Shown here one piece after another: positions 1 through 64,000 of a DNA stretch of 64,000 nt. Position numbers and translations under genes: made by a program. The stretch is from Alphaproteobacteria bacterium (GTDB lineage: Bacteria; Pseudomonadota; Alphaproteobacteria; GCA-2731375). Under the pieces are notes generated by a model, which saw nothing but the letters and a program-made list of their open reading frames with translations, had not been told where the DNA came from and did not search any database. Where the stretch lies: contig CBDDPY010000002.1 of NCBI GenBank assembly GCA_965232515.1, forward strand, positions 2,496,001 through 2,560,000, written 5' to 3'. How positions within the stretch are numbered: position 1 is the first letter of the stretch; every line of letters begins with the position of its first letter.

Positions 1-2
1 CG

Positions 3-275
3 GCCTTCGCCAGCCTCGCCATCACCGCCATCGGCTGGAACGGCGTCATCCAGGCCGAGGTCACCCGCCGCACGCCCGCCGCCGAGATCGGCCGCGCCAT
101 GGGCGGCTCGCTGTTCTTCGCCTTCTCCGGCATCCTCTGCGGCCCGGCCGCCTTCGCTCTGATCTACGGCGCGGTCGGCGTCTACACCACCGTCTTCGCG
201 TTCCTGACCGTGCTCGCGTTCGCGGGCGTCGGCTTCGTCCTGCTTGCCCGCCGGGCCGGAGCCGTGGAAGGCTAA
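3..275 (+). CDS. MFS transporter, C-terminal fragment (runs off the window start)
   Basis: Hand translation of frame 3 gives hydrophobic helices (AITAIGWNGVIQAEV...GRAMGGSLFFAFSGILCGPAAFALIY) ending at TAA 273-275. Confidence 0.7.
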   Translation, partial: AFASLAITAIGWNGVIQAEVTRRTPAAEIGRAMGGSLFFAFSGILCGPAAFALIYGAVGVYTTVFAFLTVLAFAGVGFVLLARRAGAVEG

Positions 276-295
276 GCCTGACAAATCCGGAGGCA

Positions 296-1156
296 ATGCC
301 TGTGTCGCGCCATATCGTCTGCCTGACCTTCGATTTCGATGCCCTGTCGCTGTTCATCGCCCGTGGCCAGACCACGCCGACGCCGATCTCGCGCGGTGAG
401 TTCGGGGCCGTCGGCGCCGAACGGCTGCTGAAGCTGTTGGGGCAGCGCGAGATCCCCGCCACCTGGTTCATCCCCGGCCTCACCATCGGCACCTATCCGG
501 ATGTCTGCCGCGCCATCGCCGGGGCCGGCCACGAGATCGGCCATCACGGCTGGACCCACGTGCCGCCGGCCATGCTCAGCCGCGAGGAAGAAGAAGACGG
601 CCTGAAGCGCGGCAACGACGCCATCGCCCAGCTCTGCGGCAAGCCGGCGCGCGGTTATCGCTCGCCCAGCTGGGATCTAAGCGAACACACGGTCGACCTC
701 CTGCTGGAACACGGCTTCGTCTACGACAGCAGCATGATGGGCCACGACTACCTGCCCTACCGGGCCCGCCAGGGCGACCGTATCGAGACCGACGAACCCT
801 CGACGTTCGGCGACCCGACCGACCTGATCGAGATGCCGATCAGCTGGAGCCAGGACGACTATCCGCATTTCGAGTTCTCGGCCGGCAAGCGCGGCGTCTT
901 TCCCGGTCTCGCCGCCGGCTCCGCCGTACTCGAGAACTGGGTCGCCGATTTCGACTACATGGCCCGCGAGCTCGACTGGGGCGTCATCACCTATACCTGC
1001 CATCCCTTCGTCATCGGCCGCGGCCACCGCATGCTGATGCTCGAGAACCTGATCGAATCCTTGAGCGCGCACGGCGCCGTCTTCATGACCATGGAGGACG
1101 CCGCCGCCGAATACGCCGAACGGGCGGGCCTGGCAAATGCGAGGAAACGGGCATGA
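296..1156 (+). CDS. Polysaccharide deacetylase (CE4, PgdA/PuuE-like)
   Basis: TFDFD, HEIGHHGWTH, GYRSPSW, YDSS and HPFVIGR motifs; GGAGG RBS. Confidence 0.9.
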   Translation: MPVSRHIVCLTFDFDALSLFIARGQTTPTPISRGEFGAVGAERLLKLLGQREIPATWFIPGLTIGTYPDVCRAIAGAGHEIGHHGWTHVPPAMLSREEEEDGLKRGNDAIAQLCGKPARGYRSPSWDLSEHTVDLLLEHGFVYDSSMMGHDYLPYRARQGDRIETDEPSTFGDPTDLIEMPISWSQDDYPHFEFSAGKRGVFPGLAAGSAVLENWVADFDYMARELDWGVITYTCHPFVIGRGHRMLMLENLIESLSAHGAVFMTMEDAAAEYAERAGLANARKRA

Positions 1157-1947
1157 AACTAGGCAAAGACCAGGTCGCGGAGTTCCACGACAAGGGCTAT
1201 GTGCTGGTCCCGGATGTGCTGTCGGCGGCCGAGCGCGGCGTGCTCGAAGACGCCATGGCGAACGTGCTCGCCCGCCCCGGCCCGGAGGTGGCGCGCGAGG
1301 CCGACGGCGCGCCGCACGTCTGCTGGGGCATGCACCTGTTCGACGAGCGCTTCGGCGCGCTGACCCGCCACCCGAAGCTCCTGGGCCCGGCCGAACAGCT
1401 CCTCGGCAACCAGGTCTTCGTGCACCAGAGCCGCGTCAACGTGAAACAGCAGAACGGCTCCATCGTCGACTGGCACCAGGATTTCGGCACCTATCACCGC
1501 GTCGACGGCATCCCCGAGCCGCGCGGCCTGATGATCGCCGTGTTCATGGACGACGTCACCGCCTGCAACGCACCGCTGATCCTGATCCCGCGCTCACAGC
1601 ACCACGGCGTCGTGCGCGAGGCCGACATCGACACCGGCAAGAACGACTACGAAGGCGCCGCCAAATTCCTCTACGCCATCACGCCCGAGACGATCGCCGC
1701 GCTCATCGACGAAAACGGCGTCGAAGCCATCACCGGCCGCGCCGGCGCCGTGCTGTTTATGCACATCAACGTCGTGCACGCCTCCAGCGTCAACATCACG
1801 CCGCTCCGCCGCGTCCTGCTCTACCTGAACGTCAGCACAACAGACAACCGCGGCGAGACGTTCGAACGCCCGCCCCACCTCGCCGCCCGCGACTTCAGCC
1901 CCCTCGAGCCGCTCGGCGAGGACTGCCTGCTAAATTACGCCCGATAG
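1153..1947 (+). CDS. PhyH-family Fe(II)/2-oxoglutarate dioxygenase (ectoine hydroxylase-like)
   Basis: WHQDFGTYH (HxD), distal His in VVHASSVN, and Arg in LRR; ATGA overlap with the upstream gene. Confidence 0.88.
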   Translation: MKLGKDQVAEFHDKGYVLVPDVLSAAERGVLEDAMANVLARPGPEVAREADGAPHVCWGMHLFDERFGALTRHPKLLGPAEQLLGNQVFVHQSRVNVKQQNGSIVDWHQDFGTYHRVDGIPEPRGLMIAVFMDDVTACNAPLILIPRSQHHGVVREADIDTGKNDYEGAAKFLYAITPETIAALIDENGVEAITGRAGAVLFMHINVVHASSVNITPLRRVLLYLNVSTTDNRGETFERPPHLAARDFSPLEPLGEDCLLNYAR

Positions 1948-1965
1948 AAATTCCGAGGCGAGTAG

Positions 1966-2070
1966 TTCCGGTGACAGTAACCATAACTCCGGATGCCGAA
2001 TCCACGGCAGATAATTCCGGTGACAGTAACCTTAATTCGCGTACGAATTAAGGTTACTGTCACCGGAATT
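1966..2070. repeat. AATTCCGGTGACAGTAACC repeat cluster (family A) including a perfect 27-bp inverted repeat
   Basis: One copy at 1966-1982; arms 2013-2039 and 2044-2070 around a CGTA loop; lies between convergent genes. Confidence 0.9.
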
Positions 2071-2082
2071 CGCGAAATCTCG

Positions 2083-2871
2083 TCAGCCGACGTTGAAGCC
2101 GCGCAGTGTTGACGCGCGTTCGCTGGCGGCGGCCATCATCAGCGTGATGTCGTTGCCGGCGAGGATGAAGCGCATGCCCATGGCGATGTAGCGCTCCATC
2201 AGCGGCGGGTCGTAGACGCCGCCCAGGCCCGGCCAGACGTTATTGGCGCGGCAGGCGGCGATGATGCGCTCGTAGGCTTCGGCGACGCGCGGATTGCCGA
2301 CGTCGCCCGGGATGCCCATTTCGACGCAGAGATCGTTGGTGCCGACCAACAGCACGTCGAGGCCCGGCGTCGCCGCGATCGCCTCCACGTTCTCGACCGC
2401 CGTCGGCGTCTCCAGCATCATCACCACCAGCGTCGCGGCGTTGATGATCTCCGTCGTCTCGCCCATGGGCAGCTTGGCGAAGCCGGTCTGCGACAGCGCG
2501 CCCGTCACCGAACGGTGGCCGACCGGCGGATACTTGCAGGCCGAGACGATCCCGGCCGCCTGCTCAGCCGTGTCCACATGCGGCACGACGACGCCCATGG
2601 CGCCGCCGTCCAGCACCCGCGTCGCCAGATGCCTGTCGAAGCCCGGCACGCGGACGATGGGCGCGATGCCGGCGAGATGCGCGGTCACGCTGATCTGCGC
2701 CGCCATGTCCAGGTTCATCGAATTGTGCTCGAGGTCTATGAACAGGTAGTCGTAGCCGCAGGTCTTCATGATCGGCCCGATATCGACCGTCCGCGCCTGC
2801 CGGAGCCCGACGCCCAGCGCCAGCTCCCCCGCCTCCAACCGCTCCCGCGCCGGGTTCCGTACTGTCGTCAT
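2083..2871 (-). CDS. HpcH/HpaI family class II aldolase
   Basis: DLEH, VRVP, LDGGAMGVVVPHV, MLET and GTNDL motifs; start set at MTTVRNP after a GGGGAG RBS. Confidence 0.9.
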   Translation of the reverse strand: MTTVRNPARERLEAGELALGVGLRQARTVDIGPIMKTCGYDYLFIDLEHNSMNLDMAAQISVTAHLAGIAPIVRVPGFDRHLATRVLDGGAMGVVVPHVDTAEQAAGIVSACKYPPVGHRSVTGALSQTGFAKLPMGETTEIINAATLVVMMLETPTAVENVEAIAATPGLDVLLVGTNDLCVEMGIPGDVGNPRVAEAYERIIAACRANNVWPGLGGVYDPPLMERYIAMGMRFILAGNDITLMMAAASERASTLRGFNVG

Positions 2872-2900
2872 ACCGCTATCTCTCCCCGTCACTCTGATCG

Positions 2901-3005
2901 CATGCTTCGAGACGCCCGCTGACGCGGGCTCCTCAGCATGAGGCCGTTCTTGCTTCCAACACCACCCTCACCCTGAGGAGCGGGCACAGCCCGCGTCTCG
3001 AAGGG
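2901..3005. repeat. REP-like bipartite palindromic repeat (family B), copy 1
   Basis: CTTCGAGACG...CTCCTCAGCATGAG paired with inverted CTCACCCTGAGGAG...CGTCTCGAAG; recurs at 38741 and 51042. Confidence 0.85.
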
Positions 3006-3782
3006 TCATGCCCCTGCCCCCTTGAGACCCTGAATGCCGGCCCGCAGGCCCTCCTGCACCAGCCAGATGTCGCCGGAATAAGACACCATGCGGAAGCCGC
3101 GTTCCATCCAGGCCCGGCCCGAGGCCACGTCCATCACCATGCAACCCGCCGGTTTGCCGTTCCGCTCGCAGGCCGCCAGCAGCTTGTCGATGGCCGCCTG
3201 GAATTCCGGCCGCTCGAACTCGCCCGGCATGCCCATGGAGAGCGACAGGTCGAAGTGGCCGAGATGGCCCGCGTCGATGCCCGGCACGGCCAGGATCTCC
3301 TCCACATTCTCGATGCCCTTGGCGGTCTCGATCAGCGGCATGACGAACGTGCGCTCGTTGGCGATGCGCATCTTCTCCGGCACGTCGCCGGCGGCGTAAT
3401 CGTCATGCGCGCCGCCGAAGATGGCGCCGCGCACGCCGTCGGGCGGATAGCGCGTCCAGGAAACGATCTCGGCCGCCTCCGCCGCGCTCTCGACCATCGG
3501 CAGCATGAAGCCCATGGCGCCGAGATCAAGCAGCAGCGACAGCAGGTTGTACTGCTTGCCCGGCGGCCGCACCAACGGCACGATGTCAAGCCCCCGGCAA
3601 TAGGCGAACTGCGCCTTCATCTCCTCCATCGACAGGCCCGAATGCTCCATGTCGTAGAGCACGTATTCGGCGCCGGCGTCGGCCAGGATCGCCGGCAGGC
3701 CCGGCCCCGTCAGCTCGAACACCATGGTGCCGAAGGCCTTGCCGCCGGCCGCCAGCCGTTCCTTCACCGGATTGCTGCGCAT
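3006..3782 (-). CDS. HpcH/HpaI family class II aldolase (second paralogue)
   Basis: DMEH, LDLGAMGFMLPMV, LIET and GHFDL motifs. Confidence 0.9.
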   Translation of the reverse strand: MRSNPVKERLAAGGKAFGTMVFELTGPGLPAILADAGAEYVLYDMEHSGLSMEEMKAQFAYCRGLDIVPLVRPPGKQYNLLSLLLDLGAMGFMLPMVESAAEAAEIVSWTRYPPDGVRGAIFGGAHDDYAAGDVPEKMRIANERTFVMPLIETAKGIENVEEILAVPGIDAGHLGHFDLSLSMGMPGEFERPEFQAAIDKLLAACERNGKPAGCMVMDVASGRAWMERGFRMVSYSGDIWLVQEGLRAGIQGLKGAGA

Positions 3783-3797
3783 CGCCTCACCCCCCTC

Positions 3798-4820
3798 CTA
3801 CTGTGCCGCCGTGCGGGCGGCATCGAGCGCCGCCAGCATGTCGTTCGCGCGCTGGACCTTCTCGGGACGCGGATCGCGTTGCACGATCCGCATCAGCGCC
3901 GCCCGCGCCGTCTCGTCGCCGGCCTCCGCCATCGCGAACGCCATGTCGTCGCGCCGCTCGTAATACTGCCGGTCGAATGGCACCACGGTCGGATTCTGCT
4001 TCTCCCAGTAATACTGCAGCTCGGTCGACCGCCAGCCGGCATAGACCTCGTCCCAGGTGAACATGTCGGCATAGGGCCGCATCGACACCTCGCAGACCGG
4101 CTCGCTCGCCCGCTGAAAGCGCGGATCGACTGACTGCCGCAGCCGGTCCGTCGTGTTCGGCGAGCCCTTGTGCACCACCAGCGAATGGAAGATCACCGCG
4201 TCGCCGGCCGCGAAATCGCCGCTGACCCACTGACCCTCCAGCGGATCGGTCACCTCCAGCCCGCCGGCGCCGCTCGACACCGCGAAGTCACGCACGCCTG
4301 ATTTGTGCGAGCCGGCCGCGATCTGCAGGCCGCCCATCTCGGCCGGGCAGTCGTGCAGTGGGATCCAGGCGGTGTAGCAGCGCTCGGTGCCCTGGATATG
4401 CACATAGTCCTGATGCGCCGGGGTCGTGAAGTCCGGCCGCTGCGGAAAGATGTTGCGGATCACCATCAGCGGGTGCACCAGCACTTCCTCGCCGAACATG
4501 CGCTCGAACAGCGCCACGATGTTGGGGTGGTGCTTGATCGCCTGCACGTCCTCGCGCACGTAGAACGGCCGCAGCACCTCGAGGAACGGTTCCTGCGGGT
4601 CGACACAGGCCGCTTCGGAATTCGCCACCGCGTCCATCAGGTCGTGGTCGCGGTTCAGCCAGCCCGCCCCGTCGGCGAGCTCGAGGAACGCGCGGCGCAG
4701 CGGCCGCAGCTCGTCCTTCGGCAGCAGGCCTTTGACGAACAGATACCCGTCGCGGTCCATGCGTTCGGCGAGCGCCGGCCCGTCCATCATGAGATCGGTG
4801 GAGTCGATAAACGGCGTCAT
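3798..4820 (-). CDS. PhyH-family dioxygenase
   Basis: TPAHQDY, WIPL, GSH, IFHSLVVH and LRQSVDPRF motifs. Confidence 0.88.
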   Translation of the reverse strand: MTPFIDSTDLMMDGPALAERMDRDGYLFVKGLLPKDELRPLRRAFLELADGAGWLNRDHDLMDAVANSEAACVDPQEPFLEVLRPFYVREDVQAIKHHPNIVALFERMFGEEVLVHPLMVIRNIFPQRPDFTTPAHQDYVHIQGTERCYTAWIPLHDCPAEMGGLQIAAGSHKSGVRDFAVSSGAGGLEVTDPLEGQWVSGDFAAGDAVIFHSLVVHKGSPNTTDRLRQSVDPRFQRASEPVCEVSMRPYADMFTWDEVYAGWRSTELQYYWEKQNPTVVPFDRQYYERRDDMAFAMAEAGDETARAALMRIVQRDPRPEKVQRANDMLAALDAARTAAQ

Positions 4821-4927
4821 GGCGTGTCCTCGTTTCTTGGCCGTCTCAGCGGCATTGTTGTCGGGGCCGTTTCCACGATAATAGCACGCCGTCGAAACGG
4901 CCCGGCAATCGCTAACGAGGTTCCTGC

Positions 4928-5827
4928 ATGCTTTATTCCCGCAAAGCGCCCACCGCCAAGCGCGCCGACCTGCGCGCGGCGCTCAGCCAGGGCGGCCTGT
5001 TGCGCTTCGCCGGTGCCTTCTCGCCCGTGGTCGCGCAATTGATCGAGGAGATCGGCTTCGACGGCGTCTATCTCGGCAGCTCCATGCTGTCTGCCGATCT
5101 CGGCCTGCCGGATATCGGCCTGGTCACGTTGAGCGAGGCGGCCGCGCGCGGCGGCGCCATCAGCCGTGTGACCGCCCTGCCGACGTTGATCGATATCGAC
5201 ACCGGTTATGGTGAGACCGTCAACGTCGCCCGCACCATGCAGGAGCTGGAGGACGCGGGCCTCGCCGGCTTTCACCTGGAAGACCAGATCAACCCGAAAC
5301 GCTGCGGCCATCTCGATAACAAGGCGCTGGTCGAGCCCACCGCCATGGTCGAGAAGATCCGCGCCGCCGTCGCCGCCCGCCGCGATCCCGATTTCCTGAT
5401 CATGGCCCGCACCGACGCGCGCGCCGTCGAGGGCATGGACGCGGCCATCGCCCGCGCCAAAGCCTATGTCGACGCCGGCGCCGACGCGATCTTCCCCGAA
5501 GCCATGGCGGACGAGGCCGAGTTCGCCGCCTTCCGCGACGCCGTCGACGTACCACTGCTCGCCAACATGACCGAGTTCGGCAAATCCAAACTGCTCAGAG
5601 CCGCCAGCTTGCGTGACCTTGGCTACAACATGGTGATCTATCCGGCGACCGCATTCCGCCTCGCCATGCGCGCCGTCGAGGACGGCCTGCGCCAGGTCGC
5701 GGCAGACGGCGACCAGACGCAGATCATCGACCGGCTGATGACGCGCAAGCGCTTCTATCAGCTCATCGGCTACGACGAATACGGCCAGTTCGACCAGTCG
5801 ATCGCGGATTTCGAGCTGGACACATGA
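4928..5827 (+). CDS. prpB: 2-methylisocitrate lyase
   Basis: DIDTGYG, EDQINPKRCGH, ARTDA and LANMTEFGKS motifs. Confidence 0.88.
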   Translation: MLYSRKAPTAKRADLRAALSQGGLLRFAGAFSPVVAQLIEEIGFDGVYLGSSMLSADLGLPDIGLVTLSEAAARGGAISRVTALPTLIDIDTGYGETVNVARTMQELEDAGLAGFHLEDQINPKRCGHLDNKALVEPTAMVEKIRAAVAARRDPDFLIMARTDARAVEGMDAAIARAKAYVDAGADAIFPEAMADEAEFAAFRDAVDVPLLANMTEFGKSKLLRAASLRDLGYNMVIYPATAFRLAMRAVEDGLRQVAADGDQTQIIDRLMTRKRFYQLIGYDEYGQFDQSIADFELDT

Positions 5828-6954
5828 GCCAGCGACGCATCCCCGCCGCTTTCATCCGCGGCGGCACCAGCAAGGGCCTGTTCTTCCGCGCGGCCGATCT
5901 GCCCGCCGACCCTACCGCCCGGAATACCCTCTTCCTCGCAGCCATCGGCAGCCCCGATCCCAACGGCCGCCAGCTCGACGGCATGGGCGGCGGCATCTCC
6001 TCGCTCAGCAAGGTGGTCGTCGTCGCGCCGCCGAGCCGCGACGACGCCGATGTCGACTACACCTTCGGCCAGGTCGCGGTCGACGCGGCGCTGGTCGATT
6101 ACGACAGCAATTGCGGCAACCTGACGTCCGCCGTCGGCCCTTTTGCCGTTGACGAGAAGCTGGTGCCGGCCGCCGATGGCGAGGCCGTGCTGACGCTGCA
6201 CAACACCAATACCGGCAAGCTGATCCGGTCGCGCTTCGCGGTGCGCGACGGCCTCGCCGTCACAGAAGGCGACACCGCCCTGCCCGGCGTCGCCGGCACG
6301 GCGGCGCCGATCCGCCTCGGCTTCGACCAGCCCGGCGGCGCCGTCACCGGCCGCCTGCTGCCCACGGGCAACGTGGTCGACGAACTGGACGTGCCGGATG
6401 TGGGCCGCGTTCGGACCTCGCTCATCGACGCCACCACGGCCATGGCCTTCGTCGCCGCCGCCGACGTCGGCCTCACCGGCACGGAGCTGCCGGACGCGCT
6501 CGAGGCCGACGCCGACCTGATGCAACGCCTCGGCGCGATCCGTCAGGCCGCCGCCGCGGCCATGGACATCCCGCCCGAAACCCAGAGCGTGCCCAAGCTC
6601 GGCCTGATCGCCGGCCCGGCCGCGGCCGAGACGCTCGCCGGCGACACGGTCGCGCCCGACGCCATGCACCTCACCGCCCGCATGCTGTCCATGGGCCGCA
6701 TCCACCGCGCCCTGCCGCTGACCGGCGCGCTCTGCCTTGCCGTCGCCGCCCGTATCACCGGCAGCGTCGTCGCCGACCTCGCGCGGCCCACCGAGACCGA
6801 CCTCGCCATCGCCCACCCCTCCGGCCTCATCGAGGTCAAGGCCAGCGTGCGTCAAGACCCCGACTGGCAGGCCGACAGCGTCGAAGTCATCCGCACGCAG
6901 CGCCGGCTGATGGAGGGGGTTGTGCTGGTGCCGGAGGGAATAGATCCAGGCTGA
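5824..6954 (+). CDS. prpF: PrpF-family (methyl)aconitate isomerase
   Basis: RGGTSKG, DGMGGGISSLSK, NCGNL and SMGRIHRA motifs; coupled to prpB. Confidence 0.88.
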   Translation: MSQRRIPAAFIRGGTSKGLFFRAADLPADPTARNTLFLAAIGSPDPNGRQLDGMGGGISSLSKVVVVAPPSRDDADVDYTFGQVAVDAALVDYDSNCGNLTSAVGPFAVDEKLVPAADGEAVLTLHNTNTGKLIRSRFAVRDGLAVTEGDTALPGVAGTAAPIRLGFDQPGGAVTGRLLPTGNVVDELDVPDVGRVRTSLIDATTAMAFVAAADVGLTGTELPDALEADADLMQRLGAIRQAAAAAMDIPPETQSVPKLGLIAGPAAAETLAGDTVAPDAMHLTARMLSMGRIHRALPLTGALCLAVAARITGSVVADLARPTETDLAIAHPSGLIEVKASVRQDPDWQADSVEVIRTQRRLMEGVVLVPEGIDPG

Positions 6955-6967
6955 GCAGCCTTAGCCC

Positions 6968-8680
6968 TCACCACCCCAACGCATAACAGGCCCGTCGCGG
7001 ATCGGCGCCTGCGGTGCGTAACCCATCCGCCTGCCCGTCAATCAGGCAGACCGCGCCGGCGCGCCATTCCCAGTCGTCCCAGCAGCGCACGTCGTGGCCG
7101 AGCCGCCGCAGGCCCTCGACCGTCGCTTCCGAGATCCGTCCCTCCAGGTTCAGCCGGCCGGGCAGATAGGTGTGCGGCGCGAACGAGCCGGGGAAGCTAT
7201 AGCTGGCGAAGCGCGGCGCCTCGACCGCGGCCTGCGGGTTCATGCCGAACACGGCGACGTTCAGAAACGCCTGCAGCATGGCCTGGCACTGCACGTCGGC
7301 GCCCGGCGTGCCGAACGGCATGACGCCGCCATCGGCCGAGACCGCCAGCGCCGGACAGGGCGTGAGGCGCGGCCGCTTGCCCGGCGCCACGCCCGAGGGA
7401 TGGTCGGCGTCGGCCCGCGACTGCGAGCCGCGCGAGGACGGGCACAGCCCCGTGCCCGGCACCACGGGCGCGTCATAGGCCGTATCGCTCGGCGTCGCCG
7501 AGAAGGCGTTGCCGGCGCCGTCGACGACGCAGACATAGGACGTGTCCAGCGCCGCCATGGCGGCATCGCCAATACTCAACGCCGGCCAGTCGGTGCCGTC
7601 GCCCGCCGGCGGCATCTCGGCCCAGGCCACGTCGTCGCGGATCAGCGCGCGGCGCATCTCGGCATAGGCCGGCGACAGCAGCGTCTCCATCGGCACCGGC
7701 ACGAATTTGGGATCGCCGTAGAATCGCTCGCGGTCGGCCATGGCGAGCTTGATCGCCTCGGTCAACGTATGGATATAGGCCGTGGAATTGTGGCCCAGCG
7801 CCTTCAGGTCGTAGCTCTCGAGCAGCCGCAGCAGTTGCAGCAGCACCGGCCCCTGGCACCAGGGCCCGCAGGCATAGACCCGTGCGTCGCCGAACGCGAC
7901 CTGCACCGGCGGCTCGACGCCGACACTGAAATCCGCCATGTCCTCCGATGTCAGCCAGCCGTCGTTCTCGCCGTGATAGCGCGTGATCGCGTCAGCGATG
8001 TCGCCGCGATAGAATGCGTCCCGCGCCGCCGCCAGGCCCGCGTCCCGGTCGCCGCCAGCCGCCGCTTCCTCATCGGCCATGTATTGCAGCGACCGCGCCA
8101 GATCGGCCTGCACGAACAGGTCGCCCACCGCCGGCGGCGCGCCGCCCGGCAGATAGATCTCGGCATTGGCCGGCCAGCGTTTGTAATCGACGGCATGATC
8201 GGCAATCAGCGACGCCATCAGCGGATACATGGCGAAACCGTCGCGGGCGAGCGCGATCGCCGGCCCCGCCACCTCGCCGAAGCGCATGCTGCCGTAGCGG
8301 CGCAACGCCGTGATCCAGGCATCGGGCGCCGCCGGCACCACCGTGCGCAGAATGCCGGCCGGCACGCTGCCGCCGTGACGCGCGCGAAAGACCTCGGCCG
8401 AGGCTGCCTTCGGCCAGCAGCCGAGGCCGCTGATCGTCACCACCTCTTGGGTTTCGGCGAGATAGAGAATGATCGGCGCGACGCCGGCGACGTTCACCAG
8501 GTCGCTCTGCACCACGCCCAGCGCCAAGCCGGCCGCGACGCCGGCATCGATGGCGTTGCCGCCTGCCTCCAGCACCTGGAATCCGGCCTGCGCCGCCAGG
8601 TAGTGCCCGGCCGCCACCATATGCTTGCGGCCGCGCAACGCCGGCCGATAGGCGTCCATGTTTTCGGAAATGCCCGTCAT
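6968..8680 (-). CDS. Gamma-glutamyltransferase family Ntn-hydrolase
   Basis: GGNAIDA, catalytic Thr in LDTSYVCVVD, PGKRPR, FGTPGAD and ADPRR motifs; no signal peptide. Confidence 0.9.
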   Translation of the reverse strand: MTGISENMDAYRPALRGRKHMVAAGHYLAAQAGFQVLEAGGNAIDAGVAAGLALGVVQSDLVNVAGVAPIILYLAETQEVVTISGLGCWPKAASAEVFRARHGGSVPAGILRTVVPAAPDAWITALRRYGSMRFGEVAGPAIALARDGFAMYPLMASLIADHAVDYKRWPANAEIYLPGGAPPAVGDLFVQADLARSLQYMADEEAAAGGDRDAGLAAARDAFYRGDIADAITRYHGENDGWLTSEDMADFSVGVEPPVQVAFGDARVYACGPWCQGPVLLQLLRLLESYDLKALGHNSTAYIHTLTEAIKLAMADRERFYGDPKFVPVPMETLLSPAYAEMRRALIRDDVAWAEMPPAGDGTDWPALSIGDAAMAALDTSYVCVVDGAGNAFSATPSDTAYDAPVVPGTGLCPSSRGSQSRADADHPSGVAPGKRPRLTPCPALAVSADGGVMPFGTPGADVQCQAMLQAFLNVAVFGMNPQAAVEAPRFASYSFPGSFAPHTYLPGRLNLEGRISEATVEGLRRLGHDVRCWDDWEWRAGAVCLIDGQADGLRTAGADPRRACYALGW

Positions 8681-8726
8681 GCTTTAGCGTAGCACGCGTT
8701 CGCCCGACACGAGATGAGCCAAAAAG

Positions 8727-9131
8727 ATGAACACGCATCTGCACCACGTGCATATCTTCACCAGTGACATCGACGCCACCGTCGCCTGGTACCGCGACAT
8801 GCTGGGCGGCGAGGTGTTCTACGACGGCGAGTTCGGCGGCGCGCGCAACGTGTTCATGAAGATCGGCCACGGCCGGCTTAACATCTACGACCAGCCGCCG
8901 CGCGGCGACGGTCGCAATGCCGTGCACCATATCGGCATCCGCACCGACGACCTCGCGGCCTTGCATTCGCGGCTAGAGGCGAACGGCGTGGCTTTCCGCA
9001 GCGGCATCCGCGAGTTCGGGTCGTGGCGCTACATCATGTGCCCGGCGCCGGACAACGTGCTGTTGGAGCTGTTCGAGGCCGACCGGGCGCAGATGCCTGA
9101 CCGCCTCGCGGCCTTCTTCTTCGACGATTGA
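8727..9131 (+). CDS. VOC/glyoxalase family protein
   Basis: LHHVHI, VHHIGI and PDNVLLELFE motifs. Confidence 0.85.
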   Translation: MNTHLHHVHIFTSDIDATVAWYRDMLGGEVFYDGEFGGARNVFMKIGHGRLNIYDQPPRGDGRNAVHHIGIRTDDLAALHSRLEANGVAFRSGIREFGSWRYIMCPAPDNVLLELFEADRAQMPDRLAAFFFDD

Positions 9132-9140
9132 TCCGACGAT

Positions 9141-9395
9141 TCAGTCGGCCGTCGCGTCGCTGCCGGCATGCTCGGCATAGAGTCGCTCGCCGGCCGGCGT
9201 CGGCACCCACAGCGTACCCGGCCCCTGGTCCCAGCCGCGCTCGCGGATCAGACCGGCCTCGGCCAGCGCCTGGATCGCGTGCGGATCGTGGAATTCGGCG
9301 TTCAGCATCACGTCCGACATGCTGCGCACCGGCTTCGGCAGGCGGCAGAGCCGTTCGAGAATGCGAAACGCTGTGCTGTTGGTGTCGATATTCAT
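9141..9395 (-). CDS. Hypothetical protein (84 aa)
   Basis: Plausible codon usage; fills the gap between convergent genes. Confidence 0.55.
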   Translation of the reverse strand: MNIDTNSTAFRILERLCRLPKPVRSMSDVMLNAEFHDPHAIQALAEAGLIRERGWDQGPGTLWVPTPAGERLYAEHAGSDATAD

Positions 9396-9448
9396 GGCCG
9401 CGGCGGATCTTACGCCGGGCCGCGGCGGAGATCCATCGTTCCGGCGGC

Positions 9449-10144
9449 CTAAAACAGTCCGGGCACCAGCCGCGCGCGCACGCGGTCGAGATAGGCGTCA
9501 TAACCATCGAGCTGACGGCGCAATGTCGCTTCTTCGATGGCGATCCGCGGCCACATGCCGAGCACGATCATCGGCACGGCCGCGAGCGCCAGCGCGCTCG
9601 ACTCCATGATCAGCCCCAGACCGGCAAAGAATGGAATCATGCCGGCATACATCGGATGGCGCACGACGGCGTAAGGGCCGGTGTCGATGACCCGTTGTTG
9701 CCGCTCGGCCTGGATCTTCACCACCGGCGCGGCAAACGAATTCTCCCGAAAGGTCCAGACGATGATAGCCAGGCCAAAGACATGCAGAGCGAGCCCGCCC
9801 CACAGCGACGCAGCCGACGGCGGCGCCGGCAACCAATGCAAATGGTGAACGTCGACCGGGATCAGTAGGAACCAACCCAGCATCAACAGCATGATCAGCA
9901 GCGTCGCGATCTTGTCTTGCCGGATCTTCGACCTGGGTCGCGCCAGGCGTTCACGCAGCAGATCGGGATCGGCCTTCAACAACCAAATCCCGACTGCGAG
10001 CTGAGATCCGCCGAGAACGGCAATCGCCAGCCAGCCGCGCGGCCAGTCGGCGGTACCCGTCAGCGACCAAGCAGGCCCAATCAGCAGCAGGACATAGGCC
10101 GCAACACCGATCGACCAACGAACCAGCAATCGCCACAGCAGCAC
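9449..10144 (-). CDS. Isoprenylcysteine carboxylmethyltransferase (ICMT/PEMT) family membrane protein
   Basis: ENSFA, VIDTGPYAVVRHPMY, EEATL and RLVPGLF motifs; AGGAGG RBS. Confidence 0.88.
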   Translation of the reverse strand: MLLWRLLVRWSIGVAAYVLLLIGPAWSLTGTADWPRGWLAIAVLGGSQLAVGIWLLKADPDLLRERLARPRSKIRQDKIATLLIMLLMLGWFLLIPVDVHHLHWLPAPPSAASLWGGLALHVFGLAIIVWTFRENSFAAPVVKIQAERQQRVIDTGPYAVVRHPMYAGMIPFFAGLGLIMESSALALAAVPMIVLGMWPRIAIEEATLRRQLDGYDAYLDRVRARLVPGLF

Positions 10145-10200
10145 ACGCCGCCTCCTTACATGGGGTGTCGTGGATGCTGCAGGTTTTTGTTGGCGTCCGG

Positions 10201-10758
10201 CTAGAGCACGCCGCGATCCATGTCGACGATGTCCTTGCGCAGGGCCTCGAACTCCTCGGCCACCTGCGGGCCGAACAGCGGGTCGGCGACACTGGCGATC
10301 TCGCTCATGATCGCGTGCCAGTCCTCGTCTTCCAGGCTGTGCTCGGCCGGCTTGAACAGGCCGTCGTCCTCCCAGGCCATGTGCTGGCGGTATTTGTTGA
10401 TGAACTCGCGCACGGTTTCGGAAAACTCCGTCCGCGGGATCTCGGCGTCGTGCAGCACCTCTTCCGTCAGCGCCCGGAACTTCCGGGTCAGATCGGACAG
10501 CTTGCGATGCTCGTCATCGAGGTTGCGGACCTTCTCGTAAGCCTCGGGATCGCGCTCCCGCAGCTTCGCCAGGACCAGATCTTCTTTCGGATGGTGATAG
10601 CGGTCGGGATAGGCCAGGCAATAGTCGATGACGCCGGTGATGACGTCGTAATCCGGCCGCCCGCCATTGTCGAAGATGCCGAGCTGGTGTTCCAGCGCGT
10701 CAAGCAGCTTGGCCAGATTGGCGTGATCCAGCCGCAATTCGTCCAGCACTTCCGACAT
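10201..10758 (-). CDS. Hemerythrin-domain protein
   Basis: LRLDH, HHPKED, EHRKL and HMAWED di-iron-type ligands; start at MSEVL after GGGAG. Confidence 0.85.
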   Translation of the reverse strand: MSEVLDELRLDHANLAKLLDALEHQLGIFDNGGRPDYDVITGVIDYCLAYPDRYHHPKEDLVLAKLRERDPEAYEKVRNLDDEHRKLSDLTRKFRALTEEVLHDAEIPRTEFSETVREFINKYRQHMAWEDDGLFKPAEHSLEDEDWHAIMSEIASVADPLFGPQVAEEFEALRKDIVDMDRGVL

Positions 10759-10841
10759 CGCCCGTCTCCCGAACCAGGTTGCATACACGACGCGCCGCAA
10801 CCGCGCCGAGATCAGCATGGCCGGGGGCCAATGGACCTGCC

Positions 10842-10855
10842 TTGACCCTGATCAA
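10842..10855. promoter_or_regulatory. FNR/DNR box (TTGAC-CCTG-ATCAA) upstream of the hemerythrin gene
   Basis: 9/10 match to TTGAT-N4-ATCAA, in the nosX-hemerythrin gap. Confidence 0.8.
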
Positions 10856-10867
10856 GACCCGCCGGGG

Positions 10868-11743
10868 TCAGCCGGCGTGCAGGATCCGCGCGTCCGGGAA
10901 CCGGCGAAGGGCCTGCCGGATCTCCTGTCGCGGCATCAGGCAGAAGGCCGTCGACAGCGCATCGGCCGCGGCGGCCGTCCGGGCCGCAACCGTCACTATG
11001 CGCCGGGCGGTCGCGGCCGCGCCGCTGCGGGGATCGATGATATGCCCCAGCCGGCCCTCGGCATCGAAGGTGGTGGCCAGCGTGTCCGACGTGGCGAGCG
11101 CCCGATTGCGCAGCCGGACGGTCCCGGCGCCCGGCGCGTCGATCCGCGCCGGCCATGCCCGGCCGTCGAGGGCGCGCAACTCGCCCACATTGACCAGCAC
11201 GTCCCGCAGGCCGCGGGCGCGCAGCAGATCGGCAACCCGGTCGGTAATGAATCCCTGAGCGACGCCGTTCAGCGTCAGGGCCATACCCGGCCGGCGAAAC
11301 GCGACCGCTTCGCCCGAGAAGTCCACCGACCCGAAGTCGGCCGGCGCCGACGGTTCGCGCCTACCATGTGCGTAGCCGTCCCACAACGGCTGCACGGTCG
11401 GATCGAAGGCGCCGCCGGTCTGCCGGTGCACCGCGACGACGAACGACAGCAGCGCCAGGAAATCCGGGTCTGGGTCCACCAGCCTCCCGTCGCGGTTCAG
11501 GCGCATGATCGCGCTGTCGGCGCGGTAGAGGCTGAACAGGGCCTCCAGACGCGCGATCTCCCGCCGGCAGTCCGCGAGAATGGCGTTGGCGACGGCGCGG
11601 TCGTCATGGGCGATCCGGATCTCGGCCCGCGCGCCGAGCGCGACGCCGCGCCAGATGGCGACCGGTTCCGCCCGCGCGCTGCCGCCACAGGCGACGGCCG
11701 CCGCCGTGACCGCCAGGAACCGGCGTCGCGTCAGTCCGGTCAT
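10868..11743 (-). CDS. nosX: NosX/ApbE FAD:protein FMN transferase
   Basis: Tat signal TRRRFL; FDPTVQPLW, LNGVAQG, ALATS, HIIDP and ADALSTA motifs; last gene of the nos operon. Confidence 0.9.
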   Translation of the reverse strand: MTGLTRRRFLAVTAAAVACGGSARAEPVAIWRGVALGARAEIRIAHDDRAVANAILADCRREIARLEALFSLYRADSAIMRLNRDGRLVDPDPDFLALLSFVVAVHRQTGGAFDPTVQPLWDGYAHGRREPSAPADFGSVDFSGEAVAFRRPGMALTLNGVAQGFITDRVADLLRARGLRDVLVNVGELRALDGRAWPARIDAPGAGTVRLRNRALATSDTLATTFDAEGRLGHIIDPRSGAAATARRIVTVAARTAAAADALSTAFCLMPRQEIRQALRRFPDARILHAG

Positions 11744-12282
11744 CCCTGCAGGCCTCCGCCATCTTCTGCCGCCGCCGGCAAATCCACCTCGACCGGTCCC
11801 AGCACCATGGCGTCCTTGATGTCGGCGAAGGCGATCACGGTGCCGCCATGCCGTCGCGCGAAGGCCTCGGCCGCGCCGCGGTCGGCGAACGGCACCAGTT
11901 CCGGCGCGCCCATGCCGCCGCGGCGGTCGCTGCCGACCACAAAGACGGCCGCGCGCAGCGGGATCCAGTTGTCGTCGCCGGGGCGGTCCCAGCTCGCCGC
12001 CGCGCCCATGTCGTGCACGTAGATGACGCTGATCGCCGCCGTCTGCTCGGGCATCCGGTCGAAGGCCAGCGCGTCGCGCACCTGGCTGAACCAAAGCGGA
12101 AACTCATAGCCGACGAGGTGCACCTGCGCCTTCGGGCCGGGATGGTCCAGCACGGTCATCTGGCAGAAATGCCCGGCGGCCTCGCGGGTCAGCGCGATCG
12201 GATCCGGCACGACCGCCATTTCCGGCTCGTCGCAGCCGGCGAGCAACAGCAGGGCCAGACCGCAGATCTTCAATCTCTTCAT
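11740..12282 (-). CDS. nosL: NosL copper chaperone lipoprotein
   Basis: Lipobox LAGC; CQM, HPGPKAQ and GGMGAPE motifs. Confidence 0.93.
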   Translation of the reverse strand: MKRLKICGLALLLLAGCDEPEMAVVPDPIALTREAAGHFCQMTVLDHPGPKAQVHLVGYEFPLWFSQVRDALAFDRMPEQTAAISVIYVHDMGAAASWDRPGDDNWIPLRAAVFVVGSDRRGGMGAPELVPFADRGAAEAFARRHGGTVIAFADIKDAMVLGPVEVDLPAAAEDGGGLQG

Positions 12283-13109
12283 GGCTCGCGCCTCCGAAAC
12301 ACCGCCGCCGCCAGGGCTAACAGCGCCAATGGCCAGGCGATGAGCGAAATCAGCGGCGCCAGGCTCGGCAGCGCCGCCGTCTGGGCGCCGCCGGCCAGGC
12401 TGCCGGCGAAGGCGCCGGCATCGATGGCCAGCAGATTGAACAGCCGAAAGGCGTCGGTCGGGCTGGCGACCAGCAGCCAGGGGAAGACCGACCGGGTGAA
12501 CATGCCGCCGTCGTCCATGACCACGGCGCCCAGCAGCGCCACGTCGAACATCACCACGGCGATCACCCAGACCGTCAGCGCCAGGCTGGCGGCCGTGCCG
12601 GACTGCCGCACCCAGGCGCTCAGCGCATTGCCGAGCGCCAGGAACCCGGCGCCCAACAGCACCGCGCTCCAGACCAGCCGCAATAGGTGTCCGAAGCTCG
12701 CCGGCGTCACGTCGCCGGTTGCCGCGACGGCGGCCGCTGTCGCGGCGAAGCCGATGACGACCGACGCCGCCAGCACCAGCAGTTGCGCGGCGAACTTACC
12801 GACGAGCAGCTCCGATCGCGAGATCGGATAGGTCAGCAGCAGCGGCAGCGTGCCACGGTCGGCCTCGCCGCTCACCGAATCGTAGGACAGCAGCAGCGCG
12901 ATCAGCGGTACCAGATAGACCGAGAGCGTCGCCAGGCTCGAGACCGTGACGGTCAACCGGTCGACGCCCAGCGTCCCGGCCGCGCCCGATCCGGCGAAGG
13001 CCAGGATCAGGCCGAACACGGTCATCAACGCGACGGCCGTCAGAACCCATCGGTTGCGCCGCGCGATGCGCATCTCACCGACGGCGACGGCAACGATACG
13101 GGCGATCAT
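12279..13109 (-). CDS. nosY: NosY ABC permease
   Basis: RNRW, YLVPLIALLLSYD, GTLPLLLTYP and PTDAFR motifs; start at MIARIV. Confidence 0.93.
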   Translation of the reverse strand: MIARIVAVAVGEMRIARRNRWVLTAVALMTVFGLILAFAGSGAAGTLGVDRLTVTVSSLATLSVYLVPLIALLLSYDSVSGEADRGTLPLLLTYPISRSELLVGKFAAQLLVLAASVVIGFAATAAAVAATGDVTPASFGHLLRLVWSAVLLGAGFLALGNALSAWVRQSGTAASLALTVWVIAVVMFDVALLGAVVMDDGGMFTRSVFPWLLVASPTDAFRLFNLLAIDAGAFAGSLAGGAQTAALPSLAPLISLIAWPLALLALAAAVFRRREP

Positions 13110-14008
13110 GGCTCTTCCTCCGGCCGGCTGTAGCGGCGATAGACATCCTCCAGGCTGGGCGGCACCACGTCGACGTCCTCGACCGCCGCGCCGAGCGCGG
13201 TCACCGCCGACAGGCATCGGATCTTTTCCCCCGGCGCGCAGACCAGCTCCACGGCGCAGCCGTTGACCCTGGTGCCGCCGACGTGACGCGCTATTGCGTC
13301 GGCCGCGCCGGGCCGCGCCGCTACGCGAATACGTACCGGCAGCCCGGCGCCGGCGCGCAACGCCGTCAGGCGGCCGTTCGCCGCGACCTGCCCGTTCCGC
13401 AGGATGACGATGCGGTCGGTCCGCGCCTCCAGCTCGGTCAAGGCATGCGACGACAACAGCACCGCGGCGCCGGCCGCCGCGAGCTCCGCCGTCATGGCGT
13501 AGAACATCTCGCGCGACAGCGGGTCCAGGCCGCTGGTCGGCTCGTCCAGCACCACGAGCCTCGGGCTGCCGATCAGGATCTGGGCCAGCCCCAGCCGCTG
13601 GCGCATGCCCTTGGAATAGGTGCCGATGCGACGGTCCATGGCGTCGCCCAGGCCGACCCGCGCCAGCGCGTCGCGCGCCAGCCGCACCGGCGCGCCCTTC
13701 AGCCGATAGAACAGCGTCAGCTGCTCGCGGCCGGTCAGGGAGGGATGGAAGGCCACGTTCTCCGGCAGATAGGCGCAACTCGCCCGCACGGCGTCGGCGC
13801 CGGGCGATTGGCCCAGCACTTCGATCCGGCCCGCGTCCGGCGCCGTCAGCCCCAGGATCAGCTTGATCAGCGTGGTCTTGCCGGCGCCGTTATGGCCGAG
13901 CAGCGCCAGCCGCTCGCCCGGCGCGATGTCGAGCGAGACGCCGTCGAGCGCGACCTGCGCGCCGTAGCGCTTGGAGATCGTCTCGATCCTGACCGCCGGA
14001 CGCGTCAT
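13106..14008 (-). CDS. nosF: NosF ABC ATPase
   Basis: GHNGAGKTT, YSKGMRQR and LDEPTSGLD motifs. Confidence 0.93.
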   Translation of the reverse strand: MTRPAVRIETISKRYGAQVALDGVSLDIAPGERLALLGHNGAGKTTLIKLILGLTAPDAGRIEVLGQSPGADAVRASCAYLPENVAFHPSLTGREQLTLFYRLKGAPVRLARDALARVGLGDAMDRRIGTYSKGMRQRLGLAQILIGSPRLVVLDEPTSGLDPLSREMFYAMTAELAAAGAAVLLSSHALTELEARTDRIVILRNGQVAANGRLTALRAGAGLPVRIRVAARPGAADAIARHVGGTRVNGCAVELVCAPGEKIRCLSAVTALGAAVEDVDVVPPSLEDVYRRYSRPEEEP

Positions 14009-15267
14009 GAGCGATCCTCCCCGGGCGGCCGCATCAGCGGCCTGCTGTCGATGACGCCGCCCGGCAGCAGCGCCGGAAAGGCCTGCTGCGTCCAGCGGAT
14101 CAACTGCACCGCCGGGCTGCCGAGCAGCAGCCGCGCCGCCGGCTGCGTCCACAGAATATGGTCCATCAGGTCGTTCGGCCGGTAAGCCATGTCGGCGAAC
14201 CCGTCGGCGTCGATGTCGAAGGCGGCGTGATCGCTCCAGTAATTGCCGCGGCCGCCGGCGCTCCAGTCGAGCCAGCGCGAGCCGACATATTTCACCTGCG
14301 TGCGGTTGCCCACGAAGGCGTTGCCCGTGATCTCGTTGCGCTCGGACCCGGCCGTGAAATGGATGCCGATGCGGCAGGCCTCGAAGCGGTTGTCGGCGAT
14401 GCGGTTCTTGTTGGCGTTGTACATGAACAGGCACTTCTCGCCGCCGCCAACAACGACGTTGCCTTCGATCTCCGCCCGGTTGGCATAGTTCAGCATGATG
14501 CCGTGGTCCCGATCGTTGCGGGACTCGTTGCCGCGCACCACCAGGTTCTTCGAGAACATCAGCGCATAGCCGGCATGATTGTTGCGCGAGACGTTGCCGG
14601 TCAGCTCGCCGCCGTTCGTGTACATGTAGTGCACGGCGAAACGCAGGTCCTCGAACCGGTTGTTCCGGAACGTGTTCTTTCGGCTGGTATTGACGAAGAT
14701 GCCGTCACGGCCGTAGCGGACGCTGTTGCCGTCCACCACCGTGCCCGGCGCGTTCCAGATATAGATGCCGTTGCCGCGCTCGTTCACCCGGTGACCGCGC
14801 CGGCCGACGATGCTGTTGCCGCGCACGACAGTGCCCCGCGCGCCGTGCACGTCGATGCCGACAAGGTTGCCGACAAGCCGGTTGTCGGCCACGACGCCGT
14901 CCTTCGCCGTCTTGGTCAGTTTGATGCCGGAATCGAGATCTTCGTGCGACGAGCCCGAGCCGACGATCTCCAACCCACGCACCGTCACATCGGCGCCGGT
15001 AATGGTGACAACCGTGCCGGCGCCGGGCCCGACGATCCGCGCGCCGGCGTCGCCGACAAGCTTGAGCGGCCGGGACAGGACCACCAGCCCCGCGTGATCG
15101 CCGGACCCAAGCCGGACGGTATCGCCCGGCCCGGCCCGCTCGATCACCGATGACAGCGCGCCCGAACCGGCCGCCACGACCCATTCGCGGGCCGCGGCGG
15201 CGTCCGCCATCACCGCCCCGAACAGGACAACGACGGTCAGACCGGCAGCGGCGCGGGCGCGCGTCAT
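14005..15267 (-). CDS. nosD: NosD periplasmic maturation protein
   Basis: RGNGIYIWN, LRFAVHYMY, GNYWSD and LLGSPAVQ motifs. Confidence 0.95.
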   Translation of the reverse strand: MTRARAAAGLTVVVLFGAVMADAAAAREWVVAAGSGALSSVIERAGPGDTVRLGSGDHAGLVVLSRPLKLVGDAGARIVGPGAGTVVTITGADVTVRGLEIVGSGSSHEDLDSGIKLTKTAKDGVVADNRLVGNLVGIDVHGARGTVVRGNSIVGRRGHRVNERGNGIYIWNAPGTVVDGNSVRYGRDGIFVNTSRKNTFRNNRFEDLRFAVHYMYTNGGELTGNVSRNNHAGYALMFSKNLVVRGNESRNDRDHGIMLNYANRAEIEGNVVVGGGEKCLFMYNANKNRIADNRFEACRIGIHFTAGSERNEITGNAFVGNRTQVKYVGSRWLDWSAGGRGNYWSDHAAFDIDADGFADMAYRPNDLMDHILWTQPAARLLLGSPAVQLIRWTQQAFPALLPGGVIDSRPLMRPPGEDRS

Positions 15268-15269
15268 CG

Positions 15270-17216
15270 TCAGCTCGACCGCGGCTCGACGATCATCCGC
15301 CCGCGCATCTCCATGTGCAGCGCGTGGCAGAACCACTGGCAGTAAAACCAGTGCACGCCCGGCCGGTCGGCGATGAAGGTCGCCGATGCGGTCGCCTGCG
15401 GCCCGACCTCGAAGGCGATGCCGTGATTGCCCAGCGTGAAGCCGTGCGTCAGGTCGTCGACATCGTCCAGGTTGGTGACATAGATCGTCACCTCGTCGCC
15501 CTGCTTCACCGTGAACTTCTCCATTGAGAATTCCGGCGCCACCGAGGTCATGTAGACGCGGACCTTGTTGCCGTCACGGATCGGCGCGTCGGCGCCGTCG
15601 TCCAAATCGACGCCATCGGCCGCGGCCTGCTGGCGCGCGTCCTCCCACATCGGATCGTCACGTTCCCAGATCGAGGCCGGGCTGACCTTCGACCTGTGCA
15701 CGATGATGCAGTCATGGGGCTCGGCGAAGGTCGGCCCGTCATGCACCACCTTGGGCTGGTCGGTGGAGATGTCGAGCAGTTGCTCGTTCTCCGGCTTCAG
15801 CGGTCCAACATTCAGGAACCGGTCCTTGGAGAACTTGTTCAGCGACACCAGCCACTTGCCGTCGGCCTCCTTGGTCTCGCCCATGCTGCTGTGGTTGTGG
15901 CCCGGCTGATACTGCACGTCGGTCTTGGCCAGGATCGGATCGACGTTCTCGCCGGCATACTGACGGATCGCCGCCTCCATGTTCCACTTCGCCATCTGGC
16001 TGTCGAGGAACAGCGTCGTGTAGCAGTTGCCTTTGCCGTCGAACGCCGTGTGCAGGGGCCCCAAGCCCAGCTCCGGCTCGGCCACGACGCAGGACCGCGG
16101 ATCGGCGCCGCTCTCGAACAGGGCATCGACCTTGGTCACGTCGAGCACGGTCACCGTCGGCGACAGCTTGCCGTTGATCACCACGTGCCGCCCGTCCGGC
16201 GCCGTGTTGCAGCCGTGCGGGCTGTTGGGGATCGGCACATAGGCCGTATAGGGCGAGCCCTTGCGGCCGTCCAGCACCGGCACGCCGTTATGACGCTCGA
16301 AGTCGCCGTTGCGGACGCCTTCCTCGATCCGCTTGATGTTGAAGATAACGGCCCAGTCGGTCTCGCTCTCCGTCATCTCCGCCAGGGTCACGCCGCCTTC
16401 GGAGTTGTAGCAGGTCGAGAAGGCGTATTTGCCCTGATAGTCGGCGTCGCAATTGTCCAGATTGCCGTCGACGATGACCTGCCAGGCGACCTCCATGCTG
16501 TCGCCGTCGATGGCCGAGAAGATCGCCACGTATTTCTCGGGATCGTCCAGGATCATGCCGTCGTTCGGCAGCGGAATGCGGTGCTCGCCGTTCGCGAACA
16601 CATAGCCGGTGCGCGGGAACTTCTGCGGCCGCAGGCCGTGGATGTCGCTGGCGTTCGGGATCTCGATGATCTTGTCGCACTTCATGACGTCGCAGCGGAC
16701 GCGCGCGACCCGCGTGTTGGCCTTGTCGTTCATGAACAGGTAACGGCCGTCATAGGTGCCGTCGGTGAACGACATATGCGGGTGGTGCAGGTCGCCATTG
16801 GCATAGGTCTGCATACCGTGCGCGGCCAGGTACTCCTTGGTCTCGGGCAGCAAGCCCTCGGTCATGACCTTCAGGCTCTCGTTGGTCTGACCCCAGCCGG
16901 TGGCGCTGCAGCGGTTGAACACCGGCACCCGCATCAGCTCGCGCATCGACGGCATGCCGATGATGCGCAGTTCGCCCGATTGGCCGCTCGACCAGAAGCC
17001 GTAATACTCGTCGAGCTCGCCGGGGGCCAGCGCGTGGCTGTGTTCGTGGCTCGCCGCGCGGGCCGGCTGAACGAGGCTCTGGCCAACCACGGCCGCCGCG
17101 CCGCCGCCCATGGCGCCCGCCGCCAGCACGGTCGTCGCCGTGCCGCCCAGCATGTTCCGGCGCGAGACGGTGATGCCGTCTTCAGTCTCGTCGGTCTTCG
17201 TCGTCTTGTCGGTCAT
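15270..17216 (-). CDS. nosZ: Nitrous-oxide reductase, clade I (Tat-exported)
   Basis: SRRNMLG Tat motif; CuZ motifs DLHH, GPLH and EPHD; CuA motif [12 protein letters not shown]. Confidence 0.98.
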
Positions 17217-17249
17217 TGTCGTCCTCCTCGCTGTTTGTCTTTCAGGGAT

Positions 17250-19406
17250 TCATTCGGCCGCCATCTGCCCGGTCTCCCCGAGCAGCAGGGCGCGGCGTTT
17301 GCGTTTCTTGATGCAGACCGGGCATTTCTGGTCGTGCTGGTAGAGCACTTGGCAGTGCATGCAGTAGAGGCACTCGTTCGGGCTGATGCGGCCGTCGGGA
17401 TGGATCGCCTGCACCATGCATTCGGCCGAACAGCGCTGGCACGGATTGCCGCACTCGCGATAGCGGTTCATCCACTCGAACACGCGCATCTTGGCCGGGA
17501 TCGCCAGCGCCGCGCCCAGCGGACACAGGTAGCGGCAGTAGAAGCGCTCCACGAACAGCCCGGCGATCAGCAGCACGGCGACGAAGGCGACGAACGGCCA
17601 GGCCCGCTGGAATTTCAGGATGATCGCCGTCTTGAACGGCTCGACTTCGGCGAAGCGCTCGGCCAGCGGCAACGAATAGAGCGACAGGCCGAACAGCGCC
17701 AGAAAGATCATGTATTTGATCGGCCACAGCCGCTCGTGCAGCGCCCAGGGCACCGTCCATTGCGGAATGCGGCAGAGCTTCGCCGCCCGGTTCAGCAGCT
17801 CCTGCAGCGCGCCGAACGGGCAGAGCCAGCCGCAGAACACGCCGCGGCCCCAGAAGATCAGCGACGCCGCCAGGCTGAACCACAGGATGAAGACCAGCGG
17901 GTCGATCAGGAAGGCGTCCCAGCTGAACTCGTTCGCCAGCGCGTTCGCCAGCGCCAGCACGTTGACGACCGAGAGCTGCGCGTTCGCGTACCAGCCCAGC
18001 CAGCCGAGCGTGAACACCATGAAGCCGATACGAAACCAGAAGACGTAGGTCTCGTTCCGCGTCAGCGGCAGCTGGAAGAAGAAGAACACCGTCAGCACCA
18101 CCAACGCCGTCACCAGGATGGCGATGTCGACGGCGCGGTCGCGCCAGATCCGCTGCCACAGCGCCGCCTTCGCCGCTGCCTCGTCGTCGGTGTCGATGCC
18201 GGGTGCCAGAGCGCTCGTGGCCGCCGTGGGAATTTCGCGCAAATAGGTCCCGGGCAGCCGGTAGGCCATGTCGAAGGTCAGGAACGATTTCTTGATCGGC
18301 CCGACGGCGCGCTGCACCAGCAGCTGCAGGCGCCAGGGCCGGGTCGGATCGAAGCCGGAATCGGCCGGAATCCGAAACAGGTCGAGCTCGTTGAAGCTGG
18401 GCGCGCCGGCGGCCGCGATCTGTCCCAGCCGGCGGTGCTGCTTGTCTCGGAACCGCACGCTCAGATCGCCCTGCACGACCTGAATACGGTCGAACAGGCC
18501 GCCGCGCACGTAGCCCGAGCCCTTGAACGAATAGCGCCCGCGTCCGGCCACCAGGATCGCGTGTTCGCCCGCGGCCAGCTCGGATGTCAGGTTCCCGTAT
18601 TCGGCCTCGCCCAGCAGGCTCAAGCCGATCGCCGGCACGCTGACCAGCGCCGCCTGCATGTCGATGAAGGTCTCGGTCGCCGCGCCCGGTTCCGGCCGCG
18701 CCGCCGCCGCCTCGTCGCCGATGTCGCGAAAGGCCTGGTTGACCTGACCGATATCGAGCGTCAGCCGGCGGACGGCGCCGTCGCCGCTCAGGTCCATCCA
18801 GGACCGCACATCCTGCAGCGACGTATCGATTTCATAGACCGGACCCGCCGGCGGCGCCTTTGGCGCCAGACCGCCCAGCCCCAGGGCGCGGGCGACCTTC
18901 AGGCCGGCGCGCACGATCGAATCGTCGATCACGATGATCGTTACCGTGGCGCCGGAGATGATTTCCAGCTCGTGCCCGGACCCCTCCTTCTCGGCCTCGA
19001 CCTTCAGGTCGAGCCCGACATAGCGCTGGGTCAGCGCCTGGATCTTGCGCTCGGGGATACCGATCAGCACGATCGGCTCGGCATGCTCGACCAGGCGCAG
19101 GCCGGTCACCACGGCGTCGCCGTCGATGCCGACAACCGTGTGGATCGGCTTGCCGGAATAGCCCGTGGTCGAGACGAAATCCGAGGTCAGGAAGGCCCAG
19201 CCGACGGTGTCGCCGCCCTTCAGCAGCGGCACGGCGGGAAGGTCGGACCGCGGCTTGCCGTAACGGTCCGCCGATGGATTGAGGTCGGCCGGTTTCAGCC
19301 GGTCCAGGAACTTCGCCAGCAAGGCGCCGTCTCCCGTCGCCGCCTGCGCGGTTAGGGATGGCTGCGCGATGAGCAGCATCAGCAACGAAAGGATGATCCG
19401 TGCCAT
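17250..19406 (-). CDS. nosR: NosR membrane flavo-iron-sulfur protein
   Basis: GYSGKPI, FMN site ISGATVT, CGWLCPFG, CRYLCPLG and C-terminal 4Fe-4S Cys clusters. Confidence 0.96.
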   Translation of the reverse strand: MARIILSLLMLLIAQPSLTAQAATGDGALLAKFLDRLKPADLNPSADRYGKPRSDLPAVPLLKGGDTVGWAFLTSDFVSTTGYSGKPIHTVVGIDGDAVVTGLRLVEHAEPIVLIGIPERKIQALTQRYVGLDLKVEAEKEGSGHELEIISGATVTIIVIDDSIVRAGLKVARALGLGGLAPKAPPAGPVYEIDTSLQDVRSWMDLSGDGAVRRLTLDIGQVNQAFRDIGDEAAAARPEPGAATETFIDMQAALVSVPAIGLSLLGEAEYGNLTSELAAGEHAILVAGRGRYSFKGSGYVRGGLFDRIQVVQGDLSVRFRDKQHRRLGQIAAAGAPSFNELDLFRIPADSGFDPTRPWRLQLLVQRAVGPIKKSFLTFDMAYRLPGTYLREIPTAATSALAPGIDTDDEAAAKAALWQRIWRDRAVDIAILVTALVVLTVFFFFQLPLTRNETYVFWFRIGFMVFTLGWLGWYANAQLSVVNVLALANALANEFSWDAFLIDPLVFILWFSLAASLIFWGRGVFCGWLCPFGALQELLNRAAKLCRIPQWTVPWALHERLWPIKYMIFLALFGLSLYSLPLAERFAEVEPFKTAIILKFQRAWPFVAFVAVLLIAGLFVERFYCRYLCPLGAALAIPAKMRVFEWMNRYRECGNPCQRCSAECMVQAIHPDGRISPNECLYCMHCQVLYQHDQKCPVCIKKRKRRALLLGETGQMAAE

Positions 19407-19481
19407 TCGCCGACGCCCTGCCCCGCGCGCGTTGAATGCTTCAAAACGCCATCACTGTTTCAAATTCGCGTGCGCCGGTAT

Positions 19482-19495
19482 TTGACTTTGGTTAG
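19482..19495. promoter_or_regulatory. Candidate DNR/NNR box (TTGAC-TTTG-GTTAG) between nosR and the regulator
   Basis: Degenerate match to TTGAY-N4-RTCAA about 80 bp upstream of nosR. Confidence 0.5.
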
Positions 19496-19564
19496 CCGAG
19501 GGCGAAAATCGGCCAGAGAAGGCAGGACGTTGTCCGCCGAACGCCAAGCTGGGATGTCACGCGT

Positions 19565-20275
19565 ATGCAGGACCAGGCTGACGAGACCTTGTCGACGTTC
19601 CTGCGGCGGAACCCGCTGTTCAGCGATCTGTCGGACGCCGATTTCGCCGACATCGCCGCGCGCATCCGCGAGGTTACGGTGCCGCGCGGATCGGCGGTGT
19701 TCAATCAGGACGACCCGGCGCACACCTTCTTCATCGTCATCGACGGCTGGGTGAAGGTGTTCCGCACGACGATGGCCGGCGAGGAAGCGGTGATCGGCGT
19801 GTTCACCCGGGGCCAGAGCTTCGCCGAGATCGCCGCCCTGGCGCGGCAGAACTATCCGGCGCACGCGCATGCCGTGACCGATGCACGCCTCGCCGAAATT
19901 CCCGTCGATCGCATCGTCGGCAGCATCGCGCATAACCCCGAGGTGGCGCTGGTCATGCTGGCCTCCATCTCGCGCCATGTGCGCCGCCTCGTCGACGAGA
20001 TCGAGAGCATGAAGGGCCTGTCGGGCATCCAGCGCGTCGCCGAATTCCTGATCGCCCAGAGCCCGGTCGAGAGCGGCGCCTGCACCGTGCGCCTGCCCTA
20101 CGAAAAGGCGCTGATCGCGGCCAAGCTCGGCATGAAAGCCGAGAGCCTGTCGCGCGTGTTCCAGCGCCTGCGAAAGTTCGGCGTGCATATCAAGCGCGAC
20201 ATGGCCGTGATCAACGACGTCGAGGCCCTGCACGACGTCGTCGAGCGCGAGCGGCTTTCGGCCGAATCCAGCTAG
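19565..20275 (+). CDS. Crp/Fnr regulator, DNR/NnrR type
   Basis: GQSFAE motif and recognition helix AESLSR; no N-terminal Fe-S cysteines; divergent from nosR. Confidence 0.88.
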   Translation: MQDQADETLSTFLRRNPLFSDLSDADFADIAARIREVTVPRGSAVFNQDDPAHTFFIVIDGWVKVFRTTMAGEEAVIGVFTRGQSFAEIAALARQNYPAHAHAVTDARLAEIPVDRIVGSIAHNPEVALVMLASISRHVRRLVDEIESMKGLSGIQRVAEFLIAQSPVESGACTVRLPYEKALIAAKLGMKAESLSRVFQRLRKFGVHIKRDMAVINDVEALHDVVERERLSAESS

Positions 20276-20496
20276 CCTGACGCCCCCTCCCGCACCTGTG
20301 TGACAGCTCACAGGTTCCGCCGGACCCTAGCCCCACATTGCCCTTTGGACAGATCGTCCGTTTCTGGCGGCCACCGCCGCATAACTACAGATCATGGACT
20401 AGTGACGGTGCGCCGATTCGAGAACATTCCGACAAGCCGAGCGACATCGTTCGGTGCCTGCATCGAGCCGGACCAACCAAAAAATGGAACGCAGCC

Positions 20497-21297
20497 ATGA
20501 ATGACACGACCAGCGGGCAAGTCATACGCAGCGCCGCCGACGTTTACGAGGAATTCTTCGTGCCGGCGCTGTTTCGGGAATGGGCCGGGCGCGTCGCCTC
20601 GGCGGCGGGCATCGCGCCCGGCCAGTATGTGCTGGACGTCGCCTGCGGCACCGGCGTGCTGGCGCGCGAGGCCGCGGAACGGACCGGGCCGGACGGCGCG
20701 GTGACCGGCATCGACCGCAACGAGGGCATGCTTGCCGTCGCCGGCCGGGTCGCGCCCGGCATCGACTGGCAATACGGGCTCGCCGAATCCCTGCCGTTCG
20801 ACGACGGCCGCTTCGACGCCGTCGTCAGCCAGTTCGGCCTGATGTTCTTCGAGGACCGCACCGCGGCGCTGGCCGAAATGTGGCGCGTGCTGCGCCCCGG
20901 CGGACGTCTCGCCGTCGCGGTCTGGGACGCGCTCGGCCGCACGCCCGGCTATGCCGCCATGACGGACCTGTTGCAGCGGCTGTTCGGCGACGCCGCCGCC
21001 GATTCCATCCGGGCACCCTACGTGCTTGGCGATCCCAAGGATCTGCAATCACTGTTCACGGCCGCCGGCATCCCGGAGGCCAGAACCGAGACGCAGAACG
21101 GCACCGCCCGCTTCCCCTCGATCGAGGCCTGGGTGCACACCGACGTCAAGGGCTGGACGCTCGCCGACATGATCGACGACGCACAGTACGAGACGCTGCG
21201 CCGCGCGGCGATCCAGGAGCTCGGCGGCTTCAAGCAGTGCGACGGCACCGTCGCCTTCCGCGCCCCCGCCCACATCGTCACCGCAACGAAGCACTGA
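20497..21297 (+). CDS. Class I SAM-dependent methyltransferase
   Basis: VLDVACGTG, LPFDDGRFDAV and RVLRPGG motifs. Confidence 0.9.
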   Translation: MNDTTSGQVIRSAADVYEEFFVPALFREWAGRVASAAGIAPGQYVLDVACGTGVLAREAAERTGPDGAVTGIDRNEGMLAVAGRVAPGIDWQYGLAESLPFDDGRFDAVVSQFGLMFFEDRTAALAEMWRVLRPGGRLAVAVWDALGRTPGYAAMTDLLQRLFGDAAADSIRAPYVLGDPKDLQSLFTAAGIPEARTETQNGTARFPSIEAWVHTDVKGWTLADMIDDAQYETLRRAAIQELGGFKQCDGTVAFRAPAHIVTATKH

Positions 21298-21311
21298 ATC
21301 GGTCGCGGACC

Positions 21312-22706
21312 TCACAAATCCTCGACGGTGACAGGGAACAGCGGCGCCAGATCGTCGACCGGCATCACGTGGTAGAGCGTGAAGCGGTAGGCCGTGCCGG
21401 CGGCCAGCTCCGGCGGCGTGAACGGAAACGCCAGGTTGCCGCCGGTCGACAGCCGGCCGGGAAAGCCGTGGTGCAGCAGATACTGCTTGGTGACGCCCGC
21501 CACCATGCGCGCCGCCGCCACGCTGGCGGCGATGCATTCGACCAGGATGAAGACCTCGTGCGGTGCATCGCCTCCGCGCGCCGGACCGACGCCGTCGCGG
21601 CCATAGACATGCACATGGAACTGAAAATCGCCGCCGGTCTGGCCGGCCACCAGCTCGCGCACCGTCGCCTCGACCCGCGGCAGGATCTCGTCCAGGCCGG
21701 CGATGAAGCGCGGATCGGCGCTGGCGCACAGCAGCACCGCCCGCTCGCCGACCCATGCGGCGCCCTCGACCTTCACGCTCGGCCGCGCCGCCGGTTCCCA
21801 GCGCGCGCCCGTGACGCAGCAGCGGTGCGCGTCGACCGCGTCGTAGCGCGCCGTGTCCAGATGCAGCACGCCGTCCGGCTCGGCCACGCGGTAAGGATCG
21901 GCCTGCTCGTAGAGCGCGTGCGCGGCGACCGACATCGGCGTGGCGTGCCGCTCGGGGTTCATGCTTTCCAGGACGAAACTGTCGCCCTCGAGCGTGCCCA
22001 GCATGGCGTCGCGGCCCCCGGGCTCGCAGCAGATCGACGTACACTCGATAATCTTCGCCATGTGCATCGACGCCGCGTCGTCGTAGCCCAGCATCTGCGG
22101 CACGGCCGCGAACACGGCGGTGTCGCAGGCCCGCCCGGCGACGATCACGTCAGGATCCAGATCCAGCGCGCGCCGGAACGCTTCGGTGCCTATCTGGCCG
22201 ACGATGTGGTCGCTCCGTTCGATGTCGTCGGCCGCGACCGCGGGCATGGCGCCGAGTGGCGTCAACGTGCCGTCCCGCAACGCCGTCTGCACAAATGCCT
22301 TCGGGATATCCGCCGCGATGGTCGCCAGCCGGAAGCGCAGCCCGTCGGCGCGGGCGATATCCCGAATCAGCTCGACGGTCGCGTCGAGATGCGGCGCCGC
22401 GCCGGCCGTGCCGGCGCTGCCGATCAGCAGCGGCACGTCGAGATCGCGCGCGCCACGCAGCACCAGCGTCAGATCGCGCCGGGTCAGCTCCGGCGACGTC
22501 GCCATGCGCCCCGCGCCCAGGTAATAGGGCCCGGGATCGATCGAGCCCATGTCGCAGCCGATGAAATCGGGCTCGCGCGCCAGCCCGGCCCGCAACGCCG
22601 CCTCGGGAATGCCGTAGCCGAGTTGTCCCGACGCGGCGAGCGCCTTGAGCGGGCCCGGCTCGGCCCGCGCCGCGAAGCGTTCGCGCAGCCGCGCCGTGGC
22701 GCTCAC
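21312..22706 (-). CDS. AtuA-like (DUF1446) protein
   Basis: GQLGYG, DMGSIDPGPYYLG, AGRACD, KIIEC and HALYE motifs; GTG start inferred from overlap with DUF4387. Confidence 0.78.
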   Translation of the reverse strand: MSATARLRERFAARAEPGPLKALAASGQLGYGIPEAALRAGLAREPDFIGCDMGSIDPGPYYLGAGRMATSPELTRRDLTLVLRGARDLDVPLLIGSAGTAGAAPHLDATVELIRDIARADGLRFRLATIAADIPKAFVQTALRDGTLTPLGAMPAVAADDIERSDHIVGQIGTEAFRRALDLDPDVIVAGRACDTAVFAAVPQMLGYDDAASMHMAKIIECTSICCEPGGRDAMLGTLEGDSFVLESMNPERHATPMSVAAHALYEQADPYRVAEPDGVLHLDTARYDAVDAHRCCVTGARWEPAARPSVKVEGAAWVGERAVLLCASADPRFIAGLDEILPRVEATVRELVAGQTGGDFQFHVHVYGRDGVGPARGGDAPHEVFILVECIAASVAAARMVAGVTKQYLLHHGFPGRLSTGGNLAFPFTPPELAAGTAYRFTLYHVMPVDDLAPLFPVTVEDL

Positions 22707-23005
22707 AGCTCCAGATCCAACAGCGGCCCGTGCTGCTGTGCGCCGTAGACGTCGCTGTCGCCCGGACTGCCGGCGACGATCTTTCGGTCCAGCACCAGCT
22801 TGATGGCGTGCGCCGGCGCATAGGGCAGCACCCGCACGGCCTCGGGCGCAAGCCCATAGAGGCCGGCGATGTTGGACGGCACCAGCGCCGGCGACTGCCG
22901 CGCCCGCTCGAACGCCGCGGCGTCGTTGAACATCAGGTCCACCGTCACCGTCAGCGGCCCGGCATTCTTGCTGCGCACCACGCGGGCAGCCTCGATCAGC
23001 CTCAT
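22703..23005 (-). CDS. DUF4387 family protein
   Basis: RSKNAGP...T.DLMF and DVYGAQQH motifs. Confidence 0.85.
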   Translation of the reverse strand: MRLIEAARVVRSKNAGPLTVTVDLMFNDAAAFERARQSPALVPSNIAGLYGLAPEAVRVLPYAPAHAIKLVLDRKIVAGSPGDSDVYGAQQHGPLLDLEL

Positions 23006-23910
23006 CCGCCCTGCCGGTCGCGGTAGGCATCCGCGATCGCGCCCGCCGTCGCCGCCCAGACGCCGTCATGCCCCATGATGTGCGCCAGTGCCTCGTCGAG
23101 ATAGCGGATGCGGTGCGCCTGCCCGAAGATCCAGGGGTGGATGCCAAGGCTCATCATGCGCCCGTCCTCGGCGCCCTCCGCGTGGAGCCGGTCGAACGCC
23201 GTGCCGACGATCTCGGGATAGCGCCAGGTGGCGATGCGCCTGAGCCAGATCAGCTGCGCGTCGTCCCAGTCGACATGGTACGGCAGCGAGACCATCGGCC
23301 GGTCCAACGTCAGCATGTAGGGCTGGTCGTCGTTCGGCCAGTCGCCAAGCCAGTCGAGCCCGGCGTCCGCCAGCAGCTCCGGCGTCCGTGGCGTCTCGCC
23401 CATGTCCTGGCTGATCCAGCCGCGCGGCCGCTGCCCGGTGGCATTCTCGACGGCCTCGATCGATTGCGCGATATAGGCGCGCTCCTCGGCCTCGTCCATG
23501 CGGCTGTTGAGCATGCGCGTCGCATGCGTGCCGTGCGCCGCGAATTCCCAACCACGCGCCCGGCACTGATCGATCAGATAGGGATAGCGTTCGCACACGG
23601 CCGCGTTCACCGCCACCGTCACCGGCAGCTTGTACTTGTCCAGCACTTCCAGCACCCGGAAGAACCCGACACGGTTGCCGTATTCGCGCGTCGAATAGGT
23701 GCGGTATTCCGGCGCAAAGTTGCCGAATTCACCGCGATAGCGCGGGTCCCGATGACTGTCCTCGGGCGGATCGAGCTCGTAATACTCCAGGTAGAGCACG
23801 GTCCAGAGCGCCACCCGCGCGCGGTCCGGCCAGACGAGCTTCGGCCGCTGCGGCAGCGGCGAATATGTGTAGAGCGCGTGGTCCATGCCCGGCGGATGCG
23901 GCTTACGCAT
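23002..23910 (-). CDS. CE4 deacetylase, PuuE allantoinase-like
   Basis: EYGNRVGFFR, PRGW, NDDQPY and HPWIFGQAHR motifs. Confidence 0.85.
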   Translation of the reverse strand: MRKPHPPGMDHALYTYSPLPQRPKLVWPDRARVALWTVLYLEYYELDPPEDSHRDPRYRGEFGNFAPEYRTYSTREYGNRVGFFRVLEVLDKYKLPVTVAVNAAVCERYPYLIDQCRARGWEFAAHGTHATRMLNSRMDEAEERAYIAQSIEAVENATGQRPRGWISQDMGETPRTPELLADAGLDWLGDWPNDDQPYMLTLDRPMVSLPYHVDWDDAQLIWLRRIATWRYPEIVGTAFDRLHAEGAEDGRMMSLGIHPWIFGQAHRIRYLDEALAHIMGHDGVWAATAGAIADAYRDRQGG

Positions 23911-24823
23911 GGCGCGCCTCCTTCGTGGCCGCGATGTGCGCCTGCACCTCGTCCCAGCAATGTTCGTAGTACCAGTCGGCCATTTCCTCGCCGGTCGCCT
24001 GCCAGACGCCGTCATGGCCCATCACGTAAGCGAGCGCGTCCTCGATGTGTTTCAGGCGATGCGGCTGGCCGACCCAGTAGGGATGCAGCGCCACGCACAT
24101 GACCCGGCCGCCGCCGTTGCCGTCGCGCGCGGTCTCGGCATAGAGCTGGTCGAAATAGTCGCGGATCATCCGGCCCATGTCGTCGGCCTCGAACGGCTGG
24201 TTGTAAAGGACGGCGTCGTTCAGCTCCATGGAGTAAGGCAGCGTGATCAGCCGGCCCGAGCGCACGTTCATGGGGAACGGCTGGTCGTCGTGGAACCAGT
24301 CGCAGAAGTATTTGATGCCGGCCTCGGCCACCAGGTCGGGCGTGTTCAACGTGTGCGACACCGCCGGCGAGAACCAGCCCGGAAGCTGCCGGCCGGTCAG
24401 CCGTCGGAAGGTCTCGATATTGTCGCGAACGTATTCCCGCTCCTCGTCCTCCGGCATGTTCCAGAGATATTCCGTGTTGTAGATGCCATGGCTGAAATAG
24501 TCCCAGCCGCGCGCCTCGCAGCCTTCGAAGATCGCCGGGTAATGCTCGAACGCCGCCAGGTTCAGCGACACCGTGCATTTAATGCCGAGCCGGTCCATCG
24601 ACTCGAACAGCCGCCACATGCCGACACGGTTGCCGTAGTCCTTGATGCCGTAGCCCAGCACGTCCGGGTGAGGCATACGCGGCCAGGGATCGCGCACCCT
24701 GACCGGTCCCGGCAAATACTGATAGTGCTCGATGTTGGGACAGACCCACAGCGCCACCCGCGCCCCGCCCGGCCATCTGAGCGGCGGCCGCGCGACAATC
24801 GGCGAATAGTCAATCCGCTCCAT
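23903..24823 (-). CDS. CE4 deacetylase, PuuE allantoinase-like (paralogue)
   Basis: PNIEHY, DYGNRVGMWR, HDDQPF, YSMELND and LHPYWVGQPHR motifs; GGAGGAG RBS. Confidence 0.87.
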   Translation of the reverse strand: MERIDYSPIVARPPLRWPGGARVALWVCPNIEHYQYLPGPVRVRDPWPRMPHPDVLGYGIKDYGNRVGMWRLFESMDRLGIKCTVSLNLAAFEHYPAIFEGCEARGWDYFSHGIYNTEYLWNMPEDEEREYVRDNIETFRRLTGRQLPGWFSPAVSHTLNTPDLVAEAGIKYFCDWFHDDQPFPMNVRSGRLITLPYSMELNDAVLYNQPFEADDMGRMIRDYFDQLYAETARDGNGGGRVMCVALHPYWVGQPHRLKHIEDALAYVMGHDGVWQATGEEMADWYYEHCWDEVQAHIAATKEARHA

Positions 24824-24847
24824 TCTGCAACTCCTCCAAAAACCGAT

Positions 24848-24957
24848 TTCACCACAGAGGGCACAGAGGACACAGAGACTCAACAACCTGCTTTTTCGGC
24901 GCTTCGCGCCAACAAACCTTTTTGTTTCTCTGTGTTCTCTGTGTTCTCTGTGGTGAA
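24848..24957. repeat. ACCACAGAG-type inverted repeat element (family C), copy 1
   Basis: Three 9-bp-period CACAGAG units, a central GGCGC-TTC-GCGCC hairpin, then three inverted units. Confidence 0.88.
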
Positions 24958-24968
24958 CTTTCCCTGGT

Positions 24969-25868
24969 CTATTTCTGGAACCGCTGTTCCAGCGCCAGCC
25001 AGCGGTCGTAGTCGAACAGATCCCAGAGTTGGCGGTGGTCGAACATGCGGTCGCGCCAGCTCTCCGTCGTGCCCGATGTCATCAGCGTCTCGAGCAGGTC
25101 CTCGCCCATGCGCCCCAGCATGCGCGTCAGCGAGTTCGGAAAGATCGCGATGGCATAGCCCAGTTCCGACAGCCGGGCCGCCGGCAGGAACGGCGTACGG
25201 CCGCCCTCCACCATGTTGGCGAGCGTCGGCCCGTCGAAACGGTCGTTGATGGCCCGCATTTCGTCCTCGCTCTCGGGCGACTCGACGAACAGCACGTCAG
25301 CGCCGGCCTCGGCATAGGACGCGGCCCGGTCGAGCGCCGCGTCGATGCCCTCTGATGTCCGTGCGTCCGTGCGGGCGATGACCACGAAATCGTCGTCGTG
25401 CCGGGCATCGACCGCCGCCTTGATCCGGCCGGTCATCTCGGCCACGTCGGCGATCTTTCGGCCCAGCTCGTGGCCGCATTTCTTCGGCCAGACCTGGTCC
25501 TCGATCTGGATGGCGCTGACGCCGGCGCGCTCGTATTCGCGCACCGTGCGGATGATGTTGAGGGGCCCGCCATAGCCGGTGTCCGCGTCCGCCACCACCG
25601 GGATGGCCACGGTGTCGGCGATGCGGCCGACCTGGTCCACCACTTCCGAAAACGACACCAGCCCGACATCGGGCGCGCCCAGCCGACTCATCGACAGACC
25701 CGAGCCGGTGACATACATGGCCCCGAACCCCGCCGACTCGACCAGCCGCGCGGTGATGCAGTCGAACGCGCCCGGCGCCACGACGATCTCGTCGTCCGCC
25801 AGCAATGTGCGCAGCCGGGCGTTCCTGCCGTCGACGTCGCGCAGGCCCGTGGGATACGCCTCACTCAT
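24969..25868 (-). CDS. Isocitrate lyase/PEP mutase family C-C lyase
   Basis: DADTGYG, EDQVWPKKCGH and ANMVEGGRTP motifs. Confidence 0.9.
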   Translation of the reverse strand: MSEAYPTGLRDVDGRNARLRTLLADDEIVVAPGAFDCITARLVESAGFGAMYVTGSGLSMSRLGAPDVGLVSFSEVVDQVGRIADTVAIPVVADADTGYGGPLNIIRTVREYERAGVSAIQIEDQVWPKKCGHELGRKIADVAEMTGRIKAAVDARHDDDFVVIARTDARTSEGIDAALDRAASYAEAGADVLFVESPESEDEMRAINDRFDGPTLANMVEGGRTPFLPAARLSELGYAIAIFPNSLTRMLGRMGEDLLETLMTSGTTESWRDRMFDHRQLWDLFDYDRWLALEQRFQK

Positions 25869-26539
25869 GACGCCGCCCGTTCCGTCACGGCCGCGGCGCG
25901 CCAGACGTTCAGAATCTCATCGGCGTCGTGCAGCGGATAGCGCTCCTCGAACAACCGCATCGAGCCCTCGTGCTGCGCCCGGTTCGGGCTGCCGACGCCG
26001 TCGCGCACGACGACCACGTAGTAGTCGTGGTAGGACGCCGCGCGCACCGTCGACTCGACGCAGCCCTCGGTGTTGTAGCCCAGCACCACCACCGTCTCGA
26101 TGCCGCGCCCCCGCAGCTTCTCGTCCAGGTCGGTGCGGTGAAAGGCGTCGGGCCGAAACTTCACCAGGTCCATATCCGCCGGCCCCGGCGCCAAGCCATC
26201 CGCCAGCGCCGCACCCCAACTGCCGGCGAGCGTATAGTCCGGCGCCTTGCCGTCGCGGTTCTTGAAGCGCAGCCAGGCCGGCGAATCGCTGGCGTTGTCC
26301 GGCAGCGTCTGCTGTTGGATGAACACGACAGGCACGCCCAGCGCCTGCGCCTCGGCGACGAAATCGACGATGCCCGGCAACTGCGCCTGCACCAGCGTCA
26401 TATCCTTGCCGGCTTGCGCGAAATGCCCGTCGTCGTGACAAAAATCGTTCTGCACGTCGACCAGCAGCACCGCCGTATGCGCCGGCGCGACCAGCTCGCC
26501 GATCGTATCCAAGACCCAGACGCCATTGATCTGCTTCAT
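25865..26539 (-). CDS. Isochorismatase-family cysteine hydrolase (amidase)
   Basis: VDVQNDF, K in KFRPDAF and catalytic Cys in TEGCVEST; start uncertain (26539 or 26599). Confidence 0.87.
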   Translation of the reverse strand: MKQINGVWVLDTIGELVAPAHTAVLLVDVQNDFCHDDGHFAQAGKDMTLVQAQLPGIVDFVAEAQALGVPVVFIQQQTLPDNASDSPAWLRFKNRDGKAPDYTLAGSWGAALADGLAPGPADMDLVKFRPDAFHRTDLDEKLRGRGIETVVVLGYNTEGCVESTVRAASYHDYYVVVVRDGVGSPNRAQHEGSMRLFEERYPLHDADEILNVWRAAAVTERAAS

Positions 26540-26689
26540 GCCCGCACCCCGATTGTCCTGACCAGCCGGCAGCATAGCCGAGCCGCCCGTCCCCGTCATG
26601 CGGGCGTCCCGCGCTCTGGTGTCCGCGCGCGAAGCATGCTGTGATCGCGCCGCTATTTGTCCCGGATCACAGCCGTATCGTCAGGGGGA

Positions 26690-26962
26690 ATGACGTTCCA
26701 ATCGCAAATGCTCGCCGTCGCCGGCCTGCTTCTGCTTGCCGCCGGCTGCGCCGGCCCGCCGAACCTGATCTCCGGCACCGCCGACAGCGTGCTGGTCGAA
26801 TACGATTTCGTCGCGCCGGTGCGCGTGACTCGGGCCGAGGCCGAGGCCAAGTGCGCCCAGTTTGGCCGCACGGCACGCTATGCCGGCGTCATCAAGTTCG
26901 TGACGCAGACCCGCCACGCCGCCGTCTACGACTGCCTGCCGCCCGACGCGGGCGGGCCTTAG
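26690..26962 (+). CDS. Small hypothetical lipoprotein
   Basis: Lipobox AAGC, AEAKCAQFGRTA and YDC; GGGGGA RBS. Confidence 0.7.
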   Translation: MTFQSQMLAVAGLLLLAAGCAGPPNLISGTADSVLVEYDFVAPVRVTRAEAEAKCAQFGRTARYAGVIKFVTQTRHAAVYDCLPPDAGGP

Positions 26963-27016
26963 CCCACAATTGGCAATGCCGAATGGGAGCGGAAAGCACA
27001 TTGCCTTCAATGCCAC

Positions 27017-27104
27017 TGGATGCCCGGGTCAAGCCCGGGCATGACCGAGAAAGGGGACGAAGACCACACAAATACGTCATTGCCGGGCTTGACCCGGCAA
27101 TCCA
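27017..27104. repeat. Inverted REP doublet (family D)
   Basis: TGGATGCCCGGGTCAAGCCCGGGCATGAC (27017-27045) and GTCATTGCCGGGCTTGACCCGGCAATCCA (27076-27104), between convergent genes. Confidence 0.85.
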
Positions 27105-27168
27105 GGGGCAAACGAGTTCCGAGTCGAAAACTCGGAGCGGCGCGCGTCAAAAAACGCTGGCGAGCGTA

Positions 27169-27366
27169 TCAGGGACCGCGGGGGCTGTACTCCTGCGCCC
27201 GCGCCCGGCGATAGGCGCGTTCGGTGCAGGCATCGATTTCGGCCTGGCTGGCGTTCGGCAAGCGCTCGCGGCATTCGCGTTCCGCCCAACCGCCGCCCCC
27301 GCCACCACTTTGACAAGCCGCCAACAGGAACGGTGCACACAACGCCACCCAGATCAGTCGTCGCAT
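27169..27366 (-). CDS. Small hypothetical lipoprotein (65 aa)
   Basis: Lipobox LAAC, poly-Gly linker, two further Cys; GGAGG RBS. Confidence 0.7.
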   Translation of the reverse strand: MRRLIWVALCAPFLLAACQSGGGGGGWAERECRERLPNASQAEIDACTERAYRRARAQEYSPRGP

Positions 27367-27529
27367 ACCGCCCTCCGCGATTGATTAACCATATGTAGGT
27401 CGCCATCACCGCGCGGCAAAGCCGCCCAGAGGCGCGGCTTGCCGTTATCGCTTTGTTATGCTGCGATCTGGGATAATGAGCGGTCGCCGATACGGCCGAC
27501 ATCAACGCCTTTTTTTGGGGGATTTCCGC

Positions 27530-28447
27530 ATGTTTGCCGCGCCACCGGTGATCGAGACCGAGGTGTTCGCCCGCCTGCCCGACGCGTTCCGCGAGGGCGA
27601 CCGGCGTTCGGACTGGCTCGACGTGCAGCGCCGCGGCGCGCCGCTGGACTCGTTCCTGGAAGGCCCCTCCTTCGACCGCGACGGCAACCTCTACTGCGTC
27701 GACATCCCCTTCGGCCGGGTCTTCCGGATTTCCCCGTCGGGCGAGTTCACGCTGGTCACCGAATACGACGGCGAGCCCAACGGCCTGAAGATCCACAAGG
27801 ACGGGCGTATTTTCATCGCCGACCACAAGAACGGCATCATGCTGCTCGACCCCGACAGCGGCTCGGTCGAGCCGTTCTACGACCGGCCGGTGCTGCAGCG
27901 CTTCAAGGGCGTGAACGACCTGTTCTTCACCAGCCGCGGCGACCTCTATTTCACCGACCAGGGCCAGACCGGCCTGCAGGACCCGACCGGCCTCGTCTAC
28001 CGCCTGCGCGCCGAGGGGCCGTTCGAGACCGTGCTCGATACCTGTCCCAGCCCGAACGGCCTGGTCTTCAACCGGGACGAGACCCAGCTGTTCGTCGCCA
28101 TGACGCGGGCCAACTGCGTCTGGCGGGCGCCGCTGATGCTGAACGACACCGCCTCCAAGGTCGGCGTCTTCGTGCAGATGTCGGGCGGCGTCGGACCCGA
28201 CGGCATGGCGCTCGACGACGACGGCAACCTCGCCGTCTGCCATGCCGGCCTCGGCGCGGTCTGGCTGTTCAGCCCGCTCGGCGAGCCGCTCGCCCGCGTC
28301 AATTCCTGCGCCGGCCTGATGACTACCAACTGCGCCTATGGCGGCCCGGACAACAAGACCCTCTACATCACCGAATCCGATTCCGGCCAGATCCTGACGG
28401 CCCGCCTAGACACCCCCGGCCGCACCATGTACGCCCACATGGACTAG
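27530..28447 (+). CDS. SMP-30/gluconolactonase family protein
   Basis: LEGPSFD, PNGL, VNDL, FTDQG and GPDGM motifs. Confidence 0.9.
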   Translation: MFAAPPVIETEVFARLPDAFREGDRRSDWLDVQRRGAPLDSFLEGPSFDRDGNLYCVDIPFGRVFRISPSGEFTLVTEYDGEPNGLKIHKDGRIFIADHKNGIMLLDPDSGSVEPFYDRPVLQRFKGVNDLFFTSRGDLYFTDQGQTGLQDPTGLVYRLRAEGPFETVLDTCPSPNGLVFNRDETQLFVAMTRANCVWRAPLMLNDTASKVGVFVQMSGGVGPDGMALDDDGNLAVCHAGLGAVWLFSPLGEPLARVNSCAGLMTTNCAYGGPDNKTLYITESDSGQILTARLDTPGRTMYAHMD

Positions 28448-28458
28448 GCTAAATCGGA

Positions 28459-28561
28459 TTAACCACAGAGTTCACAGAGCACACAGAGAACAAACCTGTT
28501 TTTTCGGCGCTTCGCGCCAACAAACTTTTTTCTCTGTGTGCTCTGTGAACTCTGTGGTGAA
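28459..28561. repeat. ACCACAGAG-type inverted repeat element (family C), copy 2
   Basis: Same arms and same core (TTTTCGGCGCTTCGCGCCAACAAAC) as 24848-24957. Confidence 0.88.
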
Positions 28562-28574
28562 AAGAACTCCTGGG

Positions 28575-29774
28575 ATGACGACCACCGATCTCGCCGATCA
28601 GATCACCGCCTTCAAGCGATCCCTCGCCGATCGCAAGGACGACCTGCGGCGGGCATTCGTCGAGCTGGAGGATCACATCAAGGCCGAGGTCGACACGATC
28701 CTTGCCGACCAGGCCGCCGGCCGCGCCGTCGTTCCCGAGATCGGCTACCCCGACATCCGCGACGGCAAGGTTGGCGATGCAACGAAGGCGGCGATCCGCC
28801 GCCGCGGCGCCGTCATCATCCGCGAGGTCTTTTCCGAAGCCCAGGCGACAGCCTGGAATGCCGAGATCATTGCCTACGCCGAACGCAACGGCTTCTACGC
28901 GCAAGCCGAAGCGGCGCCCGGTGCCGGTCGGCCACAGATGCTCAGCCTCTATTGGTCGCGCGCCCAGGTTGCCGCGCGCCAGGCCCCGACGCTCGCCGAC
29001 ACCCGACGGTTCCTCAACCATCTCTGGCGCTTCGACGGCGCCGGCATCGATCCCGATCACGAATACAGCTATGCCGACCGCGTCCGCCGCCGCGAACCCG
29101 GCGACCGCACGTTGACGCTCGGCCCCCATATCGACGGCGGCGCGGCCGAGCGCTGGCTCGAGCCCGGCTTTCAACAGCTCTACGCGCCCGTGTTCGCCGG
29201 CGACTGGCGCGCCTTCGATCCCTTCGACGGCCGGTGCCGGACAACCGCGAACGCAACGCCCTCGCTGCTGGTTTGCAGCATGTTCCGCACTTGGCAGGGC
29301 TGGACCGCTCTGACGCCGCAGGGCCCGGGCGACGGCACACTGCAACTCATCCCCATCGCCCAGGGCATGACCCATATGCTGCTGCGCGCGCTGCAAACCG
29401 ACGCGCCCGACGACCAACTACCGGGCGCGGACCCCGGCCGCGGTCTCTGGCCCGACATCGACTGGCACGCGCCGCTTTTGAATGGCCTGGTCTCGATCCC
29501 GGCCGTCGGTCCCGGCGACACCGTCTGGTGGCACTGCGATCTCGTGCACGCCGTCGAGCCCCTGCACAACGGAACGGCCGAGAGCAACGTGTTCTACATC
29601 GCCGCCGCCCCCGACTGCGCCCGGAACCGCGCCTATCTCGAAAAACAAAAGGCGGCTTTCCTCGACGGCCGCAGCGCCCCCGACTTCCGGCCCGAACACT
29701 ACGAAACCGCTTACCCCGACCGCGCCACGCCCGCCGACCTCACAGATCTTGGCCGCCGGCAGATGGGGTTTTGA
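28575..29774 (+). CDS. DUF1479/YbiU (Gig2-like) putative Fe/2OG oxygenase
   Basis: YWSRAQVAARQ, YADRVRRR, HIDGG, FRTWQGW and WHCDLVHAVE motifs. Confidence 0.87.
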   Translation: MTTTDLADQITAFKRSLADRKDDLRRAFVELEDHIKAEVDTILADQAAGRAVVPEIGYPDIRDGKVGDATKAAIRRRGAVIIREVFSEAQATAWNAEIIAYAERNGFYAQAEAAPGAGRPQMLSLYWSRAQVAARQAPTLADTRRFLNHLWRFDGAGIDPDHEYSYADRVRRREPGDRTLTLGPHIDGGAAERWLEPGFQQLYAPVFAGDWRAFDPFDGRCRTTANATPSLLVCSMFRTWQGWTALTPQGPGDGTLQLIPIAQGMTHMLLRALQTDAPDDQLPGADPGRGLWPDIDWHAPLLNGLVSIPAVGPGDTVWWHCDLVHAVEPLHNGTAESNVFYIAAAPDCARNRAYLEKQKAAFLDGRSAPDFRPEHYETAYPDRATPADLTDLGRRQMGF

Positions 29775-29831
29775 GCCCCGAGAACCTCCCACAGCCGTTC
29801 GCGTTTGGTCTAAAGGGGTCAGGTCTCGGAT

Positions 29832-30392
29832 TTAATCAGGTTGGCGACGGTACGTGTACACACGGTTTCGTCTCGATTGCTCGCCGAACAGACCCGAGCG
29901 GCGGATCGCGCCCGGCACCCAGCCGGCGATCGGAAACTGCCAGACGGCCATGACGCCGTCCGGTTTCAGCACCCGGTGCATCTCGGGCAACAGACGGTCG
30001 AGCGGCAGCGACGGGAACGGCAGCACGCCGAACAGCAGCGCCCGGTCCATGCTGGCATCGTCGAGTCCGGTATCGAGCGCATCCCGCCGCACCACGTCCA
30101 CATTGCGCAGCCCCGCCATCGCGACCTTTTCTCTTAGGCGTTCAGCATAACCCGCCAACGGTTCCATCGCGATCAGGCGACCCTGCGGGCCGATCAGCTC
30201 GGCCGCCGGCAGGGTGAAGAAGCCGGTGCCGCTGCCCACCTCCAGGACCGTCTGGCCTGGTGCGATATCGGCGCCGTGAAGGATCTTCACCGGATCGTGC
30301 AACAGGCGCCGCAGCCGGCTCTCCATGGCCCAGCCGGCAGGCTTGAAAACCAGGTTCAGGAGCCGTGAATTGCCGAGCTCTTCGGTCTTCAT
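29832..30392 (-). CDS. Class I SAM-dependent methyltransferase
   Basis: VLEVGSGTGF and RVLKPDG motifs. Confidence 0.85.
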   Translation of the reverse strand: MKTEELGNSRLLNLVFKPAGWAMESRLRRLLHDPVKILHGADIAPGQTVLEVGSGTGFFTLPAAELIGPQGRLIAMEPLAGYAERLREKVAMAGLRNVDVVRRDALDTGLDDASMDRALLFGVLPFPSLPLDRLLPEMHRVLKPDGVMAVWQFPIAGWVPGAIRRSGLFGEQSRRNRVYTYRRQPD

Positions 30393-30474
30393 GTGTTCTG
30401 CCCCAGGTCGGCCGGGATGCCCTCCGGGGCGCAGCTTGCATGCCCCCGTCGACTGCGGTCAAACACCGGTCCGG

Positions 30475-31629
30475 CTAGTCGACCGTCCGCAGGGCGAACA
30501 GCATGGCCGACGACGACAAGCAAACCAGTCCGATGCCGCACACGGCCGCCGCCGTCCAACCGCCATGCACGACGAACAGCGCGAACAGCGGCGGGCCGGC
30601 CAGCGACCCGCTCGCGCCGGTATGCGCGATCAGCGCGTTGACGCGCGAGAGATCGCCTGCCGTCGCGATCTTCGGCAGCAGCGAGAACGCCATCGACGGA
30701 AAGACGCCCGACAGAGCATTCAAGGCGACAAAGAGGCAAACGGCCGGCGTGGCCGCGAGGGCGCCTGAAAACACGAACACGAGGAGAACCGCCGGCACGG
30801 TCAGCGCGCTCAACAGCACACCCGTCTGCCAGCCCGTCGACGCCACGCCGTACCGCGCCAGCAGCAACGGCACGATCAGCCCGGCCGCGTTGACGAAGGC
30901 GGCGAGCCCGGTCGCGAGACCGGCCGCCGAGAACGTCATGCCGAACTCGGCCACGAAAAATTCGGGCGCCAACGCCAGCATGCCGACCGTGAACGCGGTA
31001 TAGAGACCGAACCCGCCGGCGAAGACCCACGGTCGAAGATGGGCACCGTGGCGACCATCGGCGTGTTGCGCCGCGCGCTCGATGATCGGCAACGATGGCG
31101 GCAGCATGACCAGTACGAGCGCGACGCCGGCCCAGAGCCCGAGCCCGAAGCGCCAGGAGAGCAGGTCCGCCAGCGGTCCGGAAACCACGGCGCCCAGCGT
31201 GAAGCCGATCGGAAAGAACGTGCTCCAGACCGCGAGCGCCAGAGGCCGTTTCTCCACCGATACGCTGTGCGCCATCAGCACGGGCGCCGAGATCACGACG
31301 CCGAGATAGCCGAGGCCGTCGAGGACGCGGGCGGCGAACAGGAGCGTCGCGTTGCCGGACGCCGCCGCCAGCAGGCTGCCCGCCACGAACAAGAGCAACC
31401 CGGCCCTGAGCGCCCGCCGGTGCGTCTGCGCGCGCACCAGGCGTTCGGCCGACGTCGCGAACAGCGCGCCGCCGAACTCGACCAGCGAGATCAGCACCGA
31501 GCCGAGGACGAGACCGATGGCGAGCTCCCGCGAGATCGCCGGCATCAGCACCGGCATCTTGCCGAGCTGCGCCGTCGCCAGCACGCCCGTCAGGTAGAGC
31601 CAGACCAGTGTGAAGTTGCGTCGATCCAT
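30475..31629 (-). CDS. MFS transporter (CynX/NimT-like)
   Basis: About 12 hydrophobic segments; QLGKMP and ARVLDGLG motifs; start at MDRRNF. Confidence 0.82.
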   Translation of the reverse strand: MDRRNFTLVWLYLTGVLATAQLGKMPVLMPAISRELAIGLVLGSVLISLVEFGGALFATSAERLVRAQTHRRALRAGLLLFVAGSLLAAASGNATLLFAARVLDGLGYLGVVISAPVLMAHSVSVEKRPLALAVWSTFFPIGFTLGAVVSGPLADLLSWRFGLGLWAGVALVLVMLPPSLPIIERAAQHADGRHGAHLRPWVFAGGFGLYTAFTVGMLALAPEFFVAEFGMTFSAAGLATGLAAFVNAAGLIVPLLLARYGVASTGWQTGVLLSALTVPAVLLVFVFSGALAATPAVCLFVALNALSGVFPSMAFSLLPKIATAGDLSRVNALIAHTGASGSLAGPPLFALFVVHGGWTAAAVCGIGLVCLSSSAMLFALRTVD

Positions 31630-31676
31630 GATACCCCTTGGGCGGCATCTGGCATCGCGCGGGCGCGGAACGCACG

Positions 31677-31689
31677 GAATAAAGTATTC
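31677..31689. promoter_or_regulatory. Palindrome GAATA-AAG-TATTC, candidate XRE operator
   Basis: AT-rich dyad in the 69-bp divergent gap, about 10 bp before the regulator ATG. Confidence 0.45.
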
Positions 31690-31698
31690 ATCGACGGC

Positions 31699-32271
31699 AT
31701 GACGGGACATCTGACGATCGGCGACAACGCGGCCTTTCTCGGCCGCAGCCTGCGCAGATGGCGGGCGATCCGGCGCTGCAAGCAGACGCATGCGGCCGAG
31801 CTGCTGAACGTCTCGCAGGCGACGGTGTCGCGCTGGGAGAACGGCACCCAGACGCCCGACCCGGACGAGCGCGCCGCCATCGCCCGCCTCCTGGCGGCCC
31901 GCCTCGACGCGCCGGCGGACCGTCAGCTCGCCCGGCTGGTCGAACGGTCCACCCTGCCGCTACATCTGGTCTGCGACCTGACCCACGACCTGCTCGCCTG
32001 CTCCGCCCCCCGCGCGCGGCAGTTTCACCTCGATGTCGGCGATGTGATCGGCACCTCGCTCTGGCCCTGCGCGTCCGACGAGATCGTCCGCGCCGAAGCG
32101 CGCCTGCCCGAGATCGGCTGGTATGACGAACCCGGCATGGTGGTCGAGGCCGAGACCGGCGCGCGGCCGGGCCCTGTTATCGACATCGAAGCGAGCCGCT
32201 TCCGCTGGACGCGCATGCAGCTCTCGGACGGCGGCTTCGTCCGGCTCGTCGAGACGGTCGGCACGGCCTAG
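31699..32271 (+). CDS. XRE-family HTH regulator with C-terminal PAS-like domain
   Basis: KQTHAAELLNVSQATVSRWENG helix-turn-helix. Confidence 0.82.
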   Translation: MTGHLTIGDNAAFLGRSLRRWRAIRRCKQTHAAELLNVSQATVSRWENGTQTPDPDERAAIARLLAARLDAPADRQLARLVERSTLPLHLVCDLTHDLLACSAPRARQFHLDVGDVIGTSLWPCASDEIVRAEARLPEIGWYDEPGMVVEAETGARPGPVIDIEASRFRWTRMQLSDGGFVRLVETVGTA

Positions 32272-32285
32272 ACGGACGGAGAAGC

Positions 32286-32750
32286 ATGCCGAAGAAACAG
32301 CGCCCCTTCGACGATCCCGCCGTCAAGGCCGTGTTCGACGCCTATCCCAGCCCGCTGCGCGCCGACCTGCTGGCCCTGCGCGCCCTGATCCTCGACACGG
32401 CGTCCGCGACCGACGGCGTCGGCCCGCTGGTCGAGACGCTCAAATGGGGCCAGCCGTCCTACCTGCCGGCACGCCCGCGCATCGGCACGACGGTCCGCAT
32501 CGACGCGCTGAAGGACCGCCCCGGCGGCTACGCGCTTTTCGTGCACTGCCAGTCCCGGCTGGCCGACACCTTCCGCCAGCACTACCCCGGCCAGTTCACC
32601 TTCGAGGGCAACCGGGCGCTGCTGTTCACGAGCGGGCAGCCACGTCCCGACGACGCCCTCAAACATTGCATCGCGCTCGCCCTCACCCATCACCTGCGCA
32701 AGCGCCGGCCGAAGGCCGGGCATGACAAGGCGGCGGCGAACGTCCGATAA
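32286..32750 (+). CDS. DUF1801 (YdhG-like) protein
   Basis: ETLKWGQPSY, FVHCQ and FEGNRA motifs. Confidence 0.8.
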   Translation: MPKKQRPFDDPAVKAVFDAYPSPLRADLLALRALILDTASATDGVGPLVETLKWGQPSYLPARPRIGTTVRIDALKDRPGGYALFVHCQSRLADTFRQHYPGQFTFEGNRALLFTSGQPRPDDALKHCIALALTHHLRKRRPKAGHDKAAANVR

Positions 32751-32784
32751 TCCGCACGGGGGTCGGATCGACAGGAAGCGCCAC

Positions 32785-33219
32785 GTGATCGAGTCCGCCG
32801 GAAGCAAACGCCGCGGCCAGTGCCTGTGCGGCGGCGTCGCGTTCGAGATCGCCGTGCCCAGGCCCAGCTACCACGTCTGCCATTGCGGCATGTGCCGCCG
32901 CTGGGGCGGCGGCCCCTGGATGTCGGTGATCTGTCCCGGCCCCGCCACCTTCATCTCGGACGCGACGCTCGCCTGGTACCGGGGCTCGAAATGGGCCGAG
33001 CGCGGCCACTGCACCAAGTGCGGTTCCAGTCTGTTCTTCCGCCTGGCGGCCAAGCCCGACGCCGTCACCGCCATCTCGGTCGACGCCTTCGACGACAACG
33101 CCGACTTCACCCTCGGCCGCCACATCTACGTCGACGCCCAACCCGCCCGCTACGCCTTCGCCGACGACTGCCCCCGCCTCACGGAGGCCGAATTCCAGGC
33201 CGAGATGCGGGGTGGTTAA
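32785..33219 (+). CDS. GFA/CENP-V family Zn protein
   Basis: GQCLCG, CHCGMCRRW and RGHCTKCGSSL motifs; GTG start approximate. Confidence 0.88.
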   Translation: MIESAGSKRRGQCLCGGVAFEIAVPRPSYHVCHCGMCRRWGGGPWMSVICPGPATFISDATLAWYRGSKWAERGHCTKCGSSLFFRLAAKPDAVTAISVDAFDDNADFTLGRHIYVDAQPARYAFADDCPRLTEAEFQAEMRGG

Positions 33220-33279
33220 GGCCGGCGGCGCAAAGGCGTGACAAACCTCGCATAATGGGCGGCAACGGACGGCAAGTCT

Positions 33280-34083
33280 TCACGGGCTAGCGGCCCGGGC
33301 TTCATAACGAACCCAGCGATAGGACCGCTCATCCCGATAGCCAAGCTTCCGGGCGACGCGTATCGAGGCGGTGTTGGTCTGATGACAACTCCAGTAGGTT
33401 GGAACGCCTTCCCTCGTATAGCTTCTGATGAGAGGTGCACAGGTGATCGCGGCGAAGTTGCAGCCTCTATGGCCCTGCTTGGTGAAGACCACCAATTCCA
33501 CGCGCCCCGCGCCCTTAAACAGGCCGTAGGCTTCACTCAACATCTCGTCGTGATGCATCAGACACATGCCATGGCAATGCGCAAAGAAACGATCGGCGCT
33601 TCCACAGGCGGCAAGAATTTCGCCATGCCAGAGGCAGCGCGCCAGGAGGCTTCGGTCGATCGGCACGATCCGATAGCAAGCGGGTAGCGACTGCATGAGC
33701 CCGTCGGCGTCGTCGAAATTTGGATCACGGGCGGTAAACTCGAGCCGGCTAACAATGCGGCTGTGGTTGGAAGGGAGTGATCGCGCCTCGAATTCCGCCT
33801 CGGAAATCACCAGTCGTATGGCCCCTTTCCTGCGAGAAGCCAGGACGGCGTCCGCCAGAAAACCGTCCGTCACCCGGCCGCCAAAAAACGTCGCGCCATA
33901 GTGCGTGCGGACAACCGCTTGAGAGGGCGAGGTCGCGCTGTCAACCAGCGCCAATCCAGGGTAGCGGCCTTCCAGTGTCGCAAAGAGCATCGTGTCGTTT
34001 GGCCTTCCGGGGGCGAACAACCTGACAAGCTTTGGGCAGGTGGTCGGACACGACTGCATCTTGCGACTATAGAGGCTGGCCAA
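33280..34083 (-). CDS. GNAT family acetyltransferase (start uncertain)
   Basis: T...HRGCNFA, YWSC...NTASIRVARKLGY motifs; codon usage differs from neighbours. Confidence 0.7.
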   Translation of the reverse strand: MASLYSRKMQSCPTTCPKLVRLFAPGRPNDTMLFATLEGRYPGLALVDSATSPSQAVVRTHYGATFFGGRVTDGFLADAVLASRRKGAIRLVISEAEFEARSLPSNHSRIVSRLEFTARDPNFDDADGLMQSLPACYRIVPIDRSLLARCLWHGEILAACGSADRFFAHCHGMCLMHHDEMLSEAYGLFKGAGRVELVVFTKQGHRGCNFAAITCAPLIRSYTREGVPTYWSCHQTNTASIRVARKLGYRDERSYRWVRYEARAASP

Positions 34084-34179
34084 TCTCTGATCAGGATTTC
34101 CGTGCGTTCAGGCCCCAGGTCCAACGCGGAAGGCGTTCAGCGCTGAGCCGGCGTGGAAACAGGCGGACCGGACGACGAG

Positions 34180-34293
34180 CATCTGCGTCGACACCCAACC
34201 CGCCGGCTACGAATTCGCCGACGACTGCCCACGCCTGACCCATGCCGAGCTCCTGGCCGAGATGCGGGGTTAGGGCCAGCGGGAAGGCGTGAC
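34180..34293 (+). pseudogene. Orphan duplicate of the GFA gene 3' end plus downstream sequence
   Basis: Translates ICVDTQPAGYEFADDCPRLTHAELLAEMRG* versus IYVDAQPARYAFADDCPRLTEAEFQAEMRGG* within 33123-33242. Confidence 0.88.
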
Positions 34294-34445
34294 GCCGAAG
34301 GGATCGTGTCTTTTACGGGATGCGGTTGAACCGGGGCCAATCCGCCAACCGCGAAACGCCGCGATCCCGCGCCTAGGAATTCCCCTCAACCTGACGCATA
34401 ATTGCCGTCAAGCAACATCAACCAGAACGGCAATGGGGGTGCACG

Positions 34446-35354
34446 GTGAAACCGGAAGGAACGGCGTGGCCGGAAAAGACCAGGGAGTTGCACAACCATC
34501 ATATCGACTCGACGGTCTGGAACGATTTCCAGTTCCGCTCTGACGACATCGTCATCGCCACTTACGCGAAATCCGGCACCACGTGGCTACAGCAGATCAT
34601 CAGTCAGCTCATCTTCAACGGCCAGGAAGGTCTGCCGGTGGCGGACATGTCGCCCTGGGTGGACCTGCGCATCCCGCCCAAGGAAGTCAAACTGCCCGAG
34701 CTGGAGAAGCAGACGCACCGGCGGTTCGTGAAAACCCATCTGCCCGTCGACGCGCTCGTGTTCTCGCCGGACGCCAAGTACATCTACATCGGTCGGGACG
34801 GGCGCGACGTCGTCTGGAGCCTGTACAACCACCACGCCAATGCCAACGCGCTCTGGTACGAGGCGCTGAACGACACGCCGGGGCGCGTTGGTCCGGCGAT
34901 CGAACCGCCGCCGGACTCCGTCGTTCAGTACTTCCGCGACTGGCTGGCAAAAGACGGCTTTCCGTTCTGGTCGTTCTGGGAAAACGTCCGGTCCTGGTGG
35001 GCGATCCGCGAACTGCCGAACGTAATGCTGATCCATTTCGCAGAACTCAAAGCGGATATGCCCGGCGAGATTCGGCGCATCGCATCTTTCCTCGATATCC
35101 CAATCGATGAGTCCAAGTGGGATGCCATCGTCGCCCATTGCAGCTTCGACTATATGAAAGCGAACGCCACGGCGAGCGTGCCGCTCGGCGGCATATTCTG
35201 GGAGGGCGGCGCCGAAACCTTCCTGCACAAGGGCACCAACGACCGCTGGCGCGACACGCTCAGCACGGACGAAGCCGCCGCCTACGAGCAAAAGGCGCGC
35301 GCCGAACTCGGGCCGGCATGCGCCGAATGGCTGCGCACCGGCACCCTGTCATAG
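34446..35354 (+). CDS. PAPS-dependent sulfotransferase (SULT-like)
   Basis: TYAKSGTTW, KTHLP, RDGRDVVWS and KGTNDRW motifs. Confidence 0.92.
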   Translation: MKPEGTAWPEKTRELHNHHIDSTVWNDFQFRSDDIVIATYAKSGTTWLQQIISQLIFNGQEGLPVADMSPWVDLRIPPKEVKLPELEKQTHRRFVKTHLPVDALVFSPDAKYIYIGRDGRDVVWSLYNHHANANALWYEALNDTPGRVGPAIEPPPDSVVQYFRDWLAKDGFPFWSFWENVRSWWAIRELPNVMLIHFAELKADMPGEIRRIASFLDIPIDESKWDAIVAHCSFDYMKANATASVPLGGIFWEGGAETFLHKGTNDRWRDTLSTDEAAAYEQKARAELGPACAEWLRTGTLS

Positions 35355-35392
35355 ATCTTTTCCCGCCGCGTACCTTGCCCGATGTCGCTGCT

Positions 35393-37672
35393 TCACGCCG
35401 CCGCCCGGATCGCGTTCAGGGCCGAGCCGGCGTGGAACCAGGTGAGCTGGTCGGCCGTGAACGAGTGTGCCAGCGTCAGCGTTTCCTCGCTGCCGTCGGC
35501 GTGGGCGACACGGCAGGTGACAGGCTGGCCGGGCGCGAGGTTGGCGAGGTCGATCAGGCTCAAGCGATCATCTTCGCAGATACGGTCGTAGTCTGATGCG
35601 TCCGTGAAGGTGAGCGGCAGCAGGCCCTGCTTTTTCAGGTTGGATTCGTGGATGCGGGCGAAGCCGCGGGCGATCACGGCCGCGCCGCCGAGCAGGCGCG
35701 GCGACAGGGCGGCGTGCTCGCGGCTGCTGCCCTCGCCGTAATTGGCGTCGCCGACGATGACCCAGCGCAGCCCCTGCGCCTGGTAGTGCCGGGCGGTCTC
35801 CGCGAAGGGTGCGGCCGCCGCGCTAGTCAGCACGTTGCGGCCGGCGCCGACGTCGCCGGTGTAGGCGTTCACCGCGCCCATCAGCATGTTGTCGCTGAAA
35901 CGGTCGAGATGGCCGCGATAGCGCAGCCAGGGACCGGCCGGCGAGATCTGGTCGGTCGTGGTCTTGCCCCGCGCCTTCGCCAGCACCGGCATGTCCACGA
36001 AGTCTTCGCCGTCCCAGGCCGGCCAGGGCGCCATCGCCTGCAGGCGCTCGCTGTCGGGTTTCAACGTCAGCACGACGCCGCCGTTGCCGGCGGGCGGCGC
36101 CACATAGGCGCGGACGCCCGCATCGAAGCCCTTGGCCGGCACCTCGGGCGCCGGCTTCGGCGGCCGCAGCATGAACTCGCTGCCGTCGGCCCCCGTCAGG
36201 CTGTCAGTCAGCGGGTTGAACGACAGCCGGCCGGCGAGTGCGAACGCCGTCGCCAGCTCGGGGCTGCAGATGAAGTTCATGGTCGACGGCCGGCCGTCGT
36301 TGCGCCGCGGGAAGTTACGGTTGTAGGACGTGACGATGGTGTTGGGCGCGTCGGCCGCGTCGCCGGCCCGCCGCCACTGGCCGATGCAGGGTCCGCAGGC
36401 ATTCGCCAGCACCGTGCCGCCGACGGCTTCCAGCGTCCGCATCTGGCCGTCGCGTTCGATGGTGGCGCGGATCTGCTCGGAACCCGGCGTCACCAGGAAT
36501 GGCGCGGCGGCCGTCAGCCCATGCCCGGCGGCCTGTTGGGCGACATCGGCGGCCCGGCTCATGTCCTCGTACGACGAGTTCGTGCAGCTGCCGATCAGGA
36601 CGCTGCTGATGGCGTCGCAAAATTCGTTTTCGGCCTCGGCGACCTCGGCCGCCAGCGCCGAGACCGGCCGCGCCCGGTCCGGCGTGTGCGGCCCGACCAC
36701 GTGCGGCTCCAACGTCGACAGATTCAGTTCCACGACCTGGTCGTAAAACCGTTCCGGATCGGCCTCGACCTCGGCGTCGGGCGCCAACAGGTCGCGGTGC
36801 CGCTCGGCATGCGGCACCAGATCGCCGCGTCCCGTCGCGTGCAGATACCGGCTCATACGCGCGTCGAACGGAAAAACCGACGTCGTCGCGCCCAGCTCGG
36901 CGCCCATGTTGGTGATCGTCGCCTTGCCGGTGGCGCTGATGGTGCGCGCGCCGGGGCCGATATACTCGAGAACAGCGTTGGTGCCGCCGGCCACGCCCAG
37001 CCGGCCGGCGACATAGAGAATGACGTCCTTCGGCGCGGTCCAACCGCCGAGTTCTCCGGACAGATAAACCGCGATGCGGCGCGGATACAACAGCTCCCAC
37101 GGCAGCCCGGCGATGGTCTCGACCGCGTCCGCCCCGCCGACGCCCACGGCGCACGCGCCCAGCCCGCCGGCGTTCGGCGTATGCGAATCCGTGCCGATGA
37201 TCAGCGCGCCGGGCACGGCATAGTTCTCCAGCACCACCTGGTGGATGATGCCGGCGCCCGGCTCCCAGAAGCCGGCGCCGTATCTCGCCGCCGCCGAGCG
37301 TAGAAAGTCGTAGACCTCGCCGTTCTCCGCCAGCGAGTCCTTGAGGTCGGCCGCGCCGCCGACCCGCGCCTGGATCAGATGGTCGCAATGGATCGTCGTC
37401 GGCACGGCCACCTTCTCGCGGCCGGTCTGCATGAACTGCAGCATCCCGGTCTGGCCCAGCACGTCCTGAAACACCACGCGATCCGGCCGCAGGCGGAGTT
37501 GGCTCTTGCCTGGAACCAGCTCTTGCGTCTCCGGCGCATCCAAGTGGCCCAGCAGCAGCTTGTCGGCGAGCGTCAACGGCCGGTCCAGCCGCCGCCGGAC
37601 GATCGCCAGGTTCCGCGCCATGGTCGCGTAGAGCTCTGCGACCGTTTCGGGGGTCGGTTCGATGGAAAGCAT
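35393..37672 (-). CDS. Aconitate hydratase, mitochondrial-type architecture
   Basis: HCDHLI, GIIHQ, DSHT, IGSCTNSSY, NACGPCIGQW and NYGEGSSREHAA motifs; 759 aa. Confidence 0.92.
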   Translation of the reverse strand: MLSIEPTPETVAELYATMARNLAIVRRRLDRPLTLADKLLLGHLDAPETQELVPGKSQLRLRPDRVVFQDVLGQTGMLQFMQTGREKVAVPTTIHCDHLIQARVGGAADLKDSLAENGEVYDFLRSAAARYGAGFWEPGAGIIHQVVLENYAVPGALIIGTDSHTPNAGGLGACAVGVGGADAVETIAGLPWELLYPRRIAVYLSGELGGWTAPKDVILYVAGRLGVAGGTNAVLEYIGPGARTISATGKATITNMGAELGATTSVFPFDARMSRYLHATGRGDLVPHAERHRDLLAPDAEVEADPERFYDQVVELNLSTLEPHVVGPHTPDRARPVSALAAEVAEAENEFCDAISSVLIGSCTNSSYEDMSRAADVAQQAAGHGLTAAAPFLVTPGSEQIRATIERDGQMRTLEAVGGTVLANACGPCIGQWRRAGDAADAPNTIVTSYNRNFPRRNDGRPSTMNFICSPELATAFALAGRLSFNPLTDSLTGADGSEFMLRPPKPAPEVPAKGFDAGVRAYVAPPAGNGGVVLTLKPDSERLQAMAPWPAWDGEDFVDMPVLAKARGKTTTDQISPAGPWLRYRGHLDRFSDNMLMGAVNAYTGDVGAGRNVLTSAAAAPFAETARHYQAQGLRWVIVGDANYGEGSSREHAALSPRLLGGAAVIARGFARIHESNLKKQGLLPLTFTDASDYDRICEDDRLSLIDLANLAPGQPVTCRVAHADGSEETLTLAHSFTADQLTWFHAGSALNAIRAAA

Positions 37673-37763
37673 GGGCCACCGCTCCCTTCGTTATTCGTGT
37701 CGAAGATGTGGGCTGAACGTAGCGGCGCGAGAGCCATTAATCCAATATATGTTTAAGCCAAAA

Positions 37764-37784
37764 TCCATATCTGCTAGATATGGA
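37764..37784. promoter_or_regulatory. Palindrome TCCATATC-TGCTA-GATATGGA, candidate LysR recognition site
   Basis: Perfect 8-bp arms containing T-N11-A, directly before the LysR ATG in the divergent gap. Confidence 0.65.
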
Positions 37785-37787
37785 TCT

Positions 37788-38705
37788 ATGGAACTCCGCC
37801 ACCTCCGCTATTTCGTCGCCGTCGCCGAGGAAGGCCACGTCACGCGGGCCGCCGAACGGCTCGGAATCCAGCAGCCGCCGCTCAGCCAGCAGATCCGCGC
37901 GCTCGAGACCGAGCTCGACGTGCAGCTCTTCCGCCGCAAGCCGCGCGGCGTCGAGCTGACGGCGGCCGGCGAGGCGTTGCTCACCGACGCCCGCGCGATC
38001 CTCGACCATGTGGCGCATGCGCGCGCCGCCACGCAGCGTTCGGCGCGCGGCGAACGCGGCCGCGTTGTCGTCGGCTTCACCTCCTCGGCGCCGTTCCACC
38101 CTTTCGTGCCGCGGGTGATCCGCGCCTTCCGCGAGGCCTATGCCGACGTCTCCCTGGCACTGGAGGAAGGCGGCACGACAGAGCTCGTCGACGGTCTCGC
38201 CGATGAACGCCTCGATGTGGCTTTCATCCGCTCGCCCGCGCCCGAGGGCACCGGCCTCGCCGTGCACGCGCTCCTGAAAGAAGAGATGCTGGCCGCCGTT
38301 CCCAGTGGCCACCGGCTGGCGCCCGACCCGCCCGATAACAACCTGCCGCCGTTGGCCCTCGCCGACATCGCCGCCGAGCCGTTCATCCTCTATCGCCGAC
38401 ATGTCGGCCACGGCCTCTACGACGCCATCATCGCCGCCTGCCACCGCGCCGGCTTCAGCCCCAACATTGATCAGGAGGCGCCGCGCATCCTCTCGACGCT
38501 GAACCTGGTGGCCGCTGGCCTGGGCGTCTCGCTGGTGCCGGCCTCGCTCGGCCGCCTGGGCATGCCGGGCGTCGCCTACCGCCGCCTGAAAGGCCGCCCG
38601 GCGCTCGCCGCACCGCTCAACCTCGCCTGCCGCCGCGCCGAGCCCGCGCCGGCGACGCAGAACTTCATCCGCCTCGTCCGCCGCATGGCGAAGGCTACGC
38701 GTTAG
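37788..38705 (+). CDS. LysR family regulator
   Basis: MELRHLRYF...AAERLGIQQPPLSQQI helix-turn-helix. Confidence 0.95.
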   Translation: MELRHLRYFVAVAEEGHVTRAAERLGIQQPPLSQQIRALETELDVQLFRRKPRGVELTAAGEALLTDARAILDHVAHARAATQRSARGERGRVVVGFTSSAPFHPFVPRVIRAFREAYADVSLALEEGGTTELVDGLADERLDVAFIRSPAPEGTGLAVHALLKEEMLAAVPSGHRLAPDPPDNNLPPLALADIAAEPFILYRRHVGHGLYDAIIAACHRAGFSPNIDQEAPRILSTLNLVAAGLGVSLVPASLGRLGMPGVAYRRLKGRPALAAPLNLACRRAEPAPATQNFIRLVRRMAKATR

Positions 38706-38740
38706 CAAGCTGCTGAGAATGCCGTGATATCGATGCAAGT

Positions 38741-38845
38741 ATGCTTCGAGACGACGCTTCGCGTCTCCTCAGCATCAGGATAACGTGTTGAAACAGAGCG
38801 AATCCTCATCCTGAGGAAGCCCCGATAGGGGCTGTCTCGAAGGAT
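38741..38845. repeat. REP-like repeat family B, copy 2
   Basis: ATGCTTCGAGACG...CTCCTCAGCATCAG and CTCATCCTGAGGA...TCTCGAAGGAT. Confidence 0.85.
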
Positions 38846-38864
38846 GGTCAGCCGCGCTATCGGA

Positions 38865-39461
38865 TTATTTCAGCAGCCTGTTAGTCGATTTTTCGCGGTT
38901 CGCATCGCGAGCCGTCGACGGCTCGCGCGCGGTGCCGCCCTCGATCCGGGTGAAGGTGCGGATCTGATCGCCGATCGATACGGCGCGGCGGGCGCTGTCG
39001 AGCCAGGAATAGACCGTGGCGCCGAGAATCATATCCACCCGCGCGCCGTCCGACGCCAGCGGCAGCAGGATGCATTCGCCCGGCGTCGGCTTGTCCGTGT
39101 CGGCAAAAAGCCAGCCGTCGATGTGCACGACGCACGGCTGCTCGACCGCCTGCCGGAAGCAGTAAGCGACATCTTCCGTCGCCCTCGGCGGCTCGATCTC
39201 GTCCAGAAACCGTCCCGTGACATTGTCACGGTAGGCATGGCGCACGTGATCGCCCATCAGCCGGTAGCGGAAGCGGCCGACCTCGGGCAGGTAATCGCAG
39301 AGCCAGACGAACGGCAGCAAGCTCGGTATCTGCGTGGGATCGATGTCGGCGCGCGCCGGCATGGCGCGGGCGCCCGCGGCCGCCAGCCAATAGGCAATCA
39401 GGTCGCGCAGCGGCAACTGCTCGACATGATCGAAGCGTTCCATGGTCAGGCGCATGGGCAT
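38865..39461 (-). CDS. Stand-alone PAS domain protein (PAS_5-like); start uncertain, up to 39569
   Basis: YW...MPARADIDP, FRYRLMG and LLPL motifs. Confidence 0.78.
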   Translation of the reverse strand: MPMRLTMERFDHVEQLPLRDLIAYWLAAAGARAMPARADIDPTQIPSLLPFVWLCDYLPEVGRFRYRLMGDHVRHAYRDNVTGRFLDEIEPPRATEDVAYCFRQAVEQPCVVHIDGWLFADTDKPTPGECILLPLASDGARVDMILGATVYSWLDSARRAVSIGDQIRTFTRIEGGTAREPSTARDANREKSTNRLLK

Positions 39462-39717
39462 GGCCCTCGCGGCGCACGGTATTGACGCGGGCATGCCCGG
39501 CCGCCCGAAGCGGTGCTGGGACATTGAAAATCGGTCAAGGCGTTCCTCGAAGTACTTGGTTGTCATCACGACAATCCCCCACCCGAACCGTCACAATTGC
39601 CGATGCCTGCAAGCTAGACGATGCTTGCGCCGCGGTCTTTGGATCGGTGTCTCAAGTTCGTGGTATGGCAGTCTCATCTTCCGGGAAATCTGCGTGGCGA
39701 TGCGAGCTAGCAACGAG

Positions 39718-40809
39718 TCAGGTCGATGACTGACGGTCCGATGCCGTTCCAAGTTGATCCAGCCACCACAGCTGAGGCAGCGCCGCCCGCCCATAGGCCC
39801 CGGCCTTCTGGCGCCCGCACCGCGCCGACGCGACGGCCTCCATCGCATCGATCGGCGAAATGCCGAACCGCTCGCGGAAGCTGCGGCTGAAGTGGCTGGC
39901 ATCGAAGAAGCCGAGACGTTCGGCGACGCGGCTGATGCGGCCGCGCTGTGGCGGGCCCGCGGAAAGCAGCGTAAAGGCGCGGTCCAATCGCCGGTCCCAG
40001 AGATAGCGCGCAACGCCGCCATGGTCGGCGAAACAGCGATAGATCGTCGCCCGCGACGCGTTGAACGTCCGGAACAACTCACCGGTCTCGAAATAGGGAT
40101 TCTCGAGATTCTCGTCGATGTAGCGCCGCATGGCCTGAGCCAGCGAGGCATTCCACCCCGCCGTGGTATCGTCCGGCGGCTGTGCGCCATCGGTGTCCGA
40201 TCCGCCCAGCAGAAATGCCCGGATCAATCCCAACAGACCGTTGGCCAGTGCCTCGGCCTCGCCGACCTTGGCGTTCGGCAGGGCATCGATCAGACCGTTC
40301 AAGGCCGCGACCAGGACGCGGCCCGTCGACGTATCGGTTGAATCCGTGATCGTGTCCCCGTGCCGGCGCCGATCGAAACCGATCGCCTCGCGGGGAATGA
40401 TGACGGTGGTGTGCCGGACCGCTGAGTTGACGACCCGAAACGGCAACGACATGTCGGCCAGATGCAGATTGCCTGGCCCCAGGCAGATCAGGTCGTCGCC
40501 GACAATGCCCTTCGCGAAACCGCTTTGGTAGTGCCACAGCACGACGAACTCGGCGGACAGGCCGGCAAGGTGTTCGGCGCGGCGCTCGGATATGCGGGCG
40601 CTGGCCTGGGTTTCCATCACCGCGATCTGGCCAAGCTGCCAGGAACGGATCCGGGCAGCGACGTTTTCGCGCTCTTGCGGCGCGACCTTCATGTCGATGA
40701 TGTCCCGCGCTGCTGTATGCCAGGCCTCGAACCGGTCTTCCGGCCCGAAGGCGGCGAGATCGAAACACCGCACCGGCAGGCGGTCGTCGGCGACAGTGTT
40801 CTCAGGCAT
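39718..40809 (-). CDS. AraC family regulator (FeaR-like sensing domain)
   Basis: DRFEAW, SRATIYR and GFFDASHFSRSFRERFGISP motifs. Confidence 0.88.
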   Translation of the reverse strand: MPENTVADDRLPVRCFDLAAFGPEDRFEAWHTAARDIIDMKVAPQERENVAARIRSWQLGQIAVMETQASARISERRAEHLAGLSAEFVVLWHYQSGFAKGIVGDDLICLGPGNLHLADMSLPFRVVNSAVRHTTVIIPREAIGFDRRRHGDTITDSTDTSTGRVLVAALNGLIDALPNAKVGEAEALANGLLGLIRAFLLGGSDTDGAQPPDDTTAGWNASLAQAMRRYIDENLENPYFETGELFRTFNASRATIYRCFADHGGVARYLWDRRLDRAFTLLSAGPPQRGRISRVAERLGFFDASHFSRSFRERFGISPIDAMEAVASARCGRQKAGAYGRAALPQLWWLDQLGTASDRQSST

Positions 40810-41237
40810 GAAACAAACGCCCCGTCGGCTCATGGGGCATCGGAACATGCCGGCTGCGGGCCGGCAGAATCTTGGCTTGGCGCATCAGTCGTTACCCGTT
40901 TCAAAGACCTGTTCAACACCCTTCAGTGTCTCTACCAAGCCCACGGGATCCGACCAACCAGCTATGATCACTGGTTTGTATTTTGAGATTTGTTGCGACA
41001 ACAAATCACGACTTAGCGCGACAATCAAATACATTATCGTTTCGCGACGAAATCTTCCTTGCATCGTGGACCGATCGAACATCAAACGACCAGAGGTCGT
41101 TGCCGACGCCGCGGCCGCCATTTATCCCCAATCTTGTAGACTTGCCAAATGAATAGCTGCTCTGCACATCAGTATACAAATCCATCCATAAGGCGTATGA
41201 TTTAAGAGCATCAATAAAACTCATAGAGAGGCTGAAG

Positions 41238-41723
41238 ATGATTAAGCCAGCTACGAGTTTTATGTTGTGTTCTTTTCTAGTTTTATTCCCCTTCGATAAG
41301 TTATCGGCGGCCGAGTACGACCTGACCGGCTCGAACTGCTATCATGGCGAATACAACGTCATAGTCAGAGGCAAGGGCGATTTCTCGCTCAGCTATGTCC
41401 TGCACGGCGCATCAACCTACGACGACGAAAGCGTTCCATTCCGTCACATGGCGACACGCTGCGTCGGCCTTTATGCGCTCAGGAACGGCGAGATCGAATC
41501 ATATGCGCACTGCGAGATGATCGACGGCGACGGCGACAAGCTCTTCGTCCTCGGAAATGCGCGCGGTCAGCAAAACAGCGGGACGTTTCCCGGCGGGACG
41601 GGCAAATTTGAAGGTGTCACGGGCACGTTCACCTCCGAACCCGTTGGGCGTTTTCCCGAGCCCGAAGAGCGTAACTTCGTTGCCTGCCGCCGGCATCACC
41701 ACACGTTCACGCTGCCCGATTGA
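41238..41723 (+). CDS. Secreted hypothetical protein (paralogue 1)
   Basis: Signal peptide, GAGAGG RBS, DGDGDKLF and GGTGKF motifs, four mature Cys. Confidence 0.75.
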   Translation: MIKPATSFMLCSFLVLFPFDKLSAAEYDLTGSNCYHGEYNVIVRGKGDFSLSYVLHGASTYDDESVPFRHMATRCVGLYALRNGEIESYAHCEMIDGDGDKLFVLGNARGQQNSGTFPGGTGKFEGVTGTFTSEPVGRFPEPEERNFVACRRHHHTFTLPD

Positions 41724-41780
41724 GGTCCGGTTCGATTTACGTAACCGGGAACGCAACAACACATCTCGAGGAGAACGATC

Positions 41781-42260
41781 ATGCTGAACAGGTATGTCAT
41801 GTCCGCCCTCGTGGCGTGTACGGGTTTGACCTTTGGCGCATCAGGCGCCGTTGCTGGTGATGTGAGTTGGCGAAGTTGCTGGGCCGGCACGAGCCAGACC
41901 GTCGTGCGCGGCGAAGGCGACCTCTCTTTCAGCACGGTGTTTTTCGGAACCACGGTGACCGATGATCCGGCGGATAAGCTGCACATGTCGTCCTTCAAAT
42001 GTGTGTCGGCGGGCGACATCCACGGCGGGAAGGCGGTCAGTACCGGCTATTGCCAGTCGGTGGACGCCGACGGCGACAAGTTCTTTTCGACCTACGAAGT
42101 GGTCGACGGCGCCGGTCCCCTGACGTTTACCGGCGGTACGGGCAAGTTCGACAAGGGCTCGGGCGTCGTTCAGATAAAGACGATTGGGCAGTTCCCGGGC
42201 ATTGAGTCGGGCAAGTTCCAGGGCTGCAACAACGGAAAGGGGTCCTACACCCTCCGCTAG
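41781..42260 (+). CDS. Secreted hypothetical protein (paralogue 2)
   Basis: Signal peptide, GAGGAG RBS, DADGDKFF and GGTGKF motifs, same four Cys. Confidence 0.78.
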   Translation: MLNRYVMSALVACTGLTFGASGAVAGDVSWRSCWAGTSQTVVRGEGDLSFSTVFFGTTVTDDPADKLHMSSFKCVSAGDIHGGKAVSTGYCQSVDADGDKFFSTYEVVDGAGPLTFTGGTGKFDKGSGVVQIKTIGQFPGIESGKFQGCNNGKGSYTLR

Positions 42261-42284
42261 CTGCCGGCCAACGGATCCGCCGCC

Positions 42285-43010
42285 TCAGATCTGCCGGTCG
42301 CGGATGGCGATAATGGCGGCGTGGTGCTTGTTGCGGGCGCCGAGCTTTCGCACCGCCTTGCCCAGGTGATAATTCACCGTCGAGGCGGCGACGCAGATGA
42401 TCTCGGCGATCTCGTCGGTGGTCTTGCCCTCGGCGGTCCAGCGCAGGCATTCGCGCTCGCGCGCCGACAGCGCCGGCATGGCGGTCGTCTCGTCGCCGCG
42501 CAGAAAGCCGATCATCCGGTCGTGCACCTGCACCGCGGTCAGCTGTAGTGCGTTGCGTCGCACCGCGACGGCATCCACTAGGTCCCGGCTGCGGGTGCCG
42601 ACCACCGAGAACACGCCGATATCGCCGTCCGGCCCCGAGACCGGCACGGAATAGCCGTTGACGATGCGGAACTCGCGCGCCTCGTAGAAGATCTGCCGCT
42701 GTGACTTGCGGAACGGCCGGAGGAAGCCATCGCTGCCCCAGGTGAACGGCAGGCGCGATCGCGCGCCCAGATCGGCGACGGGGTCGTAGAGCTTGTAGGA
42801 CCGGCCGAGATAGCGGCTGCGCCATTCCTCGGGATAGTTCGTGACCAGCGTGGAATCGGTGTTGCCGCGCGACGAACGCGGCATGCGCAGAACAAGGTAG
42901 GAGTAGTACGGCAGCCCCAGATCGCCGACATAGCGCTCCAAGACCCGGCCGACCTCGTCCGGCGAGCCGCAGGTCTCAAACGGATTATGATCGATCGCCG
43001 GCAATGACAT
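42285..43010 (-). CDS. LuxR-family quorum-sensing receptor (autoinducer-binding domain plus HTH), no adjacent luxI
   Basis: TNYPEEWRSRY, DPV, PFTW, NGYSVP and LSARERECLRWTAEGKT motifs; start at MSLPAIDH. Confidence 0.92.
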   Translation of the reverse strand: MSLPAIDHNPFETCGSPDEVGRVLERYVGDLGLPYYSYLVLRMPRSSRGNTDSTLVTNYPEEWRSRYLGRSYKLYDPVADLGARSRLPFTWGSDGFLRPFRKSQRQIFYEAREFRIVNGYSVPVSGPDGDIGVFSVVGTRSRDLVDAVAVRRNALQLTAVQVHDRMIGFLRGDETTAMPALSARERECLRWTAEGKTTDEIAEIICVAASTVNYHLGKAVRKLGARNKHHAAIIAIRDRQI

Positions 43011-43239
43011 TTGTCTTGCTGCTTTGTGGCCACCCCGCCGTGCCGCCGAACGGTAACATCCGGATTGGCCCGGCAACAAGACAGCGACGACCGGTAATTC
43101 GAAGCAGGAATGCGCCATTTCAAGCCGTTTTCGGCCGAAATCGCGTGCTTTTTGCAAACTTTGCCAGTGTACGGCCGGCTTTGGCGGTGCTTTTCTGAAG
43201 GTTCGACCGATGACAAGGCTTCTGACAGGGAGAACAGAC

Positions 43240-44493
43240 ATGTCGTCACTCAGAAATCGGGGTCGCCGCTGGGCCGCCACCGTCGGTGTCGCGGGCGGGA
43301 TCGCCGTGGCCGCCTGGTCGGGCGCGCTGGCCGACACCGTCAAGATCGGCGTGCTGGCGCCGCTGACCGGTCCGTCGGCGTCGGACGGCGAGGAATTCGT
43401 GCGCGGGGTCGAATGGGCCGTCGAGGAGGCGAACGCCAAGGGCGGCGTTGCCGGCCATACCTTCGAGGTCGTGGTCGCCGACGTGAAGGACCATTCCGCC
43501 GCCAACGTCAGCAGCGCCGCCGAACGCCTGCTCGGCACCGATGGCGTGCACGTGATCCTGACGGGCTACGCCAGCCTGTCGATGTTCGAGGTCGATCTCA
43601 TGGCCGAGGCCGGCATGCCCTATCTCGCCGCCGGGCCGTCGCCGTCCTTCGCCGCCATCGTCTCGCAGGACCCGGACTATTACTGGTGCTGCTGGTCCTA
43701 CACCGCGTCCTTCAAGGGCTACGAGACCGACGTGCTGCCGGCGATCGAGAGCCTGGGCGCGCAGGGCAAGATCGCCATCCGCGACAAAAAAGTCGCGATG
43801 ATCTCGTCCGACAACCCCTATTCCAAGACCATCTCGGAGGGCATGAAGAAGGTCTTCGACGCCGCCGGCTGGCAGATCACCGTCGACGAGATGGTGCCGT
43901 TCGGCGAGGTCGGCGACTGGCGCGCGATCCTCGCGAAAGTCCGCCAAGACCCGCCGGATCTGGTCATCAACACCGACTATCTGCCCGGCAATTCGGCGCT
44001 GTTCCTGAAGCAGTTCCTGGAGAAGCCGACCGACAGCGTCGTCTTCCTGCAATACGCGCCGTCGGTGCCCGAGTTCGTCGAGCTGACCGGGGCGCAGTCG
44101 ACGGGCGTGCTCTACAACCTGATCGGCGGGCCGCTGGATTCGCCGGGCTGGCCGCGCGGCCAGAAGCTGATGCGCGCTTTCGAAGAACGCTATGGCGTGA
44201 CATCGGGCGCCTACGGCGTCGGCCTCTACGAGATGACCAACATGTATTTCATGGCGCTGGAAAAAGTCGGCGACCCGACCGACCACGAGGCCATCGGCCG
44301 CACCATCGGCACGCTGAAGACCGACTCCGTCGCCGGGCCCATCGAGTTCGATCCGGCGACGCACGTGGCGCTGCAAAGCGACGACCACGTGCCGGTGTCG
44401 TTCTGGCAGATCTGGGACGGCGATCGCGTGCTGATCAAGCCCGACAAGTACGCCAACGGCGATTTCCGGCTGCCGCCCTGGATCGCGCAATAG
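43240..44493 (+). CDS. Liv/HAAT-family ABC substrate-binding protein
   Basis: Signal peptide, KIGVLAPLTGPSASDG and NAKGGVAG motifs; GGGAGA RBS. Confidence 0.9.
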   Translation: MSSLRNRGRRWAATVGVAGGIAVAAWSGALADTVKIGVLAPLTGPSASDGEEFVRGVEWAVEEANAKGGVAGHTFEVVVADVKDHSAANVSSAAERLLGTDGVHVILTGYASLSMFEVDLMAEAGMPYLAAGPSPSFAAIVSQDPDYYWCCWSYTASFKGYETDVLPAIESLGAQGKIAIRDKKVAMISSDNPYSKTISEGMKKVFDAAGWQITVDEMVPFGEVGDWRAILAKVRQDPPDLVINTDYLPGNSALFLKQFLEKPTDSVVFLQYAPSVPEFVELTGAQSTGVLYNLIGGPLDSPGWPRGQKLMRAFEERYGVTSGAYGVGLYEMTNMYFMALEKVGDPTDHEAIGRTIGTLKTDSVAGPIEFDPATHVALQSDDHVPVSFWQIWDGDRVLIKPDKYANGDFRLPPWIAQ

Positions 44494-44526
44494 CCGGCGT
44501 CACGCGCTGGTGTAACCTGCTTGGCC

Positions 44527-45273
44527 ATGGCTGAGGGGGGCAGAGAAACGCTGTTCCGCGCCGAGGGACTGGTCAAATCCTTCGGCGCGCTGACCGCGGT
44601 CGACGACGTCGGCTTCGCGGTCGCGGCCGGCGAGATCCTCGGCATCGCCGGCCCGAACGGCAGCGGCAAGAGCACGCTGTTCAATATCATCACCAACGTG
44701 CCGTTCCGGGCCGACCGCGGCCGCGTCGTCTTCGAGGGCCGGGAGATCCAATCGCTGCCCGGCCACGAGATCTGCCGCCGCGGCCTCGCCCGCACCTTCC
44801 AGCGCGAGAGCGTGTTCGCTAGCCTGCGCGCCATCGACAACGTGCTGACCGCCATCGAGCATAGCGGCGGGCGCGGCACCCAGGCCGAGAACGAGGCCCG
44901 GGCCGAGGCCGCGCTCGACCGCGTCGGCTATCCCGGCACCATGCACAACACGTTGGCGGGCGGCCTGCCGGTGTTCTTCCGCAAGCAGGTGATGATCGCC
45001 AGCGCCATGGCGCTCGGGCCCCGCCTCCTGCTGCTGGACGAGCCCGCCTCCAGCCTGACCCAGGCCGAGGTCGACCGCATGCGCGACCTGATTCTCGGCC
45101 TGCGCGATGCCGGCGTGACGATCCTGTTGATCGAGCATGTTCTGCCGCTGCTGACCGCTGTGTCGGACCGCCTGATCGTCCTCGACCAGGGCCGCCTGAT
45201 CGCCGAGGGCGCGCCGCGCGACGTCGTGCGCGACCCGCGCGTGGTCGAGGCCTATCTCGGGGTCGCCCCATGA
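44527..45273 (+). CDS. LivG-like ABC ATPase
   Basis: GPNGSGKST, ARTFQ, LLLDEP, IEH and VVEAYLG motifs; degenerate signature motif. Confidence 0.9.
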   Translation: MAEGGRETLFRAEGLVKSFGALTAVDDVGFAVAAGEILGIAGPNGSGKSTLFNIITNVPFRADRGRVVFEGREIQSLPGHEICRRGLARTFQRESVFASLRAIDNVLTAIEHSGGRGTQAENEARAEAALDRVGYPGTMHNTLAGGLPVFFRKQVMIASAMALGPRLLLLDEPASSLTQAEVDRMRDLILGLRDAGVTILLIEHVLPLLTAVSDRLIVLDQGRLIAEGAPRDVVRDPRVVEAYLGVAP

Positions 45274-46064
45274 CCGGCGCCGCGCCGTTGCTGGAGTTGC
45301 GCAAGCTGTCGGGCGGCTACGAGCCGATCCAGATCTTCCGCGACGTCGACCTGCGCGTCGATCCCGACAGCAGCATCGGCCTGTTCGGCCCCAACGGCCA
45401 CGGCAAGACCACGTTGCTGCGCACCGTCAGCGGCATCATCGACCCCTGGTCCGGCGATATCTTCTTCGACGGCCAGCGCCTGAACCGCGAAGGCGAGCGC
45501 GGCAGCCGCCGCTCGCGCAACTTCAACTACGACGCCGTGCGCCGCCGCCGCATGGATCCGAAAACGGTCGCGCGGGCCGGCCTGATCCAGGTGCCGCAGG
45601 GCAACCTGCTGTTCCCGGAGATGACCGTGGCCGAGACCCTGTCGGTGGCGCCGGCCGCCGCCGCCGGCCGCGCCGACGCCAAGGAATCGCTCGCCCGCGT
45701 GCACGACCTGTTCCCGCGCCTGCACGAGCGCCGCGACCAGAAGATCCGCTTTCTGTCCGGCGGCGAGCGGCAGATGGTCGCGGTCGGCGTCGGCCTGATG
45801 GCGGCGCCCAAGCTATTGATCCTGGACGAGCCGACACTGGGCCTGTCGCCGAAGCTGCGCCTGGAGCTGTGCGACGCGATCCGCGCTATCCAGGCCTCTG
45901 GCGTGCCGCTGATCGTCGTCGACCAGGACGTCGAGTTCCTGGAGCAGATCATCGATACGCTCTACCTGTTCGACCACGGCAGCATCTCCGGCCGCATCGA
46001 CAAATCGGACATGCCGTCGCACGCCGAGATCATGGCGATGCTGTTCGGCGAGCCGGCCGCATGA
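45270..46064 (+). CDS. LivF-like ABC ATPase
   Basis: GPNGHGKTT, LFPRL.ER, LSGGERQM and LDEPTLGLSP motifs. Confidence 0.9.
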   Translation: MTGAAPLLELRKLSGGYEPIQIFRDVDLRVDPDSSIGLFGPNGHGKTTLLRTVSGIIDPWSGDIFFDGQRLNREGERGSRRSRNFNYDAVRRRRMDPKTVARAGLIQVPQGNLLFPEMTVAETLSVAPAAAAGRADAKESLARVHDLFPRLHERRDQKIRFLSGGERQMVAVGVGLMAAPKLLILDEPTLGLSPKLRLELCDAIRAIQASGVPLIVVDQDVEFLEQIIDTLYLFDHGSISGRIDKSDMPSHAEIMAMLFGEPAA

Positions 46065-46945
46065 CCGCCGAAACGTTCATGTTCGTCACGGCCGGCGGCC
46101 TGGTCCTGGGCGCGCTCTACGCCCTGATGGCGACCGGCCTTGCCGTCGTCTGGACCACGTTGGGCATCTTCAACTTCGCCCACGGCGCCTTCATCGCCGC
46201 CGGCGCCTATATCGCCTGGCAGGTCGGCGGCGCGCTCGGCGACGCGGTCGTCGCCGGCGCCCTCGCCGCCGTCGCCTTCATGTTCGTCATCGGCGTTCTG
46301 TTCCACGTGCTGCTGGTGCGGCCGTTCGAGCGGCAGCCCAACCTGGTGCTGATTTCCGTCATCACCACGCTCGCCGGCGCCGCCGTCCTTGAAAACCTGC
46401 TGAACGTGATCTGGGGCGCGCGCTCGAAGCAGATCCCGCCGCTCGCGGCCGGCGACCTCACGGCCTTCGGCGTCACCGTCTCGCACAACGAGGCCGTGCT
46501 GCTCGTCGTCGTGCTGGTGATCCTGGCGCTGCTCGGCTACTTCCTGCGCCGCACACCCCAGGGTCGGGCCATGCGCGCCGTCGCCCAGAACCGCGAGGCG
46601 GCCCAGCTCATGGGCCTCGACGTGCCGCGCCTCTACGCGCTCGCCTTCGGCCTGTCGGCGGCGCTCGCCGGGCTCGCCGGCGTGTTCATCGGCTCGATCC
46701 GCTTCATGACGCCCACGATGGGATCGGACCCGCTGCTGAAGGCCCTGATCGTCGTCATCTTCGGCGGCATCGCCCGCTTCACCAGCCCGATCTACGCCGC
46801 CTTCATCGTCGGCATGGTCGAGGCCTTCTCGACCTACTATGTCGGCCTCTACTGGACCCCCGCGGTGCTGTTCGCGCTGATGATCGCCGTGCTGATCGCC
46901 AAGCCCGAAGGCCTGTTCGGCAAATACCAGCGGTCGGTGCAGTGA
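46061..46945 (+). CDS. LivH-like ABC permease
   Basis: GALYALMATGL, FNFAHG and GRAMRAVAQN motifs; ATGA overlap. Confidence 0.9.
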   Translation: MTAETFMFVTAGGLVLGALYALMATGLAVVWTTLGIFNFAHGAFIAAGAYIAWQVGGALGDAVVAGALAAVAFMFVIGVLFHVLLVRPFERQPNLVLISVITTLAGAAVLENLLNVIWGARSKQIPPLAAGDLTAFGVTVSHNEAVLLVVVLVILALLGYFLRRTPQGRAMRAVAQNREAAQLMGLDVPRLYALAFGLSAALAGLAGVFIGSIRFMTPTMGSDPLLKALIVVIFGGIARFTSPIYAAFIVGMVEAFSTYYVGLYWTPAVLFALMIAVLIAKPEGLFGKYQRSVQ

Positions 46946-46955
46946 GACAAAAACG

Positions 46956-48809
46956 GTGAGATACGACCCGCCCTTCCACCGCGGCAACGGCCTGATCCCG
47001 GTGCTGATCGCGCTCGCCGCGCTCGCGGTCTTCCCGCTCATCGTCACCGACAGCTATTCGCGGCATCTCCTGATCCTGGCCTTCGTCTTCGCCGTCGTCG
47101 CGTCCAACTGGGATCTCAGCCTCGGCTTCGGTGGCCTGTTCAACTTCGCGCATGTGGCGCTGTTCGCCATCGGCGTCTACACCTACGGCATTGCCGCCAA
47201 GACGCTCGGCGTCTCGCCCTGGCTGGCGATCCCGCTGGGTGGGCTCGTCGCCCTGGCCGTCGCGGCCACCATCGCGTTGCCCGTGCTCCGGCTCGACGGG
47301 ATCTATGTGATCCTGGTGACGCTCGCCTTCTCGCAGCTGATCTATCAGGTCGTGATCAGCCAGTCCGACATCACCGGCGGCACCTCCGGCATGGTCACCC
47401 TGCCGGCGCTCAAGCTCGGCGACTACCGCTTCGTGCGCGACGGCAAGATCGGCTACTACTATATCGGCCTGGCGCTGCTCGTCGCCTCGACGGCGTTCCT
47501 GTATACCTTCACGCGCTCGCGCTTCGGCCGCGCTATCGTCGCGCTGCGCGACAACAAGTACTACGCGATGTCGCGCGGCATCTCCGAGGCCCGCACGCGG
47601 TTGCTGACCCTGATGGCGAGTGCGCTGTTCACCGGCATCGCCGGCGGCTTCTACGGGTCCTACGTACGCGTCGCCTCGCCCGACGCCTTCGGCCTCGGGT
47701 TTCTCACCCTGCTGCTCAGCATCCTGCTGCTGGGCGGCGCCGGCACGATCTGGGGCCCGGTCATCGCCGCCTTCGTCATCACGCTGCTGTCGGAGGCCAT
47801 CGCCGACCTCGGCGCCTGGCGCAACATCGTCATCGCCGCGCTGATCGTCGTGATCATGGTGTTCTATCCCGGCGGCATCTGGGCCGCCCTGCAGGAGCTG
47901 CGCGAATTCGCCGACGTCAAGCGCACGACGTTCCGCGCCTGGCGTCGCCGGCGGCGCGAAAAGCGCGCGCGCGAGGCCCGCCTCGGCGCCCGCGAGCGCA
48001 TGCTCAAAACGGCGCATGGCGACATCGCCATGGCCGACAGCGGCGGCGACGGACCGCCCATCCTGCTGATCCACGGCAACTCTTCCTGCAAGGAGGTCTT
48101 CGCGCATCAGTTCGCCGCCTTCCGCGACGACCACCGGCTGATCGCCTTCGACCTGCCGGGCCACGGCGTCTCCACGAACGGCGACCCCGAGACCGACTAC
48201 ACCGTCAGCGCCTATGCCGAGATCGCCGAGGCCGTGCTCGACGCGGCGCAAGCGGAAAACCCTGTTGTGCTCGGCTGGTCCCTCGGCGGCTATGTCGCGC
48301 TCGAGCTCGCCGCCCGCGGCCGACGCCCGATCCGCGGCCTCGCCATCACCGGCACGTCACCGCTGAACATCGTGCCCGACGATTTCGGCGCCGGCTACGA
48401 TGCCCACTCGCATGTCGTGCTGGCCGGCAAGCAGTTCTTCTCGGCGCACGAACGCCGCACCTTCGCCGCCGCCACCGCCGGGCCGTACAACGCCGACAGC
48501 GCCTTCCTGCACGACACCGTCGGCCGCACCGACGGCCGCGCCCGCTACTACATGATCGGCAAGCTGCCGGTCATCGACTGGCCGCGCCAGATGCGCATGC
48601 TGCGCGACGGCACCCTGCCGTTCGCCATCCTGAACGGCGCCCGGGACCCGTTCCTGAACCACGCCTATATCGCCGGCCTGACCTATGGCGATATCTGGAC
48701 CGGCCGGCCGCACGACATTCCCGACACCGGCCACGCGCCGTTCTACACCAAGCCGCAGGAATTCAACGCCGCCTTCCGCCGCTTCATGCAAGAGGCCTGC
48801 GGCCTCTAG
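46956..48809 (+). CDS. LivM-like permease fused to an AidH-like alpha/beta hydrolase
   Basis: First ~320 aa form the permease (SRFGRAIVALRDN, GGAGTIWGP, PGGI). From nt 48000 the hydrolase follows (IHGNSS, DLPGHG, GWSLGG, RTDGRAR, GHAPF). No stop codon in between. Confidence 0.9.
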   Translation: MRYDPPFHRGNGLIPVLIALAALAVFPLIVTDSYSRHLLILAFVFAVVASNWDLSLGFGGLFNFAHVALFAIGVYTYGIAAKTLGVSPWLAIPLGGLVALAVAATIALPVLRLDGIYVILVTLAFSQLIYQVVISQSDITGGTSGMVTLPALKLGDYRFVRDGKIGYYYIGLALLVASTAFLYTFTRSRFGRAIVALRDNKYYAMSRGISEARTRLLTLMASALFTGIAGGFYGSYVRVASPDAFGLGFLTLLLSILLLGGAGTIWGPVIAAFVITLLSEAIADLGAWRNIVIAALIVVIMVFYPGGIWAALQELREFADVKRTTFRAWRRRRREKRAREARLGARERMLKTAHGDIAMADSGGDGPPILLIHGNSSCKEVFAHQFAAFRDDHRLIAFDLPGHGVSTNGDPETDYTVSAYAEIAEAVLDAAQAENPVVLGWSLGGYVALELAARGRRPIRGLAITGTSPLNIVPDDFGAGYDAHSHVVLAGKQFFSAHERRTFAAATAGPYNADSAFLHDTVGRTDGRARYYMIGKLPVIDWPRQMRMLRDGTLPFAILNGARDPFLNHAYIAGLTYGDIWTGRPHDIPDTGHAPFYTKPQEFNAAFRRFMQEACGL

Positions 48810-48841
48810 CGTCGCCGCGCCGGCTCCGCCACACTTGGGCC

Positions 48842-49375
48842 ATGACCACGATCGACACCGACCACCTGCTGCTGCGCCCGTTCGAACCGGAAGACGTCGA
48901 CGCCTACGCCGCGATCCGCGCCAAGCCCGAGGTCGTTCGCTACCTGCCCGGCGGACCCGAGAGCGCCGCCAACGCCCGGGCCAAAGCCGAACAGCTCATC
49001 CCCACCTTCGTCACCGCCTGGCGCGACCCGGGCTACGGCCCCTGGGCCGTGATCGAGCGTGCAACCGATCGACTGATCGGCCATGCCGGCCTGCGCCTGG
49101 TGCCCGAGCTCGGCGGCGAGACCGAGATCCTCTACATGCTCGACAGCGCCTGCTGGGGCCGCGGCTACGCCACAGAGGCGGCCGAGGCCGCCTGCCGCTA
49201 CGGCTTCGAGACCCTCGGTCTCGACCGCCTGATCGCGCTTGCCCTGCCCGAGAACGCCGGCTCGATCCGCGTCATGCAAAAGCTCGGCATGACCGCCGAC
49301 GGCCCGTTCGAGGCCTTCGGCATTTCCGGCATTCGTTATGTCCTTCGCCGGGATCAATGGGAGCAGCGGGCTTAG
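48842..49375 (+). CDS. GNAT (RimJ/RimL-like) acetyltransferase
   Basis: WGRGYATEAA and NAGSIRVMQKLGM motifs. Confidence 0.9.
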   Translation: MTTIDTDHLLLRPFEPEDVDAYAAIRAKPEVVRYLPGGPESAANARAKAEQLIPTFVTAWRDPGYGPWAVIERATDRLIGHAGLRLVPELGGETEILYMLDSACWGRGYATEAAEAACRYGFETLGLDRLIALALPENAGSIRVMQKLGMTADGPFEAFGISGIRYVLRRDQWEQRA

Positions 49376-49643
49376 CCCGCCTTTCTCACCACCCTCATGG
49401 TCTGCGTCGGGCACAGGCGTCTGCTCCGCCAGGAGCGGGCCGAAAAGCGTAGCGGGGACTACGGTTGAGGGCCGCGACGCCGCGGGCGGGCGCCTGCGCG
49501 CGACCCTTCGGGCGGCGCCGTGCTGCCGACAGGGGGCGTCGCGCTGCTTGCCCGATGCCCCACATCGCGCCGCGCAGCGCTCCTGCCCTGTCGGCAGCAC
49601 GACGCCGCGCAGACCATGAGGGTGGTGAGAAAGGCGGGCATAG
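49373..49643. mobile_element. MITE-like non-autonomous element, copy 1
   Basis: Terminal inverted repeats of ~32 bp (GCCCGCCTTTCTCACCACCCTCATGGTCTGCG); near-identical inverted copy at 55272-55543. Confidence 0.85.
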
Positions 49644-49728
49644 CCCAACGGCCTGTTCGCGCCCCGCCAAAAACGCTTCCTTAAGCCGGACGGCCTAGGC
49701 TCGCACTGGGGGCAAAGCGAGGCCAGCC

Positions 49729-51009
49729 GTGCAAAAACTCCTCGTGGTCGAGGACTCGACCGTCTTCCGCGCCATCGTCGAACAACAGATCGGCCAGGAG
49801 CTCGGCATCGAGCTGGTGCTGGCCGAGACCATGGTCCAGGGCCTCGCCGCCGTCGAGGGCCGGGCCGACGAATTCTTCCTCGCGCTTCTGGACCTGACCC
49901 TGCCCGACGCGCCGAATGGCGAGATCGTCGACGCCATGCTTGGCCGTGGCATTCCGGTTGTCGTCTTCACCTCGCGTTACGACGAAGCCTTGCGCGAGAC
50001 ATTGCTGGCCAAGAACGTCATCGACTATGTGCCGAAGGACAGTCCGGCCAGTCTGAAATACCTCGTTTCCATGGTCCGCCGCATCCAGCGCAACCGCGAG
50101 ACCACGGCGCTGGTCGTCGACGACTCGGCCACGGCGCGACAGCTCGCCCGGCACCTGCTCGAGCTCTATCAGTTCGACGTGCGCGAGGCCGACAGCGGCC
50201 AGGCGGCGCTCGACGCGCTCGAGGCCGAGCCCGGCATCCGCCTCGTCATCACCGACTACAACATGCCGGGGATGGACGGCTTCGAGCTGATCCAGCACCT
50301 GCGCAGGCGCTTCGACCGGGACGAGCTGGCGATCATCGGCGTCTCGGCGGGCGGCGACGCGCCGTTGTCGGCCAAGTTCATCAAGTACGGCGCCAACGAC
50401 TTCCTCAACAAACCGTACCTGCGCGAGGAGTTCTTTTGTCGCATCTCGCAGAACATGGAGATGCTGGACAACATCCGCGCGTTGCGCGAGGCCGCCGGTA
50501 AGGACTTCCTGACCGGCCTGCCCAACCGCCGGTCGTTCTTCGAGATCGCCGGCGCGCTGCACGCCGCGGCCCGCCGCGACGGCGCCCGCGCCTTCGCCGC
50601 GATGATCGATGTCGATCATTTCAAGCGGGTCAACGACACCCACGGCCACGACGCCGGCGACGCCGTGCTGCGCGAAATCGGCCGTCTCCTGCCGTCTCTG
50701 TTGGTGCGCGAGTCCGACGTCGTCGCCCGGCTCGGCGGCGAGGAGTTCGCGGTCTTCGCCTACGACGTGACGCCGGAGACCGCGGCCTCGTTTTTCGAAT
50801 CGGTCCGGCAGGCGGTCGCCGACGCCGTCATCGCCACGCCGGCGGGCGCCCTCAACGTCACCGTCAGCATCGGCGTCAGCTGCCGGATCGGCGACAGCCT
50901 GCAGCACATGCTGAACGCCGCCGACGCCTGCCTCTACGACGCCAAGGCCGCCGGCCGCGACCGCGTCGTCTCCGACGCCGAACCCGCCGACCTCATGGCG
51001 GTGATCTGA
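49729..51009 (+). CDS. REC-REC-GGDEF diguanylate cyclase
   Basis: Two receiver domains (LLDLTLPD, ITDYNMP), DFLTGLPNRR, RESD I-site and GGEEF. Confidence 0.93.
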   Translation: MQKLLVVEDSTVFRAIVEQQIGQELGIELVLAETMVQGLAAVEGRADEFFLALLDLTLPDAPNGEIVDAMLGRGIPVVVFTSRYDEALRETLLAKNVIDYVPKDSPASLKYLVSMVRRIQRNRETTALVVDDSATARQLARHLLELYQFDVREADSGQAALDALEAEPGIRLVITDYNMPGMDGFELIQHLRRRFDRDELAIIGVSAGGDAPLSAKFIKYGANDFLNKPYLREEFFCRISQNMEMLDNIRALREAAGKDFLTGLPNRRSFFEIAGALHAAARRDGARAFAAMIDVDHFKRVNDTHGHDAGDAVLREIGRLLPSLLVRESDVVARLGGEEFAVFAYDVTPETAASFFESVRQAVADAVIATPAGALNVTVSIGVSCRIGDSLQHMLNAADACLYDAKAAGRDRVVSDAEPADLMAVI

Positions 51010-51041
51010 CCCGCGGCCGACGTCAGAACATCGCCCGGCGC

Positions 51042-51147
51042 CATGCTTCGAGACGCGCCCTGTCGGGCGCTCCTCAGCATGAGGTAAAGCACTGATATCA
51101 AATACAAACCTCATCCTGAGGAGGGCCGGAGGTCCGTCTCGAAGGAT
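51042..51147. repeat. REP-like repeat family B, copy 3
   Basis: CATGCTTCGAGACG...CTCCTCAGCATGAG and CTCATCCTGAGGAG...CGTCTCGAAGGAT. Confidence 0.85.
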
Positions 51148-51162
51148 TGCTATCGATTGCCG

Positions 51163-52287
51163 TCAGTTCGGATTAGTCGGCCCACCCAAAAACCAATCCA
51201 AAATCCGTGCGTTCTCCTCGCGCGGATAGGTGTGCGACAGGTCGGCGATCTCGCGGTAGGTGACGTCGGCGCCGGCGGTGCTCAAGGCGCTCCGCGCGCT
51301 CCGCGCGATCTCGATGTTGAACATCCAGTCCAGCGCGCCGTGGGTCAGATAGATCGGCAGCCCGGCGATGCGGGGTGCGTCCATCATCTCCATCAGCATC
51401 GGGTGGAAACTGGCCGCGATCGGCGCCAGATGCGTGAACGGCGAATTGGCCCGCAGCCCGCTCACGTAAGCGAACGTGCCGCCATCGCTCATGCCGGTCA
51501 GCAGCAGCCTCTTGGCGTCGACGTTCCAGCGCTCGCCCACATAATCCAGCATGCCGGCGATGTTCTCGCTGTCGACATCCGGCCCCATCAGCGACCAGGT
51601 GCCGCCGCGCGCCGTCGGGCTCAGCACGATCGCGCCGCGGCCGCGCGCCTCGCGCAGCCAGGTCCACAAGAACCCCCGTCCGTGTCCGCTGCCGCCATGC
51701 AGGGCCACGATCAGCGGCCAGGCCGTGTCGGCGTCGTAGTACTCCGGCACATAGAGTGAAAAGCCGCCGCGACTGTCATAGGCGTTGTCGGCATGCATCG
51801 GCCCGACATCAGTCGCCGTCGCCTGACCCTCCCGCAGACGCGCCAGCAACGCTTCGTCGTCGCGCACGCTGTCCTCGAGAAAGAACTGGCTTACCGGCCT
51901 GAGCGCCCGGCTCAGCGGATAGAGCGCCTCCTGCGCCCGTGGCGCGCGGCGCAATGCCCGGTAGGCGGCGATCACCGCGTCGTCGCCGTCCGTGGCCTCT
52001 CGCAGCTCGTCGAAGGCGCGGCAGGTCTGGTCGCTCGCCGCCTCGACCCGCTCGACCGCGCCGCCAAGCGCTGCCGGCCAATCCATGGCCCGGAATGCCG
52101 CCAACCCGTCGCGCAGATCCGCGTCGACATCGCCGACCTCCGCCACCAGCGCGGCCAGGCGCGGCGGATGCAGCTGCCGCGCGACAAAGGCCAGCGCTTC
52201 GAGCGAGGCCAGCAATGGCCGCAGCACGCCGGTCAGCGCCGTGACCTGCGCCTCGCTGTCCCCAACAGGGGTGTCGTCTTGGGTCAT
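51163..52287 (-). CDS. Phospholipase/carboxylesterase-type alpha/beta hydrolase with helical N-terminal domain
   Basis: ALHGGSG, GMSDGG, HGALDW and LSHTY motifs. Confidence 0.82.
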   Translation of the reverse strand: MTQDDTPVGDSEAQVTALTGVLRPLLASLEALAFVARQLHPPRLAALVAEVGDVDADLRDGLAAFRAMDWPAALGGAVERVEAASDQTCRAFDELREATDGDDAVIAAYRALRRAPRAQEALYPLSRALRPVSQFFLEDSVRDDEALLARLREGQATATDVGPMHADNAYDSRGGFSLYVPEYYDADTAWPLIVALHGGSGHGRGFLWTWLREARGRGAIVLSPTARGGTWSLMGPDVDSENIAGMLDYVGERWNVDAKRLLLTGMSDGGTFAYVSGLRANSPFTHLAPIAASFHPMLMEMMDAPRIAGLPIYLTHGALDWMFNIEIARSARSALSTAGADVTYREIADLSHTYPREENARILDWFLGGPTNPN

Positions 52288-52586
52288 GCGTCCCCGCCTC
52301 ACGCCTCCACCGTCGAGTATGTCGCCGCCGCCATGCTGCTGTCACGTCGTTATGGGACCGGCCGTCGCGGCCGACCTCATTTTCATGGCGGCTGACGCGC
52401 TCTCATACATGGCCCGGGCGCGGCCGCCTCGCCTGTGAGCCAGCCCACAAAGATCCAGCAAAAACAAGAGCATATTTCCCACGCAGCGAGATTCGCACCA
52501 GGGCAAAGCCGGTGCGACCCGCCGTGAAAGACCGAAAAGTTGGGGACCCAACGACGCGCCGTTCGCGGCGCCCGGAGGAAGCGATC

Positions 52587-53339
52587 ATGTTCAATCTGGA
52601 TCCCCTGACCCTGCTCGACCGATTGGAGCAGGCCGACGACATCGACAATGCCAGCGCCGTGTTCAGCGACACGCTCGGCGAGAGCGGCCTTTGCGACGGA
52701 TTCTACATGCCGCGCGTGCCGGTCGAATGCCCCCGCGCCCTGGCCGAGCCCGACCTCGATATGCTGACCTTCGGCGCGAGGGTCGGCGGCTCCTATTTCC
52801 CCAGCCTCACGGAGCGCATCCGCGCTCTGCCGTTCGACCCGATCACGGCATACCTGAAGAAAAACGCGCGACCCTGGCTCAAGAACGCCGAGACCGATTG
52901 CGACAAGTCGGCGCTGCTCTACCTGGCCGACATCACCCTCGACCACGGCATCTCGGCCGGCGCGCTGTTTCCTATCCACGGGCCCGGCGGCAGCTACGCG
53001 ATCTATGGCATTTACACGGCGCGAGAGGCCCCGGAGGCCTACCGGACCTTGCGCGACCATATGGCCGCGCTCAACCTCGCCGTGCTCTATTTCCACGGCG
53101 CCTGTCACGCCAGGTTCGCGGCGCCGGCGCCTTGCCGTACGGTCGAGCTCGCGCCGCGCGAACGGGAATGCCTGCATTGGGTCGCGGCCGGTGAGAGCAG
53201 CAAACAGATCGCCTATCGACTCGATCTCTCGACCCACACGGTGAACGAGGTGATCGGCAACGCCATGCGGCGGCTGAAGGCCGCGTCGCGGGCCGAAGCC
53301 GTTGCCAAAGCGATCCTGGCCGGCCTGATCGCCCCTTGA
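52587..53339 (+). CDS. LuxR-family regulator with divergent autoinducer-binding domain
   Basis: DPI, GALFPIHGPGG and LAPRERECLHWVAAGES motifs; GGAGG RBS. Confidence 0.85.
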   Translation: MFNLDPLTLLDRLEQADDIDNASAVFSDTLGESGLCDGFYMPRVPVECPRALAEPDLDMLTFGARVGGSYFPSLTERIRALPFDPITAYLKKNARPWLKNAETDCDKSALLYLADITLDHGISAGALFPIHGPGGSYAIYGIYTAREAPEAYRTLRDHMAALNLAVLYFHGACHARFAAPAPCRTVELAPRERECLHWVAAGESSKQIAYRLDLSTHTVNEVIGNAMRRLKAASRAEAVAKAILAGLIAP

Positions 53340-53441
53340 CCGGGCCCAATTGGACAGGATGCCACCCCTATTTTTGGGGGATCGACCGGAACGTCGGCGC
53401 CCGCCATCTCTTGCCCCAGCTATCTGGGAAAGGATTTGGCT

Positions 53442-54212
53442 ATGTACGAACGATTATCGACGCGTCCGGCCGTGGCATGGAGCCTGGCGATCGTCCTGAC
53501 CACGTTTGGCGGTCTGCCGGCCGTCGCCGTGCCGATCGCCAACATCATGCACGACGCCGCCGGCCGGTCGCAGGCGGCACTGAACTCGGGCGAAACGGAT
53601 TCCGATTCGGACATCACCACGTCGCCCGACGATCTGATCATCTCGGGCGGCAGCCTCGCGCTGACCCAGCCCGGTGTGCAGGGCGCGCTTGCCAGCGGCA
53701 GTGCGCTGTCGCGCATCTCGCTGTTCGATGACACGGCCTCGATCGCCGTGGGTGTCGGCGCCAGCTACAGCCCCAGCTTCTTCGGCGGCGACAATCCGGG
53801 TGGCGACATCGCCGCCGAACTGGAGTCTGTCATCGAGTTCACGGTCGCCGCGCAGGAGGTGTTTTTCGACCTGTTCGCGGTCGAACGCATCAACGGCACG
53901 AATTCGGGCAACTTCACGTCCGTGCTGGAGAATGTCACCGACGGTACCACCCTGTTCTCTCTCGCAACCCCGGTCGGCCGCATCTTCAGTCTCGAGTTCA
54001 CGCTGACCGATGCCGTCGGCGACCTGCTGCGCCTGACCACCATGGGCGAGGCGCTGGCGTCGAGCGAACCAGGCGGATCGTCGGCCACCTTCGACACCGA
54101 CCTGTTCCTGACCATCAGGGCGGTTCCCGAGCCGGGCACGCTCGCCCTGTTCGGTCTGGGTCTGGCCGGTCTCGGCCTTGTCACCCGGCGGCGCGCGCGC
54201 CAGACCGCGTGA
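53442..54212 (+). CDS. PEP-CTERM sorting-domain surface protein
   Basis: Signal peptide, Ser/Thr/Gly/Asp-rich body, C-terminal VPEPGTLALFGLGLAGLGLVTRRRAR. Confidence 0.92.
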   Translation: MYERLSTRPAVAWSLAIVLTTFGGLPAVAVPIANIMHDAAGRSQAALNSGETDSDSDITTSPDDLIISGGSLALTQPGVQGALASGSALSRISLFDDTASIAVGVGASYSPSFFGGDNPGGDIAAELESVIEFTVAAQEVFFDLFAVERINGTNSGNFTSVLENVTDGTTLFSLATPVGRIFSLEFTLTDAVGDLLRLTTMGEALASSEPGGSSATFDTDLFLTIRAVPEPGTLALFGLGLAGLGLVTRRRARQTA

Positions 54213-54405
54213 CCGGCGGTTTGCGCGCGCTGTCCAGACACCCCCGGCTGACAGCCGCCACGCGCGCAAACGCCACCGCCCCGACGGCGCTAAACAAAAA
54301 AGCTCGGCCCCTATGCGAACGCTTTCATTGCCCCGTCACGCCGGCGCGGTATGGTCTCAACGACCGCCAATGCAACGACGTGGACATCAGAGAGGGGTTC
54401 TGTCG

Positions 54406-54585
54406 ATGAGTATCCACAATCGGTCGCGCTACAGGCCGTCGAGCATGCGCGAAATCATGGCCCTTGGTGGTTTAGGGCTGCTCTGGCTGGCGGTCGCCAT
54501 GTTCTGCATCGCCGCGCTGTCGTCAACGGCGCGAGCCACGCCCATCACCTTAAATGCGGACACGCCAGCCGACGGCCGGGCCTAG
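54406..54585 (+). CDS. Short ORF resembling only the signal/N-terminus of a PEP-CTERM-type protein (possible remnant)
   Basis: AGAGGGG RBS; hydrophobic stretch, then ARA-TPITL, then a stop shortly after. Confidence 0.4.
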   Translation: MSIHNRSRYRPSSMREIMALGGLGLLWLAVAMFCIAALSSTARATPITLNADTPADGRA

Positions 54586-54631
54586 CTGGACGATGGCCTG
54601 ACCAACCAGGCCAGCACCGCGCCGGCGAGCA
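54582..54631 (-). pseudogene. Orphan duplicate of the 3' end of the 55491-56087 gene
   Basis: Minus strand reads LLAGAVLAWLVRPSSS*; 33/34 nt identical to 55552-55585. Confidence 0.85.
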
Positions 54632-54715
54632 AACAGACCTCTGATCTCCGTTGACCGGGCGCCTCATTTGTCGTCAGATGTATACATTTGATGAAAGATA
54701 AGGCTAATAAATCCG

Positions 54716-54991
54716 ATGGCGGAACGTTCGGTCATATCGGTCCACACGACGCCTGATACCCGGGAACGGCTGGAAAAGCTCGCCGAGGCAACCAGACGCA
54801 GCAAGTCGTTCCTCGCCAACGAGGCGATCGAGCAATATCTGGACCTGCATGAATGGCAGATCGCTGAAATCAATGCGGGCCTTGCCGAGTTGGAGCGCGG
54901 CGAAGGCGTGCCGCATGACGAGGTGATGGCCTGGATTGAGTCCTGGGATAGCGAGGACAGAAAGCCAAGGCCGACCGCCAAGAAGGCATGA
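54716..54991 (+). CDS. CopG/ribbon-helix-helix antitoxin
   Basis: RLEKLAEATRRSKSFLANEAIEQYL...GLAELERGEGVPHDEV. Confidence 0.88.
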   Translation: MAERSVISVHTTPDTRERLEKLAEATRRSKSFLANEAIEQYLDLHEWQIAEINAGLAELERGEGVPHDEVMAWIESWDSEDRKPRPTAKKA

Positions 54992-55275
54992 GGCTGGTCT
55001 GGTCGCCACGGTCTTTGCGCCATCTCGAAGCGCTTCACGCCTATATCGCCGACCGAAATCCCAATGCGGCAACACGTGTGGTCCGACGCATCGTTCAGCG
55101 CGTGGAACGTCAGCTCTCATTGGCACCCAACAGTGGTCGGCCCGGCCGTGTCGAAGGGACACGTGAGCTTGTCGTACCGCGCACCCCCTTTATCGTCGCC
55201 TACAGCGTGGAGGCGGACCGCGTCGAAATCGTCGCCGTCATTCACGGCGCGATGCGGTGGCCTGAGCAACTCTAG
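54988..55275 (+). CDS. RelE/ParE family type II toxin
   Basis: LVWS...YIADRNPNAA, GRPGRVEGTRELV, PFIVAY and VIHG motifs; ATGA overlap. Confidence 0.9.
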   Translation: MRLVWSPRSLRHLEALHAYIADRNPNAATRVVRRIVQRVERQLSLAPNSGRPGRVEGTRELVVPRTPFIVAYSVEADRVEIVAVIHGAMRWPEQL

Positions 55276-55543
55276 CCCGCATTTCTCACCGCCACCATGG
55301 TCTGCGCGGTGCTGTGCCACCGACAGGGCAGGAGCGCTGCGCGGCGCGATGTGGGGGCATCGGGCAAGCAGCGCGACGCCCCCTGTCGGTGGCACAGCAC
55401 CGCCCGAAGGGTCGCGCGCAGGCGTCCGCCCGCGGCGTCGCGGCCCTCAACCGTAGGCCCCGCTACGCTTTTCGGCCCGCTCCTGGCGGATCAGACGCCT
55501 GTGCGCGACGCAGACCGTGGTGGGGGTGAGAAATGCGGGCTAG
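55272..55543. mobile_element. MITE-like element, copy 2 (inverted relative to copy 1)
   Basis: CTAGCCCGCATTTCTCACC...GGTGAGAAATGCGGGCTAG with CTAG at both ends. Confidence 0.88.
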
Positions 55544-56087
55544 GTGTTGGTCTGACGAACCAGGCCAGCACCGCGCCGGCGAGCAGCCAGGCGACGAGGT
55601 CATAGATCGACCGCGTCAGGTAGTGGCCCCAGGGCAGGTCGAACCAGATGGGTTGCGCCACGTAAGCGAAGAACGTCGCCCCGACGCCGACCACGGCGGC
55701 CAGACCGAAGCGTGCGCCATAGTCCGGCAGCCGGCTGATCCTGATCACCACGCCCAGCAATGCCGCCGTCACCAGCATGTGCAGGAAGCCCGTCAGCATC
55801 TTGACGGGGGATTCCGGATTGGCGCCGTCGGACCGGAAGGCCAGAAACGCGACCGGTCCGGCCGTGTGACGCTCCGCCCAGCCGGCATCGCCGCCCGCCG
55901 CGTCCCGGTCCGGCACAAAATAGACGCCGGCCTCGGGCAGCTCCGCGCTCAGCACCGCCGCCACGGCCTGCTCCTGCGCCAGGCTCATATGCGTGAACGG
56001 ATCGACGGGCCGCAGTCCCCAGAACAGAAATCCCCAAATGAACATGGCCACCGCGGCCAGCAAGCTGCCGACAACCAGATTCCGCAT
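55491..56087 (-). CDS. Hypothetical 4-TM membrane protein; C-terminus runs into the MITE
   Basis: MFIWGFLFW and GVYFVP motifs, hydrophobic helices, AGGGGG RBS. Confidence 0.75.
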   Translation of the reverse strand: MRNLVVGSLLAAVAMFIWGFLFWGLRPVDPFTHMSLAQEQAVAAVLSAELPEAGVYFVPDRDAAGGDAGWAERHTAGPVAFLAFRSDGANPESPVKMLTGFLHMLVTAALLGVVIRISRLPDYGARFGLAAVVGVGATFFAYVAQPIWFDLPWGHYLTRSIYDLVAWLLAGAVLAWFVRPTPSPHFSPPPRSASRTGV

Positions 56088-56132
56088 GCAATCCCCCTTA
56101 GATGTTCTGACGACACCGCGCCCCAGACGCGG

Positions 56133-57200
56133 TCAGAGCAACGTCAGCACCGCTTTCATTCCTGCCACGATCTTGCCGGCATCGAGAAACAGGCTGACGG
56201 CCGGTGCGATGCAACTGCCGAACCAGGACGACACCTGCTGCCAACTGACCGGCCAGATGGGCAGTTCGCCGACCGCGCGGATCTCGCTCAGCAGGGTCGA
56301 TACATCGGTCGATTCGGCGCCCTGCGCCGTGCCCATTTTCTCCAACCGCTCGGCCTTGGCTGCGACCAGGCCGTTCCGACAATCGTTGAGCCAGTTTCGG
56401 ATCAGCACCTGCGGATAAAGGAACAGAACGAACACCAGCAGGCCGACCGCCAGCATCAGCCACTTCACCGACAACGTCAGCTCCAGGCCGAAGATCTTCA
56501 ACACGAACAGATAGGCGACGTAATTGACGTAGCAGGCCAGGCAGATCAGCACGAGCCGCATGTGCAGTCGCGAGATCGTCCGGCATCGGTAGTAATTGTA
56601 CAGCGTCGAAAGCTTTGTCGCGAACAGCGCCCTGAACAGAAAAATCGACGACCCGATACAGACCAGGCCGACGCCGATACCGAACGCCGAAATGAAAAAC
56701 ACGGTGAACAGCGGCCAAACGCTATAGGACGTCGCCAGCACGGGCATCTCGCCCGCGAAGTGGTGGAACAGCGCCAAGGTAATGATGGCGCCGAACAACA
56801 GGCCGCCCGCCAGGGTCGGCCAGAACCCCGCCAGCCGTTTCACGGTGGCGGCGAACGCCGTCTCGACCTCGCGCCGGTCCTCGGCGACAACGGCGATGTT
56901 CTCCTTGCAGTCGATCAGCAGGCGCAGTCCGACCAGGCTGCCGCCGAAGACGAGCGGTATGCCGGCCAGCGCGAAGAAGAGGCTGACGATCAAGACGCCA
57001 CGAAGCCGGTCGTCCAGGGCCGGGTCGAACAGCGCGAGACCGCTCAATATCGGGAACGCCGCAAGCGCGGCAATCGCATAGGCGCCGACGGGCAGCGCGC
57101 GCGTCGATCCGGCCGCCCGTAACAGGCCGAAGGAAATGGGATCGACCCCCGCTTTGCCAAGCGCGGCCAGGGTGCCGGTCGCAGATTGCGCCGTGGTCAT
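56133..57200 (-). CDS. Hypothetical multi-pass membrane protein
   Basis: Long ORF with about 6-7 hydrophobic segments; no family recognised. Confidence 0.6.
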   Translation of the reverse strand: MTTAQSATGTLAALGKAGVDPISFGLLRAAGSTRALPVGAYAIAALAAFPILSGLALFDPALDDRLRGVLIVSLFFALAGIPLVFGGSLVGLRLLIDCKENIAVVAEDRREVETAFAATVKRLAGFWPTLAGGLLFGAIITLALFHHFAGEMPVLATSYSVWPLFTVFFISAFGIGVGLVCIGSSIFLFRALFATKLSTLYNYYRCRTISRLHMRLVLICLACYVNYVAYLFVLKIFGLELTLSVKWLMLAVGLLVFVLFLYPQVLIRNWLNDCRNGLVAAKAERLEKMGTAQGAESTDVSTLLSEIRAVGELPIWPVSWQQVSSWFGSCIAPAVSLFLDAGKIVAGMKAVLTLL

Positions 57201-57302
57201 GTCGCGGAGCCCCCGAAACACACGAGCGGGGGAGTTTAGAGGGCCGCCCGGCGCTGAGAAAGCGGTTAGACGGCCCGGCTATTGCAACGTCAAGACGTAT
57301 CG

Positions 57303-57602
57303 CTACCCGCGGTCGGTCCCGGCCGTCAGATCAGGTGCGACGAACTGCGAGGTGCGCAGGAAGGTGGCGAGGACGTCGTCGCCCCGCGTCGTCAGTGCCG
57401 GCCGCAGGGCATCGAGGTCGCGCAGTTCCTCGGCCAGCGCCCGGCGCTGGTCCAGCAGGTGGTTGAACTGTGCATCGCAGGCAGGGATCGGCGGCGGATA
57501 GGCGTTGATCTGTTCGCGCAACGCACGTTGCCGGGCTTCCAGGACGTCGCGCACCGCCTGCCAGCGCGCGTCGATGTCGGGCGTTTCCGCTTGTTTGGTC
57601 AT
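57303..57602 (-). CDS. Hypothetical coiled-coil protein
   Basis: INAYPPPIPACDAQFNHLLDQR segment; typical codon usage. Confidence 0.65.
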   Translation of the reverse strand: MTKQAETPDIDARWQAVRDVLEARQRALREQINAYPPPIPACDAQFNHLLDQRRALAEELRDLDALRPALTTRGDDVLATFLRTSQFVAPDLTAGTDRG

Positions 57603-57689
57603 TGGGCGTCTCGTCGCCGTTCCGTCCACATCGGCAGTCTACATCATAGCCGCTGACAGCGGGTTAAGCCGACGCTAGTCTGGGGCGGG

Positions 57690-58247
57690 ATGAGCAAGGC
57701 ATTCACGAAAGAAACCGACGACGACGGCGACGACGATCTGCCGGACGCTTCGGCCGCGCTGCCACGGGGCGCCAAGAACTACATCACGCCGGCGGGCCAC
57801 GAACGGCTGCGCGAGGAATTGCGCCAGCTCCGCGGCGTCGAGCGGCCGAAGGTGGTCGAGACCGTGTCCTGGGCCGCCGGCAATGGCGACCGCTCTGAGA
57901 ACGGCGACTACATCTACGGCAAGAAACGTCTGCGCGAGATCGACCGCCGCATCCGCTTCCTGCTGAAGCGCCTCGAGATCGCCGAGGTCGTCGACCAAAG
58001 CCGCCAGACCAACCGCGACCAGGTCTTCTTCGGCGCCACCGTCACCTACGCCGACGGCCAGGGCCGCGAGCGCACGGTCCGCATCGTCGGTATCGACGAG
58101 GCCGGCCACGCGCCCGGCGACATCAGCTGGGTCTCCCCCGTCGCCCGCGCCCTCCTGAAAGCCTACGAGGGCGACCTCGTCACCTTGCGCACGCCATCCG
58201 GCCTCGACGAAATCGAAGTCCTCGAAATCGGCTACCACGACACCTAA
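57690..58247 (+). CDS. greB: Transcription elongation factor GreB
   Basis: MSKAFTKE, NYITPAG, WAAGNGDRSENGDYIYGKKRLREIDRRIRFL and ISWVSPVARAL motifs. Confidence 0.96.
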   Translation: MSKAFTKETDDDGDDDLPDASAALPRGAKNYITPAGHERLREELRQLRGVERPKVVETVSWAAGNGDRSENGDYIYGKKRLREIDRRIRFLLKRLEIAEVVDQSRQTNRDQVFFGATVTYADGQGRERTVRIVGIDEAGHAPGDISWVSPVARALLKAYEGDLVTLRTPSGLDEIEVLEIGYHDT

Positions 58248-58300
58248 TTACGGTGACAGTAACCGTAACTCAATTCCGGTGACAGTAACCATAATTCCGG
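58245..58300 (+). repeat. Family A repeat, two tandem copies
   Basis: TAATTACGGTGACAGTAACC and AATTCCGGTGACAGTAACCATAATTCCGG; the first overlaps the greB stop codon. Confidence 0.88.
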
Positions 58301-58327
58301 CACCTTTCCGCAGCGCCGGCGCCGGCC

Positions 58328-58684
58328 GTGATTGACCGCGAGCGCGCCCTGGCGGCAAGCCGCGACTGGATCGCGGCCTGGAACGCGCACGACCTGACCG
58401 CCGTGCTGGCGCACTACGCCGACGCGCTGGTCTTCGTCTCGCCGCTGGTGGTGCGGCGGCTCGGCCGCGCCGACGGCACGATCCGCGACAAAACAGAGCT
58501 CGCCCGCTACTTCGCCGAAAGCCTCGGCCCCGACAGCCAGCTGCACTTCGAGCTGCAAGACGTGCTGGTCGGCGTCGACAGCTGGACCATGCTCTACGCC
58601 AACCACCGCGGCCAGCGCGTCGCCGAGACCGTGTTCCCCGACGCCGACGGCCGCATCGGCCGCGCCCACATCCACCATCTCTAG
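58328..58684 (+). CDS. NTF2/SnoaL-like protein
   Basis: WIAAWNAHDL.AVLAHYAD motif. Confidence 0.85.
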   Translation: MIDRERALAASRDWIAAWNAHDLTAVLAHYADALVFVSPLVVRRLGRADGTIRDKTELARYFAESLGPDSQLHFELQDVLVGVDSWTMLYANHRGQRVAETVFPDADGRIGRAHIHHL

Positions 58685-58710
58685 GCCGCGATCAACCGGC
58701 GCGGCCGCGT

Positions 58711-58736
58711 ATCATTTCGACACTTATCGAAATGAT
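58711..58736. other. AT-rich hairpin ATCATTTCGA-N6-TCGAAATGAT between convergent genes (possible terminator)
   Basis: Perfect 10-bp arms. Confidence 0.45.
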
Positions 58737-58840
58737 GCAAAGCATTGAATCCACGGGATTCGTTTTCCTTGACGCTCGTGTGCATGGGGTTGTTCCGTGA
58801 TCCCGCGCGCGCGACACCCCCCCCCTTTCCTGAACACCGG

Positions 58841-61800
58841 TCAGGCCGCGTCGTCCAGCACCACCAGCAGGTCCTTGGCGTCGACCTGCATGCCGGCCTC
58901 GGCGACGACGCGGGCGACGGTGCCGTCGCGGTCGGCGGCGACCGTGGTCTGCATCTTCATGGCCTCGATGTCCAGCAGCGCATCGCCGCGCTGCACGCGC
59001 TGGCCCTCGTTGACCGCGACGCGGACGATCAGGCCCGGCATCGGCGCGCCGACATGGCCGTCGTTGTTGGCGTCCGCCTTGGGATGCGCCTTGCGGGTCG
59101 GCGCCGCCTTGCGGTCGACCACCTTGATCGAGCGCGGCTGGCCGTTCAGCTCGAAGAACACGCGCACCTCACCGTCCTCGTCCGTCTCGCCGACGGTGAG
59201 GAACCGGATGATGATGTCCTTGCCGCGCTCGAGCGCCACGGTGATCTCCTCGCCGCTTTCGAGGCCGTAGAAGAAGGCCGGCGTCGGCAGGATCGAGACA
59301 TCGCCAAAGTGCCGCCGGTGCTCGCAATAGCCGGTGAAGACGTCCGGGTACATGAGATACGAGGCGAACTCGTTGTCGCTGATGTGCCGCTCGGCCTTGT
59401 GCTCGGCCTCTTTCCGCAGCGCGTCGAGATCGGCCGCCGGCATGCTGGCGCCGGGCCGGCCGCTGATCGGCGTCTCGCCCTTCAGCACCTTCGACTGCAG
59501 GGCCGGCGGCAGGCCGCCCGGCGGCTGGCCCAGCTCGCCGCGGAAGAAGCCGACCACCGATTCCGGAAATGCGATGTCTTTCTCCGGGTCGATGACGTCG
59601 TCGGGCGTCAGGCCGCTCGAGACCATCATCAGCGCCATGTCGCCCACCACCTTCGACGAGGGCGTCACCTTGACGATGTCGCCGAACAGCTGGTTGACCT
59701 GCGCGTAGGCGAGCGCCACTTCCGGCCAGCGCTTCTCAAGACCCAGCGCGCGCGCCTGCTGCCGCAAATTGGTGTACTGTCCACCCGGCATCTCGTGCAG
59801 ATAGACCTCCGACGCGCCCGAACGGATGTCGCTCTCGAAGGCCGCGTAGTTGCCGCGCACCGCCTCCCAGTATGTCGACAGCCGGCGGATCGCCTCCGGG
59901 TCCAGGCCGGGGTCGCGCGGACCGTGGCGGAGCGCCTGCACGATCGAGCCCAGGTTCGGCTGCGAGGTCAGGCCGCTCATCGAATCCATCGCCGCGTCGA
60001 CCGCGTCGGCGCCCGCCTCGACGGCGGCCAGCACGCTCGCTGCCGAAATGCCGCTGGTGTCATGCGTGTGGAAGTGGATCGGCAGCCCAATCTCCTGCTT
60101 CAGCGCCCGGACCAGCGTCGCCGCCGCCGTCGGGTTGCAGAGCCCGGCCATGTCCTTGATGCCGAGGATGTGCGCGCCCGCGGCCTCGAGCTCTTTCGCC
60201 ATGTCGACGTAATAGGCGAGATCGTATTTCGGCCGCTCCGGATCGGTGAGGTCGCCGGTGTAGCAGATCGCCGCCTCGCAGAGCTTGCCGGTCTCGCGCA
60301 CGGCGTCGATGGCGACGCGCATGTTCTCGACCCAGTTCAAAGAATCGAAAATGCGGAACAGGTCGACGCCGCCGTCGGCCGCGCGCTCGACGAAATAGCG
60401 CACCACGTTGTCGGGATAGTTGGTGTAGCCGACCCCGTTCGACGCCCGGAGCAGCATCTGCTGCAACAGGTTCGGCATGCCCTCGCGCAGCCGCTCGAGG
60501 CGATCCCAAGGGCACTCCTTCAAAAATCGCATGGCGACGTCGAACGTGGCCCCGCCCCAGCTCTCGACCGACAGCAGCTCCGGCAGCAGCCGGGCGTAGG
60601 CCGGCGCGATGTCGACCATGTCCGCGCTGCGGAAGCGGGTCGCCAGCAGCGACTGGTGCGCGTCGCGGAATGTGGTGTCGGTGACCAGCACCTGTTCCTG
60701 GTCCAGCATCCAGCTCGCGAAGCCCTCGGGCCCGAGTTCTTCCAACCGCTGGCGGCTGCCGGGTGGCGGGTCGTCGCCGAGGTCGCAGTCCGGCGGCTCG
60801 GCCATGCGGAGCTGCGCCGGCCGCGGCCGGTCGGCGACCTCGGGGTTGCCGTTCACCAGGACGTCACCGATGAAGTTCAACAGCCGTGTCGCCCGGTCGC
60901 GCCGGCGCGGGAAGCGGAACAGGGCATCCGTCTCGTCGATGAACCGCGTCGTGTAGCTCGCGTCCTTGAAGCTCGGATGGTTGATCAGGGTCTCGACGAA
61001 GCGCAGGTTGGTCGAGACGCCGCGCACGCGGAACTCGCGCAGCGCCCGGTCCATGCGCACGCGTGTCTCCTCCGCCGTGCGGCCCCAGGCCGTGACCTTG
61101 ACCAGCAGCGAGTCGTAGAACCGGGTGATGCGCGCGCCGGAATAGGCCGTGCCGGCGTCGAGCCGGATGCCGAAGCCGGCGGCGCTGCGATAGGCGGTGA
61201 TGCGGCCGTAATCGGGGATGAAGTTGTTCTCCGGGTCCTCCGACGTGACCCGGCACTGCATGGCGTGACCGTAGAGGTGGATATCGTCCTGCAACGGCAG
61301 GTCGGTGCCCGGTGCGCCCAGCTTCGCGCCTTCGGCGACGCGGATCTGTGCCTTGATCAGGTCGACGCCGGTGACGCATTCGGTGACCGTGTGCTCGACC
61401 TGAATACGCGGGTTCACCTCGATGAAATAGAAGTCGCCGGTATCGGCGTCCTGCAGGAACTCGACCGTGCCGGCGGCCTGATAACCGACCGTGCGCGCGA
61501 GCTTCAGCGCCGCGTCGCAGAAGGCCTGGCGCTGCGCGTCGTCCAGATAGATCGCCGGCGCCCGCTCGACGACCTTCTGGTGCCGGCGCTGCACCGAGCA
61601 GTCGCGCTCATAGAGGTGCACGACGTTGCCGTGGAAGTCGCCCAGGATCTGCACCTCCACATGGCGCGCCCGCTCGACCAGCTTCTCGAAATAGACCTCG
61701 TCGTTGCCGAAGCCGGCCTGGGCCTCGCGCCGGGCGGCGCTGACCTGGTCCAGCACCTCGTCGCTCCCGCGGATCACCCGCATGCCGCGGCCGCCGCCGC

Positions 61801-62305
61801 CCCAGCTCGCCTTCAGCATGACGGGATAGCCGATGCCTTCGGCCAGCCGCTTGATCTCGGCGTCGTCGTGCGGCAGCGGATCGGTGGCCGGCATCACCGG
61901 CACGCCCGCCTCGATGGCGAGATTGCGGGCTGCCACCTTGTTGCCGAGCCGCCGCATCACGTCGGGCGTCGGGCCGACGAACGTCACGCCGGCCGCGGCG
62001 CAGGCCTCGGCGAACTCCGGGTTCTCGGACAGAAAGCCGTAACCCGGATGCACGGCGTCGACATGAGCCTCGCGGCAGACGCGGACGATATCGTCAATCG
62101 AGAGATAGGCCTCGACCGGCCCCATGCCCTTGCCGACCTGATAGCTCTCGTCGGCCTTGGTGCGGTGCAGGGCGAAGCGGTCCTCGTCGGAAAAAATCGC
62201 CACCGTGGTGATGCCGAGCTCGGTCGCCGCCCGCATCACCCGGATCGCGATCTCGCCCCGGTTGGCGACCAGCAGCCGCCGAATCTTCCTGCCCCGATAG
62301 GTCAT
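58841..62305 (-). CDS. pyc: Pyruvate carboxylase
   Basis: ANRGEIA, GGGGRG, RDCSVQRRHQK, RDAHQS, IKDMAG, HTHD and biotinyl site EAMKM. Confidence 0.97.
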   Translation of the reverse strand: MTYRGRKIRRLLVANRGEIAIRVMRAATELGITTVAIFSDEDRFALHRTKADESYQVGKGMGPVEAYLSIDDIVRVCREAHVDAVHPGYGFLSENPEFAEACAAAGVTFVGPTPDVMRRLGNKVAARNLAIEAGVPVMPATDPLPHDDAEIKRLAEGIGYPVMLKASWGGGGRGMRVIRGSDEVLDQVSAARREAQAGFGNDEVYFEKLVERARHVEVQILGDFHGNVVHLYERDCSVQRRHQKVVERAPAIYLDDAQRQAFCDAALKLARTVGYQAAGTVEFLQDADTGDFYFIEVNPRIQVEHTVTECVTGVDLIKAQIRVAEGAKLGAPGTDLPLQDDIHLYGHAMQCRVTSEDPENNFIPDYGRITAYRSAAGFGIRLDAGTAYSGARITRFYDSLLVKVTAWGRTAEETRVRMDRALREFRVRGVSTNLRFVETLINHPSFKDASYTTRFIDETDALFRFPRRRDRATRLLNFIGDVLVNGNPEVADRPRPAQLRMAEPPDCDLGDDPPPGSRQRLEELGPEGFASWMLDQEQVLVTDTTFRDAHQSLLATRFRSADMVDIAPAYARLLPELLSVESWGGATFDVAMRFLKECPWDRLERLREGMPNLLQQMLLRASNGVGYTNYPDNVVRYFVERAADGGVDLFRIFDSLNWVENMRVAIDAVRETGKLCEAAICYTGDLTDPERPKYDLAYYVDMAKELEAAGAHILGIKDMAGLCNPTAAATLVRALKQEIGLPIHFHTHDTSGISAASVLAAVEAGADAVDAAMDSMSGLTSQPNLGSIVQALRHGPRDPGLDPEAIRRLSTYWEAVRGNYAAFESDIRSGASEVYLHEMPGGQYTNLRQQARALGLEKRWPEVALAYAQVNQLFGDIVKVTPSSKVVGDMALMMVSSGLTPDDVIDPEKDIAFPESVVGFFRGELGQPPGGLPPALQSKVLKGETPISGRPGASMPAADLDALRKEAEHKAERHISDNEFASYLMYPDVFTGYCEHRRHFGDVSILPTPAFFYGLESGEEITVALERGKDIIIRFLTVGETDEDGEVRVFFELNGQPRSIKVVDRKAAPTRKAHPKADANNDGHVGAPMPGLIVRVAVNEGQRVQRGDALLDIEAMKMQTTVAADRDGTVARVVAEAGMQVDAKDLLVVLDDAA

Positions 62306-62448
62306 GGCCCTCTCCACACTGACGCCGATGCCCGGATTTTCCCCCGGCGAATGATGGCAGGCGCCAAGCCGGTTGTCACGGCGGCCGCATTCGCTGCTAT
62401 ATGTCCTCGTGTCACGGAAACGACATTTATTCGAGAGAGCGTAGCTAC

Positions 62449-64000
62449 ATGCCGGATCGACCGGATCAATCCCGCCCCGCCCCCGCCTTTCGCCGGGTCA
62501 TCCTGACGCTGGCGCTCGGCCTCGGCCTTGCCATGCCGGCAGCGAACGGTCTGGGCGAGGCGCGTTATGTCGAGACGCCGGTTCTGGTGGATGCCATCGC
62601 CACCGGGGCGCTGCCGCCGGTCGAGGAACGACTGCCCAGCCGTCCCCGCATCGTCACGTTCGACCGCGAGGGGCTGGCGCCCGGCAAACATGGCGGCGAG
62701 CTGCGCACGCTGATCCGCAACGGCAAGGACGTGAAGCTTCTGGTCGTTTACGGCTACGCCCGCCTGGTCGGCTACACGCCCGATTTCGAGCTGGTGCCCG
62801 ATATTCTTGAGGACGTCGAGGTCGAGGAAGGCCGGATCTTCACGCTCAGGCTGCGGCCCGGCCACAAATGGTCTGACGGCCACGCGTTCACATCGGAGGA
62901 CTTCCGCTACTGGTGGGACGACGTCGCCAACAACCCGGACCTGTCACCCAAAGGTCTGCCCAGGTCCATGCTGCTGGACGGCGCTGCGCCACGCTTCGAG
63001 GTGCTGGACAAGTGGACCGTGCGCTACACCTGGGACCGGCCGAACCCGTTCTTCCTGCCGCGCCTGGCCGCCGCCTCGCCGCTCTTTGTCTACCGGCCGG
63101 CACACTATCTGCGGCAGTTTCATGAACGCTACGGCGACCCGCAGGCGCTGGCTAGCGCGGTGAAGGCGGCGAAGGTCCGCAACTGGGCGGCGCTGCACGA
63201 CCGGCGCGACAATCTCTACCTCTTCAACAATCCCGACCAGCCGACGCTGCAGCCCTGGATCGTGCGCAACGCCCCGCCGTCGACCCGGTTCGTCGCCGAG
63301 CGCAATCCATTCTTCCATCGCGTGGACGAGGCCGGCCGGCAATTGCCCTATATCGACCGCGTCGTGCTGGCGGTGACGGCAAGCGCGCTGATCCCCGCAA
63401 AGGCAGCGGCCGGGGACAGCGACCTGCAAAGCCGCGGCCTGTCGTTTCAGGACTACGCGCTGTTGCAGGAGAATGCCGCGCGCAGCAGCTACCGGCCGCT
63501 GCTGTGGCGCGAGGCCAGCGGCGCGCAGATCGCCCTGTTCCCGAACCTGAACGTCAACGACCCGGTCTGGCGCAAGCTGCTGCAGGACGTGCGCTTCCGG
63601 CGCGCGCTGAGCCTCGCCATCGACCGCTACGCGGTGAACGAGTTCCTGTTCTTCGGCCTCGGCCGCGAGAGCAACAACACAGTGCTGAAGGAAAGCCCGC
63701 TCTATCGGCCGGAGTATCAGACGTCCTGGACCGAGCACGACCCCGGCCGCGCGAACGCGCTGCTGGACGAGCTCGGGCTGACCGAACGGAACGCCGAGGG
63801 CACCCGGCTGCTGCCCGACGGCCGGCCGCTGCAGATCGTCGTCGAGACCGCCGGCGAGCAGACGACCCAGGTCGATTTTCTCGAGCTGATCGAGCAGAAC
63901 TGGAACGAGGTCGGCGTCAAGCTGTTCAGCAAACCGTCGCACCGCGCCACGCTGCGCGCGCGGGTGTCGAGCGGCGAGACCATGATGTCCGTCTGGACCG
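62449..64000 (+). CDS. Family 5 (peptide/nickel/oligosaccharide) ABC substrate-binding protein, partial
   Basis: Hand translation gives a signal peptide, GALPPVEERLP, GKHGGEL, KWSDGHAFTSED, RNPFF and QLPYID; open to the window end, so absent from the ORF track. Confidence 0.88.
   Translation, partial: MPDRPDQSRPAPAFRRVILTLALGLGLAMPAANGLGEARYVETPVLVDAIATGALPPVEERLPSRPRIVTFDREGLAPGKHGGELRTLIRNGKDVKLLVVYGYARLVGYTPDFELVPDILEDVEVEEGRIFTLRLRPGHKWSDGHAFTSEDFRYWWDDVANNPDLSPKGLPRSMLLDGAAPRFEVLDKWTVRYTWDRPNPFFLPRLAAASPLFVYRPAHYLRQFHERYGDPQALASAVKAAKVRNWAALHDRRDNLYLFNNPDQPTLQPWIVRNAPPSTRFVAERNPFFHRVDEAGRQLPYIDRVVLAVTASALIPAKAAAGDSDLQSRGLSFQDYALLQENAARSSYRPLLWREASGAQIALFPNLNVNDPVWRKLLQDVRFRRALSLAIDRYAVNEFLFFGLGRESNNTVLKESPLYRPEYQTSWTEHDPGRANALLDELGLTERNAEGTRLLPDGRPLQIVVETAGEQTTQVDFLELIEQNWNEVGVKLFSKPSHRATLRARVSSGETMMSVWT

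Follow-up and report, generated by a model that had tools for sequence, protein, structure and literature searches.

A LuxR-type regulator divergent from a HAAT importer operon with a permease-hydrolase fusion: a possible module for sensing, importing and inactivating acyl-homoserine lactones (AHLs)

Organization of the locus

The window, a 64,000-nucleotide stretch of an alphaproteobacterial genome, carries a LuxR-family regulator gene divergent from a five-gene operon for a HAAT (Liv/Urt-type) importer, the last gene of which encodes a permease joined to an alpha/beta hydrolase domain (Table 1). The importer set is complete, with a Peripla_BP_6 protein, two BPD_transp_2 permeases, two ATPases and one BCA_ABC_TP_C tail. 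Consecutive operon genes are spaced by 27, -4, -4 and 10 bp, the negative values being 4-bp overlaps of the LivF/UrtE-like gene onto the LivG-like gene and of the LivH/UrtB-like permease gene onto the LivF/UrtE-like gene, and the fusion gene (46956-48809, plus strand) is a single frame of 617 aa. A profile search of the transporter genes found no Liv or Urt NCBIfam equivalog at or above cut-off, and the transporter is therefore assigned as HAAT without a substrate class. A GGGAG Shine-Dalgarno sequence precedes the binding-protein ATG at 43240; with this start the divergent gap is 229 bp, as the first-pass annotation had given it, while the ATG at 43210 would leave 199 bp. The Pfam domains and ORF coordinates also bear out the rest of the layout read there, namely a LuxR with autoinducer-binding and HTH domains divergent from a tightly coupled five-gene HAAT operon, and an alpha/beta hydrolase domain on the last gene.

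Table 1. Features of the locus, with positions in the window
Feature	Position	Strand	Evidence
LuxR-family regulator	42285..43010	-	241 aa; Pfam Autoind_bind 112.9 bits, GerE 60.9 bits
Candidate LuxR box TTTTGCAAACTTTGCCAGT	43150..43168	+	Conserved element ahead of the binding-protein gene
HAAT/Liv-type periplasmic substrate-binding protein	43240..44493 (alternative start 43210)	+	Peripla_BP_6 152 bits; N-terminal signal peptide
LivG-like ABC ATPase	44521..45273	+	ABC_tran and BCA_ABC_TP_C; LivG model 175 bits, below cut-off
LivF/UrtE-like ABC ATPase	45270..46064	+	ABC_tran 89 bits; UrtE 150 and LivF 134 bits, both below cut-off
LivH/UrtB-like permease	46061..46945	+	BPD_transp_2 131.7 bits
LivM-like permease half of fusion (residues 1-315)	46956..47900	+	BPD_transp_2 140 bits, residues 38-301
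Arg/Lys-rich linker of fusion (residues 316-350), predicted cytoplasmic	47901..48005	+	K/R count and hydropathy
AidH-family serine alpha/beta hydrolase domain (residues 351-617)	48006..48809	+	Abhydrolase_1/6, residues 367-606; AidH match
GNAT (Acetyltransf_3) acetyltransferase	48842..49375	+	Pfam 132 bits

The GNAT acetyltransferase gene lies 33 bp downstream of the fusion on the same strand and may be a sixth operon gene. It had no BLAST counterpart across the 80 loci compared. No plus-strand terminator-like site was found within 42100-49800, and an RNA-library contig spans 47995-49298, which does not in itself prove a single transcript.

The model of the binding protein (pLDDT 92) was matched best by 3h5l (TM 0.86-0.90, 32% identity), an entry whose title names no ligand, and all other solved matches were at 23% identity or less. 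For HAAT binding proteins whose ligands are known, the compounds bound are amino acids, urea, amides, pyroglutamate, keto acids and aromatic acids.

The hydrolase domain resembles AidH and is joined to the permease by a basic linker

With the hydrolase domain as query, the AidH chains gave an E value of 2.4e-55, against 4e-16 for the next solved protein. Similarly, in a structure comparison of the hydrolase-domain model (pLDDT 93.4), AidH took ranks 1-8 with TM 0.91, rmsd 1.8 A and 38-39% identity, and the next match fell to TM 0.78. By sequence and modelled fold, the domain is thereby assigned to the AidH family, in agreement with the AidH-type hydrolase put forward in the first-pass annotation. 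AidH (Ochrobactrum sp. T63; PDB 4g5x and related entries) has the same fold with a cap domain, and the two share the GWSLG nucleophile elbow, the HGN oxyanion motif, the catalytic His and the cap-domain motif RTDGRAR. The catalytic residues assigned to the window domain are the oxyanion residue N375, the nucleophile S442 in GWSLG, the acid D564 and the base H593. Positions N375, W441, S442, L443, D564, F566 and H593 correspond to AidH N33, W101, S102, L103, E219, F221 and H248, the acid being Asp here and Glu in AidH, and all seven are invariant in 76/76 fused proteins. Positions equivalent to the acyl-chain tunnel of AidH remain hydrophobic or aromatic. AidH Tyr160 aligns without gaps to Phe503 of the window protein; of the 76 fused proteins, 45 have Y at this position, 29 have F and 2 have L.

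In the available text of its report, AidH is a metal-independent AHL lactonase, proven biochemically and structurally, with the triad Ser102/His248/Glu219 and the oxyanion hole Asn33/Leu103; Tyr160 forms a hydrogen bond with the ring oxygen of the lactone, and enzyme in which it is replaced is much less active (PMC3532132). From its alignment with AidH, the hydrolase domain is a putative lactonase as well. Homologues of the hydrolase at E 1e-20 or better numbered 1745 and were mostly standalone; many were 40-46% identical, so AidH, at 38-39%, is not the nearest relative. Three standalone AidH-like plasmid genes that were inspected had no adjoining HAAT transporter. Alpha/beta hydrolases at 38-39% identity often diverge in substrate.

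In the hydropathy profile, the last membrane segment of the permease half spans approximately residues 291-309, and 16 K/R occur among the first 60 residues past it. The linker is present throughout the aligned fused homologues, and the hydrolase lacks a signal peptide. The hydrolase would accordingly be placed at the cytoplasmic face, as far as these sequence features predict.

The LuxR regulator and its candidate box

The closest solved relatives of the window LuxR are RhlR, TraR, QscR and LasR. TraR Y53, W57, Y61, D70, P71, W85 and G113 correspond to Y59, W63, Y67, D76, P77, W91 and G119, and all seven of these AHL-contact or hallmark residues are kept in the window LuxR and in 56/56 orthologues. 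At the position of TraR E178, 52 of the 56 orthologues have E and 3 have Q, and the remaining one is gapped there. By alignment, the window LuxR bears the full AHL-binding signature, and an AHL is its probable ligand. The accessible part of a survey of LuxR solos describes solos with ligands other than AHLs, many of them ungrouped, and in the groups of its Tables 3-4 many diverged solos are substituted at W57, Y61 or D70 (PMC4338825).

The first-pass annotation had reported no luxI in the window. This held, and a PF00765 scan of the whole genome (96% complete), with no match inside the window, extended it to the genome. The lone PF00765 place, at 30 bits and 2.3 Mb from the locus, was rejected as luxI, both of its ORFs being TIGR03694 PEP-CTERM/exosortase-associated acyltransferases (249 and 281 bits). 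The window LuxR is a true solo in its own genome.

Solo status fails in most other carriers scanned: LuxI-family genes are present in 19 of the 22 LuxR-bearing carrier genomes. The earlier proposal that the signals are foreign AHLs would therefore suit the window genome, which has no AHL synthase, but not serve as a general rule, and because so many scanned carriers own LuxI-family genes, eavesdropping and turnover of the cell's own signal are equally likely.

The candidate box TTTTGCAAACTTTGCCAGT is an imperfect dyad (6/9 with a 1-nt spacer), and its centre lies about 81 bp upstream of the ATG at 43240. Across loci, a conserved and partly palindromic element of 18-20 bp lies at a fixed distance ahead of the binding-protein gene, and in 49 of 55 intergenic regions the motif outscored the best shuffle. 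Among the matches of at least 16 bits in 1.48 Mb of loci, 42/59 were at this position. Dyad symmetry is partial, and weak in many loci, with at least 6/9 complementary positions in 29/55 loci and at least 7/9 in 13/55. The candidate box occurs together with LuxR, and a motif scan at the same threshold (at least 16 bits) found no upstream box at any of the 13 LuxR-less loci. In the window genome (7.39 Mb), the box site scored 29.2 bits against 21.9 bits for the runner-up; because there is one clear best site in the genome, a local regulator responding to its own substrate fits better than a global quorum-sensing regulator.

Conservation and neighbouring genes

At least 315 species-level genomes carry the fusion. 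Most of these are alphaproteobacterial, and the record titles mark many as marine or soil genomes. At least 120 protein clusters contain the fusion at full length with an identity of 62% or more. The first-pass annotation had made its reading depend on an association of homologous operons with LuxR, and this was upheld: the same LuxR is divergently upstream in 55 of the 68 assessable loci, which come from other genomes, and the box tracks LuxR. These LuxR-operon loci span Hyphomicrobiales, Rhodobacterales, Rhodospirillales-type and Sneathiellales genomes, as titled in the records. LuxR is the sole conserved flanking gene around the fusion operons, and the LuxR-bearing loci have no conserved catabolic gene other than the hydrolase.

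LuxR is absent at 13/68 loci. Ten of these have an ArgE/DapE-type deacylase upstream, eight of them together with an AraC regulator; in all, this N-acyl-amino-acid deacylase lies directly before the operon in 11 loci, the ten LuxR-less ones and L106. A second-copy threonine synthase is directly 3' of the fusion in 7 loci, and two thrC copies scored over cut-off in 4/4 genomes searched, three of them from these 7 loci. The thrC and deacylase neighbours hint at a homoserine moiety in the cargo. Relatives that have no fusion or no LuxR are found in clusters under AraC or RpiR regulators, alongside genes for deacylases, amidases, aminotransferases, FGase and glutamine-synthetase-like proteins, a gene content that points to catabolism of an N-acylated or esterified amino compound and does not require an AHL. 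Scavenging for carbon and nitrogen, offered in the first-pass annotation as an alternative to signal interference, is favoured in the LuxR-less lineages with the upstream deacylase (10/13 LuxR-less loci).

Proposed mechanism and alternatives

AHL entry into cells is generally taken as passive, and we know of no dedicated AHL importer. We propose, with confidence evenly balanced for and against, that the locus is a self-contained module for sensing, importing and inactivating AHLs, composed of LuxR, the HAAT importer and a tethered lactonase. LuxR would bind an AHL, and the AHL-bound form would bind the box about 80 bp ahead of the binding-protein gene and switch on the divergent operon; LuxR would thus be an activator rather than a repressor. 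The binding protein would capture the AHL, which we infer to be the cargo, in the periplasm and deliver it to the LivH/LivM-type permease pair, powered by the two ATPases. The AidH-type serine lactonase, held by the basic linker at the cytoplasmic end of the LivM-type permease, would open the homoserine-lactone ring as the cargo exits, giving inactive N-acyl-homoserine. The signals would be foreign in the window genome because it has no AHL synthase, and most of the other carriers might just as well use the system to remove self-made signal. Several observations speak against this reading or call for caution: Phe503 takes the place of AidH Tyr160, the solved relatives of the binding protein name no ligand, the box is a weak dyad in many loci, the three standalone AidH-like plasmid genes do not adjoin HAAT transporters, LuxR-less relatives sit among deacylase and aminotransferase genes, and most scanned carriers have LuxI-family genes. 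Published work also warns that AHLs may not be the natural substrates of several enzymes that degrade them (PMC3859601).

The same genes could instead serve nutrient uptake under quorum-sensing control, a reading that we consider unlikely yet worth serious attention, in which the AHL is a mere density or neighbour cue and the cargo is an esterified, lactonised or N-acylated amino-acid derivative de-esterified by the hydrolase. The compounds taken by HAAT binding proteins of known ligand (amino acids, urea, pyroglutamate, keto acids, aromatic acids) speak for it, as do the deacylase, amidase, aminotransferase, FGase and glutamine-synthetase-like genes and AraC/RpiR regulators around LuxR-less or unfused relatives, and the variation of the Tyr160 equivalent among fused proteins. 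Control by the cell's own quorum sensing would also be feasible, because LuxI-family genes occur in 19/22 LuxR-bearing carriers. However, the one hydrolase of this family that has been characterised acts as an AHL lactonase, the LuxR-bearing loci conserve no catabolic gene besides the hydrolase, one site for the box clearly outscores all others in the window genome, and that genome makes no density cue of its own because it has no AHL synthase.

Less probable still is that the sense-import-hydrolyse logic applies to a molecule other than an acyl-HSL (free homoserine lactone, another gamma-lactone or an N-acyl amino-acid ester) recognised by both LuxR and the binding protein. The thrC and deacylase neighbours would suit any homoserine-containing compound, and the solved matches leave the binding protein without an assigned ligand. 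LuxR solos with non-AHL ligands exist, many ungrouped (PMC4338825), but all seven AHL-type residues are invariant in 56/56 LuxR proteins here, and in the part of the survey available many diverged solos are substituted at W57, Y61 or D70 (PMC4338825). The tunnel positions matching those of AidH also stay hydrophobic, which suits an acyl chain. We reject chance adjacency of an unrelated LuxR solo and an ordinary branched-chain amino-acid transporter with an accidental fusion, which is extremely improbable: Liv-type operons are frequent, with 14 permease matches in the window genome, but the LuxR-operon pair is kept at 55/68 loci over several alphaproteobacterial orders, the box co-varies with LuxR presence, and at least 120 protein clusters share the full-length fusion with an identity of 62% or more.

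If the proposed AHL module is real, some bacteria would be regulated sinks for their neighbours' or their own signals, and natural AHL fields would be shaped by active sinks besides diffusion and secreted or cytoplasmic enzymes. Models of marine and soil communities would have to treat signal range, eavesdropping and quorum quenching differently, a compact three-part quenching cassette would be on offer, and widespread LuxR solos would gain one definite role, as substrate sensors for a signal-removal operon. Testing is straightforward, because the binding protein, the hydrolase domain and LuxR with its box can each be separately expressed and assayed.

Comparison with known systems

A literature search found no description of the LuxR, importer and fused-hydrolase layout and no dedicated AHL importer, in line with the novelty suspected in the first-pass annotation. 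AidH itself is a free soluble protein of 271-279 aa, whereas the window domain is a C-terminal fusion to a LivM-type permease. QsdH of Pseudoalteromonas byunsanensis, in the part of its description available, also combines an AHL lactonase domain and an inner-membrane transporter in one polypeptide; however, its lactonase is a GDSL hydrolase, N-terminal and predicted periplasmic, and is joined to an RND efflux pump rather than an importer, and no LuxR partner is mentioned there.

In the XccR/OryR systems, the accessible part of the survey describes a LuxR solo that governs an adjacent hydrolase gene, pip (proline iminopeptidase), through a lux-box-like site (PMC4338825). These systems have no transporter, and pip is no AidH relative as far as tested. 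XccR and OryR have altered ligand-binding residues and respond to plant compounds. The BlcR/BlcC (AttM) system of Agrobacterium, like other lactonase operons induced by their substrate, yields an AHL-active lactonase from an inducible catabolic operon, and whether AHL is the natural substrate of the lactonase is debated (PMC3859601). BlcC, in contrast, is a metallo-beta-lactamase-type enzyme, and its system lacks both a dedicated importer and a LuxR. BlcR is an IclR-type regulator.

The Lsr system for AI-2 comprises the LsrACDB importer, LsrK, LsrR and LsrF/G, with a ribose-type CUT2 transporter and a repressor that senses the phosphorylated signal. As proposed here, an ABC importer clears a quorum signal, a signal-responsive regulator governs the operon and the signal is broken down by enzymes in the cytoplasm. 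Lsr differs in that its signal is AI-2 and not an AHL, its transporter is of the CUT2 family, which is unrelated to HAAT, its regulator is a repressor and its enzymes are not fused to the permease. With slightly less than even confidence, we suggest that the locus is an AHL counterpart of Lsr, the first dedicated high-affinity active AHL importer, which would be switched on by an AHL-sensing LuxR, hand its cargo from the permease to a tethered lactonase and be present in at least 315 species-level genomes.

Organization of the locus

ORF listing and Pfam searches bore out the arrangement that the first-pass annotation had described, with a LuxR gene divergent from a five-gene Liv-type ABC importer operon whose last gene carries a hydrolase domain (see the table). 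The operon genes follow one another with gaps of 27, -4, -4 and 10 bp, in order. The binding-protein start at 43240 is preceded by a GGGAG ribosome-binding site, and the 229-bp gap between LuxR and the operon reported earlier fits this start. Alpha/beta-hydrolase models of Pfam match residues 367-606 of the fusion. None of the NCBIfam equivalogs for Liv or Urt subunits was reached at cut-off by the transporter subunits of the window, and the transporter is of the HAAT type, with a substrate class that NCBIfam does not narrow.

Features of the LuxR-importer-hydrolase locus (window positions)
Feature	Position	Strand	Remarks
LuxR	42285-43010	minus	241 aa; autoinducer-binding domain (112.9 bits) and GerE helix-turn-helix
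Candidate LuxR operator	43150-43168		window copy TTTTGCAAACTTTGCCAGT
Binding protein	43210 or 43240 to 44493	plus	Peripla_BP_6
ABC ATPase 1	44521-45273	plus	with branched-chain C-terminal tail
ABC ATPase 2	45270-46064	plus	Pfam
Permease 1	46061-46945	plus	BPD_transp_2
Permease 2 (fusion)	46956-48809	plus	BPD_transp_2; single 617-aa frame

Contig pieces in two RNA-library contig sets cover LuxR and all operon genes at 90 to over 99% identity (about 91-98% for the longest pieces listed). One RNA-library contig spans the junction between the fusion and the GNAT acetyltransferase gene that follows it (48842-49375, plus strand), and positions 41500-42299 are covered by a contig from the RNA library of a related strain. 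The contigs over LuxR and the operon weakly suggest expression, DNA carry-over being possible; no reads came from either of two poly(A) runs, which is no test of expression.

Several features were observed around the operon. Directly behind LuxR, GC content dips to 0.54-0.55 at 40500-42260, against about 0.65-0.70 around it, and the three ORFs of this stretch (40592-41152, 41238-41723 and 41781-42260) have no Pfam match. The window GNAT had no BLAST counterpart in 80 homologous loci; in the relative G033 (L025, 181-894, minus strand) a GNAT of other Pfam subfamilies, without BLAST similarity to that of the window, occupies the same position after the fusion, which could be a coincidence or an analogous accessory step. 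The remaining loci have no GNAT. Just downstream lie a PleD-like GGDEF response regulator (49729-51009, plus) and a PHB-depolymerase-like esterase (Abhydrolase_2/DLH; 51163-52302, minus), and GGDEF genes also occur near loci L042, L048 and L055.

LuxR is the conserved neighbour of homologous operons

At least 120 database clusters (62-93% identity, at least 97% coverage) represent the fusion protein, each with both domains, and 315 fusion-encoding stretches were found when a single genome of every species was scanned. Synteny was analysed in the best 80 of these 315 loci, 12 of which were not assessable (11 without a binding-protein gene at a contig end, one with less than 900 bp upstream). 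The association of LuxR with homologous operons, which had been set beforehand as a condition of the earlier proposal, holds in 55 of the 68 remaining loci, where a LuxR orthologue (37-51% identity) lies divergently upstream of the binding-protein gene. Judged by record titles, these loci belong to Rhodobacteraceae, several Hyphomicrobiales families, Rhodospirillales-type bacteria and Sneathiellales, and clustering of all flanking ORFs showed LuxR as the sole conserved neighbour of the operon. Among 60 relatives of the source genome, the full fusion was present only in G033, from another family, again with LuxR. Two relatives of the same family, G008 and G021, carry an unfused operon with an AidH-like gene 1-9 kb away and no LuxR; these operons are accompanied by RpiR or AraC regulators, and M20, amidase, Amidohydro_1, isochorismatase and glutamine-synthetase-like genes occur at the G008 locus and a DUF2817 gene at that of G021. 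The observed gene arrangement is real and non-random.

Thirteen loci lacked LuxR. Eight of them, from Mesorhizobium, Tianweitania or Aquamicrobium genomes plus the Alphaproteobacteria MAG locus L105, carry an ArgE-type deacylase directly before the operon on the same strand (452 bits; cut-off 412). Their upstream regions also hold Amidohydro_2 and AraC-regulator genes, and at L060, the only locus scanned for it, an aminotransferase gene was confirmed. Another two, from Nitratireductor and Hoeflea, are unfused, and ArgE/DapE deacylase, FGase and RpiR genes were found at L103, the only unfused LuxR-less locus scanned, while the last three have unrelated neighbours. In the MAG loci L099 (10001-11871) and L105 (10001-11891) two ORFs take the place of the single fusion gene, which could reflect a frameshift or an assembly error. 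In some Rhodobacteraceae loci an M20D amidohydrolase lies a few kb downstream; it was not counted, since the L051 copy is on the opposite strand, beside other minus-strand ORFs.

LuxR retains acyl-HSL-binding residues in a genome without LuxI

The best solved relatives of the window LuxR are RhlR, TraR, QscR, LasR and SdiA. Mapping on TraR showed that Y53, W57, Y61, D70, P71, W85 and G113 are each kept, and these seven positions are invariant in all 56 sequences of an alignment of the window LuxR with its 55 locus-linked orthologues. This set is the signature of acyl-HSL-binding receptors. The earlier statement that the window holds no luxI was confirmed: when the whole genome was scanned for the LuxI family (PF00765), no match fell in the window. 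The scan gave a single 30-bit place, 2.3 Mb from the locus, and because its two ORFs encode acyltransferases of the PEP-CTERM/exosortase-associated kind (TIGR03694, 249 and 281 bits), LuxR is a true solo in this 96%-complete genome.

These two acyltransferases, distant LuxI relatives, lie in tandem at L001 (G000:C2:4828747-4832220). The window also contains a second LuxR-like gene adjoining a PEP-CTERM protein (52512-53339 and 53436-54212, both plus); its match to the autoinducer-binding domain is weak and partial (34.7 bits), and it somewhat resembles EpsA. The second LuxR-like gene and the tandem acyltransferases look like a separate exosortase-linked regulatory pair.

LuxI-family genes were present in 25 of 30 carrier genomes scanned (19/22 with LuxR at the locus and 6/8 without). 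Given that most carriers have such genes and the source genome has none, eavesdropping on foreign AHLs, as first proposed, is the natural reading for the source genome but not a general one, and elsewhere the module may turn over a self-made signal.

A candidate operator precedes the binding-protein gene

The canonical lux box CTG-N10-CAG occurred in a minority of intergenic regions at inconsistent places and was replaced by de novo motif finding. Applied to the 55 intergenic regions, k-mers and EM yielded a single element at constant spacing ahead of the binding-protein gene. We read this element as a candidate LuxR operator. Its best-conserved part is the right half, TTTGC(C/T)AGT, and fully palindromic versions occur in some genera, e.g. 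ACTAGCAGATTTGCTAGT; dyad symmetry is partial in the window (6/9) and reaches at least 6/9 in 29 and at least 7/9 in 13 of the 55 regions. The element scored above the best of 275 shuffles in 49/55 regions, a circular comparison, the matrix being trained on the same sequences. Less circularly, 42 of 59 matches of at least 16 bits, on both strands of 1.48 Mb of loci, fell at that fixed place, and none of the 13 LuxR-less loci had such a match upstream of the operon. Across the whole 7.39-Mb genome the window site scored 29.2 bits against 21.9 for the runner-up, and this single clear best site suggests that LuxR is a dedicated local regulator. A promoter scan found no consensus sigma-70 promoter in 42100-49800; activator-dependent promoters usually lack one.

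The hydrolase domain resembles AidH

A search against all solved structures matched six entries of the N-acyl-homoserine lactonase AidH from Ochrobactrum sp. T63 (PMC3532132) at E about 1e-55, with the next protein at 4e-16. As modelled by AlphaFold (pLDDT 93.4), the domain superposed on AidH with a TM of 0.91 and an rmsd of 1.8 A at 38-39% identity, the next fold reaching a TM of 0.78, and the RTDGRAR cap motif is common to both. AidH has the triad Ser102/His248/Glu219 and an oxyanion hole of Asn33 and Leu103, and Tyr160 holds the ring oxygen (PMC3532132). The AidH-equivalent residues N375, W441, S442, L443, D564, F566 and H593 are invariant in all 76 fused proteins. The linker past the last membrane segment contains 16 K/R in 60 residues, a very basic composition that would place the hydrolase in the cytoplasm.

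Standalone AidH-like hydrolases with 35-37% identity to the window domain were observed in Variovorax paradoxus VAI-C (L108, CP063167.1 451688-452515), beside a divergent helix-turn-helix regulator, and on the Allorhizobium ampelinum plasmid pAtS4b (L109, typed conjugative), directly beside repC. Hits H7-H9, on Allorhizobium/Agrobacterium plasmids, have record positions similar to that of the pAtS4b gene, for which the repC adjacency was seen. No HAAT transporter was found beside the standalone plasmid genes in the three cases inspected (V. paradoxus VAI-C, Allorhizobium pAtS4b and Rhizobium johnstonii).

Possible functions of the locus

The proposal that the locus senses, imports and destroys AHLs survived every test run, LuxR synteny included; the AHL cargo, the induction and the enzymatic activity are inferences. 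We give AHL sensing, import and lactonolysis together about an even chance. Two observations count against the lactonase step. AidH Tyr160 is replaced by Phe503 in the window protein (Y in 45, F in 29 and L in 2 of the 76 fused proteins); a link between Tyr or Phe here and the presence of LuxR was rejected, there being no clean correlation. Further, the domain has 1745 homologues at E 1e-20 or better, and standalone proteins of a large family (~270 aa, 40-46% identity) are nearer to it than AidH, which was not among the 120 homologues listed; since these proteins are closer, AidH is the sole characterised member of a broad family and no close orthologue of the window domain. AHL-regulated uptake of another compound is a serious though rather unlikely alternative. 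That the same sense-import-hydrolyse logic serves a non-AHL ligand is, given the residues retained by LuxR, unlikely. Chance adjacency of LuxR and operon is hardly credible beside the conserved synteny.

The neighbours of the operon bear on the cargo of the favoured AHL reading. In seven Rhodobacteraceae loci (L035, L044, L046, L047, L051, L075 and L078), the gene after the fusion, within a base or so of it, passed the threonine-synthase equivalog (218.9 against a cut-off of 167.1), and two thrC copies over cut-off were present in 4/4 genomes of that group searched, three of them among the seven loci. These thrC neighbours and the deacylases of the LuxR-less clade would fit a cargo with N-acylated homoserine, a clue of modest weight because the genomes are related and the independent events few. 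From the structure of the binding protein (model pLDDT 92.1) no ligand was inferred: its sole close solved relative, 3h5l (TM 0.86-0.90, 32% identity), comes from structural genomics and its title names no ligand, and ligand-bound relatives are all at 23% identity or less.

In line with the first-pass annotation, which knew of no described system of this layout, our full-text searches on AHL lactonases, transporters and roseobacter LuxR solos gave no description of a LuxR with an importer-hydrolase fusion. The nearest precedents include QsdH, in which a GDSL lactonase domain lies inside an RND efflux protein, and Lsr, through which AI-2 is imported and destroyed. Among the main-table entries examined in a LuxR-solo survey there is no such group; the survey leaves 385 solos ungrouped, which may already include it, and also lists 20-bp palindromes (PMC4338825). 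The LuxR solos of that survey which regulate a neighbouring pip hydrolase gene are likewise among the nearest precedents (PMC4338825).

Follow-up and report, generated by a model that had tools for sequence, protein, structure and literature searches.

Gene Organization at the Locus

Within the window (by which we mean the whole 64,000-nucleotide stretch of DNA analysed here), a single open frame on the + strand at 46956..48809, with a GTG start and 617 codons devoid of internal stops according to the ORF listing and the translation, encodes a protein composed of three parts: a LivM-type ABC permease, a basic linker and an alpha/beta hydrolase of about 270 aa. This gene is the last of a compact operon that encodes a binding protein, two ATPases, LivH and the fusion itself, which we denote LivM::AidH.

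The operon opens with a periplasmic substrate-binding protein of the Peripla_BP_6 type (43240..44493, + strand; Pfam PF13458, E 3.5e-44), endowed with a signal peptide whose predicted cleavage site is ALA|DTVKIG. Its ORF opens at 43210, and the likely start is the ATG at 43240, which is preceded by GGGAGA. There follow a LivG-like ABC ATPase (44521..45273, +; Pfam ABC_tran, E 1.1e-22, and BCA_ABC_TP_C, E 2.6e-10), a LivF-like ABC ATPase whose start overlaps the LivG stop by 4 nt (45270..46064, +; ABC_tran, E 4.3e-25) and a LivH-like permease whose ATG overlaps the LivF stop in the sequence ATGA (46061..46945, +; BPD_transp_2, E 7e-38). The operon has the composition of LivHMGF and the other importers of the HAAT family, combining a LivJ-like binding protein with a pair of ATPases and a pair of BPD_transp_2 permeases. 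No + strand terminator was found inside the operon, and a consensus promoter scan found no sigma-70-like site. Divergently from the operon, on the − strand, lies a gene for a LuxR-type regulator of 241 aa (42285..43010).

The best solved relative of the binding protein was 3h5l (E 2.3e-50), whereas LivJ and LivK were matched only with E values of 7e-6 to 2e-5, so that the protein is remote from the Leu/Ile/Val binders of the LivHMGF systems. Known ligands of the binding-protein family are amino acids, urea, amides and aromatic acids, which counts against an AHL as the cargo.

The Fusion Is a Genuine, Conserved Two-Domain Protein

The initial annotation had described an uninterrupted 617-codon frame joining a LivM-like domain, an Arg-rich linker and a hydrolase, and the ORF, its translation and the Pfam matches all agree with this description. 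It had also remarked that the internal ATG has no strong ribosome-binding site; indeed, the DNA 5′ of this ATG, at 47997, contains no AGGAGG-like site.

When independent genomes were checked for the same arrangement, the fusion proved not to be unique to this assembly: it occurs at 42 independent genome loci in several alphaproteobacterial orders (Rhizobiales/Hyphomicrobiales, Rhodobacterales, Rhodospirillales-like bacteria and Sneathiellales); culturable carriers include strains of Pseudodonghicola, Aestuariivita, Pelagibius and Enhydrobacter. The gene order is identical among these taxa, in all fused loci whose sequence extends sufficiently far upstream for it to be seen. Both domains were present in 118 of the 120 best proteins listed by the homologue search (339-1080 aa), and the length and basic character of the linker were conserved in 39 of 39 sequences. 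A contig from a second sample spans the junction (47852-48250) with zero differences and zero gaps, and no sequencing sample examined showed insertions or deletions. Among the RNA data, the polyA run X21 yielded no reads, and the RNA-library contigs of sample X4 come from a relative with about 94-97% similarity and leave positions 47968-47995 unbridged. Finally, GC3 is 0.93 throughout the fusion frame. We therefore give virtually no credence to the idea of an artefact or a decaying gene, in which a lost stop codon or a frameshift would have merged two genes in the assembly: the recurrence at many loci and in nearly all the best listed proteins, the shared linker length, the identical junction in a second sample and the even GC3 all argue against it. 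The fusion is a genuine conserved two-domain protein, neither a product of chance nor an assembly error.

The remaining transporter genes travel with it. Together with the fusion, the binding protein, the two ATPases and the two permeases make up a unit conserved at 58-79% identity (67-79% for the binding protein among fused loci), and the six genes, namely luxR and the five-gene operon, form a module found in scattered Alphaproteobacteria. None of the flanking genes is conserved outside this module, the largest cluster of flanking genes being generic ABC ATPases at 9 loci. The GNAT gene located 3′ of the fusion in the window has no counterpart at any other locus, and the short ORF at 41781-42260, located behind luxR, bears no relation to the ORFs in corresponding positions at two other loci (L043 and L045).

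Two further kinds of candidate fusion were considered and rejected. Long open frames upstream of the fusion (up to 979 aa, at many loci) had the appearance of LivH-LivM-hydrolase triple fusions; because LivH is read in a different frame, they are chance open frames in GC-rich DNA. A 587-aa protein (P0215), considered as a second fusion type, turned out to contain two hydrolase domains and no permease.

In the plasmid collection that we searched, no fused copy was found, and one record matched the permease part only. In public databases the fusion proteins bear generic names only, such as "alpha/beta fold hydrolase".

Membrane Domain, Linker and Predicted Topology

The LivM-type membrane domain comprises residues 1-307 (46956..47876, +), with some ten TM helices as judged by the AlphaFold helices and hydropathy. 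Residues 38-301 match BPD_transp_2 (E 7.9e-41). The NCBIfam LivM model NF008450 was also matched (E 1.1e-34), the score of 120.5 bits being far below the cut-off of 366. Judged from its sequence, the domain is LivM-like in fold and family and is not an equivalog of the branched-chain amino-acid permease; it also differs from the LivM of HAAT importers in carrying a 310-aa C-terminal extension.

A sequence search for solved relatives of the membrane domain found none. When its model was submitted to Foldseek, the matches were weak (best E 6.9e-3) and included the type II importer permeases 2nq2, 7kyp and BtuC, a hint of a ten-helix topology with both ends inside. The topology prediction likewise gave ten TM helices, with a basic, cytoplasmic loop at residues 187-215, then four TM helices and then the basic linker helix.

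This linker (residues 308-343; 47877..47984, +) was modelled by AF2 as one long helix bridging the final TM helix and the first hydrolase strand. The helical segments are 308-334 and 336-343, and the pLDDT values for the blocks covering residues 311-350 are 89-97. Its Arg-rich stretch, FRAWRRRRREKRAREAR, occupies residues 326-342, and residues 300-372 contain 16 K+R. The predicted topology is in keeping with the earlier suggestion that the basic linker places the enzyme in the cytoplasm, where substrate channelling or metabolic trapping might, in that view, become possible. In the model, the hydrolase would be joined at the cytoplasmic C-terminus of the permease through a rigid basic helix.

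The Hydrolase Domain Belongs to the AidH Family

The hydrolase domain extends over residues 346-617 and the stop codon (47991..48809, +), with Pfam matches to Abhydrolase_1/6 at residues 367-606 (E about 1e-22). In a phmmer search against the PDB, the top hit was AidH (4g5x, E 2.6e-55) and the next best had an E value of 4e-16. Foldseek placed AidH entries at ranks 1-8 (E 2.6e-22, TM 0.89-0.90, rmsd 1.9-2.0 Å over about 277 columns, 37-38% identity), the next match being 4x00 at 3.5e-12. By sequence and by fold, the domain is a member of the AidH family, as initially proposed, with a complete Ser-His-Asp triad, and AidH is its only close solved relative.

AidH, the metal-independent AHL lactonase of Ochrobactrum sp. 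T63 (PDB 4g5x; PMC3532132), is soluble and unattached, with a length of about 271-279 aa, whereas the domain in the window is the C-terminus of a membrane permease. The two have in common the alpha/beta-hydrolase core with a helical cap, the GWSLGG nucleophile elbow, the HGN oxyanion motif, the RTDGRAR cap motif and the GHAPF His loop. In fact, all the motifs that the initial annotation had listed are present and align with 4g5x (besides those just named, TAHGDIA, IHGNSS, DLPGHG.ST, ITGT.P, LAG, NG..DPF and IWTG), and the phmmer alignment also shows the Asp that it had noted in place of the AidH Glu.

In AidH, the nucleophile Ser and the acid are marked by the PDB mutant entries S102G (4g8b) and E219G (4g8c), the latter mutant retaining some activity (PMC3532132). 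Residues S102, H248 and E219 correspond in the window to Ser442 (codon 48279-48281, +), His593 (48732-48734, +) and Asp564 (48645-48647, +), all of which are invariant in the fused homologues (114/114). The same holds for Asn375 and Leu443, the counterparts of the oxyanion residues N33 and L103, whose backbones in AidH contact the lactone carbonyl (PMC3532132). F221 corresponds to F566, kept in 113 of 114 fused proteins, and the equivalents of the AidH tunnel residues remain hydrophobic.

Other positions differ. H106 and F138 of AidH are both replaced by Tyr in the window domain. Tyr160, which in AidH forms hydrogen bonds to the ring oxygen of the lactone and to the hydroxyl of the product, and whose mutation strongly lowers activity (PMC3532132), is replaced by Phe503; across the family, 60 of 114 proteins have Tyr at this position and the other 54 have Phe. 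Two near-invariant tyrosines nearby, Tyr446 and Tyr481, might conceivably take over the role of Tyr160. In addition, the cap domain carries an invariant WPRQ motif that is absent from AidH, so the pocket may differ from that of AidH.

Uncharacterised standalone relatives are 39-44% identical to the hydrolase domain, and AidH is no closer to it than many of these. The cluster-member names of the nearest standalone relatives are uninformative. In a tree built without AidH itself, the fused hydrolases all fall on one side of a branch with an SH-aLRT value of 100.

A Divergent LuxR-Type Regulator and a Candidate Operator

The divergent regulator consists of an autoinducer-binding domain (Autoind_bind, PF03472, E 4e-32) and a GerE helix-turn-helix (PF00196, E 2.1e-16), both values being for a longer ORF. 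Its phmmer matches in the PDB included RhlR (1.3e-23) and TraR (1.2e-22), as well as QscR, LasR and SdiA. A LuxR homologue is found directly upstream and divergent in 33 of the 36 testable fused loci, and it is absent from all 3 unfused relatives. In the three fused loci without LuxR, M20 amidohydrolases occupy its place.

What we take to be the signature of an AHL pocket comprises, in TraR numbering, Y53, W57, Y61, D70, P71, W85 and G113. All seven residues align with TraR (1h0m) and are invariant in the 33 module regulators aligned, so that the regulator is predicted, from its pocket residues, to be a canonical AHL-type LuxR protein that binds and responds to AHLs. In the plant-signal LuxR class W57 and Y61 are substituted, as they are in the PipR-type pocket, whereas the module regulators keep both.

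The regulator qualifies as a LuxR solo, as there is no AHL synthase gene beside it. In tblastn searches with 20 LuxI fragments from the same genomes, no LuxI was detected within 10 kb of any locus or, in the window, at 38001-52000. Elsewhere, LuxI occurs in 16 of 20 module genomes; the sole PF00765 match in the genome studied here scores 30 bits and lies about 2.3 Mb away.

In the intergenic region between luxR and the binding-protein gene (43011-43239), 72 nt before the likely ATG at 43240, we identified an 18-bp box, TTTGCAAACTTTGCCAGT (43151..43168), as a candidate LuxR operator. Of 33 promoters, 28-30 contain a box, and its position does not vary. At this position, an ACTA-N10-TAGT palindrome is present in 15 loci, and a TTTGCAAGATTTGCCAGT-like site in 13 of the 33 regions with ≤3 mismatches, the window included (and in 2 more with 5). 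Allowing ≤2 mismatches, the box is unique in the 7.39-Mb genome, as compared to 5 matches for a reversed control pattern. The LuxR protein may bind this box and would thereby control the operon.

Possible Function of the Module

We propose that the module may import AHL-type signals under LuxR control and open their lactone ring upon entry into the cytoplasm, a reading that we consider about evenly balanced between right and wrong. According to this scheme, the LuxR protein would bind an AHL-type signal and act at the 18-bp box, switching on the operon. In the periplasm, the binding protein would capture the signal (probably an AHL that diffuses poorly, with a long chain or an unusual structure), and the transporter would carry it inward, where the hydrolase, tethered at the permease exit, would open the lactone ring to yield an N-acyl-homoserine. 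As an outcome, the signal would be removed from the surroundings, inactivated and made usable as food.

An AHL as the transported cargo and a lactonase reaction of the hydrolase would both be presumed in this scheme. The scheme is favoured by the invariant active site, in a domain whose only close solved relative is AidH, by the recurrence of the fusion in many genomes, by the predicted topology, and by the co-occurrence of LuxR, its AHL-pocket residues, the conserved box and the absence of an adjacent LuxI. On the other hand, it is generally held that short AHLs need no help to cross membranes, so for them an importer would be unnecessary. For long-chain AHLs, FadL-facilitated uptake across the outer membrane has been reported in rhizobia (PMC9938287).

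Catabolic genes near the fused loci fit the breakdown of an N-acyl-homoserine, though scattered across loci: in raw counts, the M20 amidohydrolases stand in place of LuxR at the 3 loci lacking it and acyl-CoA ligases adjoin 4 loci, while an amidase, an S58 peptidase and an enoyl-CoA hydratase are found at 1 locus each. A threonine synthase lies directly downstream in 3 loci, all from Rhodobacteraceae, and these cases may reflect shared ancestry.

The scheme has a conceptual analogue in the Lsr system for autoinducer-2, which comprises the ABC importer LsrACDB (whose permeases also belong to Pfam BPD_transp_2), LsrK, LsrR and LsrFG. There too, in conjunction with a signal-responsive regulator, an ABC importer internalises a quorum-sensing signal that is chemically inactivated inside. 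The differences are that the Lsr signal is AI-2 rather than an AHL, that the regulator belongs to another family, that inactivation occurs by phosphorylation and cleavage instead of lactone hydrolysis, and that the Lsr enzymes are separate proteins, whereas the enzyme in the window is fused to the permease. By analogy, the module would be the AHL (AI-1) counterpart of the Lsr uptake-and-destruction system.

Alternative Explanations

It is possible, if doubtful, that a different ester, lactone or amide is imported, with the fused hydrolase carrying out the first step of its catabolism and the LuxR protein providing quorum-sensing control or acting as a non-AHL sensor; the cargo could be an amino-acid ester, homoserine lactone, another lactone or an N-acylated amino compound. 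The closest unfused transporters (binding protein 52-65% identical) adjoin Polysacc_deac_1, isochorismatase, Amidohydro_2 and M20 genes, suggesting that this transporter clade is generally coupled to cytoplasmic amide or ester hydrolysis. Such neighbours suit an amide or ester nutrient as well as an AHL and count against the import and opening of AHLs, as do the modest identity to AidH (just 37-38%), the variable Tyr160 equivalent, which is Phe503 in the window, and the distinct invariant WPRQ motif of the cap. Conversely, all 33 module LuxR proteins retain W57, Y61 and the five other residues of the AHL pocket, the hydrolase has a single characterised relative, which is an AHL lactonase, and LuxR accompanies the fusion while being missing in the unfused relatives. 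A LuxR solo with an ABC-imported, non-AHL ligand has a precedent in PipR, which responds to HEHEAA and is encoded beside a proline iminopeptidase, itself an alpha/beta hydrolase; as reported in PMC10134790, PipR-type solos resemble our module in that the luxR gene lies beside an ABC importer, needed for ligand entry, and an alpha/beta-fold hydrolase, but the transporter is of the peptide type (HAAT type in the module), the hydrolase is a separate protein of another family and the ligand is an ethanolamine derivative.

We deem it unlikely that the hydrolase quenches AHLs while the cargo is something unrelated, such as amino acids, in which case the fusion would serve to anchor the lactonase at the inner membrane face and to tie its dosage to quorum-regulated uptake. 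AHLs are generally known to enter cells without a carrier, and the transporter family is annotated as being of the branched-chain amino-acid type, both of which fit this explanation. A precedent for such an arrangement is QsdH, with which we know of no associated LuxR gene or binding protein. In QsdH of Pseudoalteromonas byunsanensis, as reported in PMC3466314, an AHL-degrading hydrolase domain is likewise covalently part of a membrane transporter that has a different main job; there, a GDSL-type lactonase sits in an RND-type inner-membrane protein (an exporter), whereas the window has an AidH-type alpha/beta hydrolase on an ABC importer. Against an unrelated cargo, the whole transporter is conserved with the fusion as a unit while the flanking genes are not, and the binding protein is only distantly related to the Leu/Ile/Val binders of solved structure. 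Moreover, the modelled linker, rigid and conserved in length, is more in keeping with a hydrolase held in a set position with respect to the permease than with a loosely anchored one.

Implications

Searching the literature outside subscription journals and supplementary files, we found no description of a LivM::AidH fusion or of an ABC importer for AHLs, and neither was found in the accessible portion of a review on LuxR solos (PMC10134790). New here are the terminal position of the fusion in the operon, the conserved divergent AHL-type LuxR gene and the shared 18-bp promoter box. These features point to an undescribed system for signal uptake and inactivation in dozens of marine and soil bacteria.

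In its most far-reaching form, which we advance tentatively while leaning somewhat against it, the proposal is that this may be the first dedicated inner-membrane AHL importer: in a self-contained cassette, a LuxR solo would sense the signal, an ABC transporter dependent on a binding protein would import it and a lactonase welded to the permease exit would inactivate each molecule. If the cargo is not an AHL, the module nevertheless offers a clear natural case of an enzyme fused to the exit of an ABC importer, useful for the study of transport-coupled catalysis.

Current models of AHL signaling take passage through the inner membrane to be passive and quenching enzymes to be either free and soluble or secreted. 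Both assumptions would fall if a LuxR solo did control an AHL importer that is driven by energy and equipped with its own lactonase. Inner-membrane passage of AHLs would then not always be passive, and active uptake would become directly testable with a defined six-gene cassette. If so, some marine and soil Alphaproteobacteria would actively strip their neighbours' signals from the environment, for eavesdropping, interference or food.

A permease–hydrolase fusion in independent genomes

As the initial annotation claimed, nucleotides 46956–48809 (+) form a single open frame of 617 codons. We consider its GTG start correct because the N-terminus (MRYDPPFH) is kept among homologues. Pfam models place a BPD_transp_2 permease domain at residues 38–301 (E 7.9e-41) and alpha/beta-hydrolase domains at 367–606 (E about 1e-22); the Arg-rich linker already noticed lies at 326–342, and GC3 is 0.93 along the entire frame. 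The AlphaFold model of the full-length protein has a mean pLDDT of 86.9 and a pTM of 0.78.

When the hydrolase part was searched against 5.8 billion proteins, limited to 339–1080 aa, 279 matches were obtained at E ≤ 1e-10. Among the best 120 of these, 118 carried both PF02653 and a hydrolase family and most were 614–640 aa long; sources include Albidovulum, Pelagibius, Aestuariivita, Sedimentitalea, Roseiarcus, Enhydrobacter and Rhodospirillales. The concern that the fusion might be unique to this assembly did not hold: in one-genome-per-species contigs it recurs at 42 loci (61–71% identity), with linker length and basic character kept in 39/39 extracted sequences, and contigs from a second sample span the junction (47852–48250) with no difference and no gap. 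No run compared had indels over the fusion, the contig of run X1 that covers it in full possibly being the assembly's own source. The fusion is thus real, and an artefact is excluded. P0123, truncated at its N-terminus, represents a more distant version of the fusion; the part it retains (last two TM helices, linker and hydrolase) shows 47% identity.

A tree was built from 19 fused and 130 standalone domains, the latter limited to 240–345 aa. All fused domains fall on the same side of a branch supported at SH-aLRT 100, and a single origin is therefore possible. Within the class the module is uncommon: an even sample of 401 genomes gave the fused type in 4, the organism's own included, and that genome has one copy.

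Operon and topology

The fusion is the final gene of a tightly packed operon, comprising a Peripla_BP_6 binding protein with a signal peptide (43240–44493, +), a LivG-like ATPase (44521–45273, +), a LivF-like ATPase overlapping the LivG stop by 4 nt (45270–46064, +) and a LivH-like permease (46061–46945, +) with an ATGA overlap with the LivF stop. Using tblastn with the window proteins, we found identical module gene order in all loci.

Hydropathy and both AlphaFold models give the membrane part about ten TM helices, the last four at 211–237, 247–260, 266–281 and 287–303. Ahead of these four, helices at 189–206 make up a strongly basic loop (8 K/R within residues 187–215), as expected for the ATPase-coupling region. 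After the last TM helix, a long helix (308–343, block pLDDT 89–97 in the full-length model) connects directly to the hydrolase, whose first strand is at 346. By fold, the membrane domain matched only type II importer permeases, and these weakly. The cytoplasmic placement proposed initially agrees with the positive-inside rule applied to this predicted topology, so the hydrolase is probably cytoplasmic, a placement inferred only.

Similarity to AidH

With residues 348–617 as phmmer query against all PDB sequences, the AHL lactonase AidH came first (4g5x, wild type; 4g8b, S102G; 4g8c, E219G; E 2.6e-55 to 1e-54), followed by 4x00 (E 4e-16), and every AidH motif named in the initial annotation was found in the alignment. 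AidH entries also took ranks 1–8 when the AlphaFold model was searched against the PDB (TM 0.89–0.90, rmsd 1.9–2.0 Å, 37–38% identity for the hydrolase domain), ahead of a putative aryl esterase (E 3.5e-12).

The functional residues of AidH, as described with its structure in PMC3532132, were located in the aligned sequences of 114 fused proteins. The nucleophile Ser102 (Ser442 in the fusion), the triad base His248 (His593), the triad acid Glu219 (Asp564) and the oxyanion-hole residues Asn33 (Asn375) and Leu103 (Leu443) have these counterparts in 114/114, and Phe221, surrounding the active site, is Phe566 in 113/114. Tyr160, which that paper describes as clamping the lactone ring oxygen, with activity falling strongly on mutation, is a feature missing from the window's domain (Phe503); Tyr occurs in 60 and Phe in 54 of the fused proteins. 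The tunnel-wall residues His106 and Phe138 are replaced by Tyr446 (111/114) and Tyr481 (101/114), the remaining tunnel positions keep their hydrophobic character, and a WPRQ motif in the cap is invariant in the fused family and absent from AidH. The catalytic machinery therefore appears intact, and the substrate pocket appears to be no copy of AidH's. By fold and catalytic residues we assign the domain to the AidH family, with predicted lactonase activity.

Among 1.84 billion representatives, the closest standalone relatives are 39–44% identical (190–210 bits), a range that includes AidH itself (191 bits). In another genome of the class, an AidH-like match (G178:C4:190389-191192, 43% identical) lies inside a 1070-aa open frame, which could be another fusion type or merely a long chance frame.

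A divergent LuxR gene and a candidate box

A LuxR-type regulator of 241 aa (42285–43010, −) diverges from the operon. Of the 36 fused loci with enough upstream DNA, 33 have a homologue (33–51% identity) immediately upstream; six others end too early to score. None of the three nearest unfused transporters (L050–L052) has one. In the three remaining fused loci, one from Tianweitania (L034) and two from Mesorhizobium (L035, L037), a divergent M20-family amidohydrolase takes the place of LuxR, a second M20 gene lies directly 3' of the fusion and an aminotransferase upstream.

We take Y53, W57, Y61, D70, P71, W85 and G113 of TraR to be the AHL-pocket signature. Aligned with 1h0m, the window's LuxR keeps equivalents of all seven, which are invariant across the window and 32 loci. 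By tblastn, no LuxI-like gene was found in any locus or in window positions 38001–52000. LuxI occurs elsewhere in 16 of 20 module genomes, on a separate contig where comparable save in two (~430 kb away; ~8 kb from luxR); the organism's own genome has one weak match, ~2.3 Mb from the module.

An 18-bp box recurs in the luxR/binding-protein intergenic regions, at constant spacing from the binding-protein gene. An ACTA-N10-TAGT palindrome (15/33 regions) has the core GCAGATCTGC, presumably resembling the tra box, and scores 18–26 bits vs 7.4 for the shuffled 99th percentile. The form TTTGCAAGATTTGCCAGT occurs in 13/33 at ≤3 mismatches, the window (43151–43168) included, and in two further regions at 5 mismatches; three of the 33 have no clear box. 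At ≤2 mismatches the window box is the sole occurrence in the 7.39-Mb genome (reversed control pattern, 5 matches). We infer that LuxR binds this candidate box. The right half, TGCNAGT, is the same in both forms, and the left half is either ACTAGCA or TTTGCAA; the L031 box (119–136 of the extracted promoter region) is a hybrid. The two forms may have co-varied with the helix-turn-helix of LuxR.

Neighbouring genes

No conserved genes beyond the six-gene module were found in the flanks of the loci. AMP-binding acyl-CoA ligases adjoin it in L023, L043, L045 and L047, and an amidase (L016), an S58 peptidase (L019) and an enoyl-CoA hydratase (L027) at single loci. In three Rhodobacteraceae, threonine synthase lies directly 3' of the fusion, 28–133 bp away on the same strand (L014:1865-3232, L024:12835-14220, L038:7828-9213), which could reflect a link to homoserine metabolism or mere shared synteny.

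The unfused relatives, whose binding proteins are 52–65% identical, have separate hydrolase genes downstream: Polysacc_deac_1 and Pirin in L050 and L051; two isochorismatases, Amidohydro_2 and M20 in L052 (labelled Chloroflexia). The whole transporter clade therefore seems coupled to cytoplasmic hydrolases. In L052 a histidine kinase/response regulator pair replaces LuxR.

In the window, a GNAT acetyltransferase (Acetyltransf_3, E 2.9e-38; 48842–49375, +) starts 32 nt past the fusion stop; it is probably a local addition, because no other locus has a counterpart beside the module. A signalling cluster follows (49729–53339): a response-regulator/GGDEF diguanylate cyclase (49729–51009, +), a PHB-depolymerase-like esterase (51163–52302, −) and another LuxR-type protein, whose autoinducer-binding domain is partial (52512–53339, +), after which comes a PEP-CTERM protein (53436–54212). 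RNA runs X21–X24 are polyA-selected, and the one compared gave zero reads on 46500–49000, uninformative for expression.

Possible function

The module presumably works like the Lsr system for AI-2. It also resembles PipR-type solos, which according to a LuxR-solo review (PMC10134790) depend on an ABC importer to take up their ligand; that review contains none of the words "branched", "hydrolase" and "lactonase". As a design, the fusion has a precedent in QsdH, which is described as lying within an RND protein (PMC3466314). We found no description of the module in the literature, supplementary files and subscription journals being outside the search.

The pocket's divergence from AidH leaves room for some other cargo (an ester, lactone or amide), LuxR being a quorum-sensing input only; we hold this main rival to be possible, if less likely. 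It is unlikely that the fusion is a membrane-anchored lactonase carried by an unrelated amino-acid importer.

LuxR-activated import of an AHL-type molecule, with lactone opening by the tethered hydrolase, is the best-supported reading, and we give it an even chance. LuxR with bound signal would switch the operon on, and binding protein and transporter would import the molecule; FadL-facilitated outer-membrane uptake of long-chain AHLs is documented in rhizobia (PMC9938287). The tethered hydrolase would then open the lactone ring at the cytoplasmic exit of the transporter. Downstream host enzymes may use the ring-opened product, and several neighbours, from the M20 amidohydrolases, acyl-CoA ligases and amidase to the S58 peptidase, enoyl-CoA hydratase and threonine synthase, scattered over loci as raw counts, would be compatible with the breakdown of N-acyl-homoserine.
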